A stretch of DNA of 64,000 bases, taken from NCBI GenBank assembly GCA_963668025.2, contig CAXXTH010000010.1:352001-416000 (forward strand). The letters run 5' to 3'. Below are positions 1-64,000 of the stretch, one piece after another. Made by a program: the position numbers and the translations under genes. Origin of the DNA: Candidatus Hydrogenedentota bacterium (GTDB lineage Bacteria > Hydrogenedentota > Hydrogenedentia > Hydrogenedentales > SLHB01). Under the pieces are notes generated by a model. That model did no database searches. It was not told where the DNA came from and saw nothing but the letters and a program-made list of their open reading frames with translations. Every line of letters begins with the position of its first letter. The stretch's first letter is position 1.

Positions 1-759
1 TCTTTCGAACCAGTTGAGGCGTTCCCGCAAGGCCGCCACCTCGCCCACCACCAACAGGCCCGGTGGGGCGATGTTCGCTGTTTCCGCGCGTTGGGCTATA
101 TCGGCCAGCGTGCCCGCCACGGTGCGCTGCGTGGGCAGCGTGCCGTTCGTGATCACCGCCGCAGGCGTCGAGGCGGGCCGCCCGCCTGTTATGAGGTGTT
201 CAGCGATCTGGGAGATATTGCGGATTCCCATCAGGAACACGAGCGTTCCCGATGTAGCGGCGATCTCGCGCCAATCCAGGCTGCTTTCCGGTTTTGTGGG
301 GTCTTCATGGCCCGTGATGATACGCACGGATGACGCGCATTCGCGGTGCGTCACGGGAATGCCCGCATAGGCCGGGGCGGCAATGGCGGAGCTTACGCCC
401 GGAACCACCTCGAATGGAACGCCGCGTTCCACCAGATACAGCGCCTCCTCGCCGCCGCGCCCGAAGACGAAGGGATCGCCTCCCTTGAGGCGGCAGATGC
501 GTTTGCCTTCGAGGGCTTTCTCGCACAGCAGGGCATTGATCTCGTCTTGTTCCATCGCGTGCCGGGCGGCCTGCTTGCCCGCGTAGATGATCTCGGCGTC
601 CGCACGGGCATGGGCCAGCAAGGCTGGATTGCTGAGGTAGTCGTATACGATAACGTCCGCCTCCGCGATACAATGCCGCCCCTTGAGCGTGAGCAAGCCG
701 GGATCGCCCGGCCCCGCGCCCACGAGCCACACCACGCCTCTGTCCGCCGGATTATCCAT
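1..759 (-). CDS. cobA: Uroporphyrinogen-III C-methyltransferase (probably CobA-HemD fusion), truncated by window edge
   Basis: Manual translation from ATG at 759 (overlapping hemC stop): MDNPADRGVVWLVGAGPGDPGLLTLKG... with VCRLKGGDPFVFGRGGEE motif; frame open to position 1. Confidence 0.9.
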   Translation of the reverse strand, partial: MDNPADRGVVWLVGAGPGDPGLLTLKGRHCIAEADVIVYDYLSNPALLAHARADAEIIYAGKQAARHAMEQDEINALLCEKALEGKRICRLKGGDPFVFGRGGEEALYLVERGVPFEVVPGVSSAIAAPAYAGIPVTHRECASSVRIITGHEDPTKPESSLDWREIAATSGTLVFLMGIRNISQIAEHLITGGRPASTPAAVITNGTLPTQRTVAGTLADIAQRAETANIAPPGLLVVGEVAALRERLNWFER

Positions 760-1690
760 GCTGGCCTCGATTCAGTTCATCTAGTATTTCCCGGCCACCT
801 TCCCGGAGCATCCGCTCCGCGAGCTGCTCACCCACGTGCGCCGCCTCGTGCGCTGGGCCTTCCGCATGCAAACGGACCATGCGCCCGCCGGTAGGCGATG
901 CGACAAAGGCATTCAGCAACAAGCTCGCACCCGACACACGCCCATACGCGCCCACAGGCGCATGGCATCCACTTTCGACACGTGCGAGCAACGCCCGTTC
1001 CGCCGTCACCGCCATGCGTGTGGGGGGATGCTCCAGCACGCCCACCACTTCGCAGGCCCTTGCGTCACCGTTTCGCGCCGCCACGGCGAGCGCGCCTTGT
1101 CCCGGCGCGGGCAGCCACGCGTCCACATCCAGCCATTCGGTGATCACGACTGACATGCCGGTCCTGCGCACACCGGCTGCGGCGAGAATGATGCCTTCCA
1201 TCACGTCCGATTCCTGCAGCTTGCGCAGCCGTGTGTCGATGTTGCCCCGGAGTTCTACCGCTTGGAGGTCGGGCCGTATCGCGGCTAATAACGCGCGACG
1301 CCGTAGGCTGCCCGTACCCACCGAAGCTCCAGAGGGGAGTTCCTCGATGCGCGGCGCGCACCGGCCCACGAACACGTCGCGGGGGTCTTCCCGCTCGGGA
1401 ATGGCGGCCAGTGCGATGCCTTCGGCGGGCGATGTGGGCACATCCTTCAGACTATGTACGGCTATGTCAATACGGCCCTCCAGCAAGGCCTGGTCCAATT
1501 CACGCGTGAATACGCCCACGGAACCCAGTTTCGCCAGGGGCGCGTCCTGAACGCGGTCGCCAGTTGTCTTGAGGATCTCGATGGCCAACTGGATATCCGG
1601 GCAATGCTCGGAGAGGCGGTCCGCCACCCATTGGGCCTGCCGCATGGCCAGCATGCTGCCCCGCGTGCCGATGCGCAGCATGTCACTCAC
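752..1690 (-). CDS. hemC: Hydroxymethylbilane synthase (porphobilinogen deaminase)
   Basis: LRIGTRGSMLA, DIAVHSLKDVP, GTGSLRR, LRGNIDTRL, GCHAPVG motifs; GTG start at 1690 chosen, ORF is open to 1738. Confidence 0.95.
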   Translation of the reverse strand: MSDMLRIGTRGSMLAMRQAQWVADRLSEHCPDIQLAIEILKTTGDRVQDAPLAKLGSVGVFTRELDQALLEGRIDIAVHSLKDVPTSPAEGIALAAIPEREDPRDVFVGRCAPRIEELPSGASVGTGSLRRRALLAAIRPDLQAVELRGNIDTRLRKLQESDVMEGIILAAAGVRRTGMSVVITEWLDVDAWLPAPGQGALAVAARNGDARACEVVGVLEHPPTRMAVTAERALLARVESGCHAPVGAYGRVSGASLLLNAFVASPTGGRMVRLHAEGPAHEAAHVGEQLAERMLREGGREILDELNRGQHG

Positions 1691-1727
1691 ACGGCATCCC
1701 TCCATGGGGCCACGAAAGGCGGCTTCC

Positions 1728-1792
1728 GTCATTCCCACGAAAGCGGGAATCCAAGGCGCGGCGCTCTGGATCCCCGCTTTCGCGGAGATGAC
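1728..1792. repeat. REP-like inverted doublet GTCATTCCC..GCGGGAATCCA / TGGATCCCCGC..GATGAC
   Basis: Two hairpin units in inverted orientation; related copy at 36618-36681 and half copy near 37707-37726. Confidence 0.75.
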
Positions 1793-1888
1793 CCAAGGCG
1801 TGTATTCTCATCCTATCGCACCCAGCCAAGAGCTCCATCATTGCTACTCCATAAACAACCACTCGGGCTGCGGACTGCGGTCATCTGG

Positions 1889-2551
1889 TTAGTCTGGTGT
1901 GGGACCGGCGCCCTCGCCGGTCATTCGCCGCACGCATTCCCGTAATAAGCGCTCCGCCTCGGCATGCCGGCCTTCGGCCAACAGCAGAAGCGCCGGAACA
2001 TCCAGCAGCGCTTCTTCGATCTGGTTGCGCAAAGGCCTGCTTTCCGCCTGCGCCTTTATTTCGCTTCGGATTTCTTCCAACAACGCCAGGTACAGCCCAT
2101 ATTCCGGCCCGAACTGGCGTTCCAGCGCCATGCGCATCCGCTTGGCCAGCGCGGGAAACGCACCGCCGGTGCTCACGGTGACTTCGAGATCCCCATGGTG
2201 AATGGATGCCGGAACGAAGAAATCACATAGATCCGGCACATCGACGACATTAAGCAGGACGCCCTTAGCCCGCGCTTCCGCCGCAATGGCTTCGTTCACG
2301 GCGCGGTTGTTGGTGGCGGCGATGGCCACAAGCGCCCCATCAAGATCGCCCGGCTGGAAGGCCCGGCGCTCGGCGCTGATCTCGCTTCGGGCGGCGCGTT
2401 CCTCCAAGATTGGGCATAATTCGGGGCTGATGACCGATACGTGCGCCCCGGCGTCCAATAACGAAGCCGCCTTGCGTGCGGCAATGGCCCCGCCGCCGAT
2501 CACCACGCAGCGGCGGCCCGCCACTTTCAACGCCATGGGATACATCCGCAT
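1889..2551 (-). CDS. sirC: Precorrin-2 dehydrogenase / sirohydrochlorin ferrochelatase (CysG N-terminal/Met8p-like)
   Basis: YPMALKVAGRRCVVIGGGAIAARK Rossmann motif, NVVDVPDLCDFFVP, VSTGGAFPALAK. Confidence 0.9.
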   Translation of the reverse strand: MRMYPMALKVAGRRCVVIGGGAIAARKAASLLDAGAHVSVISPELCPILEERAARSEISAERRAFQPGDLDGALVAIAATNNRAVNEAIAAEARAKGVLLNVVDVPDLCDFFVPASIHHGDLEVTVSTGGAFPALAKRMRMALERQFGPEYGLYLALLEEIRSEIKAQAESRPLRNQIEEALLDVPALLLLAEGRHAEAERLLRECVRRMTGEGAGPTPD

Positions 2552-2828
2552 TTTGCTGTTTACTCCTGCTCCACGGACTATTCTATGCAAGGCGGCATTT
2601 TTTTAATCGCTTCAAACATCATCATAGCATAGCAATGAGACAGTTCCGAGCTTGCGCAGAAACGGCAGCCTTCAGATCAAAAATGGAAAGAACGGTGAAA
2701 AATGAATAGAATACCTCGATTCTGGATAACACGGATAAAGGCATATGGATTATCTGAATCCCTAGTAATTTATATGAAGTCTGCTGTTCAAACACGCGGC
2801 GCATGCTTATAGAAAGAGGTGGCCATTT

Positions 2829-3887
2829 ATGACTGCTCGAAGCAATGGGGTGGATGCCGCGAAAGGGTTTGCAATTTTACTTGTATGCATTTATCACATA
2901 TGGAGATATTTGGATAGGCCATCATTTGAATGGCTAGGGTTTGATTTTTTTGCCATGTTCCGCCGTGGCGATATTGGTGTGGAATTTTTCTTCGTGATCT
3001 CTGGCTATCTGTCTGCCCTGTCGTTATCTAAGAAAGATGCGGCGTCCCAGACTCTTGCTGTTTTTTTCCCATCACGGCTGTTTCGCTTGATTGTGCCCTA
3101 TTATACCGCCCTGCTTTTCTGGGTGATTGTCTTGCATTTTGAACTGATACGGCCTTGCCCGCATAGCTTTTTTGACATCATTGCCCATATGACATTTATG
3201 CATACGTTATGCCCGAGCACGTTTTTCAGCATATCTGGCGTTTTTTGGTTTCTAGGCTCGATGATGCAACTGTATTTGCTTACTCCATTGATCTATAAAC
3301 TGGCAAAGAAAAGCCCTTGGCTTGTGTTTGCTCTTACCACCGCCATCAGTTATTTCGCCAATTACTATGCGAAAACTATCGCTGGCGACAATTTCATGGT
3401 TCTGACCTATAGCGCGATAAGCTATTTGCCCTTGATAGTGATGGGTTTCATCCTGTTTGACAAGGAGCAGGCGTTCCGCAAGTTTTTTTCTTCGCCATTC
3501 GTACTGCCGGTATATTTGCTTGTGGTGTTTCTCTTGCTGTTCAGAGCGACATACCGCTTTGGCTACTTTGAATTCACCGATGTGGTGGCTGGGCTAGTCC
3601 TTGGGCTTTCCATGCCGTTGCTTAATCATGAGCGTTGTAACAAGCTCATATCATTTTGCCCACTGCTTCCTTTGATCGGCAGGGCGTCATTTTCCATATT
3701 TGCGTATAATTATATTTACTTGATCACTGGGGAACCGGTTTATAGCGGTTTGGCGGGATGGCTATACACGCTCACCCAAGTGCTTTCTTTTGGGCTGTTG
3801 ATGTATTGGCTTGTTGAAAAAGGTGCGCTTCCCTATATTATTCAGCATTGGACAGGCGCATTCAGCGCAAAAAAACAGGACAACTAA
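2829..3887 (+). CDS. Acyltransferase family 3 (OafA-like) integral membrane O-acyltransferase
   Basis: DAAKGFAILLVCIYH, GVEFFFVISGYL, RLFRLIVPYY, FWFL motifs; multiple TM helices; AT-richer than flanks. Confidence 0.85.
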   Translation: MTARSNGVDAAKGFAILLVCIYHIWRYLDRPSFEWLGFDFFAMFRRGDIGVEFFFVISGYLSALSLSKKDAASQTLAVFFPSRLFRLIVPYYTALLFWVIVLHFELIRPCPHSFFDIIAHMTFMHTLCPSTFFSISGVFWFLGSMMQLYLLTPLIYKLAKKSPWLVFALTTAISYFANYYAKTIAGDNFMVLTYSAISYLPLIVMGFILFDKEQAFRKFFSSPFVLPVYLLVVFLLLFRATYRFGYFEFTDVVAGLVLGLSMPLLNHERCNKLISFCPLLPLIGRASFSIFAYNYIYLITGEPVYSGLAGWLYTLTQVLSFGLLMYWLVEKGALPYIIQHWTGAFSAKKQDN

Positions 3888-3966
3888 TGTATAGGATGAG
3901 TTGTTCACTTGAAGCAGGGCCTTTTCCTGCTGTATTTCCCATCCTTTAAGGAGGCGCGATTACCTG

Positions 3967-5136
3967 TTGAGGCTTGCTCTTGAAAAGTTGTACCGCGTAA
4001 TCGCCTCGACGAGGACTTCCTGCGTCCTGTTTCTTCTTTTGTTGCTGCTCACGTTTTACGGAACCTTATACCAGGTCGAGTACGGGCTGTATCCCGCCCA
4101 GCAGAAATATTTCGCTTCCTTCTTTCTTGTCCATTGGGCCTTTGGCGCTATCCCAATCCCGCTGCCAGGCGCTTACCTCATTCTTGTGGTCTTGTTCGCC
4201 AATCTCTTGTGCGGTGCGATTTTTCGAGCGCGCAAAGGATGGGCAAAAATGGGCACTCTGATCACCCATGTGGGCATACTGCTCTTGCTTTTGGGCGCAT
4301 TTGTCGCGCATGAATGCTCGGATTCGGGGTATATGCTGCTCCACGAAGGGGATCGCGCGGCCTATTTTGAACAGTACCGAAGCTGGGAAATTGTAGCGGG
4401 TGAGGAAATAGACGGCCAATATACGGACGCGTATGTCCTTGCAGGCAAACGCTTTGACTCTATCGAGCCAGGCGAAATCCAGGCATTCTCCATCCCGAAT
4501 CTGCCCTTTGATCTCTCGGTGGACCGCTATATCGAGAATTGCGACCGGGTTCCCGGCGCACCCAACGCCTCCCCGGACACCAAAACGGTGGGCGGATACC
4601 GCCTGCTACCGCTCGCGTCTTACGCGGATGCGGAACGCAACACGCCGGGGGCGTATATTACGCTTCAACCAAAATATACCGGAGAACCACGCGAAGCCTT
4701 GTTATGGGGCGGGCCGTCTGCCCCGGTTCAGTTCATTGACGGTGGCAAATCGTATTCCATCACGCTCCGCCGCCAGCGCTCGGAGCTTCCTTTCCGCCTT
4801 ACGCTGGATTCGTTCACGCATGAGATGCATCCCCGGTCTAATATGCCCAAGGAATTCAAAAGCAGCATCACTAAGGAAGAAGGGGGCGTCCGCCAAGCCT
4901 TTTCCGTCACCATGAATGAGCCTTTCCGGCATCAAGGCTATACCTTTTACCAATCCTCCTGGGGCATGTCGGGCGAGGGGAAAACAGCAAAGCCATATAC
5001 CATTCTGGCTGTCGTGCGGAATCCCGCCGAACAATGGCCTCAATACGCCTGCCTCATCATCACACTCGGCATGGCGCTCCATTTTGTATACAAATTGTCG
5101 TCGTATTTGAAAATGGAGGCCCGGCAGCGCCCATGA
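3967..5136 (+). CDS. resB: Cytochrome c biogenesis protein ResB/Ccs1-like
   Basis: N-terminal TMs, ITHVGILLLLLG, MNEPFRHQGYTFYQSS; coupled to ccsA by ATGA overlap. Confidence 0.8.
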   Translation: MRLALEKLYRVIASTRTSCVLFLLLLLLTFYGTLYQVEYGLYPAQQKYFASFFLVHWAFGAIPIPLPGAYLILVVLFANLLCGAIFRARKGWAKMGTLITHVGILLLLLGAFVAHECSDSGYMLLHEGDRAAYFEQYRSWEIVAGEEIDGQYTDAYVLAGKRFDSIEPGEIQAFSIPNLPFDLSVDRYIENCDRVPGAPNASPDTKTVGGYRLLPLASYADAERNTPGAYITLQPKYTGEPREALLWGGPSAPVQFIDGGKSYSITLRRQRSELPFRLTLDSFTHEMHPRSNMPKEFKSSITKEEGGVRQAFSVTMNEPFRHQGYTFYQSSWGMSGEGKTAKPYTILAVVRNPAEQWPQYACLIITLGMALHFVYKLSSYLKMEARQRP

Positions 5137-7094
5137 CGCCTTCCATGCTGCGATATGCGGCCTTTTCATTGGCCATTATGGTGTTGGCGGCCCATCCCGT
5201 ACCTGCACAGGATATGCCTGCCTGGACGCCGCAAACCTTGCGCATGCTGGCCACACTGCCCGTGCAGGATGAAGGCCGGATCAAGCCGCTCGACACGGTG
5301 GCGGCGTTTAAACTCCTGCGCTTTAATGGCAAACGCTCCTGCCGGAATCTGGAAGGAGAAACCATCCCGCCCATCGCATGGCTTGCCGATTGCCTGTTTC
5401 ATCCCGAACTGGCTCGCCAATACAAGATCTTCCGCATCGACAACGCTGAAGTCTTGGAGTCCCTTGGCCTGCCATTCACCAAAAAACGCGACCGGTATGC
5501 GTATGATGATCTTGCCCCAGCTTCTCAGAAGCTCTTCGCGCTGGCCCAGTTATATGCGCAAAAGGAAGCAAAAAAACGTACACCCTTGGAGAACCAAATC
5601 GTGTATCTCGGCGGCAATGTGCGTGAATTCGAGGCCCTTATGGCCTACGCCGATTTTACCCGAGCTCCACTTAACGTAGGTGAGAGCCGCACCTTGGCCG
5701 CGTTATTTCCCGGCCAAACCCATGTCTCGCTGAGTGTGGCGCTTCAAAAGACGCCCGATATCGTGCAAGCCTATCTTTCCATGAAAGGGCATGCCGGCTC
5801 CTCGGTGCCAGATTTTCTTACAGAAATGGCCGCGATGGAGTCTTTCATGGACTCCGTCGAGCATGCCGCAGCCCCAGCACAGGCATTCGCCCTTTTTCCT
5901 CCGTCTGGTGATCCCAAGGAAACGGAATGGCTGGCTCCCTCCGATATGCTCGAATATATGGTATCGGGAAAGACGCTTGACCCATCCGTCATCGAATTGC
6001 TGGCGGCCTTCGAGACACTGGATAGCCTCAGAGATAATCCTTCCGGCTTTGAAGGGCAACTCGCGGTCTTTCACGCCGCGTTGGTGCGGTTAGCGGAGAA
6101 CCGGGGCGAATATGGCAAGATTCCACTGGAGGTGTGCTTTTACCGTCTCAAGCTTTTTTATTACAGCCTGGTGCTATATATCGCCAGTTTTTTGCTTATC
6201 GCCTGTTCCTGGCTGCGACCGCAAGGCCGTATGCTCGCCCGGCTTGGAATGCCTGCTGTCCTGCTTCCCACGGCGCTGCTGGCCGCCGGGATTGCATTGC
6301 GCTGTATCATCCGTGGCCGCCCGCCCGTGACCACCCTCTACGAAACCATCCTGTTCACCACCGCCGTGGCGGTATCCGCATCATTATGTATTGAAAAAGT
6401 AAACCGCCAGCGGGTGGCGTTGTCATTGGCCTCGATTCTCGGCGTACTTGGAGTTTTTCTTGCGAACAAATATGAATTGAGCGATGGAACTGACACGATG
6501 CCAAGCATGGCCGCCGTGCTCGACACCAATTTCTGGCTGGCCACCCATGTCACTACCATCACCATCGGCTACGCCGCGGGCCTACTGGCTGGCGCACTCG
6601 GACATGCCTATGTCTTCGGCAGGCTGTTGCGCTGGCGGAGCCATGAGCCGGATTTCTATCCATCCGTGGCCCGGATGATTTATGGCGTATTTTGTTTCGG
6701 ACTGCTTTTTTCCGTGCTGGGCACTATATTAGGCGGCATTTGGGCCGCTGAAAGCTGGGGCCGGTTTTGGGGCTGGGATCCAAAAGAAAATGGCGCATTG
6801 ATGATTGTGTTATGGCAATTGGCCGTCTTGCATGCCCGGGCGGATGGCCTTATTCGCGATGCGGGCATCGCATTAGGCGCGATTCTGGGCGGAGTCATCG
6901 TCACGTTTTCCTGGTTCGGCGTCAACTTGCTTGGCGTTGGATTGCACAGCTACGGATTCACCAGCGGCACGTTTCATCTTCTAATGGCCTTTTATGCCGT
7001 TGAACTGCTGATAGTCCTACTGGGTTGCGTGGCCTGGTTCCGCGATAGGCGTTTACCGGGAACCTCTTCTAATACGCCAACAGACAAGGCTTGA
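5133..7094 (+). CDS. ccsA: Cytochrome c biogenesis protein CcsA/ResC (system II heme lyase)
   Basis: WAAESWGRFWGWDPKE WWD motif, FWLATHV, GLHSYG; ATG 5133 overlaps upstream stop. Confidence 0.92.
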   Translation: MTPSMLRYAAFSLAIMVLAAHPVPAQDMPAWTPQTLRMLATLPVQDEGRIKPLDTVAAFKLLRFNGKRSCRNLEGETIPPIAWLADCLFHPELARQYKIFRIDNAEVLESLGLPFTKKRDRYAYDDLAPASQKLFALAQLYAQKEAKKRTPLENQIVYLGGNVREFEALMAYADFTRAPLNVGESRTLAALFPGQTHVSLSVALQKTPDIVQAYLSMKGHAGSSVPDFLTEMAAMESFMDSVEHAAAPAQAFALFPPSGDPKETEWLAPSDMLEYMVSGKTLDPSVIELLAAFETLDSLRDNPSGFEGQLAVFHAALVRLAENRGEYGKIPLEVCFYRLKLFYYSLVLYIASFLLIACSWLRPQGRMLARLGMPAVLLPTALLAAGIALRCIIRGRPPVTTLYETILFTTAVAVSASLCIEKVNRQRVALSLASILGVLGVFLANKYELSDGTDTMPSMAAVLDTNFWLATHVTTITIGYAAGLLAGALGHAYVFGRLLRWRSHEPDFYPSVARMIYGVFCFGLLFSVLGTILGGIWAAESWGRFWGWDPKENGALMIVLWQLAVLHARADGLIRDAGIALGAILGGVIVTFSWFGVNLLGVGLHSYGFTSGTFHLLMAFYAVELLIVLLGCVAWFRDRRLPGTSSNTPTDKA

Positions 7095-7119
7095 GGCAAT
7101 CGCCGTCTGTTGGTATGAT
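7091..7119 (+). promoter_or_regulatory. Putative sigma70 promoter of the GGDEF gene
   Basis: TTGAGG-17 nt-TATGAT with TG extension. Confidence 0.45.
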
Positions 7120-7151
7120 TCCATCCATGTATAACCATAGAGGATGCCATA

Positions 7152-8483
7152 TTGGATAATGTAGCACCATTGGTTTCAGATTGTTCCGCCCGGCGCGTCT
7201 TGATCGCGGATGACGAATCCCTTGTCCTCAATGTGCTTCAACGTTTTATCGAGCAATCGTTTCATTGTGAAGTCGTGGCGTGTGGAAGTGGCGATGAAGC
7301 GCTCCAGTTACTGGATGCATCCATTTTCGACCTATTCATCTCCGATATGCTAATGCCGGGGCTCCATGGACTCGAATTGGTGAAACTGGCCAAACAACAG
7401 CGCCCCGACTGCGACATCATTGTTATGACCGCATATCCGTATGAATTTCCGTATGTTGAAGTCGTCCAGGCTGGGGCTTCGGATTTCATTGAAAAGCCGC
7501 ACCCTTCCCAAGAAATGTGCGCTAAAATGCTCCGTATTTTCGGCGAACGCGAAATGCGGGAAGAGCTGAGGCGGGAACGGCAGCGCGCCGTGGACGATAT
7601 GGAGGCCATCCGCGCCCTTCAAGCCGCCCGGGCAATTGCCGAAGAGAAATATGGCCGCCTGTTTGAACTGAGCATGAATGGCATGCTGGTTATCGAGCCC
7701 AATACATTTATCGTTGATGATGTCAATCAGGCGTTCTGTGAATTATGCGGCCGCCCGCAAAGCGAATTGCTGGGCCACCCTATGTCCGAATTTATCGTTC
7801 CCCTGGACGCCGAACGGTTCCTCCTGGGCTGTGAGGCCATGTCCATGGCAGGCAAAGGAGCCATGGCGGACATCCGCCTGCTCCGTCCAAACGGCGAAGA
7901 GGTTTGGCTCGATATCAGCGTGACCTTCATACAAAGCCGCCTCGAATGCTCCGTTTTGCTCGTATGCAAGGATGTGACGGAACAACATGCCATCGAAGAC
8001 CAATTGGTCCGCATGGCGAGCCGGGATGAATTGACCGGCTTGCTCAACCAGCGCGCCTTCTACTCGAGGCTGGATGGCGCTATTGCCACTGCCTTGTGGC
8101 AAGGCAGCCCCCTCTCGCTGGTATTTATTGACCTGGATAACTTCAAGCAATGCAATGACACCTTGGGCCACCAGACCGGCGACGCGGTCTTGAACCTGGT
8201 TGGACGCCTGATCCGGCAACATTTGCGGGGCGCGGATGAAGGTTTCCGGTATGGCGGCGATGAATTCGCATTGCTGATGTCAGGGGCAAACAGAAATTCC
8301 GCCGTATCTGCTGCCCAGCGTTTGCGCGCGGCATTTCTAGAAACCAACAGCCATGGCGTTTCCATGAGCTGTGGCGTGGCCGAGTTTCGCCCGGGAATCG
8401 ACGCCAAGCATCTCGTGAAAGCCGCAGATGACGCGCTATATCACGCCAAATCTTCCGGTAAAGACACCGTACGGACGGCGTGA
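7152..8483 (+). CDS. Diguanylate cyclase with receiver, PAS and GGDEF domains
   Basis: VLIADDE...DMLMPGLHG receiver; PAS; DELTGLLN, FIDLDNFK, RGAD I-site and RYGGDEF. Confidence 0.93.
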   Translation: MDNVAPLVSDCSARRVLIADDESLVLNVLQRFIEQSFHCEVVACGSGDEALQLLDASIFDLFISDMLMPGLHGLELVKLAKQQRPDCDIIVMTAYPYEFPYVEVVQAGASDFIEKPHPSQEMCAKMLRIFGEREMREELRRERQRAVDDMEAIRALQAARAIAEEKYGRLFELSMNGMLVIEPNTFIVDDVNQAFCELCGRPQSELLGHPMSEFIVPLDAERFLLGCEAMSMAGKGAMADIRLLRPNGEEVWLDISVTFIQSRLECSVLLVCKDVTEQHAIEDQLVRMASRDELTGLLNQRAFYSRLDGAIATALWQGSPLSLVFIDLDNFKQCNDTLGHQTGDAVLNLVGRLIRQHLRGADEGFRYGGDEFALLMSGANRNSAVSAAQRLRAAFLETNSHGVSMSCGVAEFRPGIDAKHLVKAADDALYHAKSSGKDTVRTA

Positions 8484-8490
8484 GCATATC

Positions 8491-9447
8491 ATGGGAGCCG
8501 TCATCAGCGCCGTATTTCCTGTATTTGGAGTAGTGGGCATCGCCTATCTCCTGCGTCGGCTGTTTGACCTGCACGCCAGAACCCTCGCCACGCTGAATAT
8601 TTACTTCTTTCTGCCTTCCCTTGTGTTTACAAGCCTGGTCCAGCGGACCATCGAATGGCCTGTATTTGGCCGTGTCGCCGCCGCTACCGTATTGCTCACC
8701 ACCGCCTTGTCCTTACTAGCCATTGGCGTGGCCCGCTTGCGCCACATGAATTCCGAACAAGAGAGCGCCTTTCTGTTAAGCATATTCCCCAATTTGGGAA
8801 ATTTCGGCCTCCCTGTGGCCACATTCGCCTTCGGAGCGGCGGAAGGCTTGCCGCTGGCGGTGGTGGTCATGGTGTGCGGAAGCCTGGTGCAAAACAGCCT
8901 GGGCGTCTACTATGCACAGCGCAGCCACCACGGCGCGCTGCGTTCGTTAAGCCACGTGTTCCGATTCCCCGCAGTCTACGCATTTGCGTTCGCCTTGCTT
9001 TTTCAGCATCTAGGCTGGCGCGCGCCTGAATCCGTTCCCACATGGGAAGGCGGTTTTCTGCCAGCCCTTGGGCTTGCCGCATCTTGCACCTTGTTTCGCG
9101 CCATCGAGATCGCCGCGGCAGGAACTATTCCCATACAACTGGTCATTCTCGGCCTGCAACTGGCCGAGACCCGCCTGGAACGGGGAGCAGACATGGTGTT
9201 AGCCGTGCTCTTGCGGCTCTGCGCCGCACCGGCCGCCGCCTTTGCCATGGCTTGCGTGGTCGGCCTGGCCGATCTGCCCGCCAAAGTCTTTATTCTGCAA
9301 CATGCGGGGCCTGTAGCCGTAGGCATGGCGGTGTATGGCGTTCAATTCAATGTGAAACCCGGATTCCTGGCAAGCGTGGTCTCGTGGACCTTTCTATTCA
9401 GCATCCTAAGCGTGAGCGTTGTCCTGGCGCTGCTGTTTCGTATGTGA
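8491..9447 (+). CDS. AEC (auxin efflux carrier/malate permease) family transporter
   Basis: PSLVF, FPNLGNFGLP motifs, about 10 TM segments. Confidence 0.85.
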   Translation: MGAVISAVFPVFGVVGIAYLLRRLFDLHARTLATLNIYFFLPSLVFTSLVQRTIEWPVFGRVAAATVLLTTALSLLAIGVARLRHMNSEQESAFLLSIFPNLGNFGLPVATFAFGAAEGLPLAVVVMVCGSLVQNSLGVYYAQRSHHGALRSLSHVFRFPAVYAFAFALLFQHLGWRAPESVPTWEGGFLPALGLAASCTLFRAIEIAAAGTIPIQLVILGLQLAETRLERGADMVLAVLLRLCAAPAAAFAMACVVGLADLPAKVFILQHAGPVAVGMAVYGVQFNVKPGFLASVVSWTFLFSILSVSVVLALLFRM

Positions 9448-9525
9448 GCGCCATCGCTGGAACGGGCGAAATTATTCCGCTCTGTTCATTGTTGACATAC
9501 AGGATTTCAATGACGCAAGCACACT

Positions 9526-9554
9526 TTGCTCCCTTTGGAATGCTTCGTTATAAT
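9526..9554 (+). promoter_or_regulatory. Putative sigma70 promoter of trxA
   Basis: TTGCTC-17 nt-TATAAT. Confidence 0.5.
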
Positions 9555-9665
9555 CCTCGTGGAATGAGCCGGGTGCTGTTTTGGGGATGGGGGCTCACTG
9601 CGCTGAAACGCGAAAGATCCGTTAAGGATAACATATGCGGTATAAACCGATGGAGGTTCGTTAAA

Positions 9666-9983
9666 ATGAGTAATGCGCGTGAATTGACGAGTGCGGATTT
9701 TGATGCGACCGTGAAATCCGGGGTGACGTTAGTGGATTTCTGGGCGGAGTGGTGCGGCCCCTGCCGTATGATGGCTCCGGTATTGGATGAATTGGCGAAC
9801 GAATATAAAGATAAGGTTACGGTCGCTAAGATCAATGTCGATAACGAGAACGATCTGGCGGGCCGGTTCAACGTCATGAGCATCCCCACACTCCTCGTGT
9901 TTAAAGACGGGGAAGTGCAGAAGCGGTTTGTCGGCGTGACCTCGAAATCGGACCTTTCCGAAGCATTTGACGCCTGCTTGTAA
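9666..9983 (+). CDS. trxA: Thioredoxin
   Basis: DFWAEWCGPC, SIPTL; GGAGG RBS upstream of ATG 9666. Confidence 0.97.
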   Translation: MSNARELTSADFDATVKSGVTLVDFWAEWCGPCRMMAPVLDELANEYKDKVTVAKINVDNENDLAGRFNVMSIPTLLVFKDGEVQKRFVGVTSKSDLSEAFDACL

Positions 9984-10022
9984 AAACCCTTAACACCATA
10001 TAAAGAAACAAGATAGCTCATG

Positions 10023-10053
10023 TGGACCGCGGCAGCTTGCTGCCGCTTTTTTT
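10023..10053 (+). terminator. REP-like hairpin GCGGCAGCTTGCTGCCGC plus T-run, likely terminator after trxA
   Basis: Hairpin followed by T7; same motif at 26507, 28585, 28644. Confidence 0.6.
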
Positions 10054-10106
10054 ATTCTGTTTCGATTTTGTAGTTTGTTTCCTCTTTTAAATGAAGTAAA
10101 AAGCAG

Positions 10107-10532
10107 CTACTCGTTATCCGCCTGCACGGCGCGGCGATTCCGCTTAAGGACGCTGCGCTGCTGTTTCTGTTCGGCATGGCGCACTTTGGATGCGCGGGTG
10201 GGCCGTGTCGGATGGCGGGGTTTGGGCGGTTCTGCGGCGGCCCGTATTAAGACCGATAAACGCTCGATAGCGTCCACGCGGTTCTGCTCCTGTGTGCGGT
10301 AACGCCGGGCGTCAATGATCAATACGCCTTCAACTGAAAGACGCTTGCCCGCAAGGCGCATCAGGCGCGCCCGCACTTCTTCCGGCAGCGCTGGCGATTG
10401 GCCGGCATCAAAACGGAGCTGCGCCGCCGTGGCCACTTTATTCACATTTTGCCCGCCCGGACCCGACGCGCGCACGAAATCGAATTGAATCTCGTTTTCA
10501 TCAATGCAGATAGTGTCCGTTACGTGTATCAT
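10107..10532 (-). CDS. arfB: Alternative ribosome rescue peptidyl-tRNA hydrolase ArfB (YaeJ)
   Basis: RASGPGGQNVNKVAT, RTQEQNR, basic C-terminal tail RHPTRPTRAS. Confidence 0.95.
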   Translation of the reverse strand: MIHVTDTICIDENEIQFDFVRASGPGGQNVNKVATAAQLRFDAGQSPALPEEVRARLMRLAGKRLSVEGVLIIDARRYRTQEQNRVDAIERLSVLIRAAAEPPKPRHPTRPTRASKVRHAEQKQQRSVLKRNRRAVQADNE

Positions 10533-10640
10533 AAGAAGAGGATACGCTTTGGCGGTGGAGAGGCTCAAGTGTGGCTCGAGGGCTTCCTGCCGCCGATAAG
10601 CGCATGGGAAAAGATTGCCGTAACGATAGGTGATGCGCAC

Positions 10641-11597
10641 ATGGAAGACATGCTCCTGGGTGTGGAAATCGGCGGCGCGAAATTACAGCTTGTATTGGCC
10701 CGTCCGCCGTGTGAGATCATCGCGTCGCGTCGCGGCTCCGTTCCTGTGGGCGCTGAGGCGCTGGATATCCTCGAGTGGATCGCGGAGGAAGCGCCCACGC
10801 TCATCCACGCCGCCCGCGAACATGGCGGCCATGTAGGGCGTATCGGCGTGGGCTTCGGCGGCCCGGTCGATACCGCCATGGGCCGCTCGATGATGTCGCA
10901 CCAAGTGGGCGGATGGCAGGATGTAGGGCTGAAAAGCTGGTTTGAACAAACCTTTGGCCTGCCCACGCTTGTCGCCAACGACAGCAATGCCGCAGGCTGG
11001 GCCGAATTCCGCATCGGCGCGGGCAAGGGAACACGGCATTTCTTTTACACCAATATCGGCAGCGGCATTGGCGGAGCATTGATTATCAGCGGACACCTGC
11101 ACAATGGCCAGGGATTCGGCGCGGGCGAGTTGGGCCATATGCGCGTGCCAGACTGGACCTCTCCCGAATCAGGCGCTTCGGACATACTCGAACACCTTTG
11201 CTCGGGATGGGCCATCGAACGGCGCATCCGCAAAATCCCTATCGAACCCGGCTCGCCCCTGGCGCGCCTTAGCGGCGGGGAGCCGGAAAACCGCACCTGC
11301 GCCATGCTTAGCGCGGCGGCGCTCGAGGGCGACGCCTATGCCTGCGCCGAGATCGGGCATATCGCCCACACCATGGGACTCGCCATCGCGAATGTCATCA
11401 CGCTGGCCCATCCCGAGCGCGTGGCGGTGGGCGGGGGCGTCAGCCTCATGGGCGAAACGTTGTTCGAGCCCCTGCGCCGGGCGGTCCATGAACATGTATT
11501 CAAGCCCTATCGCGGCCATTACGCCATCGTGCCCTGCGGGCTGGGCGAGCAGGCCGTCCCAATAGGGGCGATCTTGCTGGCGCAAGAGCCTGCGTAG
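10641..11597 (+). CDS. ROK family sugar kinase
   Basis: LGVEIGGAK, NDSNAAGWAE, GSGIGG, AGELGH, LEHLCSG. Confidence 0.92.
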   Translation: MEDMLLGVEIGGAKLQLVLARPPCEIIASRRGSVPVGAEALDILEWIAEEAPTLIHAAREHGGHVGRIGVGFGGPVDTAMGRSMMSHQVGGWQDVGLKSWFEQTFGLPTLVANDSNAAGWAEFRIGAGKGTRHFFYTNIGSGIGGALIISGHLHNGQGFGAGELGHMRVPDWTSPESGASDILEHLCSGWAIERRIRKIPIEPGSPLARLSGGEPENRTCAMLSAAALEGDAYACAEIGHIAHTMGLAIANVITLAHPERVAVGGGVSLMGETLFEPLRRAVHEHVFKPYRGHYAIVPCGLGEQAVPIGAILLAQEPA

Positions 11598-11666
11598 ATA
11601 TTATTTTGCATCATAAGGCATAAGCGGCACCGCGCGGCGGAGCCGCAACCAAAGCTCCGGATTTTG

Positions 11667-11923
11667 CACCACGAAGAAACGAAGAACACGAAGATTTTCC
11701 ACAGATGGCGCAGATGCCACAGATGAAAATCTAGAATGGATAGTTTTACTTCGTGTTCTTCGTGGTGGAAATCTGGTCTCTAACGAGTGGATGTATATTA
11801 ATTTACACAGAAAATCCATACAAGGAAACAAGATCTCGACAAATAGTAGTATTAAAATATTAAGTGAAACACTTTGTGACTCTGGCCACACGGTTGTCAA
11901 TCGCTCATCAGTGCCATCTGTGG
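11667..11923. repeat. Interleaved inverted 8-9-nt periodic repeat arms
   Basis: CCACGAAGAAACGAAGAACACGAAG pairs with CTTCGTGTTCTTCGTGGTG; CCACAGATGGCGCAGATGCCACAGATG pairs with CATCAGTGCCATCTGTGG. Confidence 0.65.
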
Positions 11924-11944
11924 GTCAATTTTTTTTTAATGGTT

Positions 11945-11966
11945 GTAGGGTGGGGCTTGCCCCACC
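11945..11966 (+). repeat. GTAG-type REP hairpin
   Basis: GTAG-GGTGGGGCTTGCCCCACC. Confidence 0.65.
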
Positions 11967-12131
11967 GCTCGACGGGCTAAGAAGACGGCGGAAAACTCCT
12001 TGTCCCTGACATGCCATCATGAACTGCCTTAGTAGCCACGCGACGCCGCTCGTGATATGATGGCGTCGTTCCCCCAAACGCCCACATCCACATTCAGACT
12101 CCACGGGGAAACGCGGGAAAGGAGCGGCATC

Positions 12132-15100
12132 GTGACGGATTTCAATGCGAGCTACAGAGAACTGCTTTCACGGACAAACGGTGAAAGTGTGGAGTTCCTG
12201 GATGGCGTTCGCAACCTGCGCAAAAAGGCACAAGAAGAAAACGCATATCTCTGGGCCAAGTTTTTTGAAGCACGAACAGAGCGGATTGAAAATCATCTTG
12301 AAGAAGCCTTGGCCAAATATGATGAAATTCTGCGAGAGACAACGAGCGAGTCTTCCGAAGAGTTAAGTCTTGACACTAGACTACTTGTTGCGAATGCGAT
12401 GAATGCTAAAGGTACAACTTTTGAGCTATCAAGAAAATCAGTTGAAGCCATTACCACCTACGACGATGTAGTGAAACGGTTTGGAGAATCCCAAGAGGTA
12501 TCTTTGCAAGAGCAGGTAGCAAAAGCCCTTTTCAACAAAGGATTTACTCTCGGGCGTCTGGAAAGACCACTTGAAGCGATAACCGCTTACGACAAAGTCG
12601 TGAAACGATTCGGAGAATCCCAAGAGGTTTCTTTGCAAGTGCAAATAGCTGGAGCCCTTCTCCTCAAAGGAATCATTCTTGGGCGACTGGAAAGACCACT
12701 TGAAGCGATAATCGCCTACGACGAAGTAGTGAGACGATTTGGGGAATCCCAAGAGGTATCTTTGCTAGAGCGGGTAGCAAAAGCCCTCGTCAACAAAGGA
12801 AACATTCTTGGGCAACTGGAAAGAACGCTTGAAGCGATAATCGCCTACGACGAAGTAGTGAGACGATTTGGGGAATCTCAAGAGGTTTCTCTGCAAGAGC
12901 GGGTAGCTAAAGCCCTTTTCAACAAAGGAATCACTCTCGGGCAACTAGAAAGAACGCTTGAAGAGATTGCCGCCTACGACGAAGTAGTGAGACGATTTAG
13001 AAAGTCCAAAGAGGTATCTCTGCAAGAGCAGGTAGCTAAAGCCCTTTTCAACAAAGGAATCACTCTCGGGCGACGGGAAAAAGCGCTTGAAGAGATCGCC
13101 ACCTACGACGAAATAGTGAAACGATTTGGGGAATCACAAGAGATATCTCTGCAAGAACAAGTAGCTAAAGCCCTCCTCAACAAAGGAATCACTCTCAAGC
13201 AACTGGAAAGAACACTTGAAGCGATAACCGCCTATGACGAAGTAGTGAGACGCTTTGGGGAATCCCAAAAGGCATCTCAGCAAGAACAAGTAGCTAAAGC
13301 CCTCGTCAAAAAGGGAGTTACTCTTGGACAACTTGGAAGACCACAAGAAGAGATTGCCGCCTACGACGAAGTAGTGAGACGGTTTTGGGAATCCCAAGAG
13401 GTATCTCTGCAAGTGCAGGTAGCTAAAGCCCTTTTCTACAAAGGAATCATTCTCGGGCAGTTTAAAGAGTTACTTGCATCGATAACAACCTACGACGAAG
13501 TAGTGAGACGATTTGGTGAATCAAAAGAGGTATCTCTGCAAGAGCAGGTAGCTAAAGCCCTTTTCATCAAAGGAGCTACTCTTGTGCAACTTGGAGAGTT
13601 ACTTGAAACGATTACCGCCTACGACGAATTAGTTAGACGATTTGGGGAATCAAAAGAGGTATCTCTGCAAGAGCAGGTAGCTAAAACCCTTTTCAACAAA
13701 GGAGCTACTCTTGGACAACTTGGAAGACCACTAGAAGAGATTGCCGCCTATGACGAATTAGTTAGACGATTTGGAGAATCCCAAGAAGCATCTCTGCAAG
13801 AGCAACTAGCTAAAGCCCTCGTCAAAAAAGGAGTTACTCTTGGACAACTTGGAAGACCACTAGAAGAGATTGCCGCCTACAACGAAGTAGTGAGACGGTT
13901 TTGGGAATCACAAGAGGTATCTTTGCAGGGGCAGGTAGCTAATGCCCTTTTCAACAAAGCAATCACTCTTGGAAATATTGGGGAATCAGTTGAAGCCATT
14001 GCCGCTTGCGACGAAGTAGTGAGACGGTTTGATGAAACGACAGAGCCTTCCGCACAGGGACGGGTGGCAATGGCGCTTTTCCTCAAAGGACGCGCCCAGA
14101 AGGAAATGTCAAAAGAAGATGACGCACGTAAAACATATAGAAGCGCCAGCGAGATTAGTGAAAAAATCTTGAATCAAGCACCTGTAGAGCCACTAAATGG
14201 ACAAGCATATGGACTTTTGCGAATAATCTTGTCTGTGCTTCAGGAAACAACTGGAAAAGACCTAGAAGATGCCAGTGTTCCATATTACCTTTGGGAAAAG
14301 TTTTCTCGAATCACCCTAATGGACGAGTCTGTATATAAATGGACAGCGGATATAAATATAAAGCTCGCAGAAACTAAAGTACTAGATAATACAATGCGTG
14401 GGAAGTGTCATTTTTCTCTCTTTGCTCTGGCATCCGCCATTAATGCAATTGACTTATCTGAGTTGTTGAAAGAATCGAAGAATGATGTACCAGAGCAACC
14501 CCCAAAAGAGCCGGATCATTATTGCCATTATACTACTTTGAATGTGCTTCGCTCCATATTGCCGATTCAACCTAAGAGTTTGAAACAAGAGGATCATAAG
14601 AAAACCGACACATTTATACTGCGTTTTGGCAACCTGGAATACGTGAATGACCCTACCGAAGGAATGGCATTTGCTAAACACTGCGAAGTGTGCAAACGTG
14701 ACTGTAAAAAGAACAGATTGCTCAGCAATTTTGTACAAAACGACGAACTCGATCCTCGCATTGCTCGAAAGATGTATGCACTATGTTTCACAGGAAACTA
14801 TGATCGCCTTGATCAGTGGCGATTGTATGGTAATGATGGCGACGGCATTTCGTTGTGTATTCCCGCCAGAGTTTTCAAGGAAAATGAAGAAAAGCTGACT
14901 CCATATCAAAAGCTGGATCTCAAATCTGAGAAGATATTATATGATAGTACGATAACTGGAATAGACAAGAACACTGAAGCAGAGTTCCCGGTTTCCTCTA
15001 AAAAAAGACCTTCTATACCTCTGACAAAGCCACAACGCGTGATGTATATGGCTGATGAAAAAATAGCGTTATGTGAAAAAATAAGGTGGGAACTGTCTCA

Positions 15101-15521
15101 TGCTGCCGATGTCATGACTGAAATTGAGAATAAGATGAACAAAGAGACTGATGAGGATCGAAAGAAGTCATGGGCAGATGCCGCAGAGCAATTTCGCTTA
15201 GGGGTCCAAGGGCTTCTACTCGAGGTGTTTTACTTGTTCAAATCCGAGGAATACCGAACAGAAGAGGAATATCGAATCATCGTTTTTGAATCCGATCTCG
15301 AGAACGCCGATATTGATGAAGAACCCACTAAACTAGGGAAGCCGCCACGAATCTTTCTGAAGTCGGAGCCGATCCTGTTCCAAGAGAAAGGATATGAGCT
15401 TTACATCGGCCCTAAAATTCCGAATCAACGGCTCGTGCAACTCGAACTGGAATACCGCCTCGCTCAACATGGATTAAGCGACAACGTAACCGTCAACATC
15501 TCGAAACTCAAATACCGCTGA
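12132..15521 (+). CDS. TPR-like tandem repeat protein with C-terminal DUF2971-like domain
   Basis: GTG after AAAGGAG; 43-aa repeats; C-terminal YCHYTT, NDPTEG, CFTGNYDRLDQWRLYG, KSEEYRTEEEYR, YIGP motifs. Confidence 0.8.
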   Translation: MTDFNASYRELLSRTNGESVEFLDGVRNLRKKAQEENAYLWAKFFEARTERIENHLEEALAKYDEILRETTSESSEELSLDTRLLVANAMNAKGTTFELSRKSVEAITTYDDVVKRFGESQEVSLQEQVAKALFNKGFTLGRLERPLEAITAYDKVVKRFGESQEVSLQVQIAGALLLKGIILGRLERPLEAIIAYDEVVRRFGESQEVSLLERVAKALVNKGNILGQLERTLEAIIAYDEVVRRFGESQEVSLQERVAKALFNKGITLGQLERTLEEIAAYDEVVRRFRKSKEVSLQEQVAKALFNKGITLGRREKALEEIATYDEIVKRFGESQEISLQEQVAKALLNKGITLKQLERTLEAITAYDEVVRRFGESQKASQQEQVAKALVKKGVTLGQLGRPQEEIAAYDEVVRRFWESQEVSLQVQVAKALFYKGIILGQFKELLASITTYDEVVRRFGESKEVSLQEQVAKALFIKGATLVQLGELLETITAYDELVRRFGESKEVSLQEQVAKTLFNKGATLGQLGRPLEEIAAYDELVRRFGESQEASLQEQLAKALVKKGVTLGQLGRPLEEIAAYNEVVRRFWESQEVSLQGQVANALFNKAITLGNIGESVEAIAACDEVVRRFDETTEPSAQGRVAMALFLKGRAQKEMSKEDDARKTYRSASEISEKILNQAPVEPLNGQAYGLLRIILSVLQETTGKDLEDASVPYYLWEKFSRITLMDESVYKWTADINIKLAETKVLDNTMRGKCHFSLFALASAINAIDLSELLKESKNDVPEQPPKEPDHYCHYTTLNVLRSILPIQPKSLKQEDHKKTDTFILRFGNLEYVNDPTEGMAFAKHCEVCKRDCKKNRLLSNFVQNDELDPRIARKMYALCFTGNYDRLDQWRLYGNDGDGISLCIPARVFKENEEKLTPYQKLDLKSEKILYDSTITGIDKNTEAEFPVSSKKRPSIPLTKPQRVMYMADEKIALCEKIRWELSHAADVMTEIENKMNKETDEDRKKSWADAAEQFRLGVQGLLLEVFYLFKSEEYRTEEEYRIIVFESDLENADIDEEPTKLGKPPRIFLKSEPILFQEKGYELYIGPKIPNQRLVQLELEYRLAQHGLSDNVTVNISKLKYR
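12462..14009 (+). repeat. 12 tandem 129-bp (43-aa) coding repeats plus partial flanking units
   Basis: Unit DEVVRRFGESQEVSLQEQVAKALFNKGITLGQLERTLEEIAAY recurs every 129 nt (e.g. 12720, 12849, 14010). Confidence 0.95.
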
Positions 15522-15655
15522 CAAATAACCGCTGAACCACCACGCCATCCGCACACGAGCGAAAGCGCTCCAATCCCTGTCAATACACATGAGTAACCAA
15601 AGTGAGCGTTGCCCACAACCCAATGTAACGGCATAACATTCTTTATTATCGTTTA

Positions 15656-15771
15656 CCTTTGCGTTCTTGGCGGCTTTGCGTGCGTATCAATCGAATGGGA
15701 TTCCTATAGTACACTGCACCAGCCTTACTCAATCTATTTCACGCAAAGCCGCGAAGCCGCCAAGAATGCAA
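15656..15771. repeat. Inverted 8-9-nt periodic repeat pair
   Basis: CTTTGCGTTCTTGGCGGCTTTGCGTG ... CACGCAAAGCCGCGAAGCCGCCAAGAATGCAA. Confidence 0.6.
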
Positions 15772-15865
15772 CCATATAAAGCGCGACATACCTACAATAA
15801 AAAAACTTCGTCACGCTTGAGTAACTGAAGCAGATTTGGCTAATTCGCAAGTGCTTCGCTCCCGC

Positions 15866-15900
15866 TTGCGCTTGCGCGTGCGATTGCCTATGCTAAGGCC
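15866..15900 (+). promoter_or_regulatory. Putative promoter giving a leaderless lhr mRNA
   Basis: TTGCGC-17 nt-TATGCT-6 nt-ATG, no SD sequence. Confidence 0.5.
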
Positions 15901-18900
15901 ATGCACGAAACACTGAAATTATTTCACCCCTTGATCCAGCGATGGTTCATCGAGCGCATCGGGACGCCCACGGAGGTGCAAGCGGCGGCGTGGCCGCGCA
16001 TCGCCGAGGGGCGGCATGTCCTTGCCACGGCCCCCACGGGCAGCGGAAAAACGCTCACGGCATTTTTATGGGGCCTCAACCAGCTCTTGAGCGGGGCGTG
16101 GACGCCGGGCGGTTTGCGCATGCTGTATGTGTCGCCGCTCAAGGCCCTCAACAACGACATCCAGCGCAACCTACTCAGTCCGCTCGCGGAACTGCGCGCC
16201 GTGTTCGCCCAGGCGGGTGTGGCGGTCCCGGCCATCGAGGCGCTCGTGCGCAGCGGCGACACCGAGCAATCCGAGCGTAGGCGCATGTTGCGGCGTCCGC
16301 CCGAGATCCTCATCACTACGCCGGAGAGCCTTAATCTCCTGTTGAGCACCCATTCCGCCCAGCCGATTCTGCGTGGCGTCGAGACGGTCATCCTCGATGA
16401 GATCCACGCCATCGCTCCCACGAAACGCGGCACGCACCTCATGAGCGCCATCGAGCGACTGGCGCGCCTCTCGGGCGAATTCCAGCGCGTGGCGCTCTCG
16501 GCCACGGTGAAGCCGCTGGATGTGGTGGCGGATTTTGTCGGCGGATATATCCAGCGCGGCGAGGCCTACGAGAAACGGCCCGTGTCCATCATCGAGGCGA
16601 AAGGCGCGAAACAATACGAAATCGCCGTGCGCTTTCCCGAGGGCGGCTTTGGCGAGGAACAGCCCAGCCCCGTGATGCCGCGCCTGGCGGCGCAGCTTAA
16701 AGAGCGCATCCTGCGCAATCACTCGACGCTCATCTTTACGACCAACCGGCGGCACTGCGAACGCTTGAGCCTCCTGATCAATGAAGACGAGGAGGAAATC
16801 ATCGCCTATTCGCATCACGGCTCGCTGTCGCGCGAGATGCGCATGGTGGTCGAGCAGCGCCTCAAGAATGGCGAACTGCGCGCCATTGTGGCCACCAGCA
16901 GCCTCGAACTGGGCATCGACATCGGCGCGCTGGATGAAGTCCTCCTGGTGCAAACGCCCTTCACCGTGGCGTCCGCCGTGCAACGCGTGGGGCGTGCGGG
17001 GCATACCGTAGGCGCGGTGAGCCGGGGGACCCTGTTCCCGATCCACGGGCGCGACATCCTCGATGCCGCCGTCATGGCCCGCGCCGTTGCCACGCAAGAC
17101 ATCGAGACGCTGGCCCCCGTGGCGGCCCCGCTCGATGTGCTCGCCCAGGTGCTCGTGTCCATGGCCTGCATGGAGCCATGGCGCTTGGACGCGCTCTACG
17201 CCTTCATCCGCACCTGCTGGTCGTTCAACACCCTTTCCCGTGCGCAATTCGACTTGGTGATCGACATGCTGGGCGGGCGCTACGAGGACAGCCGCCTGCG
17301 CATCCTCCAACCCTTGTTGTCGATTGATCGCATCAGCGGCATCGCCAGCGCCAAACCCGCGTCGCTCCGCATCCTATACGGTTCCGGCGGCACCATCCCC
17401 GACCGGGGCAGCTTCACCCTGCGCCACGCGGGCACGCACGCGAAAATCGGCGAACTCGACGAGGAGTTCGTCTGGGAGCGCCGCATCGGCGACTCGTTCA
17501 CGCTGGGCATGCAGTCGTGGACGATCCGCAATATCACCCATAACGATGTGCTCGTCGAATCCGCGCCTCCCCGGATGAAATACGTACCGTTCTGGCGCGC
17601 CGAGGATCAGGACCGGAATTTCGCATTCGCCGAGGCGGTGTCGCGTTTTTGCGAAGCGGCGGACAAGCGGCTCGATGATTACGATTTCGCGGAAGAACTG
17701 CGCGCGAGGTATTTCCTGGACACGCCCGCATCGGAGGCCCTCGTGCATTTCTTGAAGCGGCAGCGCGCCGCCACGGGCAAGCCCCTTCCGCACCGCCATC
17801 ATATCTTGATCGAGTATTGCTCCGAGCGCGCCGTCGAGGAAGGGCTTACGCTGGCCATCCTGCACACGCAGTGGGGTGGCTGCGTGAACCGGCCTTTCGC
17901 CGTGGCGCTGGCGCAGGCATGGGAAGACCGCACCGGTGAAACACTGGACATCATGGCCATGAACGAATGCGTCGTGCTGAGCATGTCCAGCGATGCGCCT
18001 GCCGTGGATTTTTTTGCCATCGTCGAGTCCGGCGAAGTCGAGGCGCTGCTGCGCAAGCGGCTCGAACGCACGGGATTTTTCGGCGCTCGGTTCCGCGAGA
18101 ATGCCGCGCGCGCCCTGCTGCTGCCGCGCCAATCCTTCTCGCGCCGCATGCCGCTTTGGCTCACGAAGCTGCGCTCGAAAAACCTGCTCGATGCGGTTTC
18201 GGGCTACCCCGATTTCCCCATCCTCATCGAGACCTGGCGCACCTGTCTGCGCGATGAATTCGATCTGCCTAACTTGAAGCTTCTGCTCGATGAAATTCAT
18301 CGCGGTGAAACGCAGATTTCGGTAGTGAACACCACCGTGCAGTCGCCTTTCGCCGAAGGCGCATTGTGGCGGAAGACGAACCAGCTCGTGTATGCCACCG
18401 ATGAGCGGCCCGGCGCGGGCGCGTCGCGGTTGAACGATGATTTATTACAGGAGGCCGTTTTCTCCGCCGCGCTGCGCCCCCAGATCGCACGCGAACTGGC
18501 GGCTACATTCGAGCGCAAGGCCCAGCGTACCTTCGAGGGGTACGCGCCGTCTTCACCCGAGGAACTGCTCGATTGGGTGAAAGAACGCCTGTTGATTCCT
18601 CTTCCCGAATGGAAGGCCCTCCTCGAAGCCATGGAGCGCGACCACGGCCTGAAGCCCGCCGCCGCTCTCAAAACGGTGGCGGACCGGCTCGCACGCATAA
18701 CTTTCCTTGGCCGCGCCGCGCCCGCCGTGGCGGCCCTCGAATGCCTGCCGCGCCTCCTCCGGTCGCTGCATCTTGATGTGGCGCGCCTCAAACTCGAGCC
18801 TATCCTGGGCCGGGGCGAAGCGCCCACCGTGCCGGATATCGAATCGCGCCGCGAAACGGATGACGAGAATGGCGCGGCGGATTGGCTGGGCGAATGGCTC

Positions 18901-20340
18901 CGCTATTATGGCCCGATGCCGCAAGACGCCCTATGCGCCGCCTTGCCGCTTCCCGTGGACGCCATCGAGGAAGCCCTGGATGTGTTGATCGACATGCGGG
19001 CCATCGTGGCGGGAAACCTCACCATCCCCGGCGACCGGGTCGAGGTGTGCGACGCGGAGAACCTCGAAATCCTGTTGCGCCTCACGCGCGCCCAGGCGCG
19101 GCCCGCCTTCGAGCCATTGCCCATCGAGGCCCTCACGCCTTTCCTCGCACGACAGCAAGGCATCCTCGCCGGAGAAGACGCCACCGTGCAGGACGCCATC
19201 GAACCGTTGTTTGGCTTCCCGGTTCCACCGCACTTGCTGGAGGCCGAATACCTTCCCGCGCGGCTTCATGAGTATGCCCCCTCCATGCTCGATATCGTGA
19301 ACAACGAGAGCGAGCTGATGTGGTGCGGCTGCGAGGGCAAACGCATCTTCATGTGCTTCCAGGATGATCGCGGCCTGTTCGTGGATGCGGAAACGCGGGA
19401 CGCCGAAAAAGACCGTATGTGGGAGCAAATCGCCCCGAAACTATTCGCAGATCCGCGCGGGCAATACTATTTCCAGTCCTTGCTCGACGCCACCCAGCTC
19501 ACCACGGCGGAATTGACGGATTCCCTGTGGGAATTCGTATGGGAGGGCCGCGTGTCGAACGAATCCTTCGCGGCCTTGCGCAAGGGCGTCGAGACGCAGT
19601 TCAAGACCGTGGACGCCGCCGCGCCCACGCGGCGGGGCATGGCCTCCCGCCGTTCCGCATGGCAGAGCGCCCGCGCGTATCCCGGGGCATGGCGCATGCT
19701 GCCCGCCATCGAGCCGCCCGCCGATCTGGTCGAACAGGACGAGATGAACCGCGAACGGGTCCGCGTGCTGCTCGAACGTTACGGCGTACTGTTCCGCGAA
19801 TTGCTCGCGAAAGAGCTGCCCCATATGCGCTGGCCGGTCCTATTCCGCACGCTGCGCCGCATGGAATTGTCGGGCGAGATTATCGCGGGATGCTTCTTTC
19901 ACGGCGTGCCGGGCCTGCAATTCACCTCGGCGGAGGCCTTTCGCGCTTTGCAGCATTTGCCCGATGAGGATCTGATTTATTGGATGAACGCCACGGATCC
20001 GGCATCGTTATGCGGCGTGGCGCTGCCCGCGTTGAAGGGCCAATTGCCGCCGCGCGTGGCGGGCACGCATTTGGTTTTTCACGGCCAGCGGCTCGTGCTG
20101 GTGTCGAAACGGAACGGCAAAGAACTCGATATCCGCGTGCCTGCGGATGATCCGTGCCTGGGGGCGTATTTCGGCGTGTTGCGGCATCTGCTCGCGCGCG
20201 CCGTCCAGCCGGTTGCCGCGATTCCCCTCGAAGTGATTAATGGCGAGCTCGCGCCGAAAAGCCCATACGCCACCTGGATTCGCGAGTTTTTTGACACCTG
20301 TACGGATGCGAAGGCCATCACGCTGTGGCGGCTGACATAA
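15901..20340 (+). CDS. lhr: Lhr-family ATP-dependent DEAD/H helicase (long form)
   Basis: APTGSGKT, YVSPLKALNND, ITTPESL, DEIH, HHGSLS, TSSLELGIDIG, QRVGRAGH, GELDEEFV, LLERYGV, ATDPA. Confidence 0.93.
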   Translation: MHETLKLFHPLIQRWFIERIGTPTEVQAAAWPRIAEGRHVLATAPTGSGKTLTAFLWGLNQLLSGAWTPGGLRMLYVSPLKALNNDIQRNLLSPLAELRAVFAQAGVAVPAIEALVRSGDTEQSERRRMLRRPPEILITTPESLNLLLSTHSAQPILRGVETVILDEIHAIAPTKRGTHLMSAIERLARLSGEFQRVALSATVKPLDVVADFVGGYIQRGEAYEKRPVSIIEAKGAKQYEIAVRFPEGGFGEEQPSPVMPRLAAQLKERILRNHSTLIFTTNRRHCERLSLLINEDEEEIIAYSHHGSLSREMRMVVEQRLKNGELRAIVATSSLELGIDIGALDEVLLVQTPFTVASAVQRVGRAGHTVGAVSRGTLFPIHGRDILDAAVMARAVATQDIETLAPVAAPLDVLAQVLVSMACMEPWRLDALYAFIRTCWSFNTLSRAQFDLVIDMLGGRYEDSRLRILQPLLSIDRISGIASAKPASLRILYGSGGTIPDRGSFTLRHAGTHAKIGELDEEFVWERRIGDSFTLGMQSWTIRNITHNDVLVESAPPRMKYVPFWRAEDQDRNFAFAEAVSRFCEAADKRLDDYDFAEELRARYFLDTPASEALVHFLKRQRAATGKPLPHRHHILIEYCSERAVEEGLTLAILHTQWGGCVNRPFAVALAQAWEDRTGETLDIMAMNECVVLSMSSDAPAVDFFAIVESGEVEALLRKRLERTGFFGARFRENAARALLLPRQSFSRRMPLWLTKLRSKNLLDAVSGYPDFPILIETWRTCLRDEFDLPNLKLLLDEIHRGETQISVVNTTVQSPFAEGALWRKTNQLVYATDERPGAGASRLNDDLLQEAVFSAALRPQIARELAATFERKAQRTFEGYAPSSPEELLDWVKERLLIPLPEWKALLEAMERDHGLKPAAALKTVADRLARITFLGRAAPAVAALECLPRLLRSLHLDVARLKLEPILGRGEAPTVPDIESRRETDDENGAADWLGEWLRYYGPMPQDALCAALPLPVDAIEEALDVLIDMRAIVAGNLTIPGDRVEVCDAENLEILLRLTRAQARPAFEPLPIEALTPFLARQQGILAGEDATVQDAIEPLFGFPVPPHLLEAEYLPARLHEYAPSMLDIVNNESELMWCGCEGKRIFMCFQDDRGLFVDAETRDAEKDRMWEQIAPKLFADPRGQYYFQSLLDATQLTTAELTDSLWEFVWEGRVSNESFAALRKGVETQFKTVDAAAPTRRGMASRRSAWQSARAYPGAWRMLPAIEPPADLVEQDEMNRERVRVLLERYGVLFRELLAKELPHMRWPVLFRTLRRMELSGEIIAGCFFHGVPGLQFTSAEAFRALQHLPDEDLIYWMNATDPASLCGVALPALKGQLPPRVAGTHLVFHGQRLVLVSKRNGKELDIRVPADDPCLGAYFGVLRHLLARAVQPVAAIPLEVINGELAPKSPYATWIREFFDTCTDAKAITLWRLT

Positions 20341-20347
20341 AGCGGAA

Positions 20348-21190
20348 CTAGAAGAGGCCAGTGAGGGTGGAAGCGCCTCGAAAGTTCTGCGCCAAGTAGA
20401 GAACGGCCCCTGCGGCGAAACTCGCAAGGCCGAAACACAGCGCAAGCGCGTAGAGCGCCAGCGCGGCATGCACCACCTTGCGCAAGGTGCCCGCCCAGGC
20501 GTCCTTTACGGGCATGGCCGACAAAGCCGTTAAGGGCAGCAGCAGATACAACGCCCAGAAGAATAAGCGACCCTGCTCAATTTCGAGCCAGCCCCATTTA
20601 GGCTCGAGCACAATGCTCTGCTCGAGGAAACGCCAAATCAGGCGTTGCGCTAAAATCATGGTATAGCCTGTCCCAAGATAGAGCGCCAGCGAAATGCCGA
20701 AGGTGATGGCAAGCCCTTTGACTAATGCCACCCAGCGGATGGGCCGCAGGCCCTTCTGGTCCGCGATATAACGCATCCAGAAATACGCGCCCATATAGGC
20801 GGTAAGCAGCAAGGGAAGCAGCGGGAACACCAGGCCCAGGACCACCAAAATCACGCGCAGGATCAGCGGGTCCGCATCCATGCCGCGCGCCAGCCTCGCG
20901 CATACGCCAAGCCACACTTGCCCGCCCGTCTGGCCCGCCACCGGCGCATAGCCGCCGTGTTCCACCAGCAAGGCCGCCTGATCCGCCGGAGCGCCGCAAC
21001 TGGCCAGCAGCGCGTCGATGTCGCTGTCGTGCAGCTCCCCATCGCCAGACTGTTGCAGGCCTTGCTCGAGCTGGGCGCGCAACCTCCCCACGGCCCCGCG
21101 CCGTTCCGCTTCGGGCAAATCGCTCAAATGAGCGCTCACTTCGCGCATGTACCGCTGCAAGCGATGCTTCTGTTTTTCGGTGATTTCCAT
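20348..21190 (-). CDS. Membrane protein with HAAS-like N-terminus and PspC domain
   Basis: YMREVSAHLSDLPEAER...GAP, VWLGVCARLARGMDADPLILRV; multiple TMs; ATG 21190 after GGAAGGGG. Confidence 0.7.
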   Translation of the reverse strand: MEITEKQKHRLQRYMREVSAHLSDLPEAERRGAVGRLRAQLEQGLQQSGDGELHDSDIDALLASCGAPADQAALLVEHGGYAPVAGQTGGQVWLGVCARLARGMDADPLILRVILVVLGLVFPLLPLLLTAYMGAYFWMRYIADQKGLRPIRWVALVKGLAITFGISLALYLGTGYTMILAQRLIWRFLEQSIVLEPKWGWLEIEQGRLFFWALYLLLPLTALSAMPVKDAWAGTLRKVVHAALALYALALCFGLASFAAGAVLYLAQNFRGASTLTGLF

Positions 21191-21275
21191 GGCCCCTTCC
21201 AAAATCAACGGGAGTATACCGTATCCAGAAAGGCAGTTCCAGAGAAAGGAAGGGGGAGTAAAAAAAACGTATGCT

Positions 21276-21673
21276 TCTCTCTGTGTCCCTCTGTGACCTC
21301 TGTGGTGAATGTTCCGGAATTTTACCACAGAGGCACAGAGGAGCACAGAGAAATAAGCCCAAACAAATGATACGCCCTTACTCTTTGGGTCTTCGTGAGA
21401 ATTTGTGGGCGTTTGAGCAGCAGGAATAACATGCAGGCCGTGGCAATCTTTTTCAAAGAAGCTTTTCTTAACCACGGAGACACGGGGAGCCACGGGGAAC
21501 GAAAGACGTTCACGAAACAAATGCCCAATAAACAGGGCTTAACATTCTGAGTAAACTACAACGACTACAATGCTGAATTCCATTTGACACGGTATCCTTT
21601 CTCGGTGCTCCTCTGTGTCCTCTGTGGTGGATGTTCCGGAATTTTACCACAGAGGCACGGAGGAGCACAGAGA
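21276..21673. repeat. Two ~75-bp palindromic direct repeats (21276-21351, 21600-21673) and a lone arm at 21471-21498
   Basis: CTCTGTGTCC(C)TCTGTG..GTG.ATGTTCCGGAATTTTACCACAGAGGCAC.GAGGAGCACAGAGA occurs twice. Confidence 0.85.
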
Positions 21674-21699
21674 ATCAGCGCAAACAGAATGATACTCCC

Positions 21700-22743
21700 T
21701 TACTCTTGGCCCACTGCTTTCGTGGCTTCATTAGTCTCGCGAAGCCGCTTCGACTCGATGCGCTCCGCGAGCAACGCCTCCACATTCGGGATTTCGACGC
21801 TGTACGGATATTTTTGCTTCAGCGTATCCAGCAGCGATTGGAGATTCTCGATAGAGCTAAACTTGGCGATTTCTCCCATTAGCTTGTCCGCCAGCGGGAA
21901 ATCGGGGTATTTCTGGAGAAAGGCGTTGTATCCAGCTACCGGTTGGAGGAAAAATTCGTATTCAGGCGTGCCCGGTTCGGGAGGGGCGGGAAGATTGGCG
22001 GGAGTGGGCGTCCGTTGAATGGTGCAATTTCTATACTGAACATACTGTCCATAGATCGTATCCGCATACGTCGTCATGAGTGCTTCGGCGTCGGGCCCAC
22101 TGTCCGGGATGCCCTGGAAACCCACTTCTTTCAGTGCATTCTTCCATGCATTGAACGCTTCCAGATTCCGGCCCGCAGGCTCCACCACATCAAGTTCCAA
22201 AGATGCATACGCTACGGAGTAATGAATGGAACCATTGCTGTCTGGTTCAGGAGCAGGCACTGAATGTAAAGGCCACTTGAGTTGAATTGAGTAATGGCCT
22301 GTTTTGTTCAGTGGTACAAATTCTCCCTCATTTATTGCTGAATTTAGCTTACCCAATATGCAAGTATCAATAAATATACGTCCATAACAAACTTTACCGG
22401 GTTCTAGTTTTTCTCGATGCAGAACCTCACGCTGTGTATTAATTGAATTGCAAACAAATTGTTCATTTCTGTTAGGCGGAGTAATATACACCATACATCC
22501 TTTGAGAAAATCTACCTGCGGTATGATCTCATACGAATTGGCAGAATTATTCTCTAACCTGAGATAGATTACCAATGGCTGCCACTGTAGCAACATATTC
22601 TGATTTATCCGTGCAGTGAGAGTAACTCTATCTGCTTCCTCTTGAACATGATGAGTTTCGGCAGCAATTGCATGAAAAGCACCTGATAACAATAGAATCA
22701 TAACATATACTGACTTTTTCAATTGCAGCATTTTCGTTGCCAT
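21700..22743 (-). CDS. Hypothetical exported protein, possible partner/immunity protein
   Basis: 347-aa ORF, signal peptide KKSVYVMILLLSGAFHAIA, AAAGGGA RBS. Confidence 0.7.
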   Translation of the reverse strand: MATKMLQLKKSVYVMILLLSGAFHAIAAETHHVQEEADRVTLTARINQNMLLQWQPLVIYLRLENNSANSYEIIPQVDFLKGCMVYITPPNRNEQFVCNSINTQREVLHREKLEPGKVCYGRIFIDTCILGKLNSAINEGEFVPLNKTGHYSIQLKWPLHSVPAPEPDSNGSIHYSVAYASLELDVVEPAGRNLEAFNAWKNALKEVGFQGIPDSGPDAEALMTTYADTIYGQYVQYRNCTIQRTPTPANLPAPPEPGTPEYEFFLQPVAGYNAFLQKYPDFPLADKLMGEIAKFSSIENLQSLLDTLKQKYPYSVEIPNVEALLAERIESKRLRETNEATKAVGQE

Positions 22744-22814
22744 GATCTATCCCTTTCTTTTCATAGCCAAATTGACTAAATAGTCAATGGCATATATCTT
22801 TTGGTAAATACAAT

Positions 22815-24439
<1,625 letters not shown>

Positions 24440-24603
24440 AAATAGACGGATAGTTGCCGCTACGATGGGCCTAAGGGTGAGATGGACATTTGGTTTCTTT
24501 TCATGCCAGCCCTTTTTGATTTGCGCCGCCGCCGTGGCGCACACTATGCCTCCGTGGGAAGAAGCGTTCTACCCGTATCCGCAAAACAAGCAAAGGGATT
24601 TCC

Positions 24604-25809
24604 ATGAGCAAGCGCATCCTTATCGTGGGCGCTGGCGGCAACCAGGTCGAGATGATCAAGAAGGCCCGCCAGCTTGGTTTTTACACCATCGCCATGGACG
24701 GCAGCAGCCATGCGCCGGGCTTCGCCGTGGCCGACGCGTTCGAGTCGGCGAACATCACCGATCCGGACGAGGTCACGCGTGTGGCGCGGGCGCACCAGGC
24801 GGACGGGTGTTATCCGGCGGCGGAGTGGTCCGTCGAGGCCACGGCCCATGCCACGACCCGCCTGGGCCTTCCAGGATGCCGCCCCGAGATCGCCGAGCGC
24901 GTGCGCAACAAGCGCGTCATGCGTGAAGCCCTCGCGGCGAAGGGCGTGCCGTGTCCCGCGTTCAAAGGCGTGCGTACGCTCGAAGAGGCCTATGCCGCCG
25001 TCGAGGCCATCGGGCTGCCGGTCATCGTGAAGCCCGCCGATGGCAATGCGAGCCGGGGTGTGAAGCGCGTGGACCGCATCGAAGAGCTGCCCGCCGCATT
25101 CCAGTTGGCCCTCGGCAAAGCCCGCGTGGGCGAGGCGCTCATCGAGTCCTTCATGGAAGGCGAGGAGTTCGGCGTGGATGGGCTGGTCTACGAAGGGCGC
25201 TATATCCTCGGCGGCATCACCGGTAAACATCGCTCACAACCGCCCGACCGTTTTGACTTGGGCCTTTGCATGCCGCCTTTGATCTCTGATGCGGACGCGC
25301 AAGCGCTGGAAGATACCGTGTCGGCGGCCCTCGAGGCCATCGAGTTCCGCAATGGAACGACGCATATCGAGGTGATCCTGCACAAAGACGGCCCGCGCAT
25401 CGTCGAGATGGCGGGACGCCCCGGCGGCGCGCGCATCCCGACGGACCTCGTGCCCATGGCGTACGGCATGGACTATATCGCGGACAGCCTGCGCATCGCC
25501 CTTGGCGAAGCGCCCATCGAAGCCAGGCGCTTCCTGCGCGGTTCCGCCATCTACTGGATCCCTGCGCCGCCGGGACGCGTCCTGTCCATCAGCGGTGTCG
25601 AGGCGGCGCGCGCGCTGCCCGGCGTGAAGGAAGTCGTTGTGGCCGCGAAGCCGGGCGATGTCCTCGAACCGATTATCGACTGCGTCACGCGCGACAAGGT
25701 GGGCTATGTCCTCACCGAAGGCGATACGCCCCAGGCGGCCATCGACGCGGCCACACGGGCCTGCGGCGCATTATGCATCGAAACAGAACCATCGGGAGCG
25801 CCCGAGTGA
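24604..25809 (+). CDS. ATP-grasp domain protein
   Basis: RNKRVMREAL, PVIVKPADGNASRGV, ESFMEGEEF, HIEV, EMAGRPGG. Confidence 0.88.
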   Translation: MSKRILIVGAGGNQVEMIKKARQLGFYTIAMDGSSHAPGFAVADAFESANITDPDEVTRVARAHQADGCYPAAEWSVEATAHATTRLGLPGCRPEIAERVRNKRVMREALAAKGVPCPAFKGVRTLEEAYAAVEAIGLPVIVKPADGNASRGVKRVDRIEELPAAFQLALGKARVGEALIESFMEGEEFGVDGLVYEGRYILGGITGKHRSQPPDRFDLGLCMPPLISDADAQALEDTVSAALEAIEFRNGTTHIEVILHKDGPRIVEMAGRPGGARIPTDLVPMAYGMDYIADSLRIALGEAPIEARRFLRGSAIYWIPAPPGRVLSISGVEAARALPGVKEVVVAAKPGDVLEPIIDCVTRDKVGYVLTEGDTPQAAIDAATRACGALCIETEPSGAPE

Positions 25810-26438
25810 ACATACGCTGGAAAGACGTGAGCATTCCTTTGCGGGAAGGCATGGCGGCATGGCCCGGGCACGTCCCTTTTAGCATACAGCCCGGCGGGCG
25901 CATCGCCCAAGGCGCCGGCTCGAACACCTCCGTGCTCACCATCTGCACGCACACGGGCACGCATATGGACGCACCCTGGCATTTCGAGGAAGGCGGGCGC
26001 ACGCTCGAGCAAGTGGATGCCAGCCTTTTCTTTGGCGGCGCGCTGGTCATTGAAGCGTCTGGCGCACCCCATATCACCGCCGACGCCCTCGGCCCTGGCC
26101 CGCTGCCGCCCCGGGTGCTCATCAAGACCATCAACTCGGACGTGCCGTTTGAAGGCCCTTTCCGGAAGGACTTCGTTGCTCTAGAGCCTGACGCCGCCCA
26201 ACGCCTCGTGGACGAAGGCGTCCGCCTCGTGGGCGTCGATTACCTCTCCGTGGCCCCGTACCAGCAGCCGGGCCAGTACACCCACCATATTTTATTGCGC
26301 AACAACGTGCTTATCGTAGAAGGGCTGCGCCTCGCGGGCGTCCCTGCGGGCGTTCATCCCTTTGTCGTGCTGCCCTTGTCCATTGACGGCGCCGACGGCT
26401 CGCCCTGCCGGGCGTTTGTGGGAATGAAACCTGAATAA
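25806..26438 (+). CDS. Cyclase family protein (kynurenine formamidase-like)
   Basis: HTGTHMDAPWHF, LVGVDYLSV, IVEGL, DGSPCRA; GTGA overlap. Confidence 0.9.
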   Translation: MNIRWKDVSIPLREGMAAWPGHVPFSIQPGGRIAQGAGSNTSVLTICTHTGTHMDAPWHFEEGGRTLEQVDASLFFGGALVIEASGAPHITADALGPGPLPPRVLIKTINSDVPFEGPFRKDFVALEPDAAQRLVDEGVRLVGVDYLSVAPYQQPGQYTHHILLRNNVLIVEGLRLAGVPAGVHPFVVLPLSIDGADGSPCRAFVGMKPE

Positions 26439-26506
26439 GATAAAGAAGCCGCAAACGACAGTGAGCTATCATATTCTGGAATAGAATGTTATTACTGCCA
26501 ACTATA

Positions 26507-26533
26507 TGGAGTGCGGCAGCTTGCTGCCGCTTT
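26507..26533 (+). repeat. TGGAGTGCGG-type REP hairpin
   Basis: TGGAGTGCGGCAGCTTGCTGCCGCTTT; reverse copy at 28585-28611. Confidence 0.75.
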
Positions 26534-26593
26534 TAATAGTACAATTCGTTAATTGTATTGCTTTTGAAGACGCTCAAGGAGAAAACCACAGAT

Positions 26594-27577
26594 ATGCCCG
26601 AAAAAGCTGTTACTGGCCGCCAGCGTATTTCCACGCGAATACGCCGTATAGGACTTGTCTGCCTGGCCGTGGCGGTCTATGGCGGCGTGCTGTGGTATGT
26701 GGGCTGGGAGCGTATTGGTACGGCGCTGTCCGAGGTGGACTTGCGCTGGCTCGCACCCATGGTCTTTCTTGAAATAAGCGGATTGTGGCTGCGTGCTGGG
26801 AAATGGCGGTACGCCCTCGGCCCGGGCATGGGCTCGATGAATCTGTTTTTCCTGAGCAAGGCCGCCGGGATGTGGACGCCGGGGCGTTTGGGCGAATTGT
26901 CTCCCTTGTTCCTGCCGCGCTACCGGAGCCATAAGGTGGCGTCGTGGATCATCGTGGACCGTGGCACGGAGGCGGCTTGCACCATGGGCTTAGGATTGGC
27001 GGGCGTGGCGTTGCTGGGCCTCGTGCCCCTGCGCTGGCTCATAGGCCTCACAGCCGGTTTCTGTATATGGGCAAGCTTCGGTTATTACATGGTATTCATA
27101 CGGAAGCTTGCGCATAAAGATTCGGTGAGCACGCATGCGCCCACCACGCTAATGCAGCGCTTACGCCGGCTCGATTTGTTAATGCGCACCGAGATCCGCG
27201 CCTTGCATGGCAAATTGCCGGTAGTCATTTTCGCCACCCTCGGATTGACGTTCACCGACATGCTGGCCGCCACTTTCCTGTTTCGCGGATTCGGGTATCC
27301 GATTGAATGGCCGCTCATGGCCGCCGCCCGGTGCGCCCATGCCATCGTCGCCGCCCTGCCCTTCGCACCCGACGCATCAGGCCTGCCGTACCTCACCCAA
27401 GCCGCCTTGCTGCACCGCGAGGCCAGCGTGCCCCCGGCCACGCTGGCGGCTGCACTCGCATTAGAGATGGCCATTCTCTATGGCATCTTCTGGGTGTCAT
27501 TCGGACTAGGCGCGGGCGTCTTGTTGCGTCATGGCGGGAAAGCCGCTCCGGCTGCCGAGCCTCAAGCGGACAGATAG
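26594..27577 (+). CDS. Lysylphosphatidylglycerol synthase TM / flippase-like (UPF0104) membrane protein
   Basis: LRAGKWR, TPGRLGEL, IVDR motifs; multiple TMs. Confidence 0.75.
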   Translation: MPEKAVTGRQRISTRIRRIGLVCLAVAVYGGVLWYVGWERIGTALSEVDLRWLAPMVFLEISGLWLRAGKWRYALGPGMGSMNLFFLSKAAGMWTPGRLGELSPLFLPRYRSHKVASWIIVDRGTEAACTMGLGLAGVALLGLVPLRWLIGLTAGFCIWASFGYYMVFIRKLAHKDSVSTHAPTTLMQRLRRLDLLMRTEIRALHGKLPVVIFATLGLTFTDMLAATFLFRGFGYPIEWPLMAAARCAHAIVAALPFAPDASGLPYLTQAALLHREASVPPATLAAALALEMAILYGIFWVSFGLGAGVLLRHGGKAAPAAEPQADR

Positions 27578-27700
27578 GCAGCGGCCTTGGTGGTTATTCC
27601 GGCGGCAGGCCGCCACCGGCGTTTTACTTCGGGTGTTGCGGCGATACAACAGCATAAAACAGACACCGCGCATAACGATAGCGTAGATCCGCCCCTCTCG

Positions 27701-28477
27701 ATAGGGGTAGGGAAGACCGTTGGCCGGTCTCCCCTCCCTCCGAACCGTACGTGCAGATCTCCCGCATACGGCTCTCCAGTTGGTGGTCTTACCTCTTGGA
27801 GGATTGGCGAGCGGTTTCATAGGCTTTTGTAAGCTGAAAAGACCTATGGCCGCCAAAGTAAGCATTAGCTCAGTATTGATGGTCTGCTTATCCATCAAGC
27901 TGAACCATCGCCTTCCTTTCACCCCTTGTTTCAGGGCCGCCAACATGGGTTCCGTCCAGACGCAAGGACCGCTCGCTTCCAGTAGGGGCGGTTATCTCCG
28001 GCATGTTTAGAACTGCTTGCGCGGTTCACTGGTGACGGTTGTATTTCCTCGCATTCCGTACTCACCCATCCACCTTCCTACCGCCCTTCGCTCCACGCCC
28101 ATTACGGCGTTTCCTCGCTACTATGGCGGCTCTGACTGCCGTTGGGTGGCTTCTCGCCTGCTTACTCCCAGCGGCTCTCACTGCTTCATGTACCCTGCCT
28201 TCCTGACCATTCCGTCTCCAACCACCCCATGTTCCCCCGCCATCGCTTTTGCACACGACCCCTCAGCGTGACCGGTTATTTCTAGGCTTCGCCATTTCCC
28301 AGCAGGCTCGCCGGAGCATCAGGCCGAATCGAGTTCGTTATCCTACGGACTAGTCATTCGCCTTCCGTTGCTCTCCACCCCGCCTCGCGGCGACGCAGTT
28401 ACGGTCGGCTACAGGCCGGAGCGTGCATGCCTGAAGAGGACTCACACCTCTCGGACAGCGTACACTCGCAGTCGCAC
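27701..28477 (-). mobile_element. Group II intron with internally deleted RT/maturase ORF (777 nt)
   Basis: 5' GTGCG at 28477; domain V GAGCCGTATGCGGGAGATCTGCACGTACGGTTC; domain VI ending CCCTACCCCTAT at 27701; IEP remnants VWTEPMLAALKQGVKGRRWFSLMDK fused to a degenerate C-terminal AAIGLFSL. Confidence 0.9.
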
Positions 28478-28763
28478 TAGCATGGGCGTCTCGCCCATGC
28501 GCATGGCCTACCAAAAACTCTCAGCGTATGATTCTATATTGCCGCAATGTAGTATAAGCGCATTCAAGCGAGATCCGCACGTCCAAAGCGGCAGCAAGCT
28601 GCCGCACTCCAAATAGTTTCATAAAAAAGACTTAGCGTGCATATGCGGTAGCTTGCTACCGCTTTTTTTGTTCTCTTCTATTCATCTTGCCTGCATTTCC
28701 TTGTTTTGGCTTGCCAACACAGTTTTTGGAGAGCTCCGCGCATGGCCGGGACGGCCATGCTAC
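28478..28763. repeat. REP cluster: inverted GTAGCATGG REPs enclosing two GCGGCAGC-type hairpins
   Basis: (G)TAGCATGGGCGTCTCGCCCATGC at 28478-28500; GCATGGCCGGGACGGCCATGCTAC at 28740-28763; hairpins at 28585-28611 and 28644-28664. Confidence 0.75.
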
Positions 28764-29170
28764 GGAACCCGAACCCCGAACTCACTGCGCCGCAGGCTCC
28801 GGTGGCGGAACTGGCTCGGAGAACACGTAGAACGCGGGCCGAAGGTTTGCGGAGCCATCTAGCCCTACGATGGCCATAGCCGGGAGCTGGGTAGAGACGA
28901 ATCGGTAGCCGCCGTTATCCTTGCTTTCCATCGCAACCGCAAGTGTTTCAATGGATTTTCCCGAACCTGCCGTGGACAGCATATCCGTCAGATCAAAGAC
29001 ATACCAACCGGAGTAATGATAGGGAAGTGTGGCCATGGGCCGTACAGCGGCGGTGGCGTCGACATTGTAACCTTCCGTGAGGTTCACGACATAGCTTTGG
29101 TCTTCAGACTTAGCAAAGGAGTCCCATGGCGTGTTCAGTGGTAACACTATGGGCGCCAGGGCTTACGCAT

Positions 29171-30328
29171 CTAAATTCCCAGTAAACGTAGGAGGTATTC
29201 GGGGTCGAGTGCAGCAGCGAAGCGCTTGCCCCTGAGGAAATCTTTGTTGGTCTTGTCTTTCTTGAGGAGGTTGAGTGTAATTCTCCTCAAGGAGGCGAGA
29301 TTCTGGGCGGCGTTTCTTGTTCGGGCGCGGTTGTCGTCTTCGCGAAAGATAATGTCTAGGCACCAGTGCAAATTGTTTTCCACGCCCCAGTGTCCACGCA
29401 CGGCGTGGGCGAATCGTCGTGCGTCGAGGGGCAGGCTGCTCAAGTAGTAGCGCCGCTCGATGGTGTTCTTCCCTTTTTCCTTGCGGATGGACTCGACCAT
29501 GCCGAAACTCTTGAGGCCCTTCCAAAGTCCTTTGTCCTCGAACCAGCCCAAGTCGGTGGATTGCCAGTATCGGCGGGTTTCGATGCGGCCATGCCCCTTG
29601 TCGATGGTCTGGTGGAAATCCATCCGTGTGGCGTCGGCTGTTGGCGCGCACTGGGTGGCGCAAGGGGGAACGGCGTCCTTGAAAAAGGCCTTCACTTCTT
29701 CTAGGGCGGTGGCGTGGTTGCCTTTGAGGGCCAGCACGTAGTCGGCCTGCCGTTGGATAATGTGGGAGGCGATATCCTTCTGGCAGCCCATGGCGTCCAG
29801 GGTGACGATGGCTCCCTTGAGCTTTAAGGCGTTGAGGAGTTTGGGGACGGCGGTGATTTCGTTGGATTTCTCGTCCACCTTGACCTGCCCCAGCGCCAGG
29901 CCGTGCTCGCAAGCCCATGCGCTGACGATGTAGGGGATGGCCTCCCCCTGATTCAAGGCGCGCCGCAGGGCTTTGCCGTCAATGGCGACGACCTCATCGC
30001 TTAGATTGGGGCAAATGCCCTGCACCCATTGGCCGAAGCATTCCAGAAAGGCATGGGGGTCGAGGGCGGAAAAGACCCGGTTGAAGGTGTCGTGCGAGGG
30101 GATGCCGCCGGGCAATTCCAGGAAGCCCTTCAGCCAATCCTCCCGGAGCCAGCCGAAGCGCTCCATATCCGAAAAGCTCTCTCCGCCCACGAGGGCTGAG
30201 CATAGCCCAATCACCAAGATGTCAATGAAGTTGTGCCTGCGGGTCCGGTCCATGCGGGGATCAGGCAGGCCCGCGAAACACTCGATAATAGGCTTGGGCT
30301 TGGGCAGGGATTTCTTTTCAGCGGTCAT
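29171..30328 (-). CDS. ISAs1-family transposase
   Basis: LPDPR, GIPSHDTF, AIDGKALR, KSNEITA, VTLDAMGCQ, LKGNH, HGRIETR, RGHWGVENNLHW. Confidence 0.95.
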   Translation of the reverse strand: MTAEKKSLPKPKPIIECFAGLPDPRMDRTRRHNFIDILVIGLCSALVGGESFSDMERFGWLREDWLKGFLELPGGIPSHDTFNRVFSALDPHAFLECFGQWVQGICPNLSDEVVAIDGKALRRALNQGEAIPYIVSAWACEHGLALGQVKVDEKSNEITAVPKLLNALKLKGAIVTLDAMGCQKDIASHIIQRQADYVLALKGNHATALEEVKAFFKDAVPPCATQCAPTADATRMDFHQTIDKGHGRIETRRYWQSTDLGWFEDKGLWKGLKSFGMVESIRKEKGKNTIERRYYLSSLPLDARRFAHAVRGHWGVENNLHWCLDIIFREDDNRARTRNAAQNLASLRRITLNLLKKDKTNKDFLRGKRFAAALDPEYLLRLLGI

Positions 30329-30372
30329 GGGGTGCTCCTTTCATTCATGCGCCGAAGCACTGTTGACTCTAG

Positions 30373-30390
30373 TATATAGAATTCTATATA
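30373..30390. promoter_or_regulatory. Perfect 18-bp palindrome between divergent ISAs1 genes
   Basis: TATATAGAATTCTATATA between TTGACT and TATATT boxes; same in copy 2 at 42679-42696. Confidence 0.7.
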
Positions 30391-30399
30391 TTAAAATCC

Positions 30400-31927
30400 G
30401 TAACACTTTAGCCGTCTGACGCAACCATAAGTAGCGTTTCGGTATAATATAGTTACAAGATGTTGTGGTTTTGGGCCAAGACGCCATGGCGACGGCAATA
30501 AGTGGCATTCCATTGGGACCGCTGCTCTCGGAGGAGCAAGCCCGAGCGATCTACGCATTGGGCGAAGATGCCGTGGTGTTTGCCCTGTTGGCGCAATCCA
30601 AGCTGCTGTCGGAGCAGCAGGCCGAGGCGGCGTTCACTTCCCACCAAACGCCCTCCACCCCTTCGGGCATGCAGCCAGTTTACGGGAAACCCCAGACGCC
30701 TGTGCGCGGCAAGAAAAAGCCGGGACGCAAGATGGGCCACCCCGGCAGCCGGCGCGTGCCGCCCGAACGTATCGACCGGCGTGAAACACACCGCACCAAG
30801 GTGTGTCCCGACTGCGGCGGGCCGCTGGACCGCCGCGCGGAGACCCGCACGCGCTACACCGAAGACATACCCGAAGGCATCCGTCCGGAAATCACCGAGC
30901 ATACCATTCACCGCGACTGGTGTCCGCGATGCAAGAAGAAAGTCGAGCCGGTTGTGGCGGCGGCCTTGCCGGGCGCGACCCTGGGCAACCGGGTGCTGGT
31001 CCTCAGCGCGTGGCTGCACTATGTGTTGGGCAACACGCTTTCGCAAATCGTGGAGGTCTTCGATTTCCACCTGCTTTTCCAGGTCACGCCGGGCGGGCTG
31101 CTGCACATGTGGCGCAGGCTGGCGGAGATTCTCCTGCCTTGGTACGAGGCCATTCACCAGGAAGCGCTGGACTCGGCGGTGCTCAACGCCGACGAGACCG
31201 GCTGGCGCGTGAATGGCAAGACCCGATGGCTGTGGTGTTTCGCCACCAAAGGGCTGAGCTTTTTCCTGATCGACCATTCGCGGGGGAGTCCGGCGCTCCA
31301 GCAGTTCTTCACGCGGGAATTCGCCGGAACGCTGGTGGCCGACTTCTGGGCCGCGTACAACGCCGTGGCGTGCGCCGCCCGGCAGAAGTGCCTCGTGCAT
31401 TTGTTGCGCGAACTCGAGCACGTGGAGAAATACAAATCGCCCAGCCCGGCCTGGCCCGCCTTCGCCAAAAAGCTGCGCCGCCTGATTGCCGACGCCATCC
31501 GGCTGTGGCGGCGGCGCGGCGAGCTCGAACCGGAGGCGTACGACTCGCGCCGCGCGCGCTTCGCCCGGCGCTTGCGGGACTTGTGCGATACGCCCTGGGA
31601 GGACGCCAACGCCAAGCGCCTCATAAAAAGGCTGCGCCGACACCAGGATGAACTCTTCACTTTTCTCGGCCAATCAGATGTTCCCTTCGACAACAACTTG
31701 GCGGAACGCTCCATCCGTCCTGCCGTTATCCTGCGCAAAAACAGTTACTGCAACCGCAGCGACCAAGGAGCCGCCATACAAGCGGTGCTCATGAGCGTCT
31801 TCTTTACTTTGAAAAAACGCGGGCAAAACCCCGTCTGCACCGTCTGCAACGCCCTGGTCCACTACCTCAACACCGGCCAATTGCCTCCCCTGCCACCGGA
31901 AAACACTTCAGTCGGCTAAAGTGTTAC
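30400..31927 (+). mobile_element. IS66-family single-ORF element (ISBst12-like), copy 1
   Basis: IR GTAACACTTTAGCCG; 8-bp TSD TAAAATCC at 30392-30399 and 31928-31935. Confidence 0.93.
30465..31919 (+). CDS. IS66-family transposase
   Basis: TPSTPS, GHPG, CPDCG/CPRC zinc finger, NADETGW, QKCLVHLLRE, DNNLAERSIR. Confidence 0.95.
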   Translation: MVLGQDAMATAISGIPLGPLLSEEQARAIYALGEDAVVFALLAQSKLLSEQQAEAAFTSHQTPSTPSGMQPVYGKPQTPVRGKKKPGRKMGHPGSRRVPPERIDRRETHRTKVCPDCGGPLDRRAETRTRYTEDIPEGIRPEITEHTIHRDWCPRCKKKVEPVVAAALPGATLGNRVLVLSAWLHYVLGNTLSQIVEVFDFHLLFQVTPGGLLHMWRRLAEILLPWYEAIHQEALDSAVLNADETGWRVNGKTRWLWCFATKGLSFFLIDHSRGSPALQQFFTREFAGTLVADFWAAYNAVACAARQKCLVHLLRELEHVEKYKSPSPAWPAFAKKLRRLIADAIRLWRRRGELEPEAYDSRRARFARRLRDLCDTPWEDANAKRLIKRLRRHQDELFTFLGQSDVPFDNNLAERSIRPAVILRKNSYCNRSDQGAAIQAVLMSVFFTLKKRGQNPVCTVCNALVHYLNTGQLPPLPPENTSVG

Positions 31928-31935
31928 TAAAATCC

Positions 31936-32235
31936 ATGAAGCACACCAAAAAGATGCAAGCGTTGCTGGAGCGCATGGCGCAGATTAAGCGGATGGAGCG
32001 CGGGAAGCTCTGTCAAATGGGCGGGCGTCCCCACTTTAACCACCAGAGCTGGGAGAACGAGAAGAACGTGGTTCGCTATGTGTCGGCGCGCGAAACCGAG
32101 TTCCTAAAAGAGGCCATCAATGGCTACCAGGCTTTCATGAAGCTGGCTGAACGCTACGTTGACGAAGTCGTCAAGCAAACCCGCCGTGAGCGCGCAAAGA
32201 CCTTCCCCCCAGCGAAAAATCCCAGGCCACGTTGA
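31936..32235 (+). CDS. Small DUF6788-like ORF carried inside the ISAs1 element
   Basis: 99 aa, lies within the ISAs1 IRs; aligns with OrfA of both ISKra4-like elements. Confidence 0.75.
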   Translation: MKHTKKMQALLERMAQIKRMERGKLCQMGGRPHFNHQSWENEKNVVRYVSARETEFLKEAINGYQAFMKLAERYVDEVVKQTRRERAKTFPPAKNPRPR

Positions 32236-33797
32236 CAGAAAAAATCATGCACAACAGGATAAATCGACTCTTGAGCACTATTAGATGCGTAAGCCCTGCT
32301 ATGGGCGCTGGTAATGTGTCATTACGTTCTAGAATGTTATATAGTACGAGCAGACACTGCTTCCCGCTGGATACTAGGCCATTGCGCAGTTGCTCTGGCA
32401 CCGACAAGACTCCGCAGCCATGAGAGACTGAAGAGGGAAGAAGGTAATTCGCACTGACGTAGAATCCCTCGACTGGGCATACGCCTCCTTTGACCAGGTT
32501 GCCAGAAATCCATCCCTGTCCGGCCTCCGGCACAGGATACACTTCTGGACACGAAGTGTTTTCAGAGAGTGAAGCCAGCGCCATTGCAAGCCCCGGTTCA
32601 CGAAGGGAATCGCATTCCAGCAGCTTGCATACCCGAGATTCCAACGCGGTAATCTGCTGCAAGGAGGAACTCAGCGGAACCACAAACGTGTTCTGTTCCG
32701 ACAAATGGTATGTATGAGATTGACTGGCTTGGGTAGCAGACGGGAAAAATATGTCTATGGATTGATTGTCTTGTGTAGGAGACGAAGAGAATTTGTCTGG
32801 GAGTTTCCCGAAATAATCGCGGGGGTTGCTGTCGGGCAATCCAGAAGTCAGAACCCTGCCGGCAACCTGCACCGATATATCTTGTGCAATAACCTCAAAG
32901 ACAGCGGGATTCTCCGCCCTTCTGTATACCCGATATTCGTCGCCGAGCGGTCTCCCCCATGCATCCGCCGGAACGCGTTCCAGATCCTGGATCTCTTCAA
33001 GTTCCCACATGCCCGTAGCGCCGAGGAGGAGATTCACATAACGGCTCCATTGACGCCCCATATAATCGTTGGTCCATGAGGCTACAGCGGTAATGAGCTG
33101 GTGGGCGTCGTCTGAAGAAGGAGGCATATCCGCGCGAAGCTCCACCTGGACCGGTTTGTTTTCTGGAACGATAATGGCCTCCTCTTTCTCACCGGCGAAC
33201 AGGGTGATTTCAGAATTGATGCTCAGCTTGGTCTCCGGATCGACGAAATTGAGGTAATACTGGCCTGGCCGGATGGGCCCGAAAACAGCCTTTCCTGATG
33301 CATCCAGCGGTGTATTTATCTCTCGGGGCATCTCTTCTCCGTCGAATGCGTGGCCCGACAGGCTGATCTCCTGGCCGGTCACGGCAGGGCCATCCGCGGA
33401 GCCGCGCCGCACTTCCACCTTCAAGGTGGCTAACGTGGCCTCTTGCGGTTTTTGTTGGGCAAGGAGTGCTTGGAGCGTCTGATTGGTCGCCTGTATCAGC
33501 CGGTATCCGAACACGGCGCATATGGCGACCACCGCCACGCCGACTACGACCACTCCCGTATGGATCCATTCGCGCATGATCTGCTCCCTCATCGCGTCCC
33601 ACCATAACTGCCGGGCCACGCGGTTTGGGTCGCCGAATCGCTCGACGACCCGTTTCCATACCGTTTTTTCATCCTCGATGCCCGTCCGCCGTTCCCGTTC
33701 CGCCGCCAAGGCGAGATGGTCGGCCAGTTCGTCGAGGATATCGTTGCGCAGGGTTGCGGGTTCGCGGGTTCGCCGTGGCAGCACTTCCTCCGCGTCT

Positions 33798-34136
33798 TCA
33801 CGCCATGACATGGGCTTGGACCCCGAGCACGCCGTTGATGGCCCCCACGAACTCCTGCCACTCCTCCCGCTTCTCCGCCAGCGCCTCACCGCCTTTGGCG
33901 GTGAGCCGGTAGTATTTCCTTCGCCGTCCCGACTCGAGTTCGACCCAATATGAATCGAGGAGCTTCGCCCGCTCCAACCGATGCAGGGCGGGATACAAGC
34001 TGCCCTCTTTCAGTTCAAAAATTCCCCGAGAACGTTCCAGCGTTTGCTGGGTGATCTCGTATCCATACGTCGGCCCCGTGCTGATCACTTGCAAGATCAA
34101 CATTTCAACGGTGCCGCTGAGCAACTTAGAGTCCAT
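33798..34136 (-). CDS. PadR family transcriptional regulator
   Basis: LLSGTVEMLIL, YGYEI, KEGSLYPALHRLE, RRKYYRLT. Confidence 0.95.
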   Translation of the reverse strand: MDSKLLSGTVEMLILQVISTGPTYGYEITQQTLERSRGIFELKEGSLYPALHRLERAKLLDSYWVELESGRRRKYYRLTAKGGEALAEKREEWQEFVGAINGVLGVQAHVMA

Positions 34137-34191
34137 CTTCCTTCTCCCGAGTGCGTGCCTAGGTGTTCTTTGGCATAGGTTATTTATGTAT

Positions 34192-34220
34192 AATGTAGCA
34201 CCACATCGAATTTTTGTCAA
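34192..34220 (-). promoter_or_regulatory. Putative sigma70 promoter of the padR operon
   Basis: TTGACA-17 nt-TACATT on the minus strand. Confidence 0.6.
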
Positions 34221-34333
34221 GGGGTTCTTTTACATGGGGCCTGCGTCAAAAAAGTGGGTTTTCGTTTCCCCCCCTTTTTTTGGCCCGATGTATGTAGTAA
34301 GATTACTACAATAAATAGAGAGGAGAACCAATC

Positions 34334-34714
34334 ATGGCCAATAAACGCACGCTGGAAGAAAAACGCTTGGACTTGCTCGAACAATTGGGCGAAATACGAA
34401 CCTTGAGAAAAGGATCCCTCAATGAACAATGGTTTCCCTCTATCAAGGACGGGAAAAAAACGCGAGAGTTACGCGGACCCTATTACTTATGGACAAGCAA
34501 GAAAAACAATAAGACCGTGAGCGAACGCATTTGCGGCGAGCAAGAATTGAACCGCGCGCGTCAGGATGAGGAAAACTATAAACGTTTCCGGGATGTATGC
34601 AGACAATTCGAGTCGGTGGCCCAAGAACTGGGCGAACTGGAACGGATGCAGAGCGCCGAACAAGACGCCCTCAAAAAAAAACGCAAGCCGCCATCGAAAA
34701 AGACGCCGAAGTAA
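34334..34714 (+). CDS. IS OrfA, DUF6788-like
   Basis: GAGGAG RBS; RGPYY motif; A9 run at 34673-34681 near its 3' end. Confidence 0.8.
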   Translation: MANKRTLEEKRLDLLEQLGEIRTLRKGSLNEQWFPSIKDGKKTRELRGPYYLWTSKKNNKTVSERICGEQELNRARQDEENYKRFRDVCRQFESVAQELGELERMQSAEQDALKKKRKPPSKKTPK

Positions 34715-36018
34715 CGCGGATTTTCAACGCGGCAAAACGCGCGGCGGGAACGGATCTCGAAGCATTGGAACAAGCCCTGCGCGGCGCGGCCCTCATGGGA
34801 GGGGCCAAGGCGCTCGATGCCTTTTTAAGAAAGGTGGGCGTGGGCCGGCGCGGGGAAAAAGCGCGTTGCTCATGCATGGCGGTAATGAAAAGCCGTGGCC
34901 TGAAGACAAAAACCATCGTCACTCTTTTGGGCAAGATCCGCTTTACGCGCACCGCCTACCGGTGCCCCCGGTGCGGCAAATGGCGGTATCCCGGCGACGA
35001 GGAGCTCGATGTCGCCAACACGCGCTATTCGCCGGGCGTGCGGCGTCTCGTGGCGGATTTCGCCAGCGACGCCCCATTCAAAAGGGTGTCGCAACAACTG
35101 AAAGCAGCCGCCGGACTCGTGATCAGCCGCAAGGACTGTGAGCGTATCGCGGAACAGACCGGCCAGCAAGCCGCCCACTGGTTCGCGCAAGAACGGGACC
35201 GTATCCGATTCCAGGAACCGCCGCCTCCCGATGCCGCCAAAACTATCGAGACCCTTTACATCGAGTTCGACGGCAGCGGCGTTCCCATGGTGCCCGAGGC
35301 GCTCGAAGGCCGCAAGGGAAAATATCAAAACGGCAAGCCCAAAACCCGCGAGGTGAAAATCGGATGCGTTTTTTCTCAAACCGCCTTCAACGAAAAAGGC
35401 CGCCCCATCCGGGATAGGGGCTCCGCCAGTTTCGTGGGCGCCATCGAGACGTCCGAACAGTTTCAATGGCGCATCTACGCCGAGGCCGTCCGCCGCGGAT
35501 TGTTCAGGGCCAAACGCGTCGTATGCCTCACCGATGGGGCCGAATGGATACGAAACATCGTACAAACCCATTTTCACGCCGCCATCCACGTAGTCGACTT
35601 GTATCACGCGCGCGAGCATCTCGGGAACCTGTGCAAATTGTTGTTTGGACGCGACGAAAAACGTTTGGCCTTGTACAAGGGCAAATGGTGGGACGATCTG
35701 GATGAGGGAAAGATCGAAACCATCGTGGAAGAAGCCGCCGTGCTGTTGCCAAACAATGGGCCGGATGCCAAAGAAGCCGTTACCGCCATCGGCTATTTTG
35801 AGACGAACAAAGAACGCATGCGCTACAACGATTTTTTTGCCAAGGGACTATTCGTTGGCTCGGGAGTCATTGAAGCGGCGTGCAGGACGGTCGTTGGCCA
35901 GCGTATGAAGCACTCCGGTATGGAATGGACCGTCCGTGGCGCAAATGCCATTACGGCGTTGCGATGCCTTATTCAATCCAATCGCTTCGAGGAGTATTGG
36001 GAACAAAGAACCGGATGA
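34597..36018 (+). CDS. ISKra4-like DDE transposase (OrfB, -1 frame relative to OrfA)
   Basis: YIEFDGSGVP, DGAEWI, DLYHAREHL, GSGVIEAACR, GMEW. Confidence 0.9.
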   Translation: MQTIRVGGPRTGRTGTDAERRTRRPQKKTQAAIEKDAEVTRIFNAAKRAAGTDLEALEQALRGAALMGGAKALDAFLRKVGVGRRGEKARCSCMAVMKSRGLKTKTIVTLLGKIRFTRTAYRCPRCGKWRYPGDEELDVANTRYSPGVRRLVADFASDAPFKRVSQQLKAAAGLVISRKDCERIAEQTGQQAAHWFAQERDRIRFQEPPPPDAAKTIETLYIEFDGSGVPMVPEALEGRKGKYQNGKPKTREVKIGCVFSQTAFNEKGRPIRDRGSASFVGAIETSEQFQWRIYAEAVRRGLFRAKRVVCLTDGAEWIRNIVQTHFHAAIHVVDLYHAREHLGNLCKLLFGRDEKRLALYKGKWWDDLDEGKIETIVEEAAVLLPNNGPDAKEAVTAIGYFETNKERMRYNDFFAKGLFVGSGVIEAACRTVVGQRMKHSGMEWTVRGANAITALRCLIQSNRFEEYWEQRTG

Positions 36019-36309
36019 AAACCCACTTTTTTGACGCAGGCCCCCTTGTGGGCACAAGGCAATCGCATAAAGAATAGCCACAAGAGTCACAAGAGACACA
36101 AAATGATCCTTGAGCGCATTTTGTGTCTCTTGGGCATCTTGCGGCCAGTTCTTGCTGTTTTTATACGATTGCCTTGCATGAGAACATCCTTGAGGCGTCA
36201 TGCCGCACCAAAGAGACTCCCTCAACAATGTCGCCACGGCCTGTGCGGAAGCGGGTTTCATGAACGAAGCCGCAAAATAGGCAACACTTTTTCGGAATGA
36301 AGCAAGAGC

Positions 36310-36459
36310 TTTTTTAGACATGATTTACATGATTAACGAGATTGGAGATGCACGCAATAGTCATAGCTCCTTGATGAAGCGCCCGAACACGTTTTCGATG
36401 GCAGCCAAATCACTGTCCAAATAATCTTGTTTCATGGATGTAAATCATGTCTAAAAAAA
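36310..36459. repeat. MITE-like element with 20-bp terminal inverted repeats
   Basis: TTTTTTAGACATGATTTACA...TGTAAATCATGTCTAAAAAA; diverged copy at 57489-57637. Confidence 0.75.
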
Positions 36460-36617
36460 GGTGCAGTGCTGTCATTACTGCTCCATTCGCCTTAGCTAGG
36501 CATAACCGCAACCCAAGTGGAATCGTTCTTGGGCGCGCGAATGAGCGTAAAACGCATAGCAGATTGGCCCACCACTTAATAACATCTGTTGTATAAAACA
36601 AACTAGTTTACATAGCT

Positions 36618-36762
36618 GTCATTTTCGCGAAATCGGGAATCCAGTGTAAATTCTCTGGATCCCCGTTTTCTCGAGGATGACGGATAGGCGGTTTTGCGTT
36701 ATTATTTTCAATGCGTACGCATGATATATACTTCCAGGAACGGTAATATCAGAACTGCACCC
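36618..36762. repeat. REP doublet plus ~100-bp repeat, copy 1
   Basis: 36662-36762 is similar to 37707-37810. Confidence 0.7.
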
Positions 36763-36891
36763 GAAGAAAAGGAATGGGAGGGCGAGTAAAGTGAAACAGA
36801 AAAGCAAAAGCCAGCTTGGGTAGTTGTTTTGTGCGAATTTCCAAAAAACTAATTCATGGATCTTGATTACGTATATTTTCTAATATATATA

Positions 36892-37389
36892 CTATTTCCA
36901 TAGCCATGAATTTTCACCTTCGCCTTCTTCACACACATCCCCCAGTCTTGGTTCATATATCCCTGCAGACTGTCCTTTTCCCATATCTACATAGAATAGT
37001 AAAATATTTTGATTATCTAGTACTACCTTACCGCCATAAATACTCCCAACATCGAAAATCGAACGAATTTCTTTTACTTTACCTTTGTGAGTTTCAAGGA
37101 GTTCGATAATGCGCATTTTCTCCTCTTGGGGGATCCCAGACACAAACCGGATAGAATCAACATCTCGATTCTTATCAAGACAACTTTCTACAAAATCTTT
37201 ATAGGCTGCATTACTTCCCCAAGGAATACGAAAAAAAACATAAACTACAGAAAAAACCACAGAAATAACCACAACACAAGTGATACAAATGCTTATATAT
37301 TTATATATGGTAAAATATTTTAACATAACAAAACTCTTTTCTGCCCTTTTGTTGAAATGCACGACACAGCATGTTCGCTTTTTCATCAT
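36892..37389 (-). CDS. Hypothetical AT-rich protein with N-terminal TM
   Basis: 165-aa ORF in AT-rich segment, one hydrophobic helix. Confidence 0.55.
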   Translation of the reverse strand: MMKKRTCCVVHFNKRAEKSFVMLKYFTIYKYISICITCVVVISVVFSVVYVFFRIPWGSNAAYKDFVESCLDKNRDVDSIRFVSGIPQEEKMRIIELLETHKGKVKEIRSIFDVGSIYGGKVVLDNQNILLFYVDMGKGQSAGIYEPRLGDVCEEGEGENSWLWK

Positions 37390-37706
37390 TACTTGTATGT
37401 TATTTTACTAGAGCAACTTATAAACCGTAATCATTATGGGTTGCCTGTACCCACAAATTCTCGCGCAGATCGATATATTTCTTTCTTTATTAGTCAATAC
37501 GCCAATTTATTGAGTCGTTAGTTGACTCTGAGGTCACAGAACTATCCACCAATCTGCTAGAGCTGTATCGGACGAGAACTACACCGATCTATCAATTCGT
37601 CAATCCACTGTTCAAAGTATTTTTCACAACACTGCTCACAGTTCCCCCCTTCTTTCCCGCACTTCTACTATATTTGTTTGATGCCATATCCTACCATTCG
37701 TAATGA

Positions 37707-37810
37707 CCCGCTTTCGCGAGGATGACATTTAGGCGGTTTCTCGTTATTTGTTCAGAACCTGCGTACGCATTATACATTCTACCAGGAGCGGTAATAGCAG
37801 AACTACACCC
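37707..37810. repeat. ~100-bp repeat, copy 2
   Basis: CCG.TTT..CGAGGATGAC...TAGGCGGTTT...GCGTACGCAT...CCAGGA.CGGTAATA.CAGAACT.CACCC shared with 36662-36762. Confidence 0.7.
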
Positions 37811-38087
37811 TAGATTTAATAGCTCTTACTATAGGTATTCTTCCCCCTCTAGCAGAAAAATATATACCGATTGGCAGATAAACAACATTAATACGTAAAT
37901 ATAACATTATGTATAGTTCAAGTAGTTCAAAAGGACCTTGTGAAAAATATTCTATTGTATCTACTCTCATCATAAAAGAGCTGAGAGGATTAGGAACAAA
38001 AATGAAAAATGTTATTACTATAGCTAAGGCAAAAGAGTTAAGTAGTAAATAGAAGAAGAACAAAAAACGCCTATTCTTATTTCGCAT
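37803..38087 (-). CDS. Small hydrophobic hypothetical membrane protein
   Basis: 94-aa ORF with two hydrophobic stretches; starts 6 nt from the IS66 end. Confidence 0.45.
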   Translation of the reverse strand: MRNKNRRFLFFFYLLLNSFALAIVITFFIFVPNPLSSFMMRVDTIEYFSQGPFELLELYIMLYLRINVVYLPIGIYFSARGGRIPIVRAIKSRV

Positions 38088-38093
38088 AAATTT

Positions 38094-39621
38094 GTAACAC
38101 TTTAGCCGACTGAAGTGTTTTCCGGTGGCAGGGGAGGCAATTGGCCGGTGTTGAGGTAGTGGACCAGGGCGTTGCAGACGGTGCAGACGGGGTTTTGCCC
38201 GCGTTTTTTCAAAGTAAAGAAGACGCTCATGAGCACCGCTTGTATGGCGGCTCCTTGGTCGCTGCGGTTGCAGTAACTGTTTTTGCGCAGGATAACGGCA
38301 GGACGGATGGAGCGTTCCGCCAAGTTGTTGTCGAAGGGAACATCTGATTGGCCGAGAAAAGTGAAGAGTTCATCCTGGTGTCGGCGCAGCCTTTTTATGA
38401 GGCGCTTGGCGTTGGCGTCCTCCCAGGGCGTATCGCACAAGTCCCGCAAGCGCCGGGCGAAGCGCGCGCGGCGCGAGTCGTACGCCTCCGGTTCGAGCTC
38501 GCCGCGCCGCCGCCACAGCCGGATGGCGTCGGCAATCAGGCGGCGCAGCTTTTTGGCGAAGGCGGGCCAGGCCGGGCTGGGCGATTTGTATTTCTCCACG
38601 TGCTCGAGTTCGCGCAACAAATGCACGAGGCACTTCTGCCGGGCGGCGCACGCCACGGCGTTGTACGCGGCCCAGAAGTCGGCCACCAGCGTTCCGGCGA
38701 ATTCCCGCGTGAAGAACTGCTGGAGCGCCGGACTCCCCCGCGAATGGTCGATCAGGAAAAAGCTCAGCCCTTTGGTGGCGAAACACCACAGCCATCGGGT
38801 CTTGCCATTCACGCGCCAGCCGGTCTCGTCGGCGTTGAGCACCGCCGAGTCCAGCGCTTCCTGGTGAATGGCCTCGTACCAAGGCAGGAGAATCTCCGCC
38901 AGCCTGCGCCACATGTGCAGCAGCCCGCCCGGCGTGACCTGGAAAAGCAGGTGGAAATCGAAGACCTCCACGATTTGCGAAAGCGTGTTGCCCAACACAT
39001 AGTGCAGCCACGCGCTGAGGACCAGCACCCGGTTGCCCAGGGTCGCGCCCGGCAAGGCCGCCGCCACAACCGGCTCGACTTTCTTCTTGCATCGCGGACA
39101 CCAGTCGCGGTGAATGGTATGCTCGGTGATTTCCGGACGGATGCCTTCGGGTATGTCTTCGGTGTAGCGCGTGCGGGTCTCCGCGCGGCGGTCCAGCGGC
39201 CCGCCGCAGTCGGGACACACCTTGGTGCGGTGTGTTTCACGCCGGTCGATACGTTCGGGCGGCACGCGCCGGCTGCCGGGGTGGCCCATCTTGCGTCCCG
39301 GCTTTTTCTTGCCGCGCACAGGCGTCTGGGGTTTCCCGTAAACTGGCTGCATGCCCGAAGGGGTGGAGGGCGTTTGGTGGGAAGTGAACGCCGCCTCGGC
39401 CTGCTGCTCCGACAGCAGCTTGGATTGCGCCAACAGGGCAAACACCACGGCATCTTCGCCCAATGCGTAGATCGCTCGGGCTTGCTCCTCCGAGAGCAGC
39501 GGTCCCAATGGAATGCCACTTATTGCCGTCGCCATGGCGTCTTGGCCCAAAACCACAACATCTTGTAACTATATTATACCGAAACGCTACTTATGGTTGC
39601 GCCAGACGGCTAAAGTGTTAC
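38094..39621 (-). mobile_element. IS66-family element, copy 2 (no TSD)
   Basis: Same IRs and 1528-bp length as copy 1; flanks ATAAATTT / GGATTTTC differ. Confidence 0.93.
38102..39556 (-). CDS. IS66-family transposase
   Basis: Protein identical to 30465-31919. Confidence 0.95.
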   Translation of the reverse strand: MVLGQDAMATAISGIPLGPLLSEEQARAIYALGEDAVVFALLAQSKLLSEQQAEAAFTSHQTPSTPSGMQPVYGKPQTPVRGKKKPGRKMGHPGSRRVPPERIDRRETHRTKVCPDCGGPLDRRAETRTRYTEDIPEGIRPEITEHTIHRDWCPRCKKKVEPVVAAALPGATLGNRVLVLSAWLHYVLGNTLSQIVEVFDFHLLFQVTPGGLLHMWRRLAEILLPWYEAIHQEALDSAVLNADETGWRVNGKTRWLWCFATKGLSFFLIDHSRGSPALQQFFTREFAGTLVADFWAAYNAVACAARQKCLVHLLRELEHVEKYKSPSPAWPAFAKKLRRLIADAIRLWRRRGELEPEAYDSRRARFARRLRDLCDTPWEDANAKRLIKRLRRHQDELFTFLGQSDVPFDNNLAERSIRPAVILRKNSYCNRSDQGAAIQAVLMSVFFTLKKRGQNPVCTVCNALVHYLNTGQLPPLPPENTSVG

Positions 39622-39648
39622 GGATTTTCTTTATTTCGCAAATGCCTC
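39622..39648 (-). mobile_element. 27-bp orphan left end of the IS1182/IS4-like element
   Basis: Reverse complement of GAGGCATTTGCGAAATAAAGAAAATCC (44892-44918). Confidence 0.85.
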
Positions 39649-40232
39649 CTGGTGTCAGGGCTTACGCATCTAAATTCCCAGTAAACGTAGAAGGTATTCG
39701 GGGTCGAGTGCAGCAGCGAAGCGCTTGCCCCTGAGGAAATCTTTGTTGGTCTTGTCTTTCTTGAGGAGGTTGAGTGTAATTCTCCTCAAGGAGGCGAGAT
39801 TCTGGGCGGCGTTTCTTGTTCGGGCGCGGTTGTCGTCTTCGCGAAAGATAATGTCTAGGCACCAGTGCAAATTGTTTTCCACGCCCCAGTGTCCACGCAC
39901 GGCGTGGGCGAATCGTCGTGCGTCGAGGGGCAGGCTGCTCAAGTAGTAGCGCCGCTCGATGGTGTTCTTCCCTTTTTCCTTGCGGATGGACTCGACCATG
40001 CCGAAACTCTTGAGGCCCTTCCAAAGTCCTTTGTCCTCGAACCAGCCCAAGTCGGTGGATTGCCAGTATCGGCGGGTTTCGATGCGGCCATGCCCCTTGT
40101 CGATGGTCTGGTGGAAATCCATCCGTGTGGCGTCGGCTGTTGGCGCGCACTGGGTGGCGCAAGGGGGAACGGCGTCCTTGAAAAAGGCCTTCACTTCTTC
40201 TAGGGCGGTGGGTGTGCGTCCCAATTGTGCTT

Positions 40233-41546
40233 TCATGCGGCATCTTTCCTAGCTCTGTCGGCCCAGAAGTCTTCGAAGTCTCTGTTCAAGAAGGCGCATC
40301 GTAGCGTAATGATCTTGTTTGCACCGTTGACCGTCCATCTCATTCCGGACTGCTTGAGCCGTTTTCCTACAACATTTTTGCAGCCGGCCTCTATGACGCC
40401 GGAGCCGACGAACAGTTTTTGTTCCCGGAATTCGGCATAGCGCATCATGTGGGCGCGGCTGCCCAGATACAGAAAATGTTCCCAGGCCGCCTTGCCGTCA
40501 TCGTCGTGGCTGGGCATGTGTGGCCGCAGTAGCTCCAGGGCCTGCGCGGCCTCTCCCTGCCGCACGAGTTCGCTGAGGCTTTGGCGCATCCGCATCCCCA
40601 GCTCAGTGGTCTTCCCAAAGAGCAGCGCGCACAACAGCGCCAGGTGTTCCAGTGCGTGATACAGGTCGAGGATGTGAACGGCCCCGGGGAAGTAGTCGGC
40701 GGCGATGTTCGCTATCCATTGCGCGCCGTCGGAAAGGACCACCACCTTTTGCGCGCGTTCCAGTCCACGGCGCTGGGCTTCGGCGAAGATGCGGCCTGCA
40801 AAGGCTTCGGCGTTTTCCACGGCGCCGGAAAAGGTGGTGCTGCCGGGGTCGCGCACCGGCTCCCCCTTCTCGTCCGTGCTGGTTTGTGTGAAGACGCATC
40901 CGATTTTGGCCTCACGGGTTTTGGCGGATCCGTCTTGCGCCTTTCCCTTGCGCCCGTCCGTTTCGGACTTGACGACGGGAACCCCCGTGCCGTCCATTTC
41001 GATGTACAGGACGGGAATCTCATCGCCGGTGCTGGGCTGCGCGGGGTTTGACGGATGCCCGCGCCGCTGCTTTTCCCACGCGGCCACGTCCGCTCCCGTC
41101 TGCTCGCTGGACCGCTCGCAGTCCTTGGCGCTCACGCTGATGCCCGCCAGTTCTTTTAGATCCCCGGCGGCGTCCGCGAAGCTTTCCCGCGCGCCAAGGC
41201 GCGCCGTCATTCGCCTGACGCCGGGCGAACGCGAAGTGCCCGCGACATCCAGCAGTTCGTCCGCTGGATAGGCGGTGGCCCCGCATGGGCAGCGGTACAT
41301 CGCGCGCTCCTGCGTGACGTTCCCCAGAATGGTCGTGATGCGCCTGGCCCGCATGCCCGCGCGGCGCATGGGATGGCCGCACAGCGGGCACGCATGCTCC
41401 TGGCCCTGGACAATGGCGTTTGCCTTGTCGAACAGGACGGCCAGCGTCTTTCCCGCGCCTTCCAGGGCGGCGGTGCGGATGAGTTTCTCCGTTGCTTCAA
41501 AGTCCACGCCGCGGTCCCGGCGGACTAGCGCCAGCGCCCGCGACAT
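40233..41546 (-). CDS. ISKra4-like DDE transposase (OrfB)
   Basis: YIEMDGTGVP, SDGAQWI, DLYHALEHL, GSGVIEAGCK, SGMRW. Confidence 0.9.
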   Translation of the reverse strand: MSRALALVRRDRGVDFEATEKLIRTAALEGAGKTLAVLFDKANAIVQGQEHACPLCGHPMRRAGMRARRITTILGNVTQERAMYRCPCGATAYPADELLDVAGTSRSPGVRRMTARLGARESFADAAGDLKELAGISVSAKDCERSSEQTGADVAAWEKQRRGHPSNPAQPSTGDEIPVLYIEMDGTGVPVVKSETDGRKGKAQDGSAKTREAKIGCVFTQTSTDEKGEPVRDPGSTTFSGAVENAEAFAGRIFAEAQRRGLERAQKVVVLSDGAQWIANIAADYFPGAVHILDLYHALEHLALLCALLFGKTTELGMRMRQSLSELVRQGEAAQALELLRPHMPSHDDDGKAAWEHFLYLGSRAHMMRYAEFREQKLFVGSGVIEAGCKNVVGKRLKQSGMRWTVNGANKIITLRCAFLNRDFEDFWADRARKDAA

Positions 41547-41569
41547 TTCCGCGGACCTTTCCAGTTCGA

Positions 41570-41920
41570 CTAGAGCCCTTTTTTTTGCCGCTCGTGGGCG
41601 GCCTCCTTGTCGCGCTCAAGCTCTCCGAGCTGTTGTGTCAGCTCGCAAAAGCGTTCGGCGAGTTCGTGAATACGCTTGCTGTTGTCCGTCTGTTCACGGG
41701 CGCGCCGCACGTCCTCGGGACTTCGCAGCCGCTGCCGCCGGGGCTTTCCCTGCTCGTACCACTGCAGGGAGTAATAAGGTCCCCGTTCCACGGCCTCCGG
41801 CATGTCCTTGCGTGTGCCCTTGACCATTTGCTCCGACACGCCGCCCGGGTGGGCGCTTCGAATGGCGCGCATCTGCCCCAAAATACATTCCCGTTGCGCT
41901 TCAATCGTCTCAATGTTCAT
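41570..41920 (-). CDS. IS OrfA, DUF6788-like
   Basis: GGAGG RBS; RGPYY motif; A8 run at 41579-41586. Confidence 0.8.
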   Translation of the reverse strand: MNIETIEAQRECILGQMRAIRSAHPGGVSEQMVKGTRKDMPEAVERGPYYSLQWYEQGKPRRQRLRSPEDVRRAREQTDNSKRIHELAERFCELTQQLGELERDKEAAHERQKKGL

Positions 41921-42705
41921 GGCGGCCTCCATTTGTGTCTATACAGACACAAAATTATACCGCAAAAAACATCTGGACGCAACGAAACACAATCATGGCG
42001 CACACCCTAGGGCGGTGGCGTGGTTGCCTTTGAGGGCCAGCACGTAGTCGGCCTGCCGTTGGATAATGTGGGAGGCGATATCCTTCTGGCAGCCCATGGC
42101 GTCCAGGGTGACGATGGCTCCCTTGAGCTTTAAGGCGTTGAGGAGTTTGGGGACGGCGGTGATTTCGTTGGATTTCTCGTCCACCTTGACCTGCCCCAGC
42201 GCCAGGCCGTGCTCGCAAGCCCATGCGCTGACGATGTAGGGGATGGCCTCCCCCTGATTCAAGGCGCGCCGCAGGGCTTTGCCGTCAATGGCGGCGACCT
42301 CATCGCTTAGATTGGGGCAAATGCCCTGCACCCATTGGCCGAAGCATTCCAGAAAGGCATGGGGGTCGAGGGCGGAAAAGACCCGGTTGAAGGTGTCGTG
42401 CGAGGGGATGCCGCCGGGCAGCTCCAGGAAGCCCTTCAGCCAATCCTCCCGGAGCCGGCCGAAGCGCTCCATATCCGAAAAGCTCTCTCCGCCCACGAGG
42501 GCTGAGCATAGCCCAATCACCAAGATGTCAATGAAGTTGTGCCTGCGGGTCCGGTCCATGCGGGGATCAGGCAGGCCCGCGAAACACTCGATAATAGGCT
42601 TGGGCTTGGGCAGGGATTTCTTTTCAGCGGTCATGGGGTGCTCCTTTCATTCATGCGCCGAAGCACTGTTGACTCTAGTATATAGAATTCTATATATTAA
42701 AATCC

Positions 42706-43005
42706 ATGAAGCACACCAAAAAGATGCAAGCATTGCTGGAGCGCATGGCGCAGATTGAGCGGATGGAGCGCGGAAAGCTCTGTCAAATGGGCGGGCGTCC
42801 CCACTTTAACCACCAGAGCTGGGAGAACGAGAAGAACGTGGTTCGCTATGTGCCGGCGCGCGAAACCGAGTTCCTAAAAGAGGTCATCAATGGCTACCAG
42901 GCTTTCATGAAGCTGGCTGAACGCTACGTGGACGAAGTCATCAAGCAAACCCGCCGTGAGCGCGCAAAGACCTTCCCCCAAGCGAAAAATCCCAGGCCAC
43001 GTTGA
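42706..43005 (+). CDS. Small DUF6788-like ORF in ISAs1 copy 2
   Basis: Near-identical to 31936-32235; intact upstream promoter and palindrome. Confidence 0.75.
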   Translation: MKHTKKMQALLERMAQIERMERGKLCQMGGRPHFNHQSWENEKNVVRYVPARETEFLKEVINGYQAFMKLAERYVDEVIKQTRRERAKTFPQAKNPRPR

Positions 43006-43101
43006 CAGAAAAAATCATGCACAACAGGATAAATCGACTCTTGAGCACTATTAGATGCGTAAGCCCTGACCCCTGTGGGCCTGCGTCAAAAAAGTGGGTT
43101 T

Positions 43102-44523
43102 TCATCCGGTTCTTTGTTCCCAATACTCCTCGAAGCGATTGGATTGAATAAGGCATCGCAACGCCGTAATGGCATTTGCGCCACGGACGGTCCATTCCAT
43201 ACCGGAGTGCTTCATACGCTGGCCAACGACCGTCCTGCACGCCGCTTCAATGACTCCCGAGCCAACGAATAGTCCCTTGGCAAAAAAATCGTTGTAGCGC
43301 ATGCGTTCTTTGTTCGTCTCAAAATAGCCGATGGCGGTAACGGCTTCTTTGGCATCCGGCCCATTGTTTGGCAACAGCACGGCGGCTTCTTCCACGATGG
43401 TTTCGATCTTTCCCTCATCCAGATCGTCCCACCATTTGCCCTTGTACAAGGCCAAACGTTTTTCGTCGCGTCCAAACAACAATTTGCACAGGTTCCCGAG
43501 ATGCTCGCGCGCGTGATACAAGTCGACTACGTGGATGGCGGCGTGAAAATGGGTTTGTACGATGTTTCGTATCCATTCGGCCCCATCGGTGAGGCATACG
43601 ACGCGTTTGGCCCTGAACAATCCGCGGCGGACGGCCTCGGCGTAGATGCGCCATTGAAACTGTTCGGACGTCTCGATGGCGCCCACGAAACTGGCGGAGC
43701 CCCTATCCCGGATGGGGCGGCCTTTTTCGTTGAAGGCGGTTTGAGAAAAAACGCATCCGATTTTCACCTCGCGGGTTTTGGGCTTGCCGTTTTGATATTT
43801 TCCCTTGCGGCCTTCGAGCGCCTCGGGCACCATGGGAACGCCGCTGCCGTCGAACTCGATGTAAAGGGTCTCGATAGTTTTGGCGGCATCGGGAGGCGGC
43901 GGTTCCTGGAATCGGATACGGTCCCGTTCTTGCGCGAACCAGTGGGCGGCTTGCTGGCCGGTCTGTTCCGCGATACGCTCACAGTCCTTGCGGCTGATCA
44001 CGAGTCCGGCGGCTGCTTTCAGTTGTTGCGACACCCTTTTGAATGGGGCGTCGCTGGCGAAATCCGCCACGAGACGCCGCACGCCCGGCGAATAGCGCGT
44101 GTTGGCGACATCGAGCTCCTCGTCGCCGGGATACCGCCATTTGCCGCACCGGGGGCACCGGTAGGCGGTGCGCGTAAAGCGGATCTTGCCCAAAAGAGTG
44201 ACGATGGTTTTTGTCTTCAGGCCACGGCTTTTCATTACCGCCATGCATGAGCAACGCGCTTTTTCCCCGCGCCGGCCCACGCCCACCTTTCTTAAAAAGG
44301 CATCGAGCGCCTTGGCCCCTCCCATGAGGGCCGCGCCGCGCAGGGCTTGTTCCAATGCTTCGAGATCCGTTCCCGCCGCGCGTTTTGCCGCGTTGAAAAT
44401 CCGCGTTACTTCGGCGTCTTTTTCGATGGCGGCTTGCGTTTTTTTTTGAGGGCGTCTTGTTCGGCGCTCTGCATCCGTTCCAGTTCGCCCAGTTCTTGGG
44501 CCACCGACTCGAATTGTCTGCAT
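43102..44523 (-). CDS. ISKra4-like transposase OrfB
   Basis: Identical to 34597-36018. Confidence 0.9.
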   Translation of the reverse strand: MQTIRVGGPRTGRTGTDAERRTRRPQKKTQAAIEKDAEVTRIFNAAKRAAGTDLEALEQALRGAALMGGAKALDAFLRKVGVGRRGEKARCSCMAVMKSRGLKTKTIVTLLGKIRFTRTAYRCPRCGKWRYPGDEELDVANTRYSPGVRRLVADFASDAPFKRVSQQLKAAAGLVISRKDCERIAEQTGQQAAHWFAQERDRIRFQEPPPPDAAKTIETLYIEFDGSGVPMVPEALEGRKGKYQNGKPKTREVKIGCVFSQTAFNEKGRPIRDRGSASFVGAIETSEQFQWRIYAEAVRRGLFRAKRVVCLTDGAEWIRNIVQTHFHAAIHVVDLYHAREHLGNLCKLLFGRDEKRLALYKGKWWDDLDEGKIETIVEEAAVLLPNNGPDAKEAVTAIGYFETNKERMRYNDFFAKGLFVGSGVIEAACRTVVGQRMKHSGMEWTVRGANAITALRCLIQSNRFEEYWEQRTG

Positions 44524-44786
44524 ACATCCCGGAAACGTTTATAGTTTTCCTCATCCTGACGCGCGCGGTTCAATTCTTGCTCGCCGCAAATGCGTTCGCT
44601 CACGGTCTTATTGTTTTTCTTGCTTGTCCATAAGTAATAGGGTCCGCGTAACTCTCGCGTTTTTTTCCCGTCCTTGATAGAGGGAAACCATTGTTCATTG
44701 AGGGATCCTTTTCTCAAGGTTCGTATTTCGCCCAATTGTTCGAGCAAGTCCAAGCGTTTTTCTTCCAGCGTGCGTTTATTGGCCAT
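44406..44786 (-). CDS. IS OrfA, DUF6788-like
   Basis: Identical to 34334-34714. Confidence 0.8.
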   Translation of the reverse strand: MANKRTLEEKRLDLLEQLGEIRTLRKGSLNEQWFPSIKDGKKTRELRGPYYLWTSKKNNKTVSERICGEQELNRARQDEENYKRFRDVCRQFESVAQELGELERMQSAEQDALKKKRKPPSKKTPK

Positions 44787-44891
44787 GATTGGTTCTCCTC
44801 TCTATTTATTGTAGTAATCTTACTACATACATCGGGCCAAAAAAAGGGGGGGGAAACGAAAACCCACTTTTTTGACGCAGGCCCGACCCCT

Positions 44892-46713
44892 GAGGCATTT
44901 GCGAAATAAAGAAAATCCGTATTGACAAGGGTTTACAAAGCGGCGGAATTGGCGCCTACCCCGGAGAATGCGGGGAAAGGGGCTTGGCGGGGGCATGAAT
45001 AAGGATTTTTTGTGAAAAATCACCCCAAATGCCCTCGGCGAGCGGGAAAAGGCGTAACGTCTCCCGTGTGTGATTGTAGTATAGTTGACCACATAACCAC
45101 GCACACACCAAGGAGACGTTTGCGATGGCCATTATACACCAAATGGGGTTGTTCTCGTGGAACCAGGTCGACGCGGCGTCGGATCTGGATCGGCTGAACC
45201 TGTTGCTGGCGGCGCTGCCGGATGAAGATTTGATGCGGGCGATGGAAGCCGAACGCAAGGGGCGGCGCGACGATTATCCTATCCGCGCGATGTGGAACAG
45301 CATACTGGCGGGGATCGTCTTCCAGCACGACGGCGTCGAAAGCCTGCGCCGCGAACTAGCCCGAAACGGGCAATTGCGCCAGTTGTGCGGATTCGACGTG
45401 TTGCGGGGCGCCAAGGCGGTCCCGCCCGAATGGGTGTACACGCGGTTCTTCGCCAGATTACTGCGCCACTGGAAAGAAGTGGACCGGATGTTCGACGCGC
45501 TCATCGTCCGGCTGATGGAACGCTTGCCGGATCTCGGGGTGCGTCTGGCCGTAGACTCGAAAGCCATCCAAACCCACGCCAAGCCTCCGCGCAAAGACGC
45601 GGTCCTGGAAAACGAAGAGCCGGACGGGCGGCGCGACCGCGACGCAGACTGGGGCACGAAAACCTACAAGGGCGTTCACAAGGACGGCACGCCCTGGGAG
45701 AAGGTCAAACGGTGGTTCGGCTACAAGCTGCACCTCATCGTGGACACGAAATATGAATTGCCGCTGGGCTACGCGGTCACGAAAGCCAGCGCCAACGACT
45801 CGCCCTTTCTGCTGCCCCTCGTGGCGGCTCTCGACGCGCGCCACCCCGAACTCGTCCAACGCGCCGAGTACCTCAGCGCCGACAAGGGCTATGATTCCGA
45901 AGCCAACAACAAGGGCCTCTTCGAGGAACATGAAATCCGGCCCATCGTGGACATCCGGGCGACCTGGAAAGAAGAACCGGAACGGCCCCGCCCTTTATAT
46001 CCCGAACGGGTAGACACGATCTTCCATACCGAACGAGGTGAAGTCCTCTGCCGGTGTCGTAACGGCGCCCCAAACGAACGCGACAACTATGATTCCATGG
46101 CCTACCAAGGATTCGAGCAAGATCGGGGAACCTTGAAATACCGTTGCCCAGCCAAGGCGCGCGGGAGCGCCTGTACCCAGCAAGACCTCTGCAACCAAGG
46201 ATGCCAGCCCGAACACGGACGGATTGTCCGCGTGCCCATCGCTATCGACCGGCGCATCTTTACCCCCCTGCCCCGCAGCGCCAAATCCTGGCGCCGCGAA
46301 TACAAACACCGCACCGCCATCGAGCGAGTCAACAGCCGACTCGACGGCGCATACGGATTCGAGCGCCACTACATCCGCGGTATGAAAAAGATGCGCGCCC
46401 GCACCGGATTAGCCCTCCTCGTCATGCTCGGCATGGCCCTGGGATGGCTCGAAGCCGGCCAGGCAGAACGCATGCGCTCGCTCCTCGGACAGCCCCGCGC
46501 CGCATAGATCACATCGAATCCGCACAAGCAATGATGGCCCGAATCAAGGGCAAACCATGCCCATTCGGGCCGCAAGGGTCCTACACGCGAACCTCCTGCA
46601 TGATTTATTGCACCCGTAGCGGAGGCGTAATCCCATTGCCACAGGCGAAAACCGCTCCGCGTGTGCCCGCACCGTCCGCGCGTTCGCAAACCACGCTATT
46701 TCGCAAATGCCTC
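44892..46713 (+). mobile_element. IS1182/IS4-like element
   Basis: 17-bp IR GAGGCATTTGCGAAATA; 6-bp TSD ACCCCT at 44886-44891 and 46714-46719. Confidence 0.88.
45125..46507 (+). CDS. DDE transposase (DUF772/DDE_Tnp_1-like)
   Basis: AVDSK, WFGYKLHLIVD, ADKGYDS, YKHRTAIERVNSRL. Confidence 0.9.
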   Translation: MAIIHQMGLFSWNQVDAASDLDRLNLLLAALPDEDLMRAMEAERKGRRDDYPIRAMWNSILAGIVFQHDGVESLRRELARNGQLRQLCGFDVLRGAKAVPPEWVYTRFFARLLRHWKEVDRMFDALIVRLMERLPDLGVRLAVDSKAIQTHAKPPRKDAVLENEEPDGRRDRDADWGTKTYKGVHKDGTPWEKVKRWFGYKLHLIVDTKYELPLGYAVTKASANDSPFLLPLVAALDARHPELVQRAEYLSADKGYDSEANNKGLFEEHEIRPIVDIRATWKEEPERPRPLYPERVDTIFHTERGEVLCRCRNGAPNERDNYDSMAYQGFEQDRGTLKYRCPAKARGSACTQQDLCNQGCQPEHGRIVRVPIAIDRRIFTPLPRSAKSWRREYKHRTAIERVNSRLDGAYGFERHYIRGMKKMRARTGLALLVMLGMALGWLEAGQAERMRSLLGQPRAA

Positions 46714-46879
46714 ACCCCTGTCCATGACTTGCAGCCGCCTGGGGCTATTGGGTAGTATTACAAGATTGAGCGTCTTTCCACGGATGTGCCGGTTGTGGAA
46801 AGAAGGGCAAGCCGTGGCTGGTTAGTAGAAAATCCTTCTTCGAAGACGCAGCAGGCGTACAGCTAGATCGGATAATATC

Positions 46880-48205
46880 ATGCATGAAATCAAGCTCCCG
46901 CAGTTAGGCCAATCGGTTGAAGAGGCCTCGATAGTCCAATGGTTAAAAAAGGAAGGCGATCCCGTTTCCGTCGGGGATATCCTGTTTTCCATCCAAACCG
47001 ACAAGGCCGAGATCGAATGCGAATGCACGGCCAATGGCGTGCTGCGGAAGATTTTAGTAGGGCCAGATGTCGAGGTGCCGGTGCGCACGGTGGTCGCTCT
47101 AGTGGGCGAACCTGGAGAAGCGCTGCCTGATTTAAGCGCCTATGCGGGTGGAAATGCCCCTGCCGCGTCCGCCGAGGCTGAAAAGCCTGCCCCAACGGCG
47201 GAAGCAACATTCCCCCAGGCCGCGCAAGCGGCTGCCGCATCGGATGGCCGTATTGCCGCATCGCCCCGCGCCAAGAAATTGGCTGCGGAACAGGGAATCG
47301 ACCTATCCACGTTGGCGGGCAGCGGCGCGCAAGGCCGCATCATGGAGGCCGACGTGGCCAGCGCCAGCCCAACCGCATCGGCGAAAATCACGCCTACCGC
47401 CAAGCGGCTGGCGGAGATTTCGGGCGTGGATGTGCGCACTGTCGCGGGCACAGGCCCCGGCGGGAAGATCATGAAAGACGATGTGGCGGCGGCGAAGACA
47501 GCCCCAGCGGCTCCGGTTGCGGCATCCGCCCCGGCGGAAGCGGGCGAGGGCGTCAAACGGACGCGCCTGACTCCAATGCGCCGCATTATCGCCGAGCGGA
47601 TGGTGGAAAGCTTGTTCACCGCGCCTCATTATTATATGTCCATGGAAATTGATATGACGGCGGCGGCGGCGTTCCGTAAAAAATCACCGTTCCGGCCTTC
47701 CTTTAACGCCATCGTGTTGTATGCCGTGTCCCGTGCGCTACGCCAGCATCCGCAGGTGAATGCGCGCTGGGCGGGCGATGCGATTGATGAAGTGGCGGAT
47801 GTCGCCATCGGCGTGGCGGTGGCGCTGCCAGCGGGTTTGGTGGTGCCGGTGCTGCGGAAAGCGCAGAACTTGAGCCTCGAGGGCATCCAGGAAGAAAGCA
47901 AGGCGCTGGCCGAAAAGGCGCGCACGGGCAAGCTGCTTCCAGACGATTACGCGGGCAGCACGTTCACGGTATCGAACCTGGGCTCCTTTGGCGTGGACCA
48001 ATTCACGGCCATCATCAATCAGCCCAACAGCGCCATTCTGTCGGTGGGCGCTATTAAAGACAAGCCCGTAGTGATTGACGGCGGCATCCACATCCGCTCG
48101 ATGATGAATCTGACGCTGTCGAGCGATCACCGGGTGATCGATGGCGCAGTGGCCGCCCAATTCCTGGCCACGATGCGCGAAATTCTCGAATCGGGACAAT
48201 TCTAG
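46880..48205 (+). CDS. Dihydrolipoamide acyltransferase (E2) of a 2-oxoacid dehydrogenase complex
   Basis: Lipoyl domain IQTDKA, two E3-binding repeats, TFTVSNLG, DHRVIDGA. Confidence 0.93.
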   Translation: MHEIKLPQLGQSVEEASIVQWLKKEGDPVSVGDILFSIQTDKAEIECECTANGVLRKILVGPDVEVPVRTVVALVGEPGEALPDLSAYAGGNAPAASAEAEKPAPTAEATFPQAAQAAAASDGRIAASPRAKKLAAEQGIDLSTLAGSGAQGRIMEADVASASPTASAKITPTAKRLAEISGVDVRTVAGTGPGGKIMKDDVAAAKTAPAAPVAASAPAEAGEGVKRTRLTPMRRIIAERMVESLFTAPHYYMSMEIDMTAAAAFRKKSPFRPSFNAIVLYAVSRALRQHPQVNARWAGDAIDEVADVAIGVAVALPAGLVVPVLRKAQNLSLEGIQEESKALAEKARTGKLLPDDYAGSTFTVSNLGSFGVDQFTAIINQPNSAILSVGAIKDKPVVIDGGIHIRSMMNLTLSSDHRVIDGAVAAQFLATMREILESGQF

Positions 48206-48325
48206 GGACAGCCGTTTCGCCGGTTTGGGCGGGGGCTAAAATGGAATCATGCGGCGAAGGAGGCAAAGCGGTTGCTTTGCCTCCCGCTTCAGCAAATAAA
48301 CGGCGTATCCAGGAGTCTTGAACTC

Positions 48326-49720
48326 ATGACAGCATGTGACGTAGTAGTAATCGGTGCGGGCCCAGGCGGCTATGTGGCGGCGATTCGGGCGGCCCAATTG
48401 GGTGCGAAGACCATAGTGGTCGAGCGGGCGGAAGTCGGCGGTGTTTGCCTGAACTGGGGCTGCATTCCCACGAAGACCTTCGTCTACACGGCGGAGGCGT
48501 ATCGCAAACTTCAGCACGCCAAAGAATTAGGCATCACGATTGACGGCGTAGTCGGCATTGACATGAAGGCCGTCATTAAGCGTAAAGAAGGCGTCATCCG
48601 GCGCAACAAGGCGGGCATCAACGCCCTATTTAAAGCGAACGGCATCACGGTGATGCAGGGCGACGCCCGCATTACCGCGCCGGGCCGCATCCAGGTAGGC
48701 AACGAAACGATTGCCGCCAAGAGCATCATCATCGCCACGGGCAGTTCGCCCGCTCAGATTCCTGGCCTCGAAACGGACGGCAAGCATATCATCACGAGCA
48801 CCGAAGCGCTCGAGCTGCCCGAAGTCCCCAAGCATGCGCTCATTATCGGCGCGGGCCCCATCGGCGCGGAATTTGCCTGCATTTGGCAAGCCTTCGGCGC
48901 GAAAGTGACCATGGTCGAGATGATGCCGCAAGTCATGCCGCTCGAGGACGCCGAGATCGCCGGTTTAATGGAAAAAGAACTCATTAAAAAGGGCATAGAT
49001 GTCCGCACGGAAACCACCGTAGCGAAGCTCGAAGCCCATGCAACCGGCGTTCATGTGGAACTTAAAGGCAAAAAAGCAGATTCACTAGACGTGGACATTG
49101 TCCTGGTGGGCATCGGGCGCAAATTCCACTCCGAAGTGGTGTCCGAGTCACCGAACTTAGGCGTGCGCTTAAGCAAACGCGGCTTCATCGAGGTGGACGC
49201 CCGCATGGAAACCTCCGTGAAGGGTATTTTCGCCATTGGCGATGTGACCGGCAAGACGATGCTGGCCCATGGCGCTTCGGCGGAAGGGCTGGTGGCGGCG
49301 GCGAACGCCACGGGCGGCCACAAGACGATGGATTACCGCGTAGTGCCTTCCTGCACGTTCACCTCGCCCGAAGTGGCGAGCGTGGGCCTGACGGAGGCCA
49401 AGGCGCGCGAAAAGGGCATCAAGGTCCGCGTGGGGCGCTTCCCGTTCGCGGCCAGCGGCCGTGCGGCCACCATGGGCGAAACGAGCGGCATGGTCAAGAT
49501 TGTCGCGGACGCTTCCACCGATGAAGTCATCGGCGTGCATATCATGGGCCCCGAGGCGGGCGAACTCATCGCCGAGGCAGCCCTGGCAATGAAGATGGAA
49601 GCCACCGTGGCGGAAATCGCCCATACCATTCATACCCATCCGACGCTGGCGGAAACGCTCATGGAAGCGGCGGATGATTACTTCGGCTTGGGCATTCACA
49701 CGCCGCCGAGGAAGGGCTAA
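48326..49720 (+). CDS. lpdA: Dihydrolipoyl dehydrogenase (E3)
   Basis: GAGPGGY, GGVCLNWGCIPTK, HTHPTLAE. Confidence 0.96.
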   Translation: MTACDVVVIGAGPGGYVAAIRAAQLGAKTIVVERAEVGGVCLNWGCIPTKTFVYTAEAYRKLQHAKELGITIDGVVGIDMKAVIKRKEGVIRRNKAGINALFKANGITVMQGDARITAPGRIQVGNETIAAKSIIIATGSSPAQIPGLETDGKHIITSTEALELPEVPKHALIIGAGPIGAEFACIWQAFGAKVTMVEMMPQVMPLEDAEIAGLMEKELIKKGIDVRTETTVAKLEAHATGVHVELKGKKADSLDVDIVLVGIGRKFHSEVVSESPNLGVRLSKRGFIEVDARMETSVKGIFAIGDVTGKTMLAHGASAEGLVAAANATGGHKTMDYRVVPSCTFTSPEVASVGLTEAKAREKGIKVRVGRFPFAASGRAATMGETSGMVKIVADASTDEVIGVHIMGPEAGELIAEAALAMKMEATVAEIAHTIHTHPTLAETLMEAADDYFGLGIHTPPRKG

Positions 49721-49722
49721 TA

Positions 49723-49761
49723 GTAGGGGGCGACTCGTTCGAAAGAACGGTTGCCCTCTAC
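49723..49761 (+). terminator. GTAG...CTAC hairpin after lpdA (REP-like or terminator)
   Basis: GTAGGGGGCGAC..GTTCGAAAGAAC..GTTGCCCTCTAC. Confidence 0.45.
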
Positions 49762-49793
49762 GTACGCTTTTACACCGGAGGGAACGCCGGAAC

Positions 49794-52079
49794 GTGCGGC
49801 CCACTACACGGGATAAACTCGATCTGATTCTTTGCTTGGTATGCCTCGCGGCAGCCGCGGCCCTTGCATTGTTTCCTGTAGCCATGGGACGTGTTCCCAC
49901 CGATGCGGATAGCCTGTTTTTCTTGCCCGCTTCGCCGTGGGCGGAAGCGCGCCCGGCTGAGTTGCATGCGCCCGCAGGCGCCGATTCCAATGTGCTGGCC
50001 GAACGCTATCTGCCGTGGCGTATTTTCGCCCGTGACGCCTTGGCCAAGGGCGAATCGCTGTTATGGAATCCGTATGAAGATTGCGGCATGCCCTTCATGG
50101 CGCTTTGGCAAACGCGGTGTTTCTCGCCGTTTAGCGTGCCGTTCTATGTATTTCCACTGAAGGAAGCGCTCCCGATCTCGGCGGCGCTCAAATTGCTCGT
50201 AGCGGGCCTATGCGCTTTCCTCATGGGCCGTTTATTTGGCCTGCCTTTGCCCATGGCCTTGTTCACCGGCCTTGCCTTTCAGTTCAGCGGGCTGCTCCTC
50301 TCCCATATCGGGATTCCCCTATCCGATGTGCTGCCGTGGCTTCCCTTGCTGATCCTCTTCGCGGATCGGTTCAGTCTCGGGTTGTACGCCCATTGGCCAT
50401 ATGGAGCCCTTGCCCTAGCGCTGATGCTATTTGGCGGGGAACCGGGAGCGGCGGCAGCCGCCTTCGCCTGGTGCATGCTGTTTATCCTGGTCCGAAAAGT
50501 ATTGGCGCGCGCGCCGCTGGCCGATATCGCCACGGCGTTTGTCGCGTTTTTGGCGGTAGGAACCGCAGCCGCAGGCCTGGCGGCCGTACAAATACTTCCG
50601 TTCATCGAATTCGCAGGGGAAGCCGCATCGACTGGATATGGCGTGGCGGGCCTTGCCCCCCAGGTGCAAGATGTGATTCTGCTGTTGTTTCCCTGGTTTT
50701 TGGGCGCAATATCCGCAGCCGGCATGGGCGGTTCGAGCCCCCTGCCCACCATGTTATACATAGGCGCCGCGCCAGCGCTTCTTTTGCCCATATGGTTCGC
50801 CCTTCGCAGCTACCCCGCGGCCATCCGGCGCACACGCGTCGAGGCCTTGCTCCTCACCGCTGTCTTTATGCTGGCCATGGCGATTCTTTCTGGCGGCCTC
50901 CTCCGCCAAACGCCATTGCTCCACCACATCCAGCCCGTTCATTGGCTCATTGGATTTGGATTGGCCTTGATTTATACAGCGGCGGAATCCGCGGATGAAT
51001 GGGTCGAGCTCGATGCGGATGGATGCCGCCATGTCATCAAACGCCTCCTCTTTATATTTCCCATTTTCCTCCTCCTTCTTGGCTTGGCTATAGCCGCCCA
51101 CTTAGGCGATTCGCGCCCCAGCGCCGCGCCATTTCAACGCCAAATCATTCTTCCCGCTCTCATGGGACTCATCATGCTCGCGCTTCTGTCGGCCACCCTT
51201 CTCCGGCCATCCACCCATGTCATGGGCTACAGCTTATGTTTCTTGTGCGCCGTGGATCTCTTATTTGTTTTTCATCCGGCAATGCCATTTACGGAACCCG
51301 CGCACATTTTTCCCGAAACCCAGTTCATCGCTTCCCTGAAAGCCACCCAGGCGCGCATCTCGGGTATGGAATCGCTGCAACGCTGGCCCCTTCTAGGCAA
51401 CCTGGTCCCCCAAGTCTACGGCACCAGCGGCGTCGAATTGGCGCGGCATAGGCAATTCGTTGGCCGGTTAGCCGAAACGCCGCTGTTGCTGCGGCGCATG
51501 GGCTCGCGGCATTTGCTGTTGACCAAGGAAGACATTCAAGGCAGCTTCGCCAGCGTGCGCCCCATGCTTGCGGTCCAGCATGTCTATAACGCCGGAGCGA
51601 TTCTATTTGAAGATTTGGGGGCGAATTCCCGCGTCTGGATGGCCTACGATACGCGGAACGTGGAGCAATTCAACCCGGCGGACCTGGATCCCGAAGCAGC
51701 GCCGCTTGTCGAAACCGTCACCCCCTGGTCTGGCGCCGCTGATCCCGGGCCTGCCACGGCCATGATCACCGAAGAACACCATACCCGCATCACCGTGCAT
51801 GCTGAAGCGCCTCGCGAAGGTGTGCTGGTGCTGGCGGATTCCTGGTATCCCGGCTGGCGCGCCACCGTTGATGGTGTAGAAACGGAAGTGTTTCCAGTGG
51901 AAGGGATCCTGCGCGGCGTCTTGGTCAAAGAAGGCTCGCACGAAATCGTATTCCGATACCGGCCTAACTCCTTCTTACTCGGCCTGGCGCTTACCGCAAC
52001 CACCGCCATTACGGCCTCCATCTTGGTTTTATTCTCCACGATTCGCGCATACAAAAAACGCAGAAGCTCCGCCATCTAA
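49794..52079 (+). CDS. YfhO-family membrane protein (putative GT-C glycosyltransferase)
   Basis: LWNPYEDCGMPF, AAVQILP, LVLADSWYPGWRATVDG, GSHEIVFRYRP. Confidence 0.85.
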   Translation: MRPTTRDKLDLILCLVCLAAAAALALFPVAMGRVPTDADSLFFLPASPWAEARPAELHAPAGADSNVLAERYLPWRIFARDALAKGESLLWNPYEDCGMPFMALWQTRCFSPFSVPFYVFPLKEALPISAALKLLVAGLCAFLMGRLFGLPLPMALFTGLAFQFSGLLLSHIGIPLSDVLPWLPLLILFADRFSLGLYAHWPYGALALALMLFGGEPGAAAAAFAWCMLFILVRKVLARAPLADIATAFVAFLAVGTAAAGLAAVQILPFIEFAGEAASTGYGVAGLAPQVQDVILLLFPWFLGAISAAGMGGSSPLPTMLYIGAAPALLLPIWFALRSYPAAIRRTRVEALLLTAVFMLAMAILSGGLLRQTPLLHHIQPVHWLIGFGLALIYTAAESADEWVELDADGCRHVIKRLLFIFPIFLLLLGLAIAAHLGDSRPSAAPFQRQIILPALMGLIMLALLSATLLRPSTHVMGYSLCFLCAVDLLFVFHPAMPFTEPAHIFPETQFIASLKATQARISGMESLQRWPLLGNLVPQVYGTSGVELARHRQFVGRLAETPLLLRRMGSRHLLLTKEDIQGSFASVRPMLAVQHVYNAGAILFEDLGANSRVWMAYDTRNVEQFNPADLDPEAAPLVETVTPWSGAADPGPATAMITEEHHTRITVHAEAPREGVLVLADSWYPGWRATVDGVETEVFPVEGILRGVLVKEGSHEIVFRYRPNSFLLGLALTATTAITASILVLFSTIRAYKKRRSSAI

Positions 52080-52178
52080 AAACAGCCGCCATTCGTTTCT
52101 TGTAACAGCCAGTAGATGGTGTTACCGTAAGCCCCACGGGGAAGACGCTTGGCTCAGGCCAGCGAAGGAGATGCTCCA

Positions 52179-52835
52179 ATGAACCAATGGATACGCCTAG
52201 GGATAGTCCTGGCAATGGCGCTCGGCGCAGGAAACGCCATGGCCCAAGAAAAGGCGGTGGACAAAACCGCCAAAGAAGTCCAGGAACAATTCGACCAGCT
52301 CAAAAAATGGGTCACGGATAAAGTGGACAACCTTTCCGCACCACGCGAAACCGAGCCCAAGCCACTCGGCAAGACGGTGGCTCTCGAATTTTCTATTCAA
52401 GGATTTTCGCAGCCGGTAACCGTATCGACCTCCACGTCAAAATATGAATTGGACGCAAAACAATCCGGCACTTCCAGTGAAAACGGCGTCAATGTGTTCT
52501 CCAAGTACGCTATCGCCGCATCGGGAACCATCGAACCCAATGAACCGCGAGTAGCGTTCTCCGTGGAAGGCAGCGCCACCCCCGACGCCACCTTCCTGGT
52601 CACATGTAAAGGCGAATTCACCGTCGAACATCAAGATAAAGCTCCTCAAGATATAACGGCAGCAAATAGTTCTTCTACTACCATATCTTCCAGCTCCGTA
52701 CGATTCGATTCGAGCGTTTCCGTTCGCCTTGGCGAGAAGGCCGTATTGATTCAACAAGGACAATATGCCCTTGTGATGCGGGTGATTTATCCCGATAGCG
52801 GGGCCGCAAACGCGGAAGCCACGGAAGCAAAATAG
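52179..52835 (+). CDS. Hypothetical exported protein
   Basis: Signal peptide MNQWIRLGIVLAMALGAGNAMA; AAGGAG RBS. Confidence 0.75.
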   Translation: MNQWIRLGIVLAMALGAGNAMAQEKAVDKTAKEVQEQFDQLKKWVTDKVDNLSAPRETEPKPLGKTVALEFSIQGFSQPVTVSTSTSKYELDAKQSGTSSENGVNVFSKYAIAASGTIEPNEPRVAFSVEGSATPDATFLVTCKGEFTVEHQDKAPQDITAANSSSTTISSSSVRFDSSVSVRLGEKAVLIQQGQYALVMRVIYPDSGAANAEATEAK

Positions 52836-52848
52836 CATTGTTTGGAGT

Positions 52849-55170
52849 ATGCTAGTGAACCCAGAGCAGGGCGTGCCGGGATGCCGGAGAGTGGATGATC
52901 GTCAGGGGCGGAACCATCTGGTGGCGCGCCCATTTATTTGGCAGGCGGTTGCAGGGGCGGTTTTATTTGCATTATTGCCCCTAAAATCCGCTGTAGCTGC
53001 TTGCATATTCCTGCTGCTGGCGCGGTGGGCAATCACCCGGAACATGAACGCTCGATGGCTGCCGCGCGTGCTGGGGCTGGAGCCGGAGGCGTGGGAGGCG
53101 GACGCGCCAGCGCCGCGGAATGCTCCATGGGTGGGGGGGGGATGCGGCGTAGTCTTGCTGGCCTTCGCGCTGGCGGAATGTATCCAGCCGTATTACTTCA
53201 CACAAGACGATTCGTTTTGCTGCCTTCTGCCTGTCGTACTACAAGCGGGGCGTGAACTGTTTTCAGGCGTTTTTCCGAATTATAATCCTTGCCAGTTTCT
53301 AGGCTGGTCGCCGATGAGCGAGGCCACTTTTTCGCTGGCGTATCCCCCTGTATACCTGGCGTACGCTATAGCGCGGTTTATGCTTCGGAATGAATACATG
53401 GCCTTTGAATGCATGGCGTTCATCACGCTGATGCAAGGTTTTTTATCCACCTATTGGGCGGCTCGCATGTGGCGGCTCCGGCCTTCATTTGCCGCTTGCG
53501 CAGGTTTATCGTTCATATTATCGGGAACCACCCTGGTTATGGGTCGTTCTTGGTCCAATTTTTTAATGGTGCTGCCGTACTTGTCGTTGATGGCCGGTTT
53601 TTTGGGGATCTTGCGCCACAAGCCCGTGCATTGGCGCTGGTCCGTGGCGCTCGGGATGGTTATCGGGATAGCCTACTACGCCAGTTTGGTTCAGATGTGG
53701 GTGTATGGATTGCTCTGGCTGCTGGCGGGAGCGGCCGTTTTAGTGGTATGCGGCGCGTCGTCTTTCCGTAAAGTGTTGTGGTTGATTCCCGCCCTGTTAC
53801 TAGGCATCGCCATCTCCGCCCCACTGTTGTATGTGCAAATGGACACCGCATCGAATATCGCGCGCGAAGATAGCGGTTTTGGAATTATAGGCAAGGATCT
53901 TCTGGCTATTCTCCTGCCCTATCCGTTCACCCACGCCCGGCATCCCCAAAGTTACGGCGTCAATTTGCGTGAATACATGGGCATGTATCTTTATTCGGGA
54001 ACTATCTTGCCGGCGGCCGCTGGCGTTGGATTAGCCTTAGGCGTATTGGTTCGCTGGCCCCGCCGCGCCATTGCCGCCAACATGATGCTCATCGGCGCGC
54101 TTATAGCCTTGCTGTTTGCATTTGGCGATAAAGCCGGGTTGTGGTGGCTCATGCGGCATATTCCCCTGTTTCATTATTTCCGCAACGCGGAACGGTTTCT
54201 CGTGCTGTTCAATCTGTGTGCGGCTTTGAGTGGCGCGCTCATACTTCAGCGGTTGATAGGCGCTTTTCGATGGCGAAGCATTTGGGAAACAAGCCTGGCG
54301 TGTGTGGTGGCGGCGCTGATGCTCTATACGGTTTCCATGGCGCGTGCATCCTTTTATTCTTTCGAAGCCAAACCGTATCCTCCATTGCCGGAATACATAT
54401 CCCATACGCTACAGCCGGCCCATGCGGAATTCCCCCAACGAGTGGCTAGTCTTACTCCCTGGGATGTCATACCGGTTCGCTCTGTGTTGCATGACTATCC
54501 ATTTACACTTGAACAACATTTCGCTTCCGCTTACGGGTATTTATCGATGAGCGGATGGGATCCCTTGGTGTGGAACCATGACTTTTACGGCCGGTATGTC
54601 CGCCATCGCCTGGAACGAGCGGATCTTGCATTTCATGATCCATCGATGCCGAACGCGCCGGATTGCCGGTCTTCCCGGGAGGCCATTTACAAGGCCTATG
54701 GCGTGCAATGGGTGCTCGTGTTCGAGCCGTTCGTGCCTCGTTTCACGCATACATTTCCAGAGCTTGGCGAATCCGATCCCTCCCGGCCCGTGCGGATACT
54801 TCCCGTCGAAAACACGAGTCCTTTAGCGTTCGCCGAAGCCAATCCATCCAAACCATTCCCCATTAGGCTTGATGGACATGGCGCAACCGTAAATGTATCT
54901 GAATTGCCGCAAGGCGGCCCCTTTATTGTGAATATTCTGGCGTGGCCGCGGTTTAGGGTATATGCCGATGGGAAATCAGTCCCTTTTGCGCCGGATGAAT
55001 GGGGCCGCATGCGCGTCGATATCCCGCCAGGCACACAAACATTGGATGCCGCATATTGCCCCCCATGGGGAATGGGTTTCGCGTGCATGCTAGGATTATT
55101 GATAGTGGCGTTGATGATGATGGCCGTGCTGGCGCGGTTTGATGCGGTTCGACCAGGAGGAGGCCAGTGA
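52849..55170 (+). CDS. YfhO-like polytopic membrane protein (putative GT-C), paralog 1
   Basis: YYFTQDD, YNPCQFLG, many TMs; start uncertain. Confidence 0.7.
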   Translation: MLVNPEQGVPGCRRVDDRQGRNHLVARPFIWQAVAGAVLFALLPLKSAVAACIFLLLARWAITRNMNARWLPRVLGLEPEAWEADAPAPRNAPWVGGGCGVVLLAFALAECIQPYYFTQDDSFCCLLPVVLQAGRELFSGVFPNYNPCQFLGWSPMSEATFSLAYPPVYLAYAIARFMLRNEYMAFECMAFITLMQGFLSTYWAARMWRLRPSFAACAGLSFILSGTTLVMGRSWSNFLMVLPYLSLMAGFLGILRHKPVHWRWSVALGMVIGIAYYASLVQMWVYGLLWLLAGAAVLVVCGASSFRKVLWLIPALLLGIAISAPLLYVQMDTASNIAREDSGFGIIGKDLLAILLPYPFTHARHPQSYGVNLREYMGMYLYSGTILPAAAGVGLALGVLVRWPRRAIAANMMLIGALIALLFAFGDKAGLWWLMRHIPLFHYFRNAERFLVLFNLCAALSGALILQRLIGAFRWRSIWETSLACVVAALMLYTVSMARASFYSFEAKPYPPLPEYISHTLQPAHAEFPQRVASLTPWDVIPVRSVLHDYPFTLEQHFASAYGYLSMSGWDPLVWNHDFYGRYVRHRLERADLAFHDPSMPNAPDCRSSREAIYKAYGVQWVLVFEPFVPRFTHTFPELGESDPSRPVRILPVENTSPLAFAEANPSKPFPIRLDGHGATVNVSELPQGGPFIVNILAWPRFRVYADGKSVPFAPDEWGRMRVDIPPGTQTLDAAYCPPWGMGFACMLGLLIVALMMMAVLARFDAVRPGGGQ

Positions 55171-57437
55171 AACCAATCAGCCAAGACGCCGGCTATACTT
55201 TACGGCAACCTTTATATATATGGGCGGGCGCATGCATTCTTTTATTCCTGTCGCTTCCCTTGAAAATCGCCCTATTGGGCTTCATATTCTTGCTAGTTGC
55301 GCGATGGGGATTCGCCCATGTGCGGGATGCGGCCTGGCTGCGGCGCGCCATAGGGCTCGATGGGGAAGCGTGGGCGGATCATTCGCCGCCGCCCCGGGAT
55401 AAGCCGTGGCTAAGCGCGGGATGCGGCTTGATGCTCCTGGCTTTCGTACTGATGGAATACATCCAGCCGTATTATTTCGTGCAGGATGATGCGTTTTGCG
55501 GGTCTTTTCCATTGGTGTTGCATGCCAGCCGGAGCCTGTTCTCGGGCGTGTTTCCGAACTACAATCCTTATCAATTCTTGGGCTGGTCGCCTATCAGCGA
55601 AGGCATCTTTGCACTAGCCTATCCGCCGATCTATGGGGCATATGCTGTGGCGCGTTTCGCGCTGGGCAATGAATATCTTGCCTATGAATGCATGGGGCTG
55701 TTCGTGCTGCTGCAAGGATTCATGGCCACCTATTGGGCGGCGCGCCAATGGGGCTTGCGCCCGCCGCTTGCCATGGCCGCGGGCATGGCGTTCATGCTTT
55801 CGGGAACAGTGCTCATTGTCGGCCGGTCATGGTCGACTTTCTTATATGCGACGCCGTACGTACCGCTCATGGCTGGCTTGCTGGCGCAGCTCCGTTCGGG
55901 GCCTGTGGGCTGGCGATGGGTCTTGGCGCTCGGAGCCGTTATTGGGCTTTCGTTCTATACCGGTTTTGTTCAGATATGGGTGTATGGCCTCCTGTGGTTT
56001 GGCCTGGGCGCCGTGGTATTGGTTATGTGCAGGGAAATGCCTTTCCGCAGGCTCTTGTGGTGCGCACCGGGCATTCTGCTCGGTATTGCCATCGCCGCGC
56101 CTTTATTGTATGTGCAAATGGATACGGCGTCCGGCATCGCCCGGCAAGACAGCGGTCTCGGCATCGGATTCAAGGATGTTATCGCGATCGTGTTGCCGTA
56201 TCCGTTTACGCGCGCGCCTCATCCCCAGGGCTACGGAGTGACCCGGCATGAATATATGGGCATGTATCTCTACTCGGGAACCATCCTGGCGGCGGCGGCT
56301 GGAATAGGATTCGCCTCGCTCGCGGGCATCCGATGGACGCGCCAGATGTGGGCAGTGAATATTTGGCTCGTTGGCGCTTTTGCCGCCCTGCTGCTGGCGT
56401 TCGGCGACAAGGCCGGCCTATGGTGGGTGATGCGGCATCTGCCGCTGTTTCACTTTTTTCGGAATGCCGAGCGCTTTATGCTGTTGTTCAACCTGTGTGC
56501 GGCGATAGGCGGCGCACTCGTGTTGCAGCGGACGGTGAGCGGCTGGCGCCGGGGCCGCCGTTGGGAAGCAGGCTTGGCCTGCATGGCGGCCGCGCTTATG
56601 TTGTACACCGCGTTCATGGCGCGGACATCCCTGTATTTTATCGAGGCGAAGCCTTATCCGCCGCTTCCGGCGTACATGGCTGAAGCGTTGAAGCCAGCAA
56701 CCGATGCCTTTCCCCAGCGAATTGCCAGCCTTACTCCATGGGAGTCAATTCCCGCCCGTTCCATTTTGCCTGATTATCCCTTAACGCTCGAACAGGATAT
56801 TGCTTCCGTTTACGGATACTTCTCGATGAGTGGATACGACCCCATGGTGTGGGAGCATGAATTCTACGCCCAGTATGTACGCCCGAGGCTGCACCAGGCA
56901 GACCTGTCCCGTCTTGAACCGAATGCGCCAGCTCCACCGGACTGCCGCTCGATGCGGGACGCCATTTATAAGGCCTATGGCGTGCAACGGGTGCTGGTGT
57001 TCGAGTTTTTTGTGCCGCGTTTCGTGGACGCCTTTCCCGAACTGGGTGAAACCGATCCATCACGGCCCGTTCGGATTCTCCCCGTGGAAGGCGCAAGCCC
57101 CCTGGCGTTCGCCGAGGCGAATCCTGCGGAACCATTCCCCATCGTGCTCGATGGCCACGGAGCCACGGTGGACGTGTCCGGCCTGCCGCAAGGCGGCCCG
57201 TTCATCGTTAATATCCTGGCCTGGCCCCGTTTCAAGGTATACGCTGATGGCAAACCGATTCCATTTGCGCCAGACGAATGGGGCCGCATGCGCGTGGATG
57301 TCCCTCCCGGTGCTAAAATGTTGGACGCAGCGTATTGTCCGCCATGGGGAGCGGGATTTGTATGGATGCTAGGGCTCACAACGCTTGTGGTTTTGTTCAT
57401 GGCAATTCTGGCTAGACAAGACAAAAATCGAGCATGA
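55167..57437 (+). CDS. YfhO-like polytopic membrane protein (putative GT-C), paralog 2
   Basis: Colinear and highly similar to the upstream gene; GTGA overlap. Confidence 0.72.
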   Translation: MKPISQDAGYTLRQPLYIWAGACILLFLSLPLKIALLGFIFLLVARWGFAHVRDAAWLRRAIGLDGEAWADHSPPPRDKPWLSAGCGLMLLAFVLMEYIQPYYFVQDDAFCGSFPLVLHASRSLFSGVFPNYNPYQFLGWSPISEGIFALAYPPIYGAYAVARFALGNEYLAYECMGLFVLLQGFMATYWAARQWGLRPPLAMAAGMAFMLSGTVLIVGRSWSTFLYATPYVPLMAGLLAQLRSGPVGWRWVLALGAVIGLSFYTGFVQIWVYGLLWFGLGAVVLVMCREMPFRRLLWCAPGILLGIAIAAPLLYVQMDTASGIARQDSGLGIGFKDVIAIVLPYPFTRAPHPQGYGVTRHEYMGMYLYSGTILAAAAGIGFASLAGIRWTRQMWAVNIWLVGAFAALLLAFGDKAGLWWVMRHLPLFHFFRNAERFMLLFNLCAAIGGALVLQRTVSGWRRGRRWEAGLACMAAALMLYTAFMARTSLYFIEAKPYPPLPAYMAEALKPATDAFPQRIASLTPWESIPARSILPDYPLTLEQDIASVYGYFSMSGYDPMVWEHEFYAQYVRPRLHQADLSRLEPNAPAPPDCRSMRDAIYKAYGVQRVLVFEFFVPRFVDAFPELGETDPSRPVRILPVEGASPLAFAEANPAEPFPIVLDGHGATVDVSGLPQGGPFIVNILAWPRFKVYADGKPIPFAPDEWGRMRVDVPPGAKMLDAAYCPPWGAGFVWMLGLTTLVVLFMAILARQDKNRA

Positions 57438-57488
57438 TTTCTCTATAGATTCGATCATTAGTAACGCTTTAGCGAAATGAAGCAAGAG

Positions 57489-57637
57489 TTTTTTTAGACA
57501 TGATTTACAAGATTGACACGAGTGGAGATGCTCGCAATAGCTATAGCTAATCGATGAAGCGCCCGAACGCGTTTTTGGGGGCAGTGAGATCGCTATCAAA
57601 AAGAATCTTGTTTCATCTTGTAAATCATCTCAAAAAA
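57489..57637. repeat. MITE-like element, copy 2
   Basis: Similar to 36310-36459 including the GATGAAGCGCCCGAAC core. Confidence 0.75.
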
Positions 57638-57820
57638 TGCATGGCTCACCCATTGGGAAAAACTTTCTTTCACCGTAATGTATATTTTATAGTAAAGTAA
57701 TTATTTTAAATATCTATTATATTAAGCATTTTTGTTACGACTCAAAGTTGCGCAGGAAGAGCTAGATGCGCAATCATGCGGTATCGTTGTAATGGAGTAA
57801 GCAAACAGGAGGGCCTATAC

Positions 57821-59512
57821 ATGGCGGCGGCGAAGTATTCCATCGGTCTTGATTATGGCACCAATTCGGTGCGGGCGCTTGTGGTGAATGCGGCCAACGG
57901 CGAGGAGGTGGGCGCGCATGTGTGGACCTACGCCCACGGCGACCAGGGCGTCATCTTGTCGCGCGACCCCAATTTGGCGCGGCAGCATCCCGAAGATTAT
58001 ATCGCCGGAGCAGAGATCGCCACAAAAAAGGCCCTTGCAGCCGCCAAACGCACCGCGAAGGACTTCAGCCCATCCCAGGTGATCGGCATTGGTGTGGACA
58101 CCACGGGCAGCACGCCGCTCCCAGTAGGCAAGGACGGCAAGCCCTTGGCGCTGCAAGCTAAATTCAACAGCAATCCCGCCGCCATGGCCTGGCTTTGGAA
58201 GGACCATACAAGCATAACGGAAGCGGAGGAGATCACGGCCCTTGCAAAAAAGATGCGCCCGCAGTATTTAGCCAAATGCGGCGGCACGTACAGCAGCGAG
58301 TGGTTTTTTAGTAAAATACTCCATTGCCTGCGAACGGAGCCCAAGGTGTTTGACGCCGCGTATCTGTGGGTCGAGATGGCCGATTGGATTCCCGCCATGC
58401 TCACGGGAACGGAGGCCCCGGATCAGTTGAAAGTGGGCGTATGCGCCGCAGGCCACAAGGCCATGTACAACGACGAATGGGGCGGCTACCCGGACGAGGA
58501 ATTCCTCGGCAAACTGCATCCGAAACTGGGCGAGTTGCGTGGGCGGCTTAAAGGCCAGGCATCGACCATCGCCGAAGCCGTAGGCGGCCTCACACAAGAA
58601 TGGGCCAAACGCCTCGGCCTGCCCGCAGGCATCCCCGTGGCCGTGGGGGCGTTTGACGCCCACCTGGGCGCGGTCGGCTCGGGTATCGGGCCTGGCACAT
58701 TTGTGCAAATCATCGGCACGAGTTCATGCGACATGATGGTGGCTCCGAACGACAAGCCGCTCCCCGATATCCCCGGCCTGTGCGGCATTGTGAATGGAAG
58801 CATTTTGCCGGGCTATTTCGGCCTCGAAGCCGGCCAGTCCGCCGTGGGCGACATCTATAATTGGTTCGTCAACTATATCCAGCCCGGCGGCCCCAAAGCC
58901 GGTTCACATGAAGCCTTGACGAAAGAAGCCCAGGCCATGCACCCCGGCGCGTCGGGCCTGCTCGCGCTCGACTGGAATAATGGCAACCGCACCATCTTGG
59001 TGGACCAGCGCCTCACCGGCCTGCTTGTCGGCCAGACGCTCTATACCACGCCCGCCGAGATCTACCGCGCCCTCATCGAAGCCACGGCTTTCGGCGCTCT
59101 CACGATCATCAGCCGGCTCGAGGAATACGGTGTAGCCGTCAAGCGCGTCGTGAACTGCGGCGGCATTGCCGAGAAAAATCCCCTCGTCATGCAGATTTAT
59201 GCCGATGTGACGGGGCGGCCCATGTACGTATCACGCTCGGGCCAGACCTGCGCCTTGGGCGCGGCTGTCGCGGGGGCCGTCGTGGCGGGCAAGAAGGCAG
59301 GCGGCCACGACACCTATGCCGCCGCCCAAAAAGCCATGACGGGCCTGAAGAAGGAATCCTTCACGCCTAATCCCAAAGCCAAGGCGGTTTATAAGAAGCT
59401 CTATGTGCTTTACAAAACCTTGCACGACGCCTTCGGCGTGAAAGACTATCAGGGCGGCATGTATAGCGTGATGAAAGAGCTGCTTGTTATCCGTGCCGAA
59501 GCGCGGAAATAA
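57821..59512 (+). CDS. araB: L-ribulokinase
   Basis: IGLDYGTNSVRA, GIGVDTTGSTP, WLWKDH, YSSEWF, EAGQSAVGD, LDWNNGNR. Confidence 0.93.
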   Translation: MAAAKYSIGLDYGTNSVRALVVNAANGEEVGAHVWTYAHGDQGVILSRDPNLARQHPEDYIAGAEIATKKALAAAKRTAKDFSPSQVIGIGVDTTGSTPLPVGKDGKPLALQAKFNSNPAAMAWLWKDHTSITEAEEITALAKKMRPQYLAKCGGTYSSEWFFSKILHCLRTEPKVFDAAYLWVEMADWIPAMLTGTEAPDQLKVGVCAAGHKAMYNDEWGGYPDEEFLGKLHPKLGELRGRLKGQASTIAEAVGGLTQEWAKRLGLPAGIPVAVGAFDAHLGAVGSGIGPGTFVQIIGTSSCDMMVAPNDKPLPDIPGLCGIVNGSILPGYFGLEAGQSAVGDIYNWFVNYIQPGGPKAGSHEALTKEAQAMHPGASGLLALDWNNGNRTILVDQRLTGLLVGQTLYTTPAEIYRALIEATAFGALTIISRLEEYGVAVKRVVNCGGIAEKNPLVMQIYADVTGRPMYVSRSGQTCALGAAVAGAVVAGKKAGGHDTYAAAQKAMTGLKKESFTPNPKAKAVYKKLYVLYKTLHDAFGVKDYQGGMYSVMKELLVIRAEARK

Positions 59513-59530
59513 AGGGCAAGGCAACGCCAT

Positions 59531-60526
59531 TCACACGGGCGGCGCTGGCTCGCTGGCTCGACGAAGTATTTCTTCGGTGAGGCGTTTGAAATCTAGATAG
59601 CTATTTTTAACGGCTTGGGCGTGCGCGCCGATCGCGCCGTCCGCCGGTGTGAGCTTGAACACCGGTTTACGTGCATCCTCGGCGAGGGGCATCAGGCTCT
59701 GGTAGTTCTTGATAAGCCCGATCTTATTCGGATCCGTTTCAGCGTCCGCTCCACTGGGCGGACGCTGTAATACATATTCTTCATAGATTCCCGGTATTCT
59801 GGATACCCAGCGTTGATACGCCTTTACGGGCCGTTTTTTGCGTTCCACATGCTGCATAATCACATACCCAATAGGCGTCATCGCACCCGAAGGGAAATCT
59901 ATATTCAGATTGGAAGGTCTCTTATTTAATCGTTCTTGCCAGTTTTCCCGCCATGCCTTAAGCGTTGGACCTAAGTTCTTCAAACCTTGTAAGGAGAACA
60001 AACTTGAAGACAACGGCATGGCCACGTGGCTGGAAGCGATAAGCGCCGCACGGTTGATGGCGCCTAGATTCGGCCCCACATCCATGAGCACCATATCTGC
60101 GTTCACCTCTTCTGCAGCATGGTGGATGATGCGATAGAACGCGGTAATGGTTCGAAAATGTGCGGGTTTTCCCTCTAGACAACGGGGCCAGCTTTCCGAA
60201 AGACCGTCTTCAAACTGGGAAAGGCCTAAGTCGCCAGGCAACAAGAATAGGTTCGGATGGATTTGTTGAAGCGGCGCTGGGGCAATGTCTCCCGTGCCGT
60301 CTAGTATGGGCGAGATGCATGTCAAAATACTTTGGTTTTCTCCTTCTTCTGGCCACAATCGCACAAGCGTTTCTTCCTCTAAGAACATGGCGGTGAGATT
60401 GGCCTGCGGATCCAAATCCACCGCCAGCACGCGTTTTCCCAGTTCCGTACACATCCAAGCAATGTGATAGGCCAGTGTCGTCTTGCCCACGCCGCCTTTG
60501 TTATTGAAGAACGTGATCGTTTGCAC
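59531..60526 (-). CDS. Orphan ParA/Soj-like ATPase
   Basis: FFNNKGGVGKTT deviant Walker A, DLDPQANLT, DVGPNLGAINRAAL. Confidence 0.9.
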   Translation of the reverse strand: MQTITFFNNKGGVGKTTLAYHIAWMCTELGKRVLAVDLDPQANLTAMFLEEETLVRLWPEEGENQSILTCISPILDGTGDIAPAPLQQIHPNLFLLPGDLGLSQFEDGLSESWPRCLEGKPAHFRTITAFYRIIHHAAEEVNADMVLMDVGPNLGAINRAALIASSHVAMPLSSSLFSLQGLKNLGPTLKAWRENWQERLNKRPSNLNIDFPSGAMTPIGYVIMQHVERKKRPVKAYQRWVSRIPGIYEEYVLQRPPSGADAETDPNKIGLIKNYQSLMPLAEDARKPVFKLTPADGAIGAHAQAVKNSYLDFKRLTEEILRRASEPAPPV

Positions 60527-61715
60527 GGGAAGGCCTTTCTTTGATGGTAGCCAGAAAATACGCAGGCTCGTCAATATAGAATTTCACAGGCGGATTGCCA
60601 TTTTCATCAAGGTAGCGTTGCGCCCGCGCAATGCCCCTCCCAAAAGTGTTGACATACCCCAGGTTCTTCATCGCTTCCGCAATCTTGGGGTTGCGGTAGT
60701 CGTTTTGCCGTAGAAAGGTCTGCCGGTTGACGGCCCCATACAGGCCGCCCGCATTCTGTATCTCGATTCGATCACTGAACCAATAAAACCGTATGGGTGC
60801 GTTGGATTCATAATCACGGTGCATCACGGCGTTCATCAGCAATTCCCGAAGCGCAGGCATCGGATAAGGCGAACGGCTTTCCTCTCTGAGTGGCGTGACT
60901 TGATAGGGCCGCGATGGAAACAGCACACTCAGAAAACCGTCGAGTTCGCGAAGCACCGTGATCAAGTCTCCCTCGAACCGCCGGTCATCCAGTGGATCGG
61001 AATCGAGCCCCGCGCCTTCGTAACGGACATATTGAATGGCCGCACCGGGAAACCACTGCAATGGATTTTGTGCAAAAAGAAGAGCGCCCGCGTTTGTCGC
61101 ACAGGCATCGTTCATACACCAAAAACCAAGAGACGCCATTTGCGCCAGCATATCCCGGTTGTTCTCTTCAATAATTTCTGGCGCAAGAGCGGCATAGCGG
61201 TAGGTGAGCTGGAACAAATCCAGCGCAAGCTCGTCCTGCCCGCATCCCTTGCAAGGCCTTAGATCGAATGTCCGTGCATGGTGCGTGCGCCTTTCTGTCA
61301 GAATACGCTCTTCTTGCTCGTTTGCGATAGCCTTGCGGGGGCCGCGCCGTATATACACCCGCCCCTTGTAGCGAAGCGGAGGCATATCGGATGGCTGAAC
61401 TTCCACAATGGCCAGATCGCCTTCGGGCAGAGACAACTTGCACACATTGGCGGAAGGCAGCGGAACAATCATGCCATTACCGATATAATCAGACAATCGT
61501 TTGAGCAGGCTATCGTTTACGTCTATCTTTTCTATAGTTCCGTCATCTCGCGCGCCGATGATCAGATAGCCCGAAAGGTTGTGCCCAGGCATATCATTCG
61601 CAAATGCACAGATGGCCTCACAAAACTTATCCGTGTTATCCACGGAAATGGTCCGCTCAACATGATCAGATTCTCCGCAAAGCAATAATTCCCGCAATTC
61701 CTGTTCATGAATCAT
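60501..61715 (-). CDS. Schlafen/AlbA_2 domain protein with HATPase_c_4 (RecG-C-like) domain
   Basis: ESDHVER, ICAFAND, YLIIGARDDG, ALRELLMNAVMHRDY, DRIEIQNAGGL, YRNPKIA, GRGI. Confidence 0.85.
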   Translation of the reverse strand: MIHEQELRELLLCGESDHVERTISVDNTDKFCEAICAFANDMPGHNLSGYLIIGARDDGTIEKIDVNDSLLKRLSDYIGNGMIVPLPSANVCKLSLPEGDLAIVEVQPSDMPPLRYKGRVYIRRGPRKAIANEQEERILTERRTHHARTFDLRPCKGCGQDELALDLFQLTYRYAALAPEIIEENNRDMLAQMASLGFWCMNDACATNAGALLFAQNPLQWFPGAAIQYVRYEGAGLDSDPLDDRRFEGDLITVLRELDGFLSVLFPSRPYQVTPLREESRSPYPMPALRELLMNAVMHRDYESNAPIRFYWFSDRIEIQNAGGLYGAVNRQTFLRQNDYRNPKIAEAMKNLGYVNTFGRGIARAQRYLDENGNPPVKFYIDEPAYFLATIKERPSRANDHVLQ

Positions 61716-61792
61716 CTTGAATCCTCAAAATGCAAACGATGTATGCGTATGTTGCATACAGCACCATCCATTCCAACCTATCTATAAACAGC

Positions 61793-62764
61793 TTATTTCA
61801 ACACGATAGGATTCGTCCAGGCGGATTTCCCTTTTTTATCCACCACTTCCACGCGAATGAATTTGCATTCTTTTGGCAGCTTCCATTCGGCGCTCTTGAG
61901 TGATTTCCCTTTCTTAGCCTCCACCCGGGAGCTATACCATTGGTTCGATATAAACCGGATTTCAGCGGCTTTGGAACACTCCACTTTGGCGACGCCATTT
62001 TCCACTTTGAAATCTTTAATGACCGGGCCGCAGCTTGCATAAAAGCTTCCCGTCCGCAAACTGTCTAGAACCGCTTCGACGGTCAGCTTTTTGGCTTTGA
62101 TCATGGTCCATGCCAGGCCCACGTTTTGGGTGTTATGCACATCGTCCGTGGCGACGCCAGACAAGATATGCCCTTTCTCCAGGAGTTGCTGCCAATGTAC
62201 GTCGTTATATCCTTTACCGATACCTAGTTCACAGCCTGAGTTGTACACTTCCATGCCTGCATATCCATTGACCGACAGCATGTCGTCCAGGGTATGGCCT
62301 AGCCAGTACGGATGGGCGTAAAATACAACGGCTCCCGCTGCATTCATCGCATCAATGGCTTTTTGCGGCTCTTCTTTATACTGTTCGGCATTGAATCCAA
62401 ACGGCACATTAATGCCTACGAAATGATTGCCCTTCGGGTGAAACTCCATTCCTGAAATAACTAAAAAGTTCTCTGAGGACAATCCGCTAATGTCATTTGT
62501 CTTCCAATGGTCCGTGATCGCGACGACATCAAAGCCTTTGTCGCGGTACTGTTGAATCCGTTCCTTATACGGCACATCGCCATCCGATGTGTTGCTATGC
62601 ACATGCAAGGCCGTTTTGTACCAGTTACCTTCCACTTCGAAGGGATTCACGAGTTTCACCGTTCCCGGAGCAGGCACTTCTTGCGCTTTCTCTTGCGCGC
62701 TTGCCCACAGGCTTCCACCCAGCAACACCACCATGCACAGTAAAATCCATCCCCACTTCATCAT
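61793..62764 (-). CDS. Exported PHP-domain metallohydrolase (CehA/McbA-like)
   Basis: Signal peptide; LHVHSNTSDG, ITDH, AHPYW, ATDDVH. Confidence 0.85.
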   Translation of the reverse strand: MMKWGWILLCMVVLLGGSLWASAQEKAQEVPAPGTVKLVNPFEVEGNWYKTALHVHSNTSDGDVPYKERIQQYRDKGFDVVAITDHWKTNDISGLSSENFLVISGMEFHPKGNHFVGINVPFGFNAEQYKEEPQKAIDAMNAAGAVVFYAHPYWLGHTLDDMLSVNGYAGMEVYNSGCELGIGKGYNDVHWQQLLEKGHILSGVATDDVHNTQNVGLAWTMIKAKKLTVEAVLDSLRTGSFYASCGPVIKDFKVENGVAKVECSKAAEIRFISNQWYSSRVEAKKGKSLKSAEWKLPKECKFIRVEVVDKKGKSAWTNPIVLK

Positions 62765-62953
62765 TTTGAAACTCCTCTTTTAGAACCTCTCCCTCTACTC
62801 ATGCCCGCTTAAAGCATAAAAATAGAGTATCTACCCGCAACGGCATAAAATTCCAATTCGCCGGAGGAAATCTCCATTCGTGAAATTTGGTTTCCTCTTT
62901 ACTTATAATGACAATGTGTATTTCTGGACAGTGTCCCAACAAAGAGGAGAATC

Positions 62954-63718
62954 ATGGATACCACGCTGCATCAACTCATCGAGATGACCCACTACTTGGG
63001 CGATCCTAACAAGAATTTCGCCATGCTGGGCGAAGGAAACACATCGGCGCGCATTGACGACGACACGTTCTACGTGAAGGCTTCCGGCACCAGCATGGGA
63101 ACCATCGGCGCGGATGGCTTCATTAAAGTATCTATTTCGAAAGTGGTCCGCATTCTGGATGACCCGAATGCCGGAGATGCCGATGTGACGCGCAATTTCG
63201 AGGAATCCCTTATCGAGCCTGGCGAGACGCGCAGGCCTTCCACCGAGGCGATGCTCCACGCCACTCTGTTGCAAATTCCCGAATACGCTTTTATCGGCCA
63301 TGCGCACCCGGTTTTCACGAATATGCTGATGTCCTCCGTGAAAGCCGAGGAAGCTGCCCAAGGGCGTTTGTTCCCCGACCAGATCGTCTCGATGGGGCCG
63401 CGCTGCGTTTATGTGCCCTATGTGGATCCCGGCCTTGTGCTCGCCCGCGAAGTGAAACGCCGCTTCGAGGCGTTCATTGAAGAAGAAGGGCAACTGCCCT
63501 CGTGCATCCTCATGCAGAACCACGGGCTTATCGCCATGGGCGCGACGCCGAAGGCTGTGCTGAGCTGCATGGAGATGACGGAGAAATCCATGCGGATCAT
63601 GTGGGGCGCGTATGCGGCGGGCGGCCCGAATTTCCTCCCGAAAGAGCAAGTGGACCGCATCTACACGCGGCCCGACGAAGTGTACCGGCTCAAATGCATC
63701 GCAGGCGGGCAAAAATAA
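62954..63718 (+). CDS. Class II aldolase/adducin family protein
   Basis: GEGNTSAR, KASG, PSTEAMLH, HAHP, MQNHGL. Confidence 0.9.
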   Translation: MDTTLHQLIEMTHYLGDPNKNFAMLGEGNTSARIDDDTFYVKASGTSMGTIGADGFIKVSISKVVRILDDPNAGDADVTRNFEESLIEPGETRRPSTEAMLHATLLQIPEYAFIGHAHPVFTNMLMSSVKAEEAAQGRLFPDQIVSMGPRCVYVPYVDPGLVLAREVKRRFEAFIEEEGQLPSCILMQNHGLIAMGATPKAVLSCMEMTEKSMRIMWGAYAAGGPNFLPKEQVDRIYTRPDEVYRLKCIAGGQK

Positions 63719-64000
63719 GTGGAATGGTTTGAACGGGCCGAGAAGCCACTGCTCGCCATAACCGCAGGGGCGATGCTCTTGACTGGTTTGGGGAGTGTGG
63801 CGCTCTTTAACTGGGACGAAGGGCTATTCGCGGAAGGCGCGCGGGAAATGCTCGCGGGCGGCGATTGGATTATCGCCCATGTCAATGGCCATCCCTATTA
63901 TGATAAGCCTATCTTGACGTACTGGCTGCAAGCCGCCAGCGCATGGCTATTCGGAGTCAATGAATTGGCGTTCCGGCTACCGTCCGCGCTGGCGGCCTTC
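63719..64000 (+). CDS. ArnT-like glycosyltransferase family 39, truncated by window edge
   Basis: Manual translation from GTG 63719: ...WDEGLFAEGAREMLAGGDWI..NGHPYYDKPILTYWL...FRLPSAL. Confidence 0.85.
   Translation, partial: MEWFERAEKPLLAITAGAMLLTGLGSVALFNWDEGLFAEGAREMLAGGDWIIAHVNGHPYYDKPILTYWLQAASAWLFGVNELAFRLPSALAAF

Follow-up and report, generated by a model that had tools for sequence, protein, structure and literature searches.

Small DUF6788-superfamily genes with upstream palindromes in insertion sequences of several transposase families

Insertion sequences in the window

The window, the whole 64,000-nucleotide stretch of a Candidatus Hydrogenedentota genome analysed here, contains an IS-dense region that is a nest of insertions. 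Three types of insertion sequence (IS) are nested in it, one of the ISAs1 family and two of the ISKra4 family (ISMich2-like), and each encodes a small basic protein of the DUF6788 superfamily. Transposases were assigned with NCBIfam models, for which the cut-offs are 205 bits (ISKra4) and 70 bits (ISAs1).

ISAs1-family copy 1 (29157..32299) has terminal inverted repeats (IRs) CAGGGCTTACGCATCTAA and a 9-bp duplication TATGGGCGC, and is 1,611 bp long without the IS66-family element inside it. Its 385-aa transposase (29171..30328, minus strand) matches NF033564 with 399.6 bits and has DDE_Tnp_1_assoc and DDE_Tnp_1 domains. The IS66-family element (30400..31927, plus strand; 1,528 bp, duplication TAAAATCC) encodes a single transposase of 484 aa and no DUF6788 protein; it separates the -10 box of the DUF6788-like small ORF (31936..32235, plus strand; 99 aa from the ATG) from that ORF's start codon and uncouples the palindrome TATATAGAATTCTATATA (30373..30390) from its gene. 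The earlier note had described a palindrome directly before each gene, which is true elsewhere but not at 30373. Copy 2 (39656..43069), whose transposase gene is split by the ISKra4 type 2 element, encodes the same kind of small ORF (42706..43005, plus strand; 99 aa with a pI of 10.2), which diverges from the transposase gene. That this ORF is a separate gene inside the element is confirmed by its location within the 18-bp IRs, flanked by 9-bp target duplications. The genome has 18 uninterrupted and four interrupted ISAs1 copies; the intact 99-aa ORF is kept in 21 of the 21 copies that cover the gene, and the exact palindrome in 20 of them, which points to selection.

ISKra4-family type 1 copy 1 (34237..36043, plus strand; 1,807 bp, 27-bp IRs) carries the palindrome TGTAGTAAGATTACTACA (34293..34310) 57 nt from its left end and 23 nt before the ATG of OrfA, with a Shine-Dalgarno sequence between. 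OrfA (34334..34714, plus strand; 126 aa) is followed by the OrfB transposase (34597..36018, plus strand; 473-aa frame, NF033572 297.1 bits), and an A9 run at 34673..34681 (plus strand) is the -1 shift site. In copy 2 (43077..44884, minus strand) OrfB is at 43102..44523, OrfA (126 aa) at 44406..44786 and the palindrome at 44810..44827. Type 2 (40210..42007, minus strand; about 1,798 bp, 9-bp duplication TAGGGCGGT) is present in 11 copies in the genome. Its palindrome, TTTGTGTCT-N4-AGACACAAA (41932..41953), is also 57 nt from the left end, has a TATAAT hexamer directly before it and abuts the first ATG of OrfA (41570..41932, minus strand; 120 aa); a second ATG, preceded by GGAGG, lies 12 nt downstream. 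The type 2 transposase, OrfB (40233..41546, minus strand), scores 297.5 bits against NF033572.

In both types the reading frame of OrfB is -1 relative to that of OrfA. The end of OrfA has a slippery run (A9 in type 1, A8(G) in type 2 at 41579..41586, minus strand) and the -1 frame continues without a stop into OrfB, an arrangement that would allow the frameshift fusion previously proposed for these elements. One genomic type 1 copy with an A10 run reads through to give a 524-aa OrfAB, and P0190 is a natural DUF6788+UPF0236 protein of 559 aa. OrfB by itself covers the ISKra4 transposase model in full (positions 8-421 of 422).

The DUF6788 proteins

The two ISKra4 OrfAs are related to each other (BLASTP E 3e-15) and both score above the curated cut-off of Pfam DUF6788 (PF20586; 50.7 bits for type 1, 33.0 bits for type 2), an entry without assigned function; DUF6788 is not mentioned in any paper of the literature searched. 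The ISAs1 ORF of the window scores 13.7 bits (E 0.071), below the 27.2-bit cut-off, and has no significant BLASTP match to the ISKra4 OrfAs, so its homology is detectable with profiles only. At that level the relationship suspected in the earlier note is clear: the ISAs1-type family aligns with canonical DUF6788 (hhalign 95.8 %, E 8.3e-9) and with the ISKra4 OrfA family (73.8 %, E 2.9e-5), 35 of its 41 members match PF20586 at E<=0.01, and the predicted topologies are alike. By profile comparison, the ISAs1-type proteins are remote members of DUF6788. Many PF20586 members have a CxxxxCxC...H zinc-knuckle motif, which the ISKra4 OrfAs lack and of which the ISAs1 type keeps part (C26, H33 and H36).

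AlphaFold models of both kinds of protein (pLDDT 91.2 and 89.7) have a helix, three strands and a long helix (alpha-beta3-alpha), and the four proteins tested are all basic (pI 8.6-11.2). The profile and structure comparisons that had been suggested thus found DUF6788 in the OrfAs and, through profiles, in the ISAs1 family, but no helix-turn-helix in the predicted fold. Since that motif is absent and comparison with solved structures gave no match beyond the background level (Foldseek, best E 0.22 and 0.24; VIA-align, a best Z of 5.7, its best matches dominated by long helices), it is from genetic context that we infer DNA binding. A homodimer was predicted with an ipSAE of 0.82 in three runs (best of three controls, 0.00), with at least 90 % of contacts common to the runs and a partner pLDDT of at least 86. 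The same mark is attained by 20 of 30 proteins whose solved structure is a pair of one chain and by 1 of 23 with a single-chain structure, counts that hold only roughly since our own alignment was used. The predicted homodimer is symmetric, with an interface formed by helices 11-22 and 50-90.

Palindromes and promoters

All five palindromes reported earlier are exactly in place, TATATAGAATTCTATATA at 30373 and 42679 (ISAs1), TGTAGTAA-NN-TTACTACA at 34293 and 44810 (ISKra4 type 1) and the type 2 site at 41932, with no occurrence in 100 shuffles of the window. The enrichment upstream of homologues that the earlier note anticipated is pronounced: ATATAG-N2-5-CTATAT lies no more than 45 nt from the ATG in 24 of 24 ISAs1-type loci (0 of 862 control windows) and TGTAGTA-N2-6-TACTACA is present in 22 of 23 relatives of ISKra4 type 1 (0 of 807), although locus counts of this kind overstate independence, as related sequences share features by descent. 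Conservation among the type 1 relatives is 0.88 in the palindrome arms and 0.62 in the flanks. Across 25 diverse DUF6788 loci, 13 have at least eight paired arm positions within 80 nt upstream, as do 20 of 438 windows drawn at random and 13 of 500 shuffled sequences; the other 12 loci have fewer than eight, and some start codons may be misplaced. The palindrome sequence differs from lineage to lineage. Many of the palindromes have a centre of only 0-2 nt and so suit a DNA dyad, not an RNA hairpin. Because the half-sites occur once per element and outside the IRs, and OrfB contains a complete transposase model, the palindromes are not for end recognition. According to the excerpted text of Guerillot et al. 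(2014; PMC3942029), all p-MULT families have the domain predicted to bind the IRs, N2, immediately upstream of their catalytic domain, which likewise counts against such a role.

The small ORF of ISAs1 copy 2 is preceded by a promoter-like site, TTGACT-18-TATATT (42669..42698, plus strand; 10 of 12 matches). Its second hexamer is separated from the ATG by 7 nt, leaving no room for a Shine-Dalgarno sequence. The leaderless geometry proposed for this gene is thus present, and from its sequence the gene is apparently leaderless. Both boxes named in the earlier note exist, but the palindrome (42679..42696) does not lie between them; it spans the spacer and overlaps the -10 box. A promoter-like site was found in 24 of 24 ISAs1-type loci (at least 9 of 12 matches in 20); the palindrome covers spacer and -10 box, and that box ends at -8 or -7 in 22 of the 24. 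The TTGACn-17/18-TAnnnT-7-ATG geometry also occurs in an unrelated 15-copy element and at locus L051. The promoter scan gave no sigma-70-like site for either ISKra4 type, or on the strand that encodes the transposase in the window's ISAs1 copy.

Occurrence among transposase families

To our knowledge ISAs1 elements normally have a single ORF, which is indirectly backed by the absence of the small ORF from ISAs1 loci with transposases 38-48 % identical to that of the window. A divergent ISAs1 transposase adjoins the ISAs1-type gene in 28 of 41 loci; the gene also occurs alone or as a remnant, since at least five loci with upstream DNA (L010, L012, L016, L025 and L041) have no transposase beside it. 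Two Tn5-like IS4 elements (L009 and L018) carry an ISAs1-type gene and the same TATATAG-type palindrome inside their IRs, and in the tree these genes nest among ISAs1-linked genes with moderate support (84/78). Members of other DUF6788 subfamilies are contained in IS4_1, IS5_3 and unclassified DDE elements (types E and F), verified by IRs or repeat units, and in every verified element the gene is inside these boundaries. The portability between unrelated DDE transposases is therefore wider than the earlier note saw, the gene-plus-palindrome combination being present in IS4 (two subgroups), IS5 and unclassified DDE elements as well, and these sequence comparisons support a compact cassette exchanged among transposase families. 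Apparent links to IS630 (a coincidental neighbour) and IS1182 (an element inserted into a DUF6788 gene) were rejected.

Relation to known systems

[quoted passage not shown] These proteins bind the terminal IRs, the site of the promoter, and each belongs to one IS family, whereas the DUF6788-linked site is internal and absent from the IRs, and the module is common to several IS families. In Tn3 and gamma-delta (tnpA-res-tnpR), divergent genes for a transposase and a small regulator have a common intergenic control region, to which the small protein binds; TnpR, a serine recombinase, acts at res, whereas DUF6788 has neither a recombinase domain nor a multi-site res.

The ISKra4 elements of the window resemble the ISMich2 group (ISKra4 / p-MULT 4), for which the excerpted text of Guerillot et al. 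(2014; PMC3942029) describes a two-ORF Mutator-like transposase made full-length by a -1 frameshift; two ORFs, the shift, IRs and short target duplications are common to both. The OrfA domain, its Pfam family, an operator-like palindrome and occurrence in other IS families are not described in that excerpt. The C (controller) proteins of restriction-modification (R-M) systems, as portrayed in the excerpted text of Sorokin et al. (2009; PMC2632904), are encoded by leaderless genes accompanied by palindromic sites. Like the regulators proposed here, they are small proteins that control selfish elements, with a palindromic site just upstream of their own gene, an often leaderless mRNA, a fixed distance from site to ATG, lineage-specific sites and a cassette that joins different partner genes. 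C proteins have a helix-turn-helix and two adjacent operators (for activation, then repression), whereas DUF6788 has a different predicted fold and a single palindrome, and travels with transposases.

Possible role of DUF6788

We consider it probable that DUF6788 is a portable dimeric autorepressor or copy-number controller comparable to the R-M C proteins, a reading in which DNA binding, repression and action in trans are deduced from arrangement. The portable module and the dimer postulated in the earlier note agree with this; its suggestion of a targeting function finds no support, since the flanks of 18 ISAs1, 10 type 1 and 11 type 2 copies (8-9-bp duplications) have no target motif in common and the half-sites are absent elsewhere in the elements. 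The same flanks weigh against the unlikely alternative that DUF6788 is not a transcriptional regulator but a DNA-binding or tethering add-on that, as the N-terminal part of OrfAB or as a subunit apart, docks the transposase at a site within the enzyme's own element, for transpososome assembly, cis-preference or target choice. The ISKra4 fusion after the -1 shift, with its 524-aa read-through copy, P0190 and the identical 57-nt position of the palindrome in both ISKra4 types fit an add-on, but each element has a single site, with no second one close to the opposite end or within the IRs, OrfB holds a complete transposase model, and in ISAs1 and IS4 a separate protein goes with a site in the middle of the element (about 1,217 of 1,611 bp).

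It is somewhat less plausible again that the palindrome is the footprint of two overlapping mirror-image divergent promoters, for small gene and transposase, with DUF6788 acting by some other route such as binding of the transposase through its long helices. Of 24 ISAs1-type loci, 8 have a mirrored promoter (TGGACA-18-TATACT) on the opposite strand, its -35 box starting at the A of the small ORF's ATG, and the predicted antiparallel helical pair and small sheet have a prefoldin-like fold among their weak matches. The other 16 loci, including the window's copies, keep the palindrome without a mirrored promoter, however, and the co-directional ISKra4, IS5 and type E and F elements have no divergent gene and still have long palindromes, with arms reaching well past any hexamer (e.g. 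GTACGGAAGTATATATACTTCCGTAC); the arm sequences also vary with the protein lineage, a pattern that symmetry of the promoters would not by itself require. That the small ORFs are passengers, hitchhikers or chance neighbours with no role in transposition is very improbable. The nested insertions, and the IS630 and IS1182 cases, make chance association conceivable, but the gene lies within the element in every verified case and in all 21 genomic ISAs1 copies covering it, is in frameshift register with the ISKra4 transposase and adjoins a divergent ISAs1 transposase in most ISAs1-type loci, and the locus and copy counts largely refute this reading.

As an autorepressor, DUF6788 would bind as symmetric homodimers to the lineage-specific palindrome over the promoter of its own gene and shut down production of both itself and the transposase. 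In the co-directional elements (ISKra4, IS5 and the unclassified ones) a single transcript would carry the small gene and the transposase gene, so that operator occupancy would silence both products, and in ISKra4 transposase would be made only after a rare -1 shift at the A-run. In ISAs1 and IS4, with the small gene divergent from the transposase gene and a promoter geometry that would leave no 5' leader, the palindrome would act within a shared 70-nt control region. Because every copy of one IS type has the same operator, the repressor would work in trans on all of them and its amount would follow the copy number, and because the palindromes differ, the IS types in one cell would be controlled independently. 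A burst of transposition in a naive host would then be followed by shut-off, as with the R-M C proteins. If this is correct, the DUF6788 cassette would be a swappable self-control switch traded among transposons.

Insertion sequences between 29 and 45 kb

Self-BLAST of the window shows that its 29–45 kb region is a nest of insertion sequences. An ISAs1-family element of 1,611 bp with 18-bp terminal inverted repeats (IRs; CAGGGCTTACGCATCTAA) is present twice: copy 1 (29157..32299, 9-bp duplication TATGGGCGC) is interrupted by an IS66-family element of 1,528 bp (30400..31927, duplication TAAAATCC), and the transposase gene of copy 2 (39656..43069) is interrupted by an ISKra4-family element of type 2. 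Both the ISAs1 transposase (NCBIfam NF033564, 399.6 bits against a cut-off of 70) and the IS66-family transposase (NCBIfam, 275 bits against 180) are clearly assigned, and the genome as a whole carries 18 uninterrupted copies of the ISAs1 element, four interrupted copies and two fragments. Members of the ISAs1 family normally have terminal IRs, target duplications of 8–10 bp and a single ORF (ISfinder). The present element agrees in its 18-bp IRs and 9-bp duplications but departs from the single-ORF organization, having a second, divergent gene of 99 aa within the IRs. A 71-nt intergenic stretch separates this gene from that of the transposase, and a promoter scan finds TTGACT-18-TATATT (42669..42698, 10 of 12 matches), the second hexamer of which ends 7 nt before the ATG of the small ORF; no alternative start codon or Shine–Dalgarno sequence between that hexamer and the ATG fits. 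The description in the earlier note of a separate, divergently transcribed gene inside the IRs with leaderless geometry is thus accurate. The small ORF is intact in all 21 genomic ISAs1 copies compared, and the palindrome preceding it is exact in 20 of them.

The ISKra4-family elements are of two types. Type 1 (1,807 bp, 27-bp IRs) lies at 34237..36043 and, inverted, at 43077..44884, and type 2 (40210..42007, duplication TAGGGCGGT) lies within ISAs1 copy 2. Their transposases match the ISKra4 p-MULT 4 model NF033572 at 297.1 and 297.5 bits (cut-off 205), and the terminal IRs (27 bp) and 8–9-bp target duplications are those of the family. Genome-wide there are ten full copies of type 1, one interrupted copy and one fragment, and 11 copies of type 2, ten of them identical. 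The ISAs1 element and both ISKra4 types are active elements, with the small ORFs inside their boundaries.

In both ISKra4 types OrfB is in the −1 frame relative to OrfA, and close to the end of OrfA lies an A9 run (34673..34681, type 1) or A8G (41579..41586, type 2), after which the −1 frame is open into OrfB. The run is A9 in nine of the 11 type 1 genomic copies examined, A10 in one and A11 in one, the last two lying outside the window at G000:C10:892495-894302 and C23:356445-358254 (G000, this genome; C, contig). The A10 copy reads through to give a 524-aa in-frame OrfA–OrfB fusion, and a fused relative of 559 aa, P0190, contains DUF6788 and UPF0236. These frames, runs and fusion bear out the proposal that the small ORF of the ISKra4 elements is an OrfA that joins the transposase by −1 frameshifting. 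A conserved two-ORF, −1 frameshift layout is described for the ISMich2 group in sections of Guerillot et al. (PMC3942029), and the window elements are ISMich2-like in this layout, a likeness of organization.

Several further features of the region may be recorded. The IS66-family insertion falls precisely in the gap separating the −10 box from the start codon of the small ORF, which is thereby uncoupled from its promoter and palindrome. A second IS66 copy abuts the identical ISAs1 position (element base 1244) at G000:C10:821448-823346, and since the same base is abutted at two loci, either the junction has been duplicated or it is a preferred target. At three sites (43069..43077, G000:C10:48511/48520 and C19:21186/21195) a type 1 ISKra4 copy flanks an ISAs1 element at a distance of 8 bp from its end, which could reflect a target preference for IS ends or a composite duplication. 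Type 1 copy 1 (34237..36043) lacks a target duplication, and its right flank, CCTTGTGGG, matches the left flank of the copy at C10:543896, which suggests recombination with that copy (G000:C10:542090-543896). A PadR-family regulator gene (33798..34220, minus strand) overlaps a 572-aa ORF (32171..33889, minus strand) that has probably been clipped by ISAs1 copy 1, since its 3′ end runs into the right end of that element. Between IS copies, the segment 36100..38090 is foreign-looking in composition and contains a diverged direct repeat of 105 bp (36662..36762 and 37707..37810, 81 %) together with short ORFs in which Ile, Phe, Tyr and Lys are abundant (36892..37389 and 37803..38087, among others). 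A 460-aa transposase (45125..46507; DDE_Tnp_1 and DUF772) has its best match, below the cut-off, to IS1182, and no DUF6788 gene adjoins it.

Relationship of the small ORFs to DUF6788

OrfA of type 1 (50.7 bits) and of type 2 (33.0 bits) both pass the cut-off of Pfam DUF6788 (PF20586, 27.2 bits), and they are related to each other (31 % identity, E-value 3e-15). The ISAs1 small ORF scores 13.7 bits (E-value 0.071), below the cut-off, and is taken as a remote relative only; by BLASTP it has no significant match to the OrfAs. It has, however, 388 relatives at E≤0.001, and 35 of the 41 members of its family alignment match PF20586 at E≤0.01. When this alignment was compared with one of 20 canonical DUF6788 proteins from genomes of the phylum, hhalign gave 95.8 % (E-value 8.3e-9, 78 columns), and the OrfA family gave 98.5 % (E-value 2.2e-15) against the same set; the direct match of the ISAs1 and OrfA families is weaker (73.8 %, E-value 2.9e-5). 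The AlphaFold models (pLDDT 91.2 and 89.7) have a common predicted order of a short helix, three strands and a helix of 39–48 residues. From these profiles and models we accept the ISAs1 small ORF as a homologue of DUF6788 at the superfamily level, so that the kinship with the OrfAs proposed in the earlier note holds between profiles and fails by BLASTP and at the Pfam cut-off.

Many canonical members, but neither OrfA, carry a CxxxxCxC...H motif in the sheet region. Pfam and NCBIfam scans of the window proteins found no helix–turn–helix family, and searches with both models found nothing above background in the PDB with Foldseek (best E-values 0.22 and 0.24) or among 48,161 chains with VIA-align (best Z 5.7, the top matches all being long-helix proteins). 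A protein atlas returned only hypothetical clusters, in one of which 19 % of the members carry PF20586. The four DUF6788 proteins tested are basic (pI 8.6–11.2), and a symmetric homodimer is predicted (ipSAE 0.82, against 0.00 for the best of three controls), with at least 90 % of contacts common between runs and partner pLDDT of at least 86. In a benchmark this dimer score was reached by 20 of 30 proteins whose solved structure is a pair of one chain and by 1 of 23 whose solved structure is a single chain, counts that are rough because our own alignment was used. The family is large, with 7,326 clusters at 50 % identity (E≤0.001).

Palindromes upstream of DUF6788 genes

The five palindromes reported earlier in the window are exact at their sites and absent from shuffles, and the predicted enrichment of such sequences upstream of homologues is found. 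Forty-one genome loci with relatives of the ISAs1 ORF were examined and the 24 with an exactly placed ATG analysed; every one of these carries, no more than 45 nt from the ATG, the motif ATATAG-N2-5-CTATAT, which occurs in 0 of 862 control windows. Their ATG-anchored consensus is tTGaC ... ATATAG-N4-CTATAT.cT-7 nt-ATG, each has a promoter-like site, and in 22 the last base of the −10 box is at −8 or −7. Relatives of the type 1 OrfA were collected with a narrower OrfA alignment (four genome and 23 metagenome loci); the analysis used 23 of the 27, without L083, L085, L104 and L105. TGTAGTA-N2-6-TACTACA lies upstream in 22 of the 23, compared with 0 of 807 control windows, and the sole exception, L103, has a different perfect palindrome of 26 bp. 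Among 25 diverse DUF6788 loci drawn from the phylum survey and this genome, in 13 the palindrome arms pair at eight or more positions within the upstream 80 nt (controls: random windows, 20 of 438; shuffles, 13 of 500). Because related loci are not independent, there are fewer events than all these counts suggest. The telling points are instead that the arms are conserved while the flanks vary (0.88 versus 0.62) and that the palindrome sequence differs with each protein lineage: an element with 15 copies in this genome has GTACGGAAGTATATATACTTCCGTAC, IS4_1 elements are accompanied by ACAAGTATA.ATACTTGT, and another DUF6788 group has CTGATAT...ATATCAG.

The position of the palindromes varies with the element. 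It is over the promoter in the ISAs1-type elements and in type E, an unclassified DDE element with a co-directional DUF6788 gene, directly after a TATAAT hexamer in ISKra4 type 2, and between the IR and the Shine–Dalgarno sequence in ISKra4 type 1. The promoter scan found no sigma-70-like promoter in either ISKra4 type; TTGCGT-17-TATAAT can be seen by eye in type 2, its first hexamer failing the 4-of-6 rule of the scan, and type 1 has no convincing promoter-like site. A terminator scan gave no sites at any of the three regions. Each element has a single occurrence of the half-site, at 57 nt from the end in ISKra4 and at approximately 1,217 nt in ISAs1; a search of the terminal IRs did not find it there.

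Distribution among transposase families

A divergent ISAs1 transposase gene adjoins the small gene in 28 of the 41 loci. At two others, L009 (a Planctomycetota MAG) and L018 (a Lentisphaerae MAG), its place is taken by a divergent IS4-family transposase (NF033590, 349 and 328 bits), that of L009 having Tn5-type DNA-binding and dimerization domains. Palindrome type and spacing (~70 nt) are as in the ISAs1 elements, and both genes are enclosed by terminal IRs of 20 and 32 nt. In the small-protein tree L009 and L018 form a pair (93/85) nested, with moderate support (84/78), among the ISAs1-linked proteins. The small ORF is present at all four ISAs1 loci with a transposase at least 57 % identical to that of the window; it is absent from nine with a transposase only 38–48 % identical, eight from six other genomes and one (L118) from this genome.

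There are 48 DUF6788 matches in this genome, and their carriers are the three elements of the window, a third type of ISKra4 and a second of ISAs1, a 1,987-bp element of 15 copies with a 478-aa OrfB that is weakly IS1380- and ISAs1-like, and a three-copy element with a weakly IS4-like DDE protein. Matches occur in 46 of 135 genomes of the phylum and in none of 14 control genomes. Among the ~95 DUF6788 loci examined, IRs or repeat units verify an IS4_1-type element (~1.9 kb) whose DUF6788 gene is divergent and an IS5_3-type element (1,336 bp) whose DUF6788 gene is co-directional; a further unclassified DDE element, type F (1,952 bp), has IRs CAGCGATTCCGCAG and an 8-bp duplication. From these verified boundaries it follows that the module accompanies at least the ISKra4 (Mutator-like) and the ISAs1, IS4 and IS5 (DDE_Tnp_1-type) transposases, and its proposed exchange between transposase families is supported.

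Other associations are of a different kind. The IS630 element next to DUF6788 at L057 is a separate neighbour, the IS5-type IRs (L111, 3526..4855) enclosing the DUF6788 gene only; the IS1182 link (L075/L112) reflects insertion of IS1182 into a DUF6788 gene; and IS21 (L069) is simply a neighbour. At L112 (G091:C112, ~2764..4260) the IS1182-family element has 24-nt IRs, and the DUF6788 match is truncated with an internal stop. For IS1634 (L050) and a divergent ISKra4 (L051) there is adjacency only, no IRs being found or the contig being too short. At L051 (G030:C480, 49..1819, an IS-sized contig) the ISKra4-family transposase gene is divergent from a zinc-type DUF6788 gene and not frameshift-fused to it, and TTGACA-17-TAGCAT-7-ATG is accompanied by a 28-bp palindrome abutting the ATG.

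Probable role of the DUF6788 proteins

What might these proteins do? Recognition of the element ends is unlikely, since the site is unique and absent from the IRs, the ISKra4 transposase model fits wholly within OrfB, and Guerillot et al. (PMC3942029) assign IR recognition to a domain beside the catalytic core. A role in target choice, the targeting half of the earlier proposal, is unlikely as well, because the flanks of 18 ISAs1, ten type 1 and 11 type 2 copies show no common motif around their 8–9-bp duplications. It is possible that the OrfAB fusion has a tethering role in ISKra4. A mirrored, divergent promoter pair would likewise yield a palindrome, and a mirrored second promoter is indeed present at eight of the 24 ISAs1-type loci; however, it is absent from the window copies and the other 15 loci, and such an account is inapplicable to the co-directional elements.

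The position of the palindromes points, at the level of sequence geometry, to control of transcription. We suggest that DUF6788 is probably a dimeric, operator-binding autorepressor of its own gene, which would also limit expression of the transposase and, working in trans, would reach every copy of the element. Autorepression fits the 0–2-nt centres of many palindromes, which suit a DNA dyad, and it fits the basic pI, the predicted homodimer and the copies in which ORF and palindrome are intact. In the IS1 InsA and IS3 OrfA-type repressors the binding site lies within the terminal IRs, and the DUF6788 elements differ from these in that their half-sites are internal and never in the IRs. The nearest functional analogy to the putative regulator is the C proteins of restriction–modification systems, whose own gene, according to parts of PMC2632904, is often leaderless and is preceded by a palindromic site a short, constant distance away. 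The ISAs1-type gene resembles these in site layout, judged by geometry, whereas C proteins have an Xre-type helix–turn–helix and DUF6788 a predicted helix, three strands and a long helix.

A broader reading, which we offer tentatively and consider somewhat improbable as a whole, is that DUF6788 and its palindrome form a self-contained, recombination-portable 'copy-number governor' cassette that has been plugged repeatedly into unrelated transposons, namely ISKra4, ISAs1, IS4, IS5 and others. The protein would represent a new β-sheet or zinc-knuckle class of dimeric DNA-binder, and the rapid diversification of protein–operator pairs would place every IS lineage under private, orthogonal control, letting many IS families coexist in one genome. 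At least seven distinct pairs of protein and putative operator are present in this genome.

IS-encoded autoregulators are already known as a kind. We found no literature on DUF6788 or PF20586 by name, nothing relevant on two-ORF forms of ISAs1 or on leaderless, operator-controlled IS genes, and only Guerillot et al. (2014) by name for ISMich2; as far as these searches reach, no description exists of the DUF6788 family, its private putative operators or its exchange among transposase families. Exchangeable accessory modules of this sort are overlooked when insertion sequences are classified solely by their transposase. If DUF6788 is the proposed regulator, a function would be assigned to thousands of hypothetical genes, and the OrfA of ISMich2-type ISKra4 elements would be explained, for which the relevant parts of PMC3942029 give the frameshift and do not describe the first domain. 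Transposon self-control would then be a mechanism common to IS families and not private to one, and these elements would constitute a natural set of orthogonal repressor–operator pairs.
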